This document shows positions 1 to 37,503 of a stretch of 37,503 nucleotides of DNA, piece by piece. A program made the position numbers and the translations under genes. The notes under the pieces are model-generated. The model searched no databases. It had not been told where the DNA came from and was given only the letters and a program-made list of their open reading frames with translations. The first letter of the stretch is position 1, and each line of letters starts with the position of its first letter. This stretch comes from Nemertoderma westbladi (Eukaryota; Animalia; Xenacoelomorpha): contig JAUCBJ010001466.1 of the NCBI GenBank assembly GCA_032718475.1, positions 1 through 37,503 of the forward strand, given 5' to 3'.

Positions 1-3000
1 CCGGCACTGTTTGTGGCTGATCGAGAGATATGGGGGCGCTATGCTGCTGGGTCCGCCGGCACTGTTTGTGGCTGATCGAGAGATCTGGGGTCGCTATGTT
101 GCTGGGTCCGCCGGCACTGTGTGGCTGATCGAGAGATATGGGGTCGCTATGTTGCTGGGTCCGCCGGAACTGTTTGTGGCTGATCGAGAGATCTGGGGTC
201 GCTATGTTGCTGGGTCCGCCGGCACTGTTTGTGGCTGATCGAGAGATCTGGGGTCGCTATGTTGCTGGGTCCGCCGGCACTGTGTGGCTGATCGAGAGAT
301 ATGGGGTCGCTATGTTGCTGGGTCCGCCGGCACTGTGTATGGCTGATCGAGAGATATGGGGTCGCTATGTTGCTGGGTCCGCCGGCACTGTTTGTGGCTG
401 ATCGAGAGATCTGGGGTCGCTATGTTGCTGGGTCCGCCGGCACTGTGTGTGGCTGATCGAGAGATCTGGGGGCGCTATGCTGCTGGGTCCGCCGGCACTG
501 TGTATGGCTGATCGAGAGATATGGGGTCGCTATGTTGCTGGGTCCGCCGGCACTGTGTATGGCTGATCGAGAGATATGGGGTCGCTATGTTGCTGGGTCC
601 GCCGGCACTGTTTGTGGCTGATCGAGAGATCTGGGGTCGCTATGTTGCTGGGTCCGCCGGCACTGTGTGGCTGATCGAGAGATCTGGGGTCGCTATGTTG
701 CTGGGTCCGCCGGCACTGTGTATGGCTGATCGAGAGATCTGGGGTCGCTATGTTGCTGGGTCCGCCGGCACTGTTTGTGGCTGATCGAGAGATCTGGGGT
801 CGCTATGTTGCTGGGTCCGCCGGCACTGTGTGTGGCTGATCGAGAGATCTGGGGGCGCTATGTTGCTGGGTCCGCCGGCATTGTTTGTGGCTGACCGCGA
901 GATATGGGGGCGCTATGCTGCTGGGTCCGCCGGCACTGTTTGTGGCTGATCGAGAGATCTGGGGTCGCTATGTTGCTGGGTCCGCCGGCACTGTGTATGG
1001 CTGATCGAGAGATCTGGGGGCGCTATGTTGCTGGGTCCGCCGGCACTGTTTGTGGCTGACCGCGAGATATGGGGGCGCTATGTTGCTGGGTCCGCCGGCA
1101 CTGTGTGGCTGATCGAGAGATATGGGGTCGCTATGTTGCTGGGTCCGCCGGCACTGTGTGTGGCTGATCGAGAGATATGGGGGCGCTATGTTGCTGGGTC
1201 CGCCGGCATTGTTTGTGGCTGATCGAGAGATATGGGGGCGCTATGCTGCTGGGTCCGCCGGCACTGTGTATGGCTGATCGAGAGATATGGGGGCGCTATG
1301 CTGCTGGGTCCGCCGGCACTGTGTATGGCTGATCGAGAGATCTGGGGTCGCTATGTTGCTGGGTCCGCCGGCACTGTGTATGGCTGATCGAGAGATCTGG
1401 GGTCGCTATGCTGCTGGGTCCGCCGGCACTGTGTATGGCTGATCGAGAGATATGGGGTCGCTATGCTGCTGGGTCCGCCGGCACTGTGTATGGCTGATCG
1501 AGAGATATGGGGTCGCTATGTTGCTGGGTCCGCCGGCACTGTGTATGGCTGACCGCGAGATATGGGGGCGCTATGCTGCTGGGTCCGCCGGCACTGTGTA
1601 TGGCTGACCGCGAGATCTGGGGGCGCTATGCTGCTGGGTCCGCCGGCACTGTGTATGGCTGATCGAGAGATATGGGGTCGCTATGCTGCTGGGTCCGCCG
1701 GCACTGTGTGTGGCTGATCGAGAGATATGGGGGCGCTATGCTGCTGGGTCCGCCGGCACTGTGTATGGCTGATCGAGAGATCTGGGGTCGCTATGTTGCT
1801 GGGTCCGCCGGCACTGTGTATGGCTGATCGAGAGATCTGGGGTCGCTATGTTGCTGGGTCCGCCGGCACTGTGTGGCTGATCGAGAGATCTGGGGTCGCT
1901 ATGTTGCTGGGTCCGCCGGCACTGTGTGTGGCTGATCGAGAGATCTGGGGTCGCTATGCTGCTGGGTCCGCCGGCACTGTTTGTGGCTGATCGAGAGATC
2001 TGGGGTCGCTATGTTGCTGGGTCCGCCGGCACTGTGTATGGCTGATCGAGAGATCTGGGGTCGCTATGTTGCTGGGTCCGCCGGCACTGTGTATGGCTGA
2101 TCGAGAGATCTGGGGTCGCTATGCTGCTGGGTCCGCCGGCACTGTTTGTGGCTGATCGAGAGATCTGGGGTCGCTATGTTGCTGGGTCCGCCGGCACTGT
2201 TTGTGGCTGATCGCGAGATCTGGGGTCGCTATGTTGCTGGGTCCGCCGGCACTGTGTATGGCTGATCGAGAGATATGGGGGCGCTATGTTGCTGGGTCCG
2301 CCGGCACTGTTTGTGGCTGATCGAGAGATCTGGGGTCGCTATGCTGCTGGGTCCGCCGGCACTGTTTGTGGCTGATCGAGAGATCTGGGGTCGCTATGTT
2401 GCTGGGTCCGCCGGCACTGTTTGTGGCTGATCGCGAGACCTGGGGTCGCTATGCTGCTGGGTCCGCCGGCACTGTGTATGGCTGATCGAGAGATATGGGG
2501 GCGCTATGCTGCTGGGTCCGCCGGCACTGTTTGTGGCTGATCGAGAGATCTGGGGTCGCTATGCTGCTGGGTCCGCCGGCACTGTGTATGGCTGATCGAG
2601 AGATATGGGGTCGCTATGTTGCTGGGTCCGCCGGCACTGTTTGTGGCTGATCGAGAGATATGGGGGCGCTATGTTGAACGTTGGGTCCGCCGGCACTGTT
2701 TGTGGCTGATCGCGAGACCTGGGGGCGCTATGCTGCTGGGTCCGCCGGCACTGTGTATGGCTGATCGAGAGATCTGGGGTCGCTATGTTGCTGGGTCCGC
2801 CGGCACTGTGTATGGCTGATCGAGAGATCTGGGGTCGCTATGTTGCTGGGTCCGCCGGCACTGTGTATGGCTGATCGAGAGATCTGGGGTCGCTATGCTG
2901 CTGGGTCCGCCGGCACTGTGTATGGCTGATCGAGAGATCTGGGGTCGCTATGCTGCTGGGTCCGCCGGCACTGTGTATGGCTGATCGAGAGATCTGGGGT

Positions 3001-6000
3001 CGCTATGTTGCTGGGTCTGCCGGCACTGTTTGTGGCTGAACGCGAGACCTGGGGGCGCTATGCTGCTGGGTCCGCCGGCACTGTGTATGGCTGATCGAGA
3101 GATATGGGGGCGCTATGTTGAACGTTGGGTCCGCCGGCACTGTTTGTGGCTGAACGCGAGACCTGGGGGCGCTATGCTGTTGGGTCCGCCGGCACTGTGT
3201 ATAGCTGATCGAGAGATCTGGGGTCGCTATGTTGCTGGGTCCGCCGGCACTGTGTATGGCTGATCGAGAGATCTGGGGTCGCTATGTTGCTGGGTCCGCC
3301 GGCACTGTGTATGGCTGATCGAGAGATATGGGGTCGCTATGTTGCTGGGTCCGCCGGCACTGTTTGTGGCTGATCGAGAGATATGGGGTCGCTATGTTGC
3401 TGGGTCCGCCGGCACTGTGTATGGCTGATCGAGAGATCTGGGGTCGCTATGTTGCTGGGTCCGCCGGCACTGTTTGTGGCTGATCGAGAGATCTGGGGTC
3501 GCTATGTTGCTGGGTCCGCCGGCACTGTTTGTGGCTGATCGAGAGATCTGGGGTCGCTATGTTGCTGGGTCCGCCGGCACTGTGTATGGCTGATCGAGAG
3601 ATCTGGGGTCGCTATGTTGCTGGGTCCGCCGGCACTGTGTATGGCTGATCGAGAGATCTGGGGGCGCTATGCTGCTGGGTCCGCCGGCACTGTATGGCTG
3701 ATCGAGAGATCTGGGGGCGCTATGTTGCTGGGTCCGCCGGCACTGTTTGTGGCTGATCGAGAGATCTGGGGTCGCTATGTTGCTGGGTCCGCCGGCACTG
3801 TGTGTGGCTGATCGAGAGATATGGGGGCGCTATGTTGCTGGGTCCGCCGGCACTGTGTATGGCTGACGCGAGACCTGGGGGCGCTATGCTGCTGGGTCCG
3901 CCGGCACTGTATGGCTGATCGAGAGATCTGGGGTCGCTATGTTGCTGGGTCGGCCGGCACTGTGTGTGGCTGATCGAGAGATATGGGGTCGCTATGCTGC
4001 TGGGTCCGCCGGCACTGTGTGTGGCTGATCGAGAGATATGGGGTCGCTATGCTGCTGGGTCCGCCGGCACTGTGTGTGGCTGATCGAGAGATATGGGGTC
4101 GCTATGCTGCTGGGTCCGCCGGCACTGTGATGGCTGATCGAGAGATCTGGGGGCGCTATGTTGCTGGGTCCGCCGGCACTGTTTGTGGCTGATCGAGAGA
4201 TATGGGGTCGCTATGCTGCTGGGTCGGCCGGCACTGTGTGTGGCTGATCGAGAGATATGGGGTCGCTATGCTGCTGGGTCCGCCGGCACTGTGATGGCTG
4301 ATCGAGAGATATGGGGTCGCTATGTTGCTGGGTCCGCCGGCACTGTGTGTGGCTGATCGAGAGATATGGGGTCGCTATGCTGCTGGGTCCGCCGGCACTG
4401 TATGGCTGATCGAGAGATCTGGGGGCGCTATGTTGCTGGGTCCGCCGGCACTGTTTGTGGCTGATCGAGAGATATGGGGTCGCTATGCTGCTGGGTCCGC
4501 CGGCACTGTGTGTGGCTGATCGAGAGATATGGGGTCGCTATGCTGCTGGGTCCGCCGGCACTGTTTGTGGCTGATCGAGAGATATGGGGTCGCTATGTTG
4601 CTGGGTCCGCCGGCACTGTGTGTGGCTGATCGAGAGATATGGGGTCGCTATGCTGCTGGGTCCGCCGGCACTGTATGGCTGATCGAGAGATCTGGGGGCG
4701 CTATGCTGCTGGGTCCGCCGGCACTGTGTATGGCTGATCGAGAGATATGGGGTCGCTATGCTGCTGGGTCCGCCGGCACTGTTTGTGGCTGATCGAGAGA
4801 TCTGGGGGCGCTATGTTGCTGGGTCCGCCGGCACTGTTTGTGGCTGATCGAGAGATCTGGGGTCGCTATGTTGCTGGGTCCGCCGGCACTGTGTGTGGCT
4901 GATCGAGAGATATGGGGTCGCTATGCTGCTGGGTCCGCCGGCACTGTTATGGCTGATCGAGAGATCTGGGGGCGCTATGCTGCTGGGTCCGCCGGCACTG
5001 TGTATGGCTGATCGAGAGATATGGGGTCGCTATGCTGCTGGGTCCGCCGGCACTGTGTATGGCTTATCGAGAGATCTGGGGTCGCTATGTTGCTGGGTCC
5101 GCCGGCACTGTGTATGGCTGATCGAGAGATCTGGGGTCGCTATGTTGCTGGGTCCGCCGGCACTGTGTATGGCTGAACGCGAGACCTGGGGGCGCCATGC
5201 TGTTGGGTCCGCCGGCACTGTATGGCTGATCGAGAGATCTGGGGGCGCTATGTTGCTGGGTCCGCCGGCACTGTTTGTGGCTGATCGAGAGATCTGGGGT
5301 CGCTATGTTGCTGGGTCGGCCGGCACTGTATGTGGCTGATCGAGAGATATGGGGGCGCTATGTTGCTGGGTCCGCCGGCACTGTGTATGGCTGAACGCGA
5401 GACCTGGGGGCGCCATGCTGTTGGGTCCGCCGGCACTGTATGGCTGATCGAGAGATCTGGGGGCGCTATGTTGCTGGGTCCGCCGGCACTGTTTGTGGCT
5501 GATCGAGAGATCTGGGGTCGCTATGTTGCTGGGTCCGCCGGCACTGTGTGTGGCTGATCGAGAGATATGGGGTCGCTATGCTGCTGGGTCCGCCGGCACT
5601 GTGTGTGGCTGATCGAGAGATATGGGGTCGCTATGCTGCTGGGTCCGCCGGCACTGTGTGTGGCTGATCGAGAGATATGGGGTCGCTATGCTGCTGGGTC
5701 CGCCGGCACTGTTATGGCTGATCGAGAGATCTGGGGGCGCTATGTTGCTGGGTCCGCCGGCACTGTTTGTGGCTGATCGAGAGATATGGGGTCGCTATGC
5801 TGCTGGGTCCGCCGGCACTGTGTGTGGCTGATCGAGAGATATGGGGTCGCTATGTTGCTGGGTCCGCCGGCACTGTTTGTGGCTGATCGAGAGATCTGGG
5901 GTCGCTATGTTGCTGGGTCCGCCGGCACTGTTTGTGGCTGATCGAGAGATCTGGGGTCGCTATGTTGCTGGGTCCGCCGGCACTGTGTGTGGCTGATCGA

Positions 6001-6992
6001 GAGATATGGGGTCGCTATGTTGCTGGGTCCGCCGGCACTGTTTGTGGCTGATCGAGAGATCTGGGGTCGCTATGTTGCTGGGTCCGCCGGCACTGTGTGT
6101 GGCTGATCGAGAGATCTGGGGGCGCTATGTTGCTGGGTCCGCCGGCACTGTTTGTGGCTGATCGAGAGATCTGGGGTCGCTATGTTGCTGGGTCCGCCGG
6201 CACTGTGTATGGCTGATCGAGAGATCTGGGGTCGCTATGCTGCTGGGTCCGCCGGCACTGTGTATGGCTGAACGCGAGACCTGGGGGCGCTATGTTGGTG
6301 GGTCCGCCGGAACTGTTTGTGGCTGAACGCGAGACCTGGGGTCGCTATGTTGCTGGGTCCGCCGGCATTGTGTATGGTTGACCGCGAGGTATGGGGGCGC
6401 TATGTTGCTGGGTCTGTCGGCACTGTGTATGGCTTATCGAGAGATCTGGGGTCGCTATGTTGCTGGGTCCGCCGGCATTGTTTATGGCTGAACGCGAGAC
6501 CTGGGGTCGCTATGTTGCTGGGTCCGCCGGCACTGTGTATGGCTGATCGAGAGATATGGGGGCGCTATGTTGCTGGGTCTGTCGGCACTGTTTGTGGCTG
6601 ATCGAGAGATCTGGGGTCGCTATGTTGCTGGGTCCGCCGGCACTGTGTATGGCTGATCGAGAGATATGGGGGCGCTATGTTGCTGGGTCTGTCGGCACTG
6701 TGTATGGCTTATCGAGAGATCTGGGGTCGCTATGTTGCTGGGTCCGCCGGCATTGTGTATGGTTGACCGCGAGATATGGGGGCGCTATGTTGCTGGGTCT
6801 GTCGGCACTGTGTGTGGCTGAACGCGAGACCTGGGGTCGCTATGTTGCTGGGTCCGCCGGCATTGTGTATGGTTGACCGCGAGATATGGGGGCGCTATGT
6901 TGCTGGGTCTGTCGGCACTGTGTGTGGCTGAACGCGAGATCTGGGGTCGCTATGTTGCTGGGTCTGTCGGCACTGTGTGTGGCTGACCGTGA
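1..6992. repeat. GC-rich 55-bp tandem satellite (roughly 125 units in the window, probably continues to the left)
   Basis: Unit ccggcactgt(t/g)t(g/a)tggctgatcgagagat(a/c)tgggg(t/g)cgctatg(t/c)tgctgggtccg repeats head to tail, with occasional 53/54-bp and 59-bp (atgttgaacgttggg) variants. The ORFs listed here are read-throughs of the repeat. Confidence 0.98.
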
Positions 6993-7200
6993 GTTATAAC
7001 TAGTTACTACAACTACCACATAGACACGAAGTGGGGCCTATAAGCAATTTCCGGCAGACTGGGTAACTGCAGGTTAACACAACTCAGTATGAGGTCTGCA
7101 GTAGAATATATGTAAGTACTACCAGGTATTAATCAAGAAGAAATTATTATAAATAATCATACGAAATGATACAGACACAAATAATGAAATGAAAGAAGGT

Positions 7201-7385
7201 TTTCACTTTCAGACATTTCGCCCTCTGGCGGTAAACTTTAGAAATGTAGATGGATCAGCGTCCCCCACGCCCACAATGACGGAGCCGGGGTTGTGTTACG
7301 ATTCAGTTTAAGCGGAATGAAATCAAGGAAACGGGAGAAGAAGGATTTTAATTTTCGACATTTCGCCCTCTAGCGGTAGACTGGA
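7201..7385 (-). promoter_or_regulatory. Pair of CTCF-like motifs inside a short dispersed repeat
   Basis: gacatttcgccctctggcgg (core 7219-7231) and gacatttcgccctctagcgg (core 7364-7376). The reverse complement ccgc(c/t)agagggcg resembles the CTCF core CCASYAGRKGGCR. A third related copy lies at 24672-24712. Confidence 0.4.
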
Positions 7386-7926
7386 CATTTTTATTGCGAC
7401 GTAAGAGCCTACCTAAAGTGTCAGTTTGCTAAGGCTCCGCCAAAATCTAAATTCGAATTCTAGTTGTGATATTGCAGACAAGGTGTATGAACTCTATTGC
7501 AGACACAAAATAGATCATTTGAGGCTGTTCATCACGAATATGGGACAGTCTAACCTTACTTCGTGGTTCGCCCCATATTCTCCGCCATTAAAATTTACTC
7601 CAAATACACACTTTCTGCAGATAAAAACAAGAACAATTTTAAATTTCATTTTTTTCAATTCAAATATGGATAACCTTAAAATTTCCAAAACTACCAAATG
7701 AGTCACTGAAGTCCGTCTCACTTATAAAACCGTTGATCAGGAAGCAGAAACAACGTCTCAGTCTCGGCAGACTTCTCAAGAATAAACGGCCACAGCGTTT
7801 TAGAACTGATAAGTAACATGGTGATGGTGCAGGGAGGTGTGCTGGTGAACAGAGATTGAGATTATCGCCGCACTAAACTATACCGCTCTATATCTCGTAA
7901 TCGCATAGCAATTACACTGAAATGTA

Positions 7927-8146
7927 ATATTATTTCAGTTAAGAGGGTCTTCAGCACCGGCTATACAAGAAAAATGGTTTATTTTTCACACGATAGCTTG
8001 TTCACCCTAGTAGGACTTTACAATTTTATTTAATTTAAAAATATTAAACACCTGAAGAGCCTCTGTGAGGTAAAAAAGCTATCGTGTGAAATAAACCATT
8101 TTTCTTGTATAGCCGGTGGTGAAGACCGTCTTAACTGAATTAATAT
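7927..8146 (+). mobile_element. Penelope-like hairpin relic: ~72-bp inverted arms with a degenerate minimal hammerhead ribozyme
   Basis: Arms 7927-7999 and 8076-8146 are near-perfect reverse complements. 8047-8087 reads acac-CTGAAGA-gcctc tgt gaggt-AAAA-aagcta-TC-gtgt: stems I and II intact, GAAA changed to AAAA. Confidence 0.65.
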
Positions 8147-8482
8147 GTCTTATACACCCCGAAAGACGGCGTTCAATGTAGCAAACTTACTGGAATGTAA
8201 AGAATACTTAATAACTAAATAGAAGTTTAAACAACAGAGCTGTATATTTCCAATTCATTATTATTCGTAATCAAGAATCTATAAAATACAATATATTCCG
8301 CTAATCCGAATCAATTAATTATATATATAATATATACATACAAGCAAAATGGAATGATTAAATAGGTTATATGGAATAACAATAAACAGGGGAATAAACT
8401 CTACTGACGAACAAAAAGCACAGTTTCATAAAGGTTAATAAAGTAATACTAGTAAGTAATAATAAAGTCGTTGATACAGTGG

Positions 8483-8722
8483 CTGTCAATGATTTAGCCA
8501 CTATTGGGCCAACTGTCAATGATTTAGCCATTATTGGGCCAATTGTCAATGATTTAGCCACTATTGGGCCAACTGTCAATGATTTAGCCATTATTGGGCC
8601 AACTGTCAATGATTTAGCCACTATTGGGCCAACTGTCAATGATTTAGCCATTATTGGGCCAACTGTCAATGATTTAGCCATTATTGGGCCAACTGTCAAT
8701 GATTTAGCCATTATTGGGCCAA
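8483..8722. repeat. 30-bp minisatellite, 8 copies
   Basis: Unit actgtcaatgatttagcca(c/t)tattgggcca; near-identical copies. Confidence 0.97.
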
Positions 8723-9269
8723 AATAACTTTATTATAAGAAAATACATACCAGATTACCAAGAGATAGTAGGTTGAGGTTGTGTTATTGTTATAATCAAA
8801 ACAATAAATTTAAATATGCATCACATAATGAAGTGATTTTAGATAGCTTACCATATTTACTGACATTGAGTACTTTATCAGGACAAAATCACTGGTTAGC
8901 TGTATATAATGAACCAATACTAAATGGGAATTAAATTAGAAATACTTTTCTAAATAACTTAATACAATAGATCTCTTACAACTATTCTATATAAGACTTG
9001 GGTTTGTTTTAGTATGACTGACTAACGTTAACGACTGATTTTATATTCAGATTAACTTCAGTTCAGTTTATTAAATATTGGCATTATAAATAATTAATGA
9101 TTTTAGATTTACTAGACATGTAATATAAAATCCAACAACGCGATAGTGTGCTACCATCATGGTAGCATCTCTGGCCTGATTGAGTGTCGGTTAACAATAT
9201 ATTTGTGCCACACCATGCAGCAATTCACAATCAACATGCTGTAAAGCAGTTTGAATTAAGAATGATATT

Positions 9270-9792
9270 CCGGCTTATCGAGAAAATTGCTCCGCCACAA
9301 CTCCCTATCACCCATGACATTTGCTAGATCATCCGCATCTTCAAGGCCGGTGTCCTTTAAGATGCGTCTCAAGAACGTCATGGGCTGTCCACAGTGCTTA
9401 TTTTCTCCGGTGAATCATAGCATTGATCTGATTGCTGCAATAATTTCATCAGGAATCCCATATAATGAAAGTATGCTGAACATACGTGAGCGAGAGACTG
9501 AATCAAAGGCCTTGAAGAAGTCAACAAAGATAACAGCCAGATGCCTGTCTTTCTTTTTTGATAATTCTTCAATTATCCTTCTAAGTGCCAAAATGGGCTC
9601 CATGGTCCCACGACCTTTACGGAACCCATTCTGATTTCCACAGAGTAGTCTCTCAATGGGATCCCTGATGCGATTTAATAGAATCCTATTGTATAGTTTT
9701 GCAGCAATCGAGATCAATGAGACTCCCCGAAAAGAACCATATAGTGTTAGGTTGCCCTTCTTGGGAACTGGCACCAACTTATTTGTTTTCAT
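9270..9792 (-). mobile_element. RTE-clade LINE fragment, internally deleted
   Basis: RT N-terminal motifs (LVPVPKKG, FRGVSL, QNGFRKGR, FVDFFKAFDSV) are joined at about 9415 directly to an RTE-type C-terminus (GQPMTFLRRILKDTG...MGDRELWR). The YADD region is missing. Confidence 0.85.
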
Positions 9793-10200
9793 TTCTGTGT
9801 CGTTCTGTACAATTCCTAGTCGGACGATATCCCGGGATACCTACAATATCCGGTTGGATATGACAGACAGACAGACAGACAGAAAAAAGTATAAAATGAA
9901 AGTACTGAAAATTATTATATTATTAAATAATATTATTATTGTAAGCAATACAAATGGTTTTTTAAATTGGACTTTTTAATGTAATTGGATCTTTCAAATA
10001 TCGATAGCTAATGTTTTCTTTATTACCGGTAAATAAAGTGTTGTTTATTGAAGCTGCCTTGTGATTATTGTGTAATAGAATAGAAACCCCGAAAGTCTTA
10101 AACACAAAAACATCATGTTGGTTTTATTAAAATAAAAATCTTAAAAGGCTTATTTTAGTGACTTTATTTTGTATAAAATAAAAACTTTATCACAAAAACA

Positions 10201-10238
10201 ACCGACATTTCGACCGACACAGTCGGCATTATCGGGGT
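10201..10238 (-). other. Degenerate Penelope-type minimal hammerhead remnant
   Basis: Minus strand reads ccCCGATAAt-gccgac tgt gtcggt-cGAAAtgTCgg, matching the CTGATGA-stem II-GAAA-cgTC layout with core mutations; aataaa follows downstream. Confidence 0.4.
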
Positions 10239-10536
10239 CAGGAAGGATAGGGAGATTAACCTCACTCACCATAGCGCAGTGAAACTCATTACCCGGTTGG
10301 AATGCAGAATATTAATTAATTAATTAGTTACAGGAGACAGAATATTAGTAGATAAATCGTCTACAGATGGGCATATTAATTAAACGAAAAACTCAAACTA
10401 ATCGGACTAATCGCACACACCGCAAAACCCGCAAGTATCACAAGCAAAGCCAATGTTATAAATCGTAAAAAGGATCGCTTGCATAACATTGGGTGTCCCG
10501 GGATTGTTGTATCTAATAAATAAAGCACCAAACCGT

Positions 10537-12054
10537 TCAGGAATGCGACTCAACCCCCAAGTAGAGCAGGTTGGAGACGTCGTGTTGCAGTTTAACCCGC
10601 AACTCTCTCTCCGCTTCCAACTCCGATCGCAACTCAGTTACATCCCGTTTATAATCCTCCCGTAACTGATCCACAACCTCGGACAGATAGCGGACGTCAG
10701 TCTGTAGCTTCGCGACCACTTCCATGTAATTGGATTGAGTTACCGCGACCTCCTTTACTTTAGTGTCGGCGGGGAGCGTGCTGGATTTCTTCTTGAGTAA
10801 ATCCGCGGAGGGCATACGGAGTTTCCGAGTGAGGGAACTCATCTTGGTGGACTTGGGGGACGCGGGAGTGTCCGGGAATGGGTCCGCGGCCTTGGGGCGG
10901 GATTGGGGGGAGGAGGGGGTGTCTAGGGAGGTGGAAGTAGGGAGGCGGGGCTTCGTGTCTGAGGGGAGGAGCGGTTGGGTCCCAGGGAGGAGAGGAAGAG
11001 CCCCAGGGAGGAGCGACGGGGGTGCCGGAACAGGCGGCTTCTTCCCCGGGGGTTTAGGTACTATAGGGACGCGTTTCTGTGGGACTGCCGCGGGTCTGAT
11101 GGCCTCGGGGGGGACGACGGGGACCTCCGAGGGTTTCAGGAGTTTACTCGGCGGCCGACGGTTCCGAACCCGGGGACGGGACGCCGTCAGGTGCGTCAGC
11201 TTTTCGCAGGAGGATTCCAACGGCAGGTTATCCACTTTCTCATTGACGGGAAGAAGCGGTTCCTTAGTCGTCGAGGGTTTGGCCGCGGGAGGAGGCCGCG
11301 CGGGTTTCTCACGCGGCGACTCGCCGCTCGCTGGGGGCCGCGCGGGTTTCTCGCCGCTCGCTGGCGGCCGCGCTGGTTTCTCCGCGACTTTCCGATTATT
11401 CGCATCGTACATACCCGGTAGCCGATGCCCCTTCCCCAACCCACTCGGTCTCACTCCCTCCGACTTATCCACGCTCGCGATAATATCCGGTTTGCCCCCG
11501 ACTTCGCCACCCCCGGCCGGCCAACTCGTTTTCTCCTCAGCTAAAGGCTGAGATTTAGATTTAGGGATTCCGGGGACTTTCTTACTCTTCATCGGGGCTA
11601 ATTCCTCCACGAAGTTGTTTGGGAAGACGCCGACGTTGCCCTTGTTCTTCCCGTACCACCAGCCGACGTCACCGCCGGCCGATTTATCGATCTCCTCGAC
11701 GATGTCCCCGATCGATAAGCTCAACTCGTCACTGTTTATCGCGAGATAACCGAAGATTACGCGGGCTCTCGTTGTTTCCTGTGGGGGATTGTTTTCCTTT
11801 AATTTAACTCGCGATTCGTTTTTCGGTTTGTTGGAATGTGCCACGCTGGGTTTGTCACTCTCTTCCGTTTGAATGAGTTTAACGAAATTGTCAGGAAAAG
11901 CGCCGTATTTCCCATTGAATTGGCCCTCCATCCAGCCGTCTTCGAGCTGCTTACAATTGGTAATGCGGTCGCCAATGCGGATGGTTAGTTCGTCTGGTTT
12001 ATCAGCCACATAGTCAAACTGTACAACGGCAATCATATTGTTAGAAGTCGCCAT
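10537..12054 (-). CDS. SH3KBP1: CIN85/CD2AP (cindr)-like SH3 adaptor protein, single-exon ORF of 505 aa
   Basis: Two N-terminal SH3 domains (FDY...DEL...GWMEG...GAFPDNFV; FGY...DEL...GWWYG...GVFPNNFV), a long proline-rich region, a capping-protein interaction (CPI) motif KLTHLTASRPRVRNRRPPS and a C-terminal coiled coil (LRSELEAERELRVKLQ). Uninterrupted ATG-to-TGA frame. SH3KBP1 versus CD2AP cannot be distinguished here. Confidence 0.9.
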   Translation of the reverse strand: MATSNNMIAVVQFDYVADKPDELTIRIGDRITNCKQLEDGWMEGQFNGKYGAFPDNFVKLIQTEESDKPSVAHSNKPKNESRVKLKENNPPQETTRARVIFGYLAINSDELSLSIGDIVEEIDKSAGGDVGWWYGKNKGNVGVFPNNFVEELAPMKSKKVPGIPKSKSQPLAEEKTSWPAGGGEVGGKPDIIASVDKSEGVRPSGLGKGHRLPGMYDANNRKVAEKPARPPASGEKPARPPASGESPREKPARPPPAAKPSTTKEPLLPVNEKVDNLPLESSCEKLTHLTASRPRVRNRRPPSKLLKPSEVPVVPPEAIRPAAVPQKRVPIVPKPPGKKPPVPAPPSLLPGALPLLPGTQPLLPSDTKPRLPTSTSLDTPSSPQSRPKAADPFPDTPASPKSTKMSSLTRKLRMPSADLLKKKSSTLPADTKVKEVAVTQSNYMEVVAKLQTDVRYLSEVVDQLREDYKRDVTELRSELEAERELRVKLQHDVSNLLYLGVESHS

Positions 12055-12652
12055 TCTTTGACGTTACAGTGTTACCTTACAGCCTTACATAAACAGTAAA
12101 CACACTACATACACTAGGCAGCTAGGTCACCAGAACTACTGCTGTGCTGTACTGCATTTAAAGGGGCACAATTATGTTACAGCTGTAGTGGTTTAATGCA
12201 GTTAGGCTGGGACTACATACTGAACTGACTGACATACTACAGTACACAGTAGGGGTGGTGGCTTGGTGTGATCTGTGGTCTATGTGGTGTCTATGTTTGG
12301 TATGTATGAGTTGACCAGACTCTTTACTGTCTCCGATCGGCTGCCGAAACGTGCCTTTTCTCAGGGTAGCACTATTGGAATGGAGGTGTTGCATCGGAAT
12401 GGGCAGGATTCTGATGATTCTGTTGGTACTACTATTGGAATGGAGGTAGCACCTGGAATATCTGCTGCAAGGGAGGGGGTGGTGTTGTAGTGTGGTCCGA
12501 GTAAATGATACTCTGGAATCTGTGGTTTGTGTGTGGACGATCAGTGGCAGTTTGCTTGAGCTTTCTGTTGCTGTGGGTACGTGGTATACGTGAGTGTGTG
12601 TATGGCCACTGCGAGTGAGTGTGGGAAACCTTGCCAGTTGGTTCAGTCGCCG

Positions 12653-13366
12653 GGTAACGCGTCATTAGGTCCTTTGGTCGTTAGGTCCCGCGTCATTAGG
12701 TCCTGTGAGTGGTCGTTAGGTCCTGCGGCATTAGGTCCTGCGGCGTTAAGTCCTGCGTCATTAGGTCCTGCGACATTAGGTCTTCTATAATAGCGTCATT
12801 AGGTCCTTTGGTCGTTAGGTCCTCTGCGGCTTTGGCGATTGGGGGGTTTCCAGATTTTTCAACATAAAACAGGACGAGCGCAACGAGGCTTGTAATGTTC
12901 TATGGCGACGAGTACTGCGTCCCTAAACCATTCTCCTAAACCAATTGACTAGCACAGTTCCCATGAGCACTGCTCATACGACCTACAAAAATAGTTCACA
13001 TAAATAGAAAAAAGTTCCCCCTCCCTCCCGCTCCCAAATAAACGCCCACTCAAAACTTGATTCAAATAGCCGCACTACTTTTATCTTCAACATTACTAAC
13101 ACATTCTCAATCATCTTATCGCTAAATGTCTTAAATATAATGTCCTGCTGTCAGCCTGTTCACTGTACAGTAGTGGAATACAGGACCTAACGACGCAGGC
13201 AGGCAGGACCTAACGACGCTCCACAGGACCTAACGTCGCACGATATGACACAACAGGACCTAATGACGCAGGACCTAATGTCGCAGGACCTAATGCCTCA
13301 GGACCTAACGACGCAGGACCTAACGACGCAGGACCTAACGACCAAAGGACCCAACGACGCGGAACC
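12653..13366. mobile_element. Foldback-type MITE with arrays of 15-bp subterminal repeats (Mutator/Foldback- or Merlin-like)
   Basis: Left array of gcgtc(a/g)ttaggtcct (about 12659-12823) and inverted right array of aggacctaacgacgc (about 13182-13360). Termini GGTAACGCG...CGCGGAACC. Direct repeat agtcgccg at 12645-12652 and 13367-13374 (9 bp if the preceding c is counted). Confidence 0.88.
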
Positions 13367-14015
13367 AGTCGCCGCTGGTTATTAGTACTGTAGGACGGTA
13401 TCTTTACTGCTCCCCAGCATAAGTTATTTTGCCCTGACGGCAAAATAAGGTACTCTCGACTCTTTTATCAGTCGATACAATTTTGTCCCCTCTGATTTTG
13501 TCACCGATTTGTCTTTCCCGATTATGTCCTCTGTGTGTGCATGGTATGTGTCCGATTTTGTGTTTACCGTTGTGTACTTGATTTCGTGAGCATCTGTTGA
13601 GTACACTGTTCTGTACAGTGACTAGTAAGTGGTGACTTGTTCCTAGCTTTTAAGCTATACAGTATTGTCTTTCAATACTGCCGGCGAGGCGGGTGAAAAC
13701 GTGTCAATATTCCATGTTGGGTAGCGCAAGCCCACTTGGGACAAGACCGTCAGTTTGGCTCAAGGGCGACCTTGATGCTCGATCGCTATCGACTGGTCCA
13801 CCCGCCGGTTGACTCTCTGAGTTGGCTCAATGTACAGTCAGGCCACAGTAAGTTGACAGTAGCCGACCATCTGGCTACACGTGCGACGAGCTGTGCCGGT
13901 GTGATCGGGGGATTGAAAATTGAACCCGGGAAGCATCGGGCTACCCTCCGGCCCAGTCTGATAAAACATCAGTCGGACTGGCCCCAAGGGTGGTGGGACA
14001 GCGTCCGCCTCGTGG

Positions 14016-16076
14016 GTGCGCCTCGGGGAGGAGCCCAGAAGGATGCAAGCGAGGTTTCTGACTGAGAAGATCAGTTACCAAGAACATGAAGATACTAATA
14101 AGCAGATACTGAGACTCCTGCAATGCTACGAAGATTCCGATAAGTATTTCCTGTTGTTGAGAAATCCACGGATGCGCTTAAGGGATCGTTTCTCTAGCAC
14201 AATGATAGATGGGTTAATACGTGTCGGAGGGAGATTAACCAATGCTCCATTGTCCTTTGACACTAAGTTTCCCATACTCATTAGAAATCTTGAAATACAA
14301 ATCAAGATGATTGTAGATGTTCACAGTAGACTTTACCATGCTGGTAGAGAACGAGTTCTTAGTGAAATTCGAACTCGCTATTATTTCCATAAGCCCCGTA
14401 GAGCTCTAAACCAAGTTCTTAGGAACTGTATACCCTGTAGGAAAGCATTTAGTAGGCAACACAGCAAGAGGCAGAATTACCTAGGGGACGAGTAAGCTTC
14501 TATGAACCACCCTTTTCTAATACTGGTGTGGATTTATTTGGCCCTATTGAAGTATATCGTGCTAGGACTATAGTCAAGCGATGGTGTGTCATCTTTGTCT
14601 GTATGACTTGTAGAGCGATCCATCTAGATATGGTGAACAATCTATCTACCAACAGCTTCATACTGAGTTTACGCCGACAGATCGCTCGTTTTGGGACTAG
14701 CAACACTATGAGATCCGACAAAAGAACGAACTTCATTGGCGCCAATAATGAGATCAAAGCTTACGTGAAAGATTGGAACCAAAGACAGGTGGGCGATCAG
14801 CTAAGGGTAACGGCATCTAGCTGGACCTACAACGCCGCTGACGCCCCTTGGTGGGGAGGAAGTTGGGAGAGACTAATACGAAGCGTGAAGACCGCATTTC
14901 ACTTTATAGTGCCATGCCGCGCGTATCTCACCGACAAACTTTTGCGGACGTTAAGATCTTACGGATGAGAGACTGCCCAAACGTGCTGATACAATCTTCC
15001 CTCACTTACCTCGGGCTAACCAGTAACGCGTCAAACAAATACGCTGGGATTTTTTCTACGTATGTTAAATCGACACTCCATTATCCTCTGCCGAAACTCT
15101 CATCACTTTTAACCTACAGATACAGCAAAGTATCACTTTTGGGAAGAATAGATCTGAACTCTCTCACCAACCAACAGTGCATTGCACGGAATTTTATAGT
15201 AGAATGTTACAACTCTTCATTGCCAATAACCTTGAAACATGATCGTATTCTAAATTTTTTTAATGTATATAAACGGTAGTGTGTCCCAGGTCCCACAAAC
15301 AATAGTGTCAATAAACTGGTAGATTGTTGCCAGCGAATTATATAGTGTAACTGGTTTTTACTCGCATCGTTGTTTCTAGGGTTGTTTCCTTGGTTTTGTG
15401 TAATATTTGTACATATTTTATTTCATTTTTACTGATAATTCAATTAAATGCTAGCTTGACTAGCGCTTGCGCGCAATTGGCGCGATAAAAAAAAAAAAAA
15501 AATGGAAGAAATCGCCGCCTACTTAACGAGAGACCGCTTATGCCAGTCTCATCGAGTCCCGACTCCCTAGAAGCGCTAATACCCGCGCATTTCCTACTAA
15601 AGAAACCTGTAGCCATGCTCCCGCAATCGGAAATCACGGACGGAGACGAATACTGCCGACAAACTTGGCAACTTATGCAGTTATTATCCCGTCGTTTCGC
15701 TGACCATTTCGAAAAACATTATCTTCCTACGCTACAACTTCGAACAAAGTGGTTTGCGCAGCAAGAAAACGTCAGCGCCGGAGACATGGTCTTTATCGTG
15801 GAATCAGATCTTCCACGTAAGAGGTGGCAGACAGGTCGTATCATCGAGACTCATATATCCGATGATGGTTTAGTGCGATCGGTAGAACTCGTCGTCATGC
15901 GACGTAACTTTAAGAAACCTGGAATTGTATTCGAAACACAACAACTTAATCGCCCAGTTGGTTGTTTATCTTTACTGGAAAGAGACCGAGAGTTGTCCGG
16001 TAACTATGGAAGGCAAGAGACTCTTCCCACGACCACCTCCTTAATCCAACAAACATCTAGGGACTCCCCAACGTAA
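14016..16076 (+). mobile_element. BEL/Pao LTR retrotransposon pol 3' part (integrase), disrupted
   Basis: DGLIRVGGRL, HHCC zinc finger (H..LYHAG...CIPCRK), GVDLFGP, CMTCRAIHLD, SDKRTNF, PWWGGSWERLIRSVK, LNERPL, LIPAHFL, YLPTLQLRTKW, W..GRIIE...DGLVRSV. Frameshift near 14460-14500 and an insertion at 14954-15501. Confidence 0.93.
14954..15501 (+). mobile_element. Poly(A)-tailed retroposed insert, probably the 3' end of a 5'-truncated LINE
   Basis: Splits the integrase between LLRTL and MEEI..LNERPL. Contains an open frame to 15279, a T-rich UTR, a GC-rich terminal segment and an A16 run at 15487-15502. Confidence 0.75.
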
Positions 16077-16084
16077 CAGTGTTT

Positions 16085-16500
16085 GGAGTGGGTGTATGAC
16101 TACATTATTTTATTTATTTTTTATTTTTATATCTATGTATGCATTATTATGTAATTTTACTAAGATAATCGTTTTCTTTAGTTTTATTTAGTAGAATAAT
16201 ATTTTAACGATTATTCAGTAGAATAGTGCAATATATTAGTGTTTTATTACTTAATTACTTATTATAATATATTTTGTTTAACGGCGAGAAATAATTCATT
16301 TTCTCTTTCCTTACTGTCCATATCATACTATAAATACGTGACTACAGTAAGATGAAATGTCAGTACTTATTAAAGTACAAAATACCGCCCCTACTATACT
16401 CAAGTATTATTGGTAAGTAGAGTATTAGGAATGCAAAGTTCAGATCCTCGTGTCTCGGCTAAACCAAGCTCTGGGTAGACCTTGGAAACGACTTGCCTAT
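16085..16500 (+). mobile_element. Possible PPT and degraded 3' LTR of the BEL/Pao element
   Basis: G-rich ggagtgggtg immediately after the pol stop, then AT-rich sequence with tataaata near 16329. The right boundary is not defined. Confidence 0.3.
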
Positions 16501-16589
16501 TCTCATTGACATTGCTTCATGCAATATTGCTCTCATACCGTTTATTAAATAATACATATAGTAGAATGATGTCCATTTAACAGTAGCGT

Positions 16590-16990
16590 TGAAACTTTAA
16601 TTATTAAATATTAACAAACATTATTAATATTAATAATGTTATCAAACAAATCTGTTAATAAATCTTCAAATAAATCTGTTAAACCCTTTGACCATCTGAA
16701 ATTCTAGTCGATTAAGATATCGCGGCACCCACCGATATACTTGAAAGACAAAATTCTAGAATCAGTGGTTAACGTCCCCAGACGAATAAATTGGTGCTCA
16801 TCCTAAATATTAAATATTTAATAAATATTTACAACGTTTGTTATAACAAATGTTAAAATATAGAAAAGTTATAAATTAAATCTGTTAAAACTTTAGATCC
16901 TCTAAAATTCTAGTCGATTAAGATATCGTAGCACTTACCGATACTCTTAAAAGACAAATTTCTGGAATTAAGGATCCTAGTCCCCAGACA
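16590..16990. repeat. Diverged ~205-bp tandem duplication
   Basis: aaatctgttaaa...aaattctagtcgattaagatatcg...gtccccagac occurs at about 16672-16782 and 16878-16989, each preceded by a similar AT-rich stretch. Confidence 0.8.
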
Positions 16991-17630
16991 CATGTACAGT
17001 CAATAGCCGATAAAATTCATAAAATCATGTATAAGGGGAATATTGACAATTAAAGAATCACTATTAAATAGCATCCCAGATCTGTATGCATGAGAATTAC
17101 TCTAATTCTACCGCTAGCTTTCCATAATGTCACCATAGTAACAACCATGCTAGAATTAGAAGCGAGTTAAAAGAACAATAGAAATCTTGCCCCATTGAAT
17201 AGCATGCGGAATAAATAGCACCTTGCTAGTATCCAGGGATACATAATAATAACGTGGCATTCTGGAAGGCATTTGACTAATGGACAAATGGCCCGAATTT
17301 GTACAAATTGTGACAGGAATGTTGAATTTGTGTATTTATAGGTGAATGTTACTACTAAAGTGTGTTTACAGTAGCGAGTCGCAGTTGTGAAAGTTACCCT
17401 GCCTCTATAGCAAGTACCTCCAGTATATCTAAGCTCTTGGGACGGACAGTGGAGTGACTCGCGCTGGTTATTGTTGTCGTTGTGTAGCTACTACGTTGGC
17501 GAGAGGCACAGCGGCGACAGTACATCAGTGCTGACGATCTTGCGCTGTCCGGGGGCACTGAGGGGGAGGCAGCGACGATCGCTAGCCTAATTATTATTAA
17601 CTCTAATATCAATAAACTTATATAGCAGCT

Positions 17631-19927
17631 ATGACTGAGTTAATAGAAGATGATCTTGGTATCAGGGAGCGATATACCCTACCATTGCAAGCGTTTGTTG
17701 ATAGTTTAATAAGCGGCGACGCTAGTCAACATACTACGGAAGATGATGGCTGTTATATCGAACCGCCAATGTCAAAGGAACAGCTCAAGCGTGAATTGGA
17801 CTATAGAAAATTCACCACTCGCTATACGCATCATAATGGTACGTATATGGACTTCTTAACTACTGGTCATCCTATCGATTTACACGATACGGAGGATGTA
17901 GACACCGAAAGGGAAATGATTCTATTTAAATATCATACCCAGCGGAGTCGGAATAATAAACTGAGAATCGAACATGAAAATTCTATTCGAAACCGACTCG
18001 AAAGAGAAGATGTTGAAGAGCTGGATAAATGCAGTGACTTCAACGAATAATTGGAATTCTTGAGAGAAACATATCTCAATGTAGCCAGTCAACAAAATCT
18101 AGAAACTCGATATCCTCAAGGTATACATCATAACCCTATGATAGAACTCAAACGACTCTATTTTACTATGATGTATCTTACCGCCGATCGACCGCTACCT
18201 GTTGTACCGGATAGCTTCGAACAGATGGAGGAATATTGTAAAACTGGAGAAAGATCACCAGCATTTCCCCTACAAGATGTGCGTCTTTGGTATTACTGCG
18301 ATGAATGCCCTAGACCCAACCAACAAACGGAAAGACAAAAACATCCGCGGAGACGTTGCGCTAAACACAGTTTTACTCGCTATACTTACGGGAGTTTCGA
18401 GCGAAACTTGTTCAACATATCACCTACGCTCGCTTGACTCAAACGATCCTTAAATAAACCTATGATCAGAGTTCCGGAATACTCGGTCAGACCTCCTCAT
18501 TCCCTGGTGAGACCTCAGAATCTTGATCCTAATAGTATGACGGATCCTCCTGAACTGTACTCATTGTTCAAAGATCTAGTGTTACCCGAACAATTAGTTG
18601 GTGGCACTCCGGTTGTGGGCTCCCTGATATTTGCCCATCCTACCTAGCCGGATTGGGACGCGGACATCTAATATCGCCGTTCAACCCGTATAACCGGTTT
18701 AACCCCGATACAACCCATCACCGAGGTAGAGGAGAGTGTTGTACGAAACGCGTTAGACGCTATTCGACAAAAGATCGAAAAAGGAACCTACGATTGTTTA
18801 GACAAACGTAAATTGCAACTACAAGTCCAAGCGGTAAAATAATTAGCTTTACCCCAGTTCGATCGGGAAATCCAGAATCTCGAAGAAGATATCGAACTAG
18901 GACGAACCTACCTTCTACAAGAGTTTTTGAACGAACGCTTCCAACGACAAGGGGAGGAAAATCAGCTCGAGGAGAAACACATCGAAATGGATGAGAGAGA
19001 AGAAGCAGCTTTAGCCCAGCCAGAAGCTCAAATCCTTATGACTGATCTCTATTCCAAAACCATTATGGATCCTTCGATGGTTCCCCATTTCGGAGACAAA
19101 CTCTTCGCCACAGTACAACCCCAACTGGTTGATATCAACTTAAGATGTAGAGATCTTATCGCTGACGCTCCTATGTTACAACGTCCGCCAATCGAGGCTG
19201 CTCCTGTTGACGGTATACTCGTTGAACCTCCGGACAATCGAGCGGATCTTGTCCGTCGTATGGTACACGAGGTCAACCTACATGCTAGACCTTTACCGAA
19301 CTCATTTTATGGGATCAAAGATCACCCCTATTATGTCAATTTAACTCAATATTATATGCTTCCGTCGAGCAAAAATCTCGCACTCCTAGCTACAAGCTGA
19401 TGAAGCGTGTTGGCGAGAATATTTCAACTAAATTTGTTCGCAAGTATCTTAGGAATATTAATCCTAATAACCTGAATTCCTATAACTTGATCAACTTCAT
19501 CCGTCAAGATCCGGAATACGGTGACTTGTTCATAAACTCGCATCCAGAGCTACAAGAAGTTCATAGACGACCATATGAATATAAAGCCAGAGAACGCGAG
19601 TTGGAAAGAACCATCAAACCGAGGAAATTTCTCACTACTCACGGTCAACCTACCGCTATCGTGCAAACGACCCATCAGGGACCAGTAAGAGTCCTGAAGC
19701 GCACTCTAAGAGTTGTTCAACCTCGTTCCACTGAGGTTGATATCGATCAACCGGGTACCTCGACTGGCGGATACACCGACCGTAATCCGAGACCTTCCGA
19801 TGCAATTGTATTGCACCCCTCACCCAGGTGTTATAGCCCTCCTAGTAAAGTGGCTCGCCCCAAAGAGAAAAGGACTCTTACTAGCCTCAAAAAACTTTGT
19901 AAACGCCGTTCACAAAAGAAGGACTAA
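17631..19927 (+). pseudogene. Orphan accessory ORF of the LTR element, about 765 codons, with several in-frame stops and one frameshift
   Basis: ORFs starting at 17631, 18051, 18462 and 18927 share one frame; a frameshift near 19360-19400 leads to 19400-19927. The homologue at 35878-36825 reads through the first stops. Confidence 0.8.
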
Positions 19928-20005
19928 TAGTTTAGAGTATTTTTGTATTTTAGAAACTGTGATTTTTTAGATTTTATAGACTTAAATCCCATTTTCTGGG
20001 AGCGG

Positions 20006-21107
20006 TGTAAAAGCTTTTGCGGACATAACAAGTCATTTTTACACAATGCGCAGAATACTCTAAAATAGCCCTAAAATTATTAAACTATTAGAACCAAGAT
20101 GACGAAATCTGTCAGCTGATTCTTTGTGTACGTGGAAGTTCTTTGTTCTGTCTTATTCAGCCAATCAGAGCAATTTTCACTTTACGGCTAACAGAAACCT
20201 ATCTAAGAAACTCGCGCAATGCATTATGGCCTTTATTATTATTTCTGAGAATTAGAACCAACTCTGAATTCTGTGCTTCTGTACGGAAGTTTCAGACTTT
20301 GGCCTAGGAACATCTGATGGCCTTGGTTATAGGAACGTAAATCTATTAACTTGTCACCTGCATTTCATCTCTCATTTCATACATTTGTATACATTACTTA
20401 CTTAACTCATTTCACCGCACTATTTTACTTCTGTTTTATAGTATTTATTGTTGTTATATTAATGGATGTTGATGTTATATTTGGAGAATACCGATAAATA
20501 ATCATAAACCCCTCAATCTTATTGATTACTGAGGTAAGAGGAATAGAGTCTACCGGTAGCAACTGCGACTTAAATTATAGTGGTTTGTGTGAATTAAATG
20601 CTATTTCATAATCCCTACGTATGTCAGTTGCAATCCTCCTTATATATGATCAAATTCAGTGATGGTCGGCAAATTAGTGTGAAATAGTGTAAAGTAGTGT
20701 GAAGTCGTGTGAAGTAGTGTGAAGGTTAATAAAGCATCTCCTAAAGAATGCGCTATTTACGAAACTCTGTGGCCATCTAGTTGTGATTAGTATAAGTCAA
20801 AACTCTGTTTTTATACTTAAAGCGCCACGTCCTAAAGGAACTGTTGGTATTTCCCCGAAAGTAAATATAGTTGTCAGAGATTATATAGTAGCGATCAATC
20901 GAATAATACAGTAGGTCTGCACAGCAATACTTCCCAAGGAATCCGAATCCAGTCTCCCACACCGTGGGTCATACGCCGCGCACGGACTGGCTTCGGCAGA
21001 TGTAACTTCAGTAAACCAGGTAATTGGTAAGGGCTAAAGTCGATTTATAAACAAGAGGACAACTAAAATTGGCAGGTTAAACTGCTAAAGGTCTAAAAGC
21101 GCGAACA
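20006..21107 (+). repeat. LTR (1102 bp, TGT...ACA)
   Basis: Canonical termini. E-box (cagctg), CCAAT (ccaatcagagc) and several identical blocks are shared with 34022-35227. Confidence 0.85.
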
Positions 21108-22371
21108 CAGATAGATCGACAGGAGACGACCCGAGAAGGAGGACTCACGATTCTACCAATGTCACACCGCGTGCATCGCCGGTACCGCAAACAGAAATAC
21201 CGGAAGCTGTAACGCGTGGCGACAGTAGAACCGAAGACTTCCTTACCATCCCGCAAACCAGATCGCGGGAACCGGACATACGAGTTCTACACCTTACAGG
21301 TAAGGATAGAAAGTAGGGTACATGCCTCCGTAGATAAACTTAAAGGTTTACACGAACTTGCAGAGTTGCGTGGCGACAACTTTATTCAAATAAAGATAAT
21401 AGATAAATTGGTAAGTGCGAGGGAAACCCTCATTCAGTTTAAGTTGGTTGTAGGATCGACTCAAAGAGAACAACTCGATCAACTGATGGGTGAGTCTGTT
21501 TCCGACGTGTTGCTGCAACCCGAAGAGGAAGAATAACTATACTGCCTGGACGGGAGATTAGAGACACTCACCAATTTTCTTCGTATTTGCGGCGTACCGA
21601 TTGAAGAACCGGAAGTTGTACCGAGAGGGACGATGGAAGTTCTAACCACGGAAGGCTTGCGAGCCTACCAAATTCCACCACTGGATAGATCGTTCGTTAG
21701 TATACGGAGCGACGTTGGCAATGTTAGTAGGCAACGTCGGTGATTACTCGACAACAACAGGAGGTCGCACACCAACAACAAGTCGCTGAGGAAGAAGCGC
21801 AATGACAGATGGCACAAGTTGCTATCGAGGGAGACAGACAACGCAGGGAGGATGAGGCGAAAATTGCGAAACTTCAGGCCCAAGCTGAATTTGAAGCCTC
21901 GGAAATGCGAAGACTGGAAGAGGATTTAGCGCGAGAAGCAGCAGCTGACGAGTTAGCGCGGAAGAAAGCAGCATCTGACACTCGTGCCCAGTTGGAGGCA
22001 TGGCAAATAAAATCTCGTTTAGCCATTCAGGAAGCGGAATTAGCGGCACAACAACAGGAGGCAGACCGACGCGAGAGAGAGAGGCAGCTCCAGTTCGAAT
22101 TAAATCGTAGATCACGTGAGTTAGCGAACGCATGAGAGGATCGCGAACTCAACGCGAGAGACAGATCTATAAGATCTCGAGATGGACATGACTTGTCTGC
22201 ATTGGATCGTATGGAGACTCGATATCGTGGAATCCAGAAGCGAATCGAGGCGGGAAGTGTGGGAGCGATAGATAGAGGAGAGGAGTTCGTTGAGGATTAC
22301 TGTAAACATTTTCCTGAAGTTATTCCCATGCTCAAACCCACGACTCCAGTGAAACCGATTATAGTTGTAAA

Positions 22372-23624
22372 TAATAATAATTAAATGCTTGAGTTAATAC
22401 AATTATTTTATTCTTTAATTGTCAAGCTGAAGTAAAAAACCTTACCGGTAGGTATGCCAGTACAGTACGATACAAATACTAAAATAAAAAAGCAACTGAC
22501 CATTAGACGTTGCATGCAATCAGTAATCAGCTGACGGCTGTCAGCTGATCAGTAGGCTGTGCCCCTGAGGCATACAAACGGGGGGTAGTTCGTGGAATGT
22601 TTCATCGCATTTTCAACGTCAGTAAGGGCGGGGATGGCTCCCAGCTCCTTTCTGCAATTGGCGAAGCTAACACCATTCTTAGCAATAACCAATATACGAA
22701 TGCGATGATTCAACGCGAGCTTACCGCCGTCCGTGCCGCTAGGGGGCGTCCTGGCAATTGTAGTGAGAGCGAGGTGACTGCGGTTGCACCCACTGAGGTC
22801 ATTGACCTGGTGGATCCAGCACCCGTAGATAATCCCAGGCCTATCATCTGTAAGTTTGAGTACCGCGGTCGGGCTACCGAACTTTTCGTTCGTAGGCTAC
22901 GTGGTCTAGTACCGAGATCTTGCGCACGGCCAGTGCGGTTTGTTTACACAACTGCCAAACTGCGCCAATCACTGCCATCATTGAAACATCCGGTTCCCGA
23001 TATTCTGGCTTCTAACGTCGTGTATTCATTTGCTTGTCCCTCTTGTAAGGGGGAATATGTTGGACATACCATCCAACACTTATTTGAACGCGTTAGACAG
23101 CATCAAGACGGGTCGGCCAATGATGGTAGTGAACAAGGCAAGACAGTTCACAACCATATCATGACGCACCGCGGGGAGCCCAACACACGTTGGTTGACTG
23201 ACTGGCGAGAGTTGTTCAAACACTTCAAGGTTATTGCACGGCACCCTTTGCGTCCTGTCCTGCAAAAACTAGAAATGTTTTATATACGCACTCGCCAGCC
23301 AGCTATTAACAAGCAGAAACGTGATTGGCGCAAGTTTGAGGTGCTGCTTCCCAGTGGTTAGACGGATACACTTCTACCTTGTTTCACTTTACCGTCCTGT
23401 CTCCCTTGGGAACTTCTATCTATTGTCTCCTTTCTAGCACTAGCTACTTGAGAAAGCCCCCATTGGGGCGAAACCTACTGATCAGCTGACAGCCGTCAGC
23501 TGATTACTGATTGCATGCAACGTCTAATGGTCAGTTGCTTTTTTATTTTAGTATTTGTATCGTACTGTACTGGCATACCTACCGGTAAGGTTTTTTACTT
23601 CAGCTTGACAATTAAAGAATAAAA
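22372..23624 (+). mobile_element. 5'-truncated Penelope-like element with 153-bp inverted terminal arms
   Basis: Inverted repeats at 22404-22556 and 23474-23626 with no mismatch seen. TSD tatagttgtaaa at 22360-22371 and 23625-23636. Hammerhead-like motif at 23447-23474. Confidence 0.93.
22597..23361 (+). CDS. Penelope ORF C-terminus: post-RT linker and GIY-YIG endonuclease
   Basis: NVVYSFACPSCKGEYVGHT...ERVRQH...VHNHI...LEMFYI.....AINKQ is the PLE GIY-YIG with CCHH. The RT core is absent. Confidence 0.9.
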   Translation: MFHRIFNVSKGGDGSQLLSAIGEANTILSNNQYTNAMIQRELTAVRAARGRPGNCSESEVTAVAPTEVIDLVDPAPVDNPRPIICKFEYRGRATELFVRRLRGLVPRSCARPVRFVYTTAKLRQSLPSLKHPVPDILASNVVYSFACPSCKGEYVGHTIQHLFERVRQHQDGSANDGSEQGKTVHNHIMTHRGEPNTRWLTDWRELFKHFKVIARHPLRPVLQKLEMFYIRTRQPAINKQKRDWRKFEVLLPSG

Positions 23625-24053
23625 TATAGTTGTAAAGCCGAAGGAGATATCACCTGTGCGTTCAACGCAAGGTAACATGTTTGTTATATTGGAATCAATT
23701 CCGCAGCCATGAGCAACTTCATCGCCGATTTTAGCAGGTAAGGTAAGTAGTCTACCTACTGTAAGCCGTAGTTTACTTGTAGGGAGAGACGAACCTGTGT
23801 TTATGACAGTCAAACAGGTGAGTAAACCATTACCAATTAAACCTGTGATGTGCTGCGTGAACCCAGTCATTTACAGACCAACTACAATGGTTAAACCGGA
23901 CATTTTTATTCGACCATTGACACAATGCTTAACGAGACCTACGACTTCGTGGAAGGCTTGCAAGCCTACCGAGCGACGAGGAACCGTGAAACTCGAGCAG
24001 CATTTAACGAGACCTACGACTTTGTGGAAGGCTTGCGAGCCTACCGAACAACC

Positions 24054-24459
24054 ATAGTCTATGCCTCAGTGAGGCCTAGTCTATGCCTCAGTGAGGCCTA
24101 GTCTATGCCTCAGTGCCTCAGTAAGGCATAGTCTATGCCTCAGTGAGGCATAGTCTATGCCTCAGTGTGGCATAGTCTATGCCTCAGTGAGGCATAGTCT
24201 GTGCCTCAGTGAGGCACAGACTATGCCTCAGTGCCTCAGTGAAGCATAGTCTATGCCTCAGTGAGGCATAGTCTATGCCTCAGTGAGTCATAGTCTATGC
24301 CTCAGTGCCTCAGTGAGGCATAGTCTATGCCTCAGTGAGCCATAGTCTATGCCTCCTTGAGGCATAGTCTGTGCCTCAGTGAGGCATAGTCTGTGCCTCA
24401 GTGAGGCAAGTCTGTGCATCAGTGCCTCAGTGAGGCATAGTCTGTGCCTCAGTGAGGTA
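24054..24459. repeat. 22-bp palindromic minisatellite
   Basis: Unit atagtct(a/g)tgcctcagtgaggc, about 17 copies, some with an extra gcctcagt. Confidence 0.96.
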
Positions 24460-24505
24460 TGAGAGTCTTACAAATTCGAACGGCAACGAACAAATTCGAA
24501 GGTTA

Positions 24506-24582
24506 CTGTTCCACCTTGGTGTAGTGGTTGCATTGAATTAACATCTCACGTATGTCATGGGTTCGATCCCCGCATGAACCAG
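24506..24582 (+). mobile_element. tRNA-derived SINE head or tRNA pseudogene
   Basis: A-box-like tggtgtagtgg and B-box ggttcgatccc at tRNA-like spacing; no valid anticodon arm. Confidence 0.55.
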
Positions 24583-24776
24583 GGCAGTTTTTGTTCGGTC
24601 AGCAATACTGTAGGCCTAACTTTGCAAAATGCATTATTATTGCCTAGTAACCAATTCATGGCTACTATATGGTTTTCACTTTCAGACATTTCACCCTCTA
24701 GCAGCAGACTGGGGAACTTCAGACTACAAAAATCTGCATCTGCAAAATATATAGCCTATAATGTAATAGATACATT

Positions 24777-25029
24777 ACTGGGGGGTCAAAATTAAGTATT
24801 AATATATCTAAATAAGTCTCAAACATCTTGCCTCATGGCTCGCCCCTCAGAACTCTTAACTGGGGGGTCATAATTAAGTAATAATATATCTAAATAAGTC
24901 TCAAACATCTTGCCTCATGGCTCGCCCCTCAGAACTTTTAAGCAATAGGTATGCGAGGTATGCGTAATTCTGCGTAAGACTGGGTAAGACTGCGAGGTAT
25001 GCGTTAATTACGCATACCTCGCAGTCTTA
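24777..25029. repeat. 82-bp tandem duplication followed by a near-perfect palindrome
   Basis: actggggggtca...cccctcagaact occurs twice (24777, 24859). aagactgcgaggtatgcgt-taatt-acgcatacctcgcagtctt lies at about 24986-25028. Confidence 0.85.
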
Positions 25030-25725
25030 AGTAATTAATTATACAGTAGGTTAGATCGTTTTGAGAATAGGACCATTGGAAACAGCGCCCTCGATAACCT
25101 CAGTACAAAGAAAATTAATACAGATTGACCGGATATAGCTTGTTATTATAAAATATAAATTATAATAAAGTAGAACAATTAGGGTTGTAAATAAAAACAA
25201 ATTAAATTGAAGATAAACTGAAACTTATGTATTAAAAGAGGGCCCTATTTAATTATACAGTATACTGAAAATGATTAGCGATACCATAATTAGATTATCG
25301 ATAGGGATGCGGCTTCCTTAAATGAGAAACACAAAGAATTTTAAGAGGGGCCCCAATAAATTGCTGATTTATGCATAACTGGTAACCTAGGCTATAGCTT
25401 GTCTTAAGTTTAGGCCTTTTGCTAACATTAATTCCAAAATAGTTACCAGTAAGGGAGCTGTATACCCTAGGGCTAAATAAGGCTGCGAGTCTATGGTTAG
25501 ATGGTTCCAATAATGACGTCATTAGCATCGGTGTGTAATATATTAACTGTTTATTATTAAAGCTAAAATTAGAAACCAATATATAAAGTAAAAGTACAAA
25601 TAAATAATTAATTTAAAATTAAATACAAAAAATTAATTAAAATTAAGTACAAATAAATAAGTATTAATAAATAAAAGAGCTGCGGTGTCACTTATGACAC
25701 CCTCTTGCTCCTCTTTGCGTCAGTA

Positions 25726-26866
25726 GACACCATTGTGTATCGGATTAATTAATTAGGATAATCAATTAAACCCTAATTAGGAGTCGTAAGACACCTATTA
25801 GGGTCTAATTGTACTAATTAATTGATGACACCTGTCAATTAGGGTCTAATTAGCCTAATTAGGAGGTGTCACCCAGACAGTATGGCGCCAGTCAGTTGGG
25901 TCTAACTGTCACAAAGAGGACCAAGACCCTACTACTTATACTGTATTATATATATTTTATTTGGTCTACCACGAGCCGTTTTTTATTTTTATTATTATTT
26001 ATGTTTTATTTTGAAATGTTTACGTATCAAGGTCTATTTGATTTGACATTTTAAACTTGAATTATATTTAGCCTATTTTCAGTACAATTCCTAAATCATA
26101 TGTTTGTTTACTTGAGTTTATATCCACCTAAATGTATAATTTAATTGTGTCTTGGTGGTGTTTTCACCTTTTAATAGTAATTTTAATTTTTAATAGAGTA
26201 TAATAATAATAATAATAATAATAATATCCTACCATCTAATTTTTATCATTTATCAACATCCTTCCTATTGTTAATTATACCAATTTTATAAATTAGTAAT
26301 GGTGTTGTGGTTTGTACAATGTTTACCGGTACTAATTACCTGTAGTATACAAATAATTTATTTTTTTATGACATCGTGTGATAGCATCAGTGATGTAAGT
26401 AAGTACTGAAGTAGGCCTAATATCTGACGGTCGGGGGAGAGAGTTTACTTTGTAGACTAATAATAATTATAACTTGCCACAGCACGACAGAAGCACCAGC
26501 ATACAGACATAGCTGCATAGCAGCAGCATCCATAGCAGGATTGATAGTCGCTGGTGTGGTACCGGTAGCGGTAGGCCTATGGCTGGGCTTAAACTATGGT
26601 TGTCTCCTATTCGAACACGAATTGTCTCATTACCGGAGGCGTTTAGAATAGGTGGAAGAAGAGTGACTGGTAGCTGTTACCGGCACTCTAACGCCACTAC
26701 AAGTCAGCCACCTCTTAAGGAAATTAAAAAATTGCTAACTGCGGACCGGAGAGGTATGTTATGATGGTTTCGGTTTGGGAAGAAAACAATTATTGATGAC
26801 GGATCGAAACCCCAAAACATTATTATTATTTACTGTTAAGTTAAACAGTCCTGTTGACTGTTGGAT
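25726..26866. repeat. Long direct repeat, copy A (1141 bp)
   Basis: Nearly identical to 29971-31101, with scattered substitutions and small indels. Confidence 0.97.
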
Positions 26867-29800
26867 TCATTTTTAATTTCATTACCGGACTAGCGCCTCC
26901 GGTGGCTATAATTAAAATGGTAGGGCCATAATAAAAATATACATAGCAACAGCAAGTATAACTGGTCAGACGATAGTTGTGAACCAAATGAACGAATAGA
27001 AAATTGATAACGTGGCGGTAAGAACAGTAAAGGCACCAATGCACCGATATAAGTCAGTAGCGGTATAAAATCAACCCGGTAAAATAAAATATATATACAT
27101 ATTGATATAACATATTCATAGGGCGTACTTAATAGTGTAGGGTGTACAATAATTGCTATGTGTAAAACGTGCAAATTTGCCATTAAAATAAAATCGGATA
27201 AAATAAGATATAATGAAGGGTGATACCCACAGGCTGGCTAGAACGTAGGGTCTATTTGGGTACCATAATTAACTGCCGAATACAAAGGTTTTATTCAGAG
27301 AGAGTACAATATTATATTGGAAAGGGTGTATCGTTGTCAGATAAAATCGAAAAAGGAAAACAGTTAATAATTGTATAAGTCTAATAGGACTGAGTGTCGG
27401 TCACTATGTGTTCCCGTGGTGGCGTTTAGGATTGATTGGGTGTAGAACAGGCGGTAGGAGTTAGTTGCGCTCAGGGATGTAGCTTGGATATTCTTTAGGT
27501 GTCTGCGTATAGAGCTGAAGCTAAATTTGGAAATACTGAGATTGGCCAAGCTTGGGAGGTTTAGGTCCCAGACGGCGTGTGCATAGCTATCAAATGTGTC
27601 TACCTTGAACAGTCGCCCTAGATGGCCGGACAGCAGATAATCGAAAAGATAAGTTACTTTGGCATTGCGGCAATTAAATATGTTGAATATCGTGGTGGCA
27701 GTTTTAAGTTTAATCATAGCATCTGGTGGTAGTCCGTTAAATAACATTGCCAGGGTGTCGGAAGGGATATAGTTTGATGCTCACAGGAATCTTCGCATTG
27801 CCCATCTTAAATAGCGCGCTATAACTGTCGTATAGACATGATCGAGCGACTCACAGCCGTACAGTATTGCTGGTAGGCAGATGCATTGCCAGATTTTGGC
27901 AACAACGTTTAGTGGTACGCTATCTATTGCGAATCCGCGTTGTTCTAAACGGCTGATATTGACTAAGGTTTTCATCCGAAAATGTTTGTCTAAGTTGTGG
28001 GGCGTGGCAGGTAGTGGGAGGCCGAGATACAAACAGCTGTCTTCGGATATGTGGGTGATATCGAATTCTGGGATCCGTAGGGTTATGTCAGTTACACTGC
28101 ATCCAATTTCGTTTAAGAGTAGGTAGTGGGTTTTCTTAATATTTAAGGTTAAACTGAAGTCTTGGAAGTATGTGTGACATAAAATAGCCATCCTCTGGAG
28201 GTCCGACTTTAAATTAGCAATTAGTATGATGTCGTCCCCGTAACTTATTAAACTGAAGGAGTGACTTCCCACGTGGACTCCGAGATTGCTGTTGACTATG
28301 TCTTCGAATAGCTGTGCGATGTAAACATTGAAGAGGAATGACGATAGTAAACTTCCCTGTCTTAATCCCCGTTCAAGTATTATGGGGTTTTTCCTGATTA
28401 ATTTTCCTGAACAAATAAATGACGTCCCTGAGTGGAGGTAAGCCATAAGCATCCGAGTGAGGTTAGGTCCCACATTGGATTTCTGTAGGATACTGTATAG
28501 TTTGGTATAATCAACTGTGTCAAAGGCTGATGATAAGTCCAACGATAGGATGTGGGTAGCTGAGTGGTGTTTATTGAAGTACTTAATGATGTTAGTTACC
28601 GTCAAGTATGTCATTTCGGTGCTGATTTTCGGTTTGAAACCAAGCTGAAGTTCGTTAGTCTGTAACATTGGTGTTAGTTCCTTAAGGATCAGGGCTTCCC
28701 ATAATTTAGTAATAATAGCTATGATAGTCACAGCACGATAGTTCTTAGGTACTGTTTTATCGAGAGACCTTCCCTTGTAGATTGGTATTAGAAGTGATTC
28801 CCCTAGTTGGGATGGGCAAGTGCCAGTGATTCGCATTGTGTTGAACATATGGGCCAGGCACTGTAGCAATTCTTTGTTGGTCCCGTATATCAAATGTTCC
28901 GCCCTCAGGTTGTTCGTATCAGCTGATTTCTTTCTATTAAGGGACATGATCGCTTCTGCAATATCGTTAGGGTTGATTAGTGGAATATCCTCATTGATTG
29001 GGATCTGGCTGAGCTCCTCCATCGTATTCTTATGTGAGTTAGGCGCTTTAAAGTGGCCCTGGTAGTAGTTTGATAGGTTGTCTGCCGCCTCACTGGTGAG
29101 ATCCGTCAGTTGGCATCTTGGTTTGACCGTCCTCCAGAAACGGTTGTCGTTCCCTTTACATAGATCTGCGAGGTTGTTTATGTGGTTCTGATAGTATCTC
29201 CTTTGGGTCTGAGACACGGCAATGCTGTATTTACGGCTGGAGGTGAGGTAATTAGTGTAAAAGTAGTTGTCATGGCTTTTGAGTCCCCCATTGGTTTCCC
29301 ATGCTTGCTTTGCTTTATCAAACTCGGCTTTTAAAGGACCGATGTTGTTTTCCTGGGGAAATTTGTTCAAGGATAGCTTGTTATTGTATTTTGATTTATT
29401 TCCTAGTGAGGAGAATGAGCTGGGGATGTTGTTTCTCGCCGCATCTATTATTGTAGCAGAGATAATGTCTAGGGATTTTGTTGCATGGGATGGTTCGACT
29501 GAGTACATATGTTCGGGTCCGCTGTATATTGAGTTTGATTGGGAGATGAAGGAGGTTTTAATTTCATTGTTGTAATTATTCAGTTGTTGTACTGTGGCTT
29601 TATCGAAGTGAAAGCGTTCTAATTTCCGCTCATGTACAAGGGTCTTATGTAGTAAAACATTGTCGTTATATGACTCTAGTGTTATATTGATTGATATTGG
29701 TACATGGTCAGATAGGTTGCAGGGTTCATCCTCTGAAATGATACATGAGTGAAAACTTTCCAGCATGTTTTGGGAGATTAGGATATGGTCGATGTAGGAT

Positions 29801-29935
29801 GAATGCAAGATCCGTCCATCTTTTCTTTTCTTCCGGTAAGTTGCCAGGGGTCCGAAAGCCCGATTTTGTAGGTCTGCAATGGATAGATCAAATTCGTTAG
29901 TGATAAGTTCATTAAAGATCTTTCCAAACACCACT
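26867..29935 (-). mobile_element. 5'-truncated APE-type LINE (clade uncertain; possibly RTE-X/Proto2-like)
   Basis: ORF2 remnant plus about 500 bp of 3' UTR ending in a stem-loop (accgga...tccggt) and an A-rich end. Confidence 0.9.
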
Positions 29936-29943
29936 GACACCAC
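27364..29943 (-). pseudogene. LINE ORF2: endonuclease C-terminus and reverse transcriptase, one premature stop at 27781
   Basis: SYIDHILIS and LSDHVPI (APE); PIYKG..NYRAVTI, QLGFK, LDLSSAFDTV, RQGSLLSSFLF, YGDD, YLG (RT). The frame continues in 27364-27747. Confidence 0.92.
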
Positions 29944-29970
29944 TAGTAGACACCACTCGTAGACACCACT

Positions 29971-31101
29971 GACACCATTGTGTATCGGATTAATTAATTA
30001 GGATAATCAATTAAACCCTAATTAGGAGTCGTAAGACACCTATTAGGGTTTAATTGTACAAATTAATTGATGACACCTGTCAATTAGGGTCTAATTAGCC
30101 TACTTAGGAGGTGTCACCCAGACAGTATGGCGCCAGTCAGTTGGGTCTAACTGTCACAAAGAGGACCAAGACCCTACTACTTATACTGTATTATATATAT
30201 TTTATTTGGTCTACCACGAGACGTTTTTTATTTTTATTATTATTTCTGTTTTATTTTGAAATGTTTACGTATCAAGGTCTATTTGATTTGACATTTTAAA
30301 CTTGAATTATATTTAGCCTATTTTCAGTACAATTCCTAAATTATATGTTTGTTTACTTGAGTTTATATCCACCTAAATGTATAATTTAATTGTGCCTTGG
30401 TGGTGTTTTCCCCTTTTAATAGTAATTTTAATTTTTAATAGAGTGTAATAATAATAATAATAATAATATCCTACCATCTAATTTTTATCATTTATCAACA
30501 TCCTTCCTATTGTTAATTATACCAATTTTATAAATTAGTAATGGTCTTGTGGTTTGTACAATGTTTACCGGTACTAATTACCTGTAGTATACAAATAAAT
30601 ATATTTTTTTATGACATCGTGTGATAGCATCGGTGATGTAAGTAAGTACTGAAGTAGGCCTAATATCTAATAAGAGAGTTTACTTTGTAGACTAATAATA
30701 ATTATAACTTGCCACAGCACGACAGAAGCACCAGCATACAGACATAGCTGCATAGCAGCAGCATCCATAGCTGGTTTGATAGTCGCTGGTGTGGTACCGG
30801 TAGCGGTAGGCCTATGGCTGGGCTTAAACTATGGTTGTCTCCTATTCGAACACGAATTGTCTCATTACCGGAGGCGTTTGGAATAGGTGGAAGAAGAGTG
30901 ACTGGTAGCTGTTACCGGCACTCTAACGCCACTACAAGTCAGCCACCTCTTAAGGAAATTAAAAAATTGCTAACTGCGGACCGGAGAGGTATGTTATGAT
31001 GGTTTCGGTTTGGGAAGAAAAAAATTATTGATGACGGATCGAAACCCCAAAACATTGTTATTATTTACTGTTAAGTTAAACAGTCCTGTTGACTGTTGGA
31101 T
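29971..31101. repeat. Long direct repeat, copy A' (1131 bp)
   Basis: Matches 25726-26866 from gacaccattgtg to gactgttggat. Confidence 0.97.
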
Positions 31102-31229
31102 ACGGCAACTCAAGTTTAATCCTTAATTCTGTAATTCGTACCCAATCAGCCCATTCTAACTATCATAGGTACCGGTACAGCATACCCACCAACGATTATC
31201 GCCTCCTTTTTATAACCGTTTTCTTTTAG

Positions 31230-31435
31230 ATTCCGGAAACTACACGGCTAAGCTGATGAATGTAATCGAAGAGCAGTTGTTGGGGAGAGAACACCTGGAG
31301 AGAAAGATAGCTGAAATGGAGAGCTTTAATATCCACGGACTGGATGAAATCAACGCGAGGAGGGTGATCGTGGAAGATGGCATCAAGAAATATGTCGATG
31401 ACTCTCGAGATAAATTAGAACGTCTCATTAAATGA
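31230..31435 (+). CDS. Candidate terminal coding exon of an unidentified host gene (helical or coiled-coil peptide)
   Basis: Acceptor ttttcttttag at 31229, then an open frame xSGNYTAKLMNVIEEQLLGREHLERKIAEMESFNIHGLDEINARRVIVEDGIKKYVDDSRDKLERLIK-stop, purine-rich and protein-like. Confidence 0.55.
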
Positions 31436-31639
31436 TATTATTTGTCCTTAATCCTTACCTCAGGAGTAAAACCAGTTAGCCTACAGATAAATGTCTAGTT
31501 TGTGATGGTTTTTTTGTCTTTTTTAACTTTGACAGCCCTCAAGAAATGTTTGATGGTAGGCCTAAGTAAGAGCCTACGATCCAAGGATGACTTACTATAA
31601 GTACAATGAACACATCTCCAATCAGACTATACACAACCT

Positions 31640-32095
31640 TGTAGGTGTTTCATTAGTATACCTTAGGTTGACACTTGCAAAGCCGCCTCCGCTTTGCAGG
31701 ACATTGCTTTCGCCGTGAGGACCAGCATGTGCACAATATCGTGTGCTTTGGCAGCCTCATGGAGTGAATAAGCATGCTGGACAGCCCATTAATTTCTTGA
31801 GCCGCATCTTAAAGGACACTGGCCTTAAAGATGCGAATGATCTAGCAAATGTCATGGGTGATAAGGAGTTGTTGTTCGCGCTTTTATAAACAATAGATTC
31901 TATTATTCTATTGGCTGCTTTACCCTGATGTGTACTGGAATCGAACACTTCGGGGCGTTTGGATCTAACATCCTACAGAGTTGGGCGTATAGTATGACAT
32001 TTTATAGAGTTTGGAGTAAACTAGCTTATCGCTACAAAAATGTGCATTTTAGGCCGCAGAAGCTTTAACAGTTGTGGCGGTGCAACTTTGTCGGT
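31640..32095 (+). mobile_element. RTE-clade LINE 3' fragment (same family as 9270-9415), interrupted by a mini LTR
   Basis: RLRFAGHCFRR motif. cgcatcttaaaggacac...gatctagcaaatgtcatgggtgata matches the reverse complement of about 9290-9390, and the match resumes (gttgtggcgg) after 32070. Confidence 0.82.
31873..32070 (-). mobile_element. 198-bp miniature solo LTR related to the 1.1-1.2-kb LTRs
   Basis: Minus-strand termini TGTTAAAGCTTCTGCGG...AAAAGCGCGAACA. 5-bp TSD gttgt at 31868-31872 and 32071-32075. Confidence 0.85.
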
Positions 32096-32200
32096 GACGC
32101 AATGCGAATAGTAGTTTTTGTTTTGGAGGAGGGTCTTTAAATCTCAGACAGGGTTATTATTATAACTTTTGTTGGGCACAGCTTTTGCAAAGTCGGCAAT

Positions 32201-32260
32201 GACGTCCAGGTGGGATCGAACTGGTGACCTCCGAGTTGGAAGTCTGACGCTCTAACCATA
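32201..32260 (-). mobile_element. tRNA-derived SINE remnant
   Basis: Minus strand tggttagagcgtcagacttccaactcggaggtcaccagttcgatccc has D-loop-like and B-box-like segments; the 5' end is missing and the stems do not pair. Confidence 0.55.
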
Positions 32261-32464
32261 ATAATTAAGGTTCAAATTATTAACTCTTATATTCACTATT
32301 ATACTAATATATACTTATATTCACTTATATAATAAGTTTGCTGACTTGCATGTTAGCCACAGCCACTGTAATAGATCCCAATCAAACATTCCTTAAAGGA
32401 ACGTAAAGCAAAACGCGAGAGAAGCGAGTAAAATTTTTTTTGTTTAGTATTGCTAATATGAAAC

Positions 32465-32893
32465 TATGGTGGCCCTCAGCGGCCTGTTTTGTAATCTTTT
32501 TTTTGTTTCCCCGACTTGCAAACTCGTTCGAACGACTTTACAAAACTAGGGGGAACAAATCTAATTGGCTGGAGTGGTTTCTATAACAACGGAACTCCAA
32601 TCAAGTTTTTTCGTAATAATGAGACAATTGAAATGCAAGTGTTCAACTCAAAACCATAATGATATACTAACTAGGTACTGTTTACCCATTCGATAAAAAG
32701 GGTTATCATGGAGACAGCAGCTTCAGTCTGATTGGCTAATTATGGAAACAAACTTGATTGGAGTTCCGTTGTTATAGAAACCACTCCAGCCAATTAGATT
32801 TGTCCCCCCTAGTTTTGTAAAGTCGTTCGAACGAGTTTGCAAGTCGGGGAAACAAAAGAATGATTAAAAAACTGGCCGCTCAGGGCCACCATA
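32465..32893. mobile_element. MITE with ~155-bp terminal inverted repeats
   Basis: tatggtggccct...ggaactccaatcaagttt (32465 to about 32620) is mirrored at about 32740-32893. Possible flanking duplication (a)tgaaa. Confidence 0.9.
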
Positions 32894-32897
32894 TGAA

Positions 32898-33193
32898 AAG
32901 GCCTGATTGTCTCTGTTAAGGGCCTGGCTTTTGGGGACCCTCTGGCCCGGAGCCCCTTACACAGACCCTGGAAATTTTAATAGTAATCGTGTGTTGAGAG
33001 ATTTACGAAGATTTATTAATGTAAATTTACATAGTAATTGAAATATTATATTAATACCATGTATATAATAATAGTTCAACAAATAATATTATTAATGTTA
33101 TTTTTATAAAAGAAATGTCTTGTATAGTAGTTGTGTGGAGGCCCCCTTGTTGTGGGAGGCCATAGGCCGCGGCCTATGCCTAAATCCGGCCCT
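32898..33193. mobile_element. hAT-like non-autonomous element remnant
   Basis: Right end ggcctatgcctaaatccggccct with ggccc-rich subterminal blocks on both sides and an AT-rich core. The left terminus is degenerate. Confidence 0.55.
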
Positions 33194-33588
33194 CGCTGTA
33201 CCCGCGCAGTCTGAAAATGAGGCAGAAATAAAATTAGTGAGGAACTATGTAACTAAATACGTCTATACATGACATGATTTTGCATTAATTATAATTCAAC
33301 ATCGTATTCAATCGGAATTCGCCAATTCTAAATTTCCATGGCTCTATTATATTATTAGATAAAGTTCGACTCCAATCAAATGGTATCGAAGACTGCACGG
33401 ACTTGACTAGCCTATCTAAAATAGACTGAAATTCCTGTTGATATTCTATTGCATTTCAGTTTAGATTTCCTCTACTGAACTTTATTATTTTGGTGGGTTC
33501 GTTTTTGTTACCGATATGATCGATATCTTTCAAATGTAAATTAAATATGGCCGGATTTACTATTCAGTTTTTTGAAACTTACATTGAT

Positions 33589-34021
33589 TAAAGGTATGCC
33601 TGCACAGCAGTGTAGGTTTACGGTAAAGGTATGCCTGCACGCACAGCAGTGTAGGTTTACGGTAAAGGTATGCCTGTACAGCAGTGTAGGTTTACGGTAA
33701 AGGTATGCCTGTACAGCAGTGTAGGTTTACGGTAAAGGTATGCCTGCACAGCAGTGTAGGTTTACGGTAAAGGTATGCCTGTACAGCAGTGTAGGTTTAC
33801 GGTAAAGGTATGCCTGTACAGCAGTGTAGGTTTACGGTAAAGGTATGCATGCACAGCAGTGTAGGTTTACGGTAAAGGTATGCCTGCACAGCAGTGTAGG
33901 TTTAGGGTAAAAGTATGCATGCACAGCAGTGTAGGTTTACGGTAAAGGTATGCCTGTACAGCAGTGTAGGTTTACGGTAAAGGTATGCCTGTACAGCAGT
34001 GTAGGTTTACGGTAAAGGTAT
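33589..34021. repeat. 35-bp minisatellite, about 12 copies
   Basis: Unit ggtaaaggtatgcctg(c/t)acagcagtgtaggtttac; ends flush against the LTR terminus at 34022. Confidence 0.97.
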
Positions 34022-35227
34022 TGTTCGCGCTTTCAGACCTTTGGCAGTTTAACCCACCAAATTAAGATGTCTTCTAGATATTAAATCGGTTTTTAGTCTA
34101 TGACAAGTATTTGATTCACTACACTAGTCGAAACCAATCTGTGCGCGATCATTCACCCGCTGGATATTCCCGGGAGATTGGGTTCGACGGTTTAATTTTA
34201 TTGCTATGTAAGCCTAATGTATTATTCGACTGACAGTACTATATAATCTCTGACAATATTATTCACCTTCGGTAATATTAACAGTTCCTTTAGGACGTGG
34301 CGCTTTATCTATATAAACAGAGTTATTACTTAAACTACTCACAACGATATGGCTTAATTATAATTCACATATATGGCGCATTCTTTAGGAATTGCTTCTT
34401 TAACAGACTCACTCATACACAATGCTGCACAATACTGCACACTAATCTGCCAATCTTCACTGATTTTAATCACATATAAAAGGAACACAGACTGACTCAT
34501 GTAGGGTCTATCAAATAACATTAGATTCACTTCAAACCACTTTAACATAAGTCACAATCGTTTATCTGTAACCCTTCTCTCTTACCTTCGGTATATCAAG
34601 AATATTGGGTTTCGGGGTTATTTATCGTTATTCCAAATATAATAATTCATCAACCATATTATGAAGAACTGACGGTAAATAGCAGTATAAAACAACAATG
34701 AAAACACTGATTGTTATGAGTTTGCAATGTTTCAGCAGTCAGTATGTATGATCAGTTAGCAGTGATTCCATGAGAGTCAGGTCAGTTAAAGGATATATGT
34801 CCTTATAATTAAACCTACTAGTGTAAAACTAAAAACTGAAAACACGGAGGTGCCAAAAGCCGGTTCTTAGGCTCTGGGCAAAAACATAACACTGAACTAC
34901 TGAGATTCTGTATATACCTCCAACACATAGACAACAAACGCTCTGATTGGTCAACCTGAACAACGAGAGAACAGAGAAACAAAGAAACGTCGACGTGGCA
35001 ATATCAGCTGCTAGCCGTCGTCATGGTAGCGACACTGTTTTCAAGAGTATCGAGCTTTTACGTCACGGAATTACGGATTATGTCCTCTAAAGTACAAATA
35101 CAGAAGAAATAGCTTTTATTTCCGCTAAAACACCAGTACAGCAAGGACACGGCCTTTTATGCCTGGTAAACCAACTACAGAGTATTTTAAGGGAAAATAA
35201 CCGACTAATTACGCAAAAGCTTTTACA
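34022..35227 (-). repeat. LTR of copy 2 (1206 bp, TGT...ACA on minus)
   Basis: Minus strand cttctgggagcgg|TGTAAAAGCTTTTGCG ... GAAAGCGCGAACA; homologous to 20006-21107. Confidence 0.85.
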
Positions 35228-35305
35228 CCGCTCCCAGAAGATGGGATTTAAGTTTATAAAATATAACAAATCACAGTTTCTAAAATATAAAAATACTCTA
35301 AACAG

Positions 35306-36825
35306 TTAGTCTTTCTTGCGCGGACGGCGTTTACGCAGTTTCTTGAGGCTAGCAAGAGTCCTTTTCTCTTTGGGGGAAGCCACTTTACTAGGAGGGCCAT
35401 AACTCCTGGGTGAAGGGTGCAATATGATTGCATCCGAAGGTGTAGGATTATGGTCGAGGTATCTGCCGTTTCGATATGCTTCTCCTCGAGCTGATTTTCC
35501 TCCGCTCGTAGCTGGATACGTTCATCCAAAAACTCTCGCAGAGAATAGGATCGTCCAAGTTCGATAACTTCTTAGAGATTCTGGACTTCCCAATCGAATT
35601 GAGATAAGGCCAATTCGTTTATCGATTGGACTTACTGTTATAACTTACGTTTATCTGAACAAACGCAGGTTTCTTTTTTGATCTTTATAGAATAGCGTTT
35701 AACTCGTTTCGTACAACGCTCTCCTTCACCTTGATGAGGGGTTGTATCGCGTTAAACGGGAACGACCATACGGTTGGATAGTGATATTAGGTGTCCGCGT
35801 CACAATCCGGCTAGGTAAGATGGGCGGCTAGCTAGAAATCACTGTAGGAGTGTTACCGATTAATTGTTAGGGTAGCACTAGATCTTGAACAGTGAATACC
35901 GTCCGCGAGGATCCGCGACACCACCAGGATCGCAGGTCTGAGGTCCAACTAAGGAATGAGGAGGTTTGACCGAGTATTCCGAAACTCTGATCATTGGTTT
36001 ATTTAAGGATCGTCTGAGTCGAACGAGCGTAGGTGATACATTGAACAAGTTTCGCTCGAAACTCCTGTAAGTATAGCGAATAAAACCGTGTTTAAAGCAA
36101 CGTCTCCGCGGATGTTTATGTCTTTCCGTTTGTTGGTTGGGTCTTGGGCATTCATTGCAATAATACCCAAAAACGTACGTCTTGTAGGGGGAACGCGTGT
36201 GATCTTTCTCCAGCTTACAATATTCCTCCATCCGTTCGAAGCTATTCGGTACAACAGGTAGCGGTCGATCGGCGGTAAGATACATCATAGGGGAATCGGG
36301 CCGTTTGAGTTCTACCATGCAGTCATGATGTATACCTTGAGGATATCGAGTTTCTAGATTTTGTTGACTGGCAATATTGAGATATGTTTCTATCAGGAAT
36401 TCCAGATAATCGTTGAAGTCGCTGCGTTTATCCAGCTCCTCAACGTCTTCTCTTTCGATTCGGTTTCGCATAGAATTCTCATGTTCGATTCTCGGTTTAT
36501 TGTTCCGCCTCCGCTGGGTATGATATTTAAATAGAACCATTTCCCCTTTGGTGTCTATATCGTCTATATCGTGTAAATCGATAGGATGACCAGTAGTTAA
36601 GCAGGCCATATACGTACCATTACGCTGCGTATATCGAGCAGCGAATTTTCTATAGTCCAACTCGCGCGCGAGCTGCTCTTGGGACATTGGCGGTTCGATA
36701 TAACGACCATCGTCCTCCGCAGCAGTTGGACTAACGTCGCCGCGTATTAAGCTATCAACAAACGCTTGTAAAAGTAGAGTATATCGCTCCCCGATACCAA
36801 GACCATCTTCTATCAACTCCGTCAT
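35306..36825 (-). pseudogene. Orphan accessory ORF, copy 2 (first ~315 codons open, then degraded and deleted)
   Basis: MTELIEDGLGIGERYTL... aligns with 17631 onward; a locally frameshifted segment lies near 36170-36215; the stop codon is in the same context as in copy 1. Confidence 0.8.
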
Positions 36826-37503
36826 ATCTGCTATATATGAGTTTATCCATATTATAAGGAGTTTATATTTAGGCTAGCGAGCGTCGCTGCCTACTCCAAT
36901 TAACCCCCGGACAGTACGAGATCCTCAGCGCCGATGTGTCGTCGCCGCTGTACTTTCGCCAACGACGTAGCCGCACAACGACAACGACAACCGGCACAAG
37001 TCACTCGACTGTCCGTCCCAAAGGCTTAGATGTACTTCAGGTTTTCCTTGGAGAGTTAGGTTACTTTTACGATTGCGACTAGCTACTGTAAACACACCTT
37101 AGTAGTAACATTCGCCTATAAACTCACAAATACCACACACACAACTTGTCACAAATTACACACACTCGGGTCACTTGTCCGTTAGTCAATGCCTTCCAGA
37201 ATGTCACTGTATTATTATGTATCCTTGGATACTATCAGTGCACTATTTATTCCCTATGCTATTCAATGGGACAAGCTTTCTATTGTTCTTTTAACTCAAT
37301 TCTAATTCTAGCGTGGTTGTTGCTATGGTGACATTATACAAAGCTAGCGGTAGAATTAGGGTGATTCCAATGCATACAGATCTGGGATGTTATTTAATAG
37401 TATTCTTTAATAGTCAATGTTCTGTTTTATACATGACTTTATGAAATTTATCGGCTATTGACTATGTTTGGGAGTCTTTCGCACACTCATATGCATAATA
37501 AGA

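What the first reader, a model, noticed from the sequence alone, without database searches (positions are those of the whole stretch)
16990..21107. LTR retroelement family with a large orphan, non-env ORF before its PPT and 3' LTR
Seen: two diverged, oppositely oriented copies (here and 34022-37465) share a ~640-bp leader, one long ORF, a PPT-like tract and a 1.1-1.2-kb TGT...ACA LTR. The reconstructed ~765-aa protein shows no RT, RNase H, integrase, protease or gag zinc-knuckle motif, and no signal peptide or transmembrane segment, so it is not a typical env. Established: extra ORFs in this position are usually env-like or uncharacterised. Inference: this is a separately expressed, probably nuclear accessory factor, for example an anti-silencing or host-manipulating protein. 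The gag-pol part of the family is not identifiable in the window.
Basis: partly seen in the sequence, partly recalled or inferred. Interest (0 to 1): 0.85.

Follow-up and report, generated by a model that had tools for sequence, protein, structure and literature searches.

The report
Orphan zinc-motif gene in LTR retroelement
A repeated jumping-gene family in an animal genome carries, where retroviruses keep their envelope gene, a long non-membrane gene with no detectable relatives that was likely kept by selection and sits just behind a predicted RNA hairpin, so it would most plausibly be a regulator of the element's own RNA.

Summary
The two copies are real, and both end in PPT + TGT...ACA (1102 and 1206 bp). 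But neither holds 'one long ORF': copy 1 has five in-frame stops and a frame break, copy 2 lacks ~775 bp, and two stops are shared, so a single 765-aa protein is inferred. The frame is selected (omega 0.56-0.67, p 0.001-0.013). The protein has no signal peptide, membrane segment or homologue in any search. New here: (1) a BEL/Pao integrase end lies 1.5 kb upstream on the same strand and is covered by family contigs at similar depth, so pol is partly in the window, though its link to the ORF is not closed (about 55%); (2) a CxxC-x16-CxxH motif with an arginine cluster is kept in both copies; (3) a sense-strand 109-nt hairpin (z -4.2/-6.2) and an acceptor-like AG precede the ATG. Best guess: a spliced, nuclear, Rev/CERV-like regulator of the element's genomic RNA (0.3). 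Non-env extra ORFs are a known kind; I found none described for BEL/Pao. No expression or structure evidence.

The parts
13965..16076 (+). 3' part of a decayed BEL/Pao pol (integrase zinc finger, core, DUF5641 tail), interrupted by an A-tailed insertion at about 14955-15502; probably but not certainly the same element as the orphan ORF
   Evidence: Pfam Integrase_H2C2 E 2e-8 and DUF5641 E 3.7e-20; 78 homologues, mostly BEL/Pao polyproteins with Peptidase_A17/DUF1759/DUF5641, best 47%; tblastn extent; contigs break or join across the insertion
16084..16096 (+). PPT-like tract plus TGT, 7 nt after the pol stop; same motif class as the PPT/LTR junction of the finding
   Evidence: a pattern drawn from these junctions hits only 16084, 19997 and 35236 in the window (pattern chosen after seeing them)
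16093..16997 (+). Block A: AT-rich spacer (or a relic/independent LTR) with TATAAA at 16329, ATTAAA at 16369, a GTAAGT donor-like site at 16413 and a diverged duplication 16668-16783 / 16874-16989 (79%)
   Evidence: not similar to either LTR above shuffles; multi-copy to about 16835, dip at 16836-16906
16998..17630 (+). Shared non-coding leader, 84% identical between copies
   Evidence: no sense frame with omega significantly below 1
17443..17551 (+). Predicted long RNA hairpin, sense strand only (copy 2: 37015-36908)
   Evidence: z -4.24 and -6.23, antisense -0.50 and -2.99; 47 consensus pairs, 3 with changes on both sides; covariation only modest
17623..17628 (+). TAGCAG acceptor-like site 2 nt before the ATG, kept in both copies
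   Evidence: sequence; a diverged X4 contig rejoins the window at 17619. Splicing not shown
17631..19927 (+). Decayed orphan ORF, copy 1: stops at codons 140, 269, 339, 347, 404; frame uncertain about 18570-18770; frame break about 19290-19400; basic C-terminal tail
18297..18368 (+). C-x2-C-x16-C-x2-H motif (residues 223-246) with an arginine cluster, all four ligands kept in both copies
   Evidence: such a pattern in 0.08% of 5000 shuffles of P0001; no Pfam match for the stretch
19994..20005 (+). Polypurine-tract-like sequence, identical in both copies
20006..21107 (+). 3' LTR, TGT...ACA, 1102 bp; first 16 nt identical between copies, U3-like part diverged
   Evidence: one X4 contig has another flank before 20005
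35306..36825 (-). Orphan ORF, copy 2: first 315 codons open, then stops and indels, lacking about 775 bp
34022..35227 (-). 3' LTR of copy 2, 1206 bp, abutting a 35-bp satellite
36826..37503 (-). Leader of copy 2, running off the window end

Best explanation
This is the 3' end of a repeated LTR retroelement family, likely BEL/Pao, that carries in the env position a non-membrane orphan gene likely kept by selection, whose product would be a nuclear zinc- and arginine-motif protein made from a likely spliced RNA and would bind a predicted hairpin in the element's own unspliced RNA to license its export or use. Shown: two decayed copies, PPT and LTR ends, no hydrophobic segment, no homologue, the Cys/His motif, the AG before the ATG, a BEL/Pao pol end 1.5 kb upstream. 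Inferred: selection on the frame (about 0.9); non-env accessory role (about 0.8); pol and ORF in one element (about 0.55); a single ~765-aa protein (about 0.6). Predicted, untested: splicing into the AG, which would leave the hairpin in the intron and so only in genomic RNA; nuclear location; RNA binding; export function (about 0.3).
For: Frame kept: in 17631-18569 the ATG frame has 2 stops in copy 1 and none in copy 2, none shared, while the other two frames share 12 and 15. Codon model omega 0.67, p 0.013 over all 488 aligned codons; 0.51, p 0.003 for the first 296; 0.56, p 0.001 for 431 codons with the frame-uncertain stretch left out; the shifted frames, the three leader frames and three LTR frames are not significantly below 1. 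No membrane or signal segment. CxxC-x16-CxxH plus Arg cluster in both copies; basic tail in both. Hairpin folds on the sense strand of both copies, 3 double-sided changes. Link to pol: same strand; summed contig depth stays far above the insertion control from pol to 16835 in X3 and X4 and again from 16998; one X4 contig bridges 16403-16783; the PPT/TGT motif after pol resembles the one before the LTR; depth is not raised at the start of block A as it is at the LTR start in X4. Precedent: CERV of C. elegans Cer1 is made from a spliced mRNA and needs its Cys loop and an Arg for genomic RNA export; Rev binds a structured RNA region (PMC10309623, abstract, passages and section 15 read).
Against: No RNA holder was available, so splicing and expression are untested. 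No confident fold (pLDDT 34 and 37). NES-like patterns are no more frequent than chance (7 vs 8.2). Hairpin covariation is modest: P 0.007-0.018 for so few broken pairs at the observed transition share, but 0.20-0.35 if only transitions are allowed; P 0.03-0.04 vs 0.15-0.16 for three double changes. In a coarse scan 7 of 124 copy 1 windows reached z -2.5 or lower and the hairpin was not among them; in copy 2 it was the strongest of 85. A diverged X4 contig has unlike sequence over 17503-17618, which includes the 3' arm. Simple counting omega 0.45 is only just below a transition-matched neutral range of 0.48-0.93, 18531-18990 alone gave 1.12, and the partitions were chosen after seeing the data; only two sequences were compared. 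The pol link is open: pol ends in a canonical stop-PPT-TGT, depth dips at 16836-16906 (X3 13,286; X4 9), many contigs have other sequence before 16998, and copy 2's 40 upstream bases are not found in block A. At ~765 aa the protein is far larger than Rev (recalled, about 116 aa) and larger than CERV (517 aa).
Confidence: 0.3

Rival explanations
1. Architecture rival: the BEL/Pao pol ends normally, block A is its own 3' LTR, and the ORF belongs to a second LTR family whose 5'-truncated copy was fused to it near 16990-16998 by nesting and deletion. The ORF is still a terminal non-env gene, of an element whose pol is unseen or absent.
For: Stop, PPT-like tract and TGT directly after DUF5641; TATA- and polyA-like signals in block A; block A unlike the LTR; depth dip at 16836-16906 and a minority-type junction before 16998; in X4 the ORF bins are deeper than the pol bins.
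Against: Block A shows no clear LTR end, continues in family contigs to at least 16783-16835, and is not deeper than pol; near-identical PPT/TGT class at both sites; an internal deletion in copy 1 explains the junction equally well. Summed contig depth is no copy number, so these depth arguments are weak in both directions.
Confidence: 0.35
2. Function rival: the protein works at DNA or chromatin level, as a transactivator of the LTR or an anti-silencing factor, using the CxxC-x16-CxxH motif to bind DNA; it is transcribed from a promoter in block A and the hairpin is a translation or small-RNA element of its 5' UTR.
For: Acidic N-terminal region, zinc-like motif and basic tail; TATAAA and a donor-like site in block A; plant extra ORFs such as Grande GENE23 are nuclear and Retand TRP28 is proposed to bind DNA (PMC7264820 passages; PMC11963269 abstract).
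Against: No DNA-binding or chromatin domain detected; does not explain why a sense-strand hairpin sits just 5' of an acceptor-like site; family regions are not CpG-depleted (observed/expected 0.84-1.35), which gives no hint of DNA-methylation silencing.
Confidence: 0.25
3. The ORF is an unrecognisably diverged gag-like structural gene of a non-autonomous element that borrows pol in trans; the hairpin is a packaging or dimerisation signal.
For: Length, helical N-terminal half and a single Cys/His motif are gag-like in outline; ORF bins exceed pol bins in X4.
Against: No match to Pfam gag families, PDB sequences or 78 BEL/Pao proteins (best E 0.22); motif spacing differs from CCHC knuckles; the leader continues upstream with non-LTR sequence.
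Confidence: 0.1
4. It is an env or fusogen whose signal peptide comes from an upstream exon, or a captured host gene fragment decaying neutrally.
For: Env position; acceptor-like site before the ATG; some belpaovirids carry env-like genes (PMC8742986, whole text); omega is only moderately below 1.
Against: No membrane anchor, only 8 Cys in 590 codons, strongly charged and Pro-rich sequence; frame conservation and omega below 1; no host homologue among 1.84 billion representatives.
Confidence: 0.05

Closest known systems
Belpaoviridae (BEL/Pao) elements with an env-like third gene, e.g. Roo, mosquito chuvirus-like glycoprotein BELs, Atlas virus (PMC8742986 whole text; PMC13524379 passages; PMC9094657 search listing)
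   Same: BEL/Pao integrase end upstream, extra gene between pol and PPT, LTR of 1.1-1.2 kb
   Different: The extra gene has no glycoprotein features or fusogen homology; it is separated from pol by 1.55 kb that starts with a second PPT-like/TGT motif; linkage to pol is not proven
CERV of C. elegans Cer1 (PMC10309623; abstract, passages, section 15)
   Same: Large orphan non-env retrotransposon protein with a Cys-rich putative zinc site and nearby Arg, basic NLS-like patch; proposed here to come from a spliced RNA
   Different: Cer1 was found through a search on LTR accessory proteins and is recalled as a Gypsy element; CERV shares exons with gag, has H, M and G domains and a C4-type loop; no homology was detected in general searches and no direct comparison was run; CERV's export role is shown experimentally, this one's is not
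Non-env ORF3s of bdelloid LTR retrotransposons (PMC5408684 abstract) and plant additional ORFs such as Grande gene23 and Retand TRP28 (PMC7264820 passages; PMC11963269 abstract)
   Same: Family-wide extra ORF between pol and the 3' LTR, long pol-to-LTR region with repeats
   Different: Bdelloid ORF3s are recognisable enzymes or membrane proteins; the plant regulatory candidates are mostly antisense; these are not BEL/Pao
HIV-1 Rev/RRE and MPMV export structure (as summarised in PMC10309623 section 15)
   Same: Structured RNA in the region retained only in unspliced RNA (predicted here), Arg-rich protein from the 3' part of the genome
   Different: No sequence relationship; protein several times larger; binding and export untested

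Membership tests
Belpaoviridae (BEL/Pao) | BEL/Pao-type pol | tested here: met
   Upstream fragment: Integrase_H2C2, DUF5641, hits are Peptidase_A17/DUF1759 polyproteins; only the integrase end is present
Belpaoviridae (BEL/Pao) | That pol and the ORF/LTR are one element in the family | tested here: inconclusive
   Adjacent, same strand, similar depth, but dip at 16836-16906 and minority-type junction at 16998
Belpaoviridae (BEL/Pao) | LTRs of 0.2-1.2 kb preceded by a ~10-nt PPT | tested here: met
   1102 and 1206 bp, PPT-like tract directly before TGT; 3' LTRs only; range
Belpaoviridae (BEL/Pao) | 5' LTR followed by a tRNA-Arg/Gly PBS, gag, and PR-RT-RH-INT order; target-site duplication | not testable with these tools
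   No 5' end in the window; no genome held; no related loci
env-like gene | Signal peptide, membrane anchor, Cys-rich ectodomain | tested here: not met
   Max 19-residue hydropathy 1.39, 0.49, 0.96 for P0001, P0002 and copy 2's open part; the frame-uncertain stretch shows no hydrophobic run in its other open frame listed
env-like gene | Homology to a known fusogen | tested here: not met
   fold comparison uninformative
gag | Capsid domain or CCHC knuckle | tested here: not met
   sequence level only, a capsid fold is not excluded
Rev/CERV-like export regulator | Made from a spliced RNA | not testable with these tools
   Acceptor-like AG in both copies; no RNA holder listed
Rev/CERV-like export regulator | Cys/Arg RNA-binding-type motif and NLS-like patch | tested here: met
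   Motif level only
Rev/CERV-like export regulator | Nuclear export signal | tested here: inconclusive
   7 pattern matches vs 8.2 in shuffles
Rev/CERV-like export regulator | Conserved structured RNA target | tested here: inconclusive
   Strong predicted hairpin, modest covariation, no Rfam match
Rev/CERV-like export regulator | Required for export of unspliced RNA | not testable with these tools
   Needs experiment
CERV family | Sequence or fold homology to CERV | not tested
   No CERV sequence was fetched; general searches gave no hit at all

The most novel reading that the evidence does not exclude
A BEL/Pao (Belpaoviridae) lineage has independently evolved a complex-retrovirus-style module: a large orphan zinc/arginine protein from a spliced RNA plus its own hairpin response element, gained by fusing an ordinary BEL 3' end, whose old PPT and LTR survive as an internal relic, to a downstream gene and a new LTR.
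Probability: 0.15. Interest if true: 0.75.

Novelty: new variant of a known kind. Interest (0 to 1): 0.45.

Why it matters
Extra genes of BEL/Pao elements described in the papers I saw are env-like. A selected, non-env orphan in that slot, next to a conserved hairpin, would extend retrovirus-style accessory regulation to this family and give a concrete protein-RNA pair to test; how LTR retrotransposons export unspliced RNA is known for few elements. If the link to pol or the RNA role fails, it remains one more uncharacterised extra ORF, a recurrent class.

Tried and rejected
No homologues: word-index search with P0001, 0 of 4644 candidates at E 0.01, lengths 324-1033 only; phmmer of P0001 over 1.84 billion representatives, 0 at E 0.001; the C-terminal part P0002 went only to Pfam, PDB sequences and the BEL set. 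Pfam's only hit on P0001 was DUF7009, 19.8 bits, under its cut-off of 27; PDB best E 0.57. No related loci in viral or metagenome contigs. Exact look-ups found 0 of 3 proteins. AlphaFold models were unusable and the viral fold search on the first had 0 matches at E 0.001, which is uninformative. The ESM Atlas gave no answer. No whole genome is held. No RNA holder listed. Rfam: two chance-level matches only. Block A as a degenerate copy of the LTR: rejected, scores at shuffle level. Coding in the leader: no sense frame significant. A hammerhead-type reading of the hairpin's 3' arm (recalled core motif) was dropped: the second core motif is absent and Rfam found nothing. Reading 21108-22384 as this element's gag behind a shared LTR: no PBS-like start after 21107, lower depth, no match to 78 BEL proteins or Pfam; not supported, not fully excluded. 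Earlier scan notes on this genome or sequence: none. Literature searches for a BEL/Pao non-env third ORF listed none by title or abstract start; the term with a slash could not be searched, subscription journals and Repbase are not covered, and no supplements were opened.
Full report
Observation. A self-comparison of the window finds the two copies in three blocks: 16998-18990 with 37463-35466 (83%), 19766-20021 with 35467-35212 (88%) and 20462-21107 with 34657-34022 (71%). Both copies have the same purine-rich tract followed by TGT; the first 16 bases after it are identical, the next ~440 diverge, and homology ends at the same ...ACA, after which the copies run into unrelated sequence. That is the pattern of 3' LTRs of two subfamilies: 20006-21107 (1102 bp) and 35227-34022 (1206 bp). 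One contig of run X4 has a different flank right before 20005. No 5' LTR, PBS or target-site duplication can be examined, and no genome is held. Thousands of short, diverged contigs from four public DNA runs of one organism (at most 3 samples) lie on the region (41,494, 27,137, 13,524 and 565 on 13600-22500), so this is a repeated family; the summed depth is not a copy number.

The ORF. Neither copy has one long ORF. Copy 1 reads from the ATG at 17631 with 5 stops in 590 codons and then a frame break near 19290-19400. Copy 2 is open for 315 codons, then has stops and indels and lacks about 775 bp. Two of copy 1's stops (18645, 18669) are also stops in copy 2, so in about 18570-18770 the ATG frame is probably not the family's frame, or the gene is split there; P0001 residues of roughly 315-380 are unreliable, and the family's intact frame was not established. 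The frame is nevertheless real: over 17631-18569 the ATG frame has 2 stops in copy 1, none in copy 2 and none shared, whereas the other frames share 12 and 15. A codon model with free transition bias gives omega 0.67 (p 0.013, 488 codons), 0.51 (p 0.003) for the first 296 codons and 1.12 for 18531-18990, and 0.56 (p 0.001, 431 codons) with the frame-uncertain stretch left out. The two shifted frames, three leader frames and three LTR frames are not significantly below 1. A simple counting estimate of 0.45 is only just under a transition-matched neutral range of 0.48-0.93. This is moderate purifying selection diluted by decay after insertion, from two sequences, with partitions chosen afterwards.

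The protein. No 19-residue window exceeds hydropathy 1.39; there are 8 Cys in 590 codons; the N-terminal part is acidic, the middle Pro-rich, the tail basic in both copies. It is not env-like. Residues 223-246 form C-x2-C-x16-C-x2-H with an Arg cluster, all four ligands kept in both copies; a loose version of the pattern occurs in 0.08% of 5000 shuffles. NES-like patterns are at chance level. No homologue was found among word-indexed candidates (0 of 4644), 1.84 billion representatives, Pfam, PDB sequences, 78 BEL/Pao proteins, or viral and metagenome contigs. The C-terminal ~170 residues were not in the two large searches. Models had pLDDT 34 and 37, so the fold search says nothing.

On the same strand, 13965-16076 is the integrase end of a BEL/Pao pol (Integrase_H2C2, DUF5641; 78 homologues, mostly Peptidase_A17/DUF1759 polyproteins, best 47%), broken by an A-tailed insertion. 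Seven bases after its stop comes a PPT-like tract and TGT of the same class as the one before the LTR (pattern chosen after the fact). The following 0.9 kb (block A) is AT-rich, holds TATAAA, ATTAAA and one GTAAGT, and a 79% internal duplication, and is no more like the LTR than shuffles are. In 70-bp bins, depth from 15700 to 16835 never falls below 81,375 in X3 and 281 in X4, against 148 and 2.4 in the insertion; one X4 contig bridges 16403-16783; at 16836-16906 depth falls to 13,286 and 9; it is high again from 16907. Many contigs leave the window's sequence before 16998 and resemble copy 2 there (27, 17, 6 contigs in X1, X2, X4; only the best-supported rows of these tables were shown), and copy 2's 40 upstream bases are not found in block A. 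So copy 1 has a minority-type junction at about 16990-16998. Either one element with a relic internal PPT/LTR and an internal deletion in copy 1 (my estimate 0.55), or a normal BEL end fused to a second family (0.35). The data in hand cannot close this.

The leader. It is 84% conserved and apparently non-coding. Positions 17443-17551 fold into one long hairpin in both copies, on the sense strand (z -4.24 and -6.23; antisense -0.50 and -2.99). The joint fold has 47 pairs, 3 changed on both sides. Tested without fitting to both, 10 of 15 and 11 of 15 changed pairs are kept; P is 0.007-0.018 at the observed transition share but 0.20-0.35 with transitions only, and P for three double changes is 0.03-0.04 or 0.15-0.16. 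A coarse scan missed it in copy 1 (7 of 124 other windows reached z -2.5) and ranked it first of 85 in copy 2. A diverged X4 contig is unlike the window over 17503-17618 and rejoins at 17619. Rfam has no match. TAGCAG lies 2 nt before the ATG in both copies.

Mechanism. If that AG is an acceptor, the ORF is made from a spliced RNA and the hairpin stays only in unspliced genomic RNA, the arrangement of a Rev-type regulator and its response element. A retrotransposon precedent is CERV of Cer1: spliced mRNA, nuclear, Cys loop and an Arg needed for genomic RNA export (PMC10309623; abstract, passages and section 15 read). I commit to this reading at about 0.3; every functional step is predicted, since no RNA run was listed. 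A DNA- or chromatin-level role is nearly as likely (0.25); diverged gag (0.1) and env or neutral cargo (0.05) are less so. The architecture rival is independent of these.

Known and new. The ICTV profile gives belpaovirids one to three genes, the third env-like (PMC8742986, whole text); BEL env-like genes are reviewed in PMC13524379 (passages) and PMC3118150 (passages). Non-env extra ORFs are known in bdelloid rotifers (PMC5408684, abstract) and plants (PMC7264820 passages; PMC11963269 abstract), and unchecked scan notes list several in Gypsy elements of other genomes, which lowers novelty of the general arrangement. Seven searches listed no BEL/Pao element with a non-env third ORF, judged from listings only; coverage is limited and supplements were not opened. 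Verdict: a real, probably selected orphan gene in the env slot of an LTR family, probably BEL/Pao; a new variant of a known kind; interest 0.45.

Noticed in passing
window 10537-12063 (-): Uninterrupted 508-codon SH3KBP1/CD2AP-like host gene with two SH3 domains, a Pro-rich middle and a coiled-coil-like tail; nearest named relatives only 42-46% identical over the SH3 part (hemichordate, sea cucumber), so the host is an animal without close relatives among the hits; possible retrocopy or intron-poor gene.
   Followed up: partly
window 1-6900: Satellite of 55-bp units (with 53-bp variants), about 120 copies, strongly strand-skewed.
   Followed up: no
window 22404-23626: Element with 162-bp inverted ends (98%) around a 270-codon ORF that looks by eye like the GIY-YIG end of a Penelope-type element (recalled motif); Pfam gave no supporting match.
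   Followed up: partly
window 25726-26866 and 29971-31101: Two 1.14-kb direct repeats (97%) flank a minus-strand non-LTR-type reverse transcriptase ORF (27364-29997, RVT_1 E 2.5e-29); LTR-like flanks around a LINE-like RT, or a LINE inside a tandem duplication.
   Followed up: no
window 21108-22384 (+): Decayed multi-copy coding remnant with a long charged, coiled-coil-like stretch into which copy 1's LTR end runs; resembles a retroelement gag N-terminus from recall only, no match found.
   Followed up: partly
window about 14955-15502: Low-depth, A-tailed insertion that interrupts the BEL/Pao integrase.
   Followed up: partly
window 33589-34021: 35-bp tandem array directly against the end of copy 2's LTR.
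   Followed up: no
window 9297-9840 (-) and 31761-31872: Fragments of a LINE-type RT family in opposite orientations.
   Followed up: no
window 24050-24460; 12648-13371; 32465-32893: Palindromic or inverted-repeat elements, probably MITE-like.
   Followed up: no
window 17931-18210: Three 120-nt windows inside the ORF of copy 1 fold at z -4.1 to -5.6 in a coarse scan; the matching copy 2 windows did not reach the cut-off.
   Followed up: no
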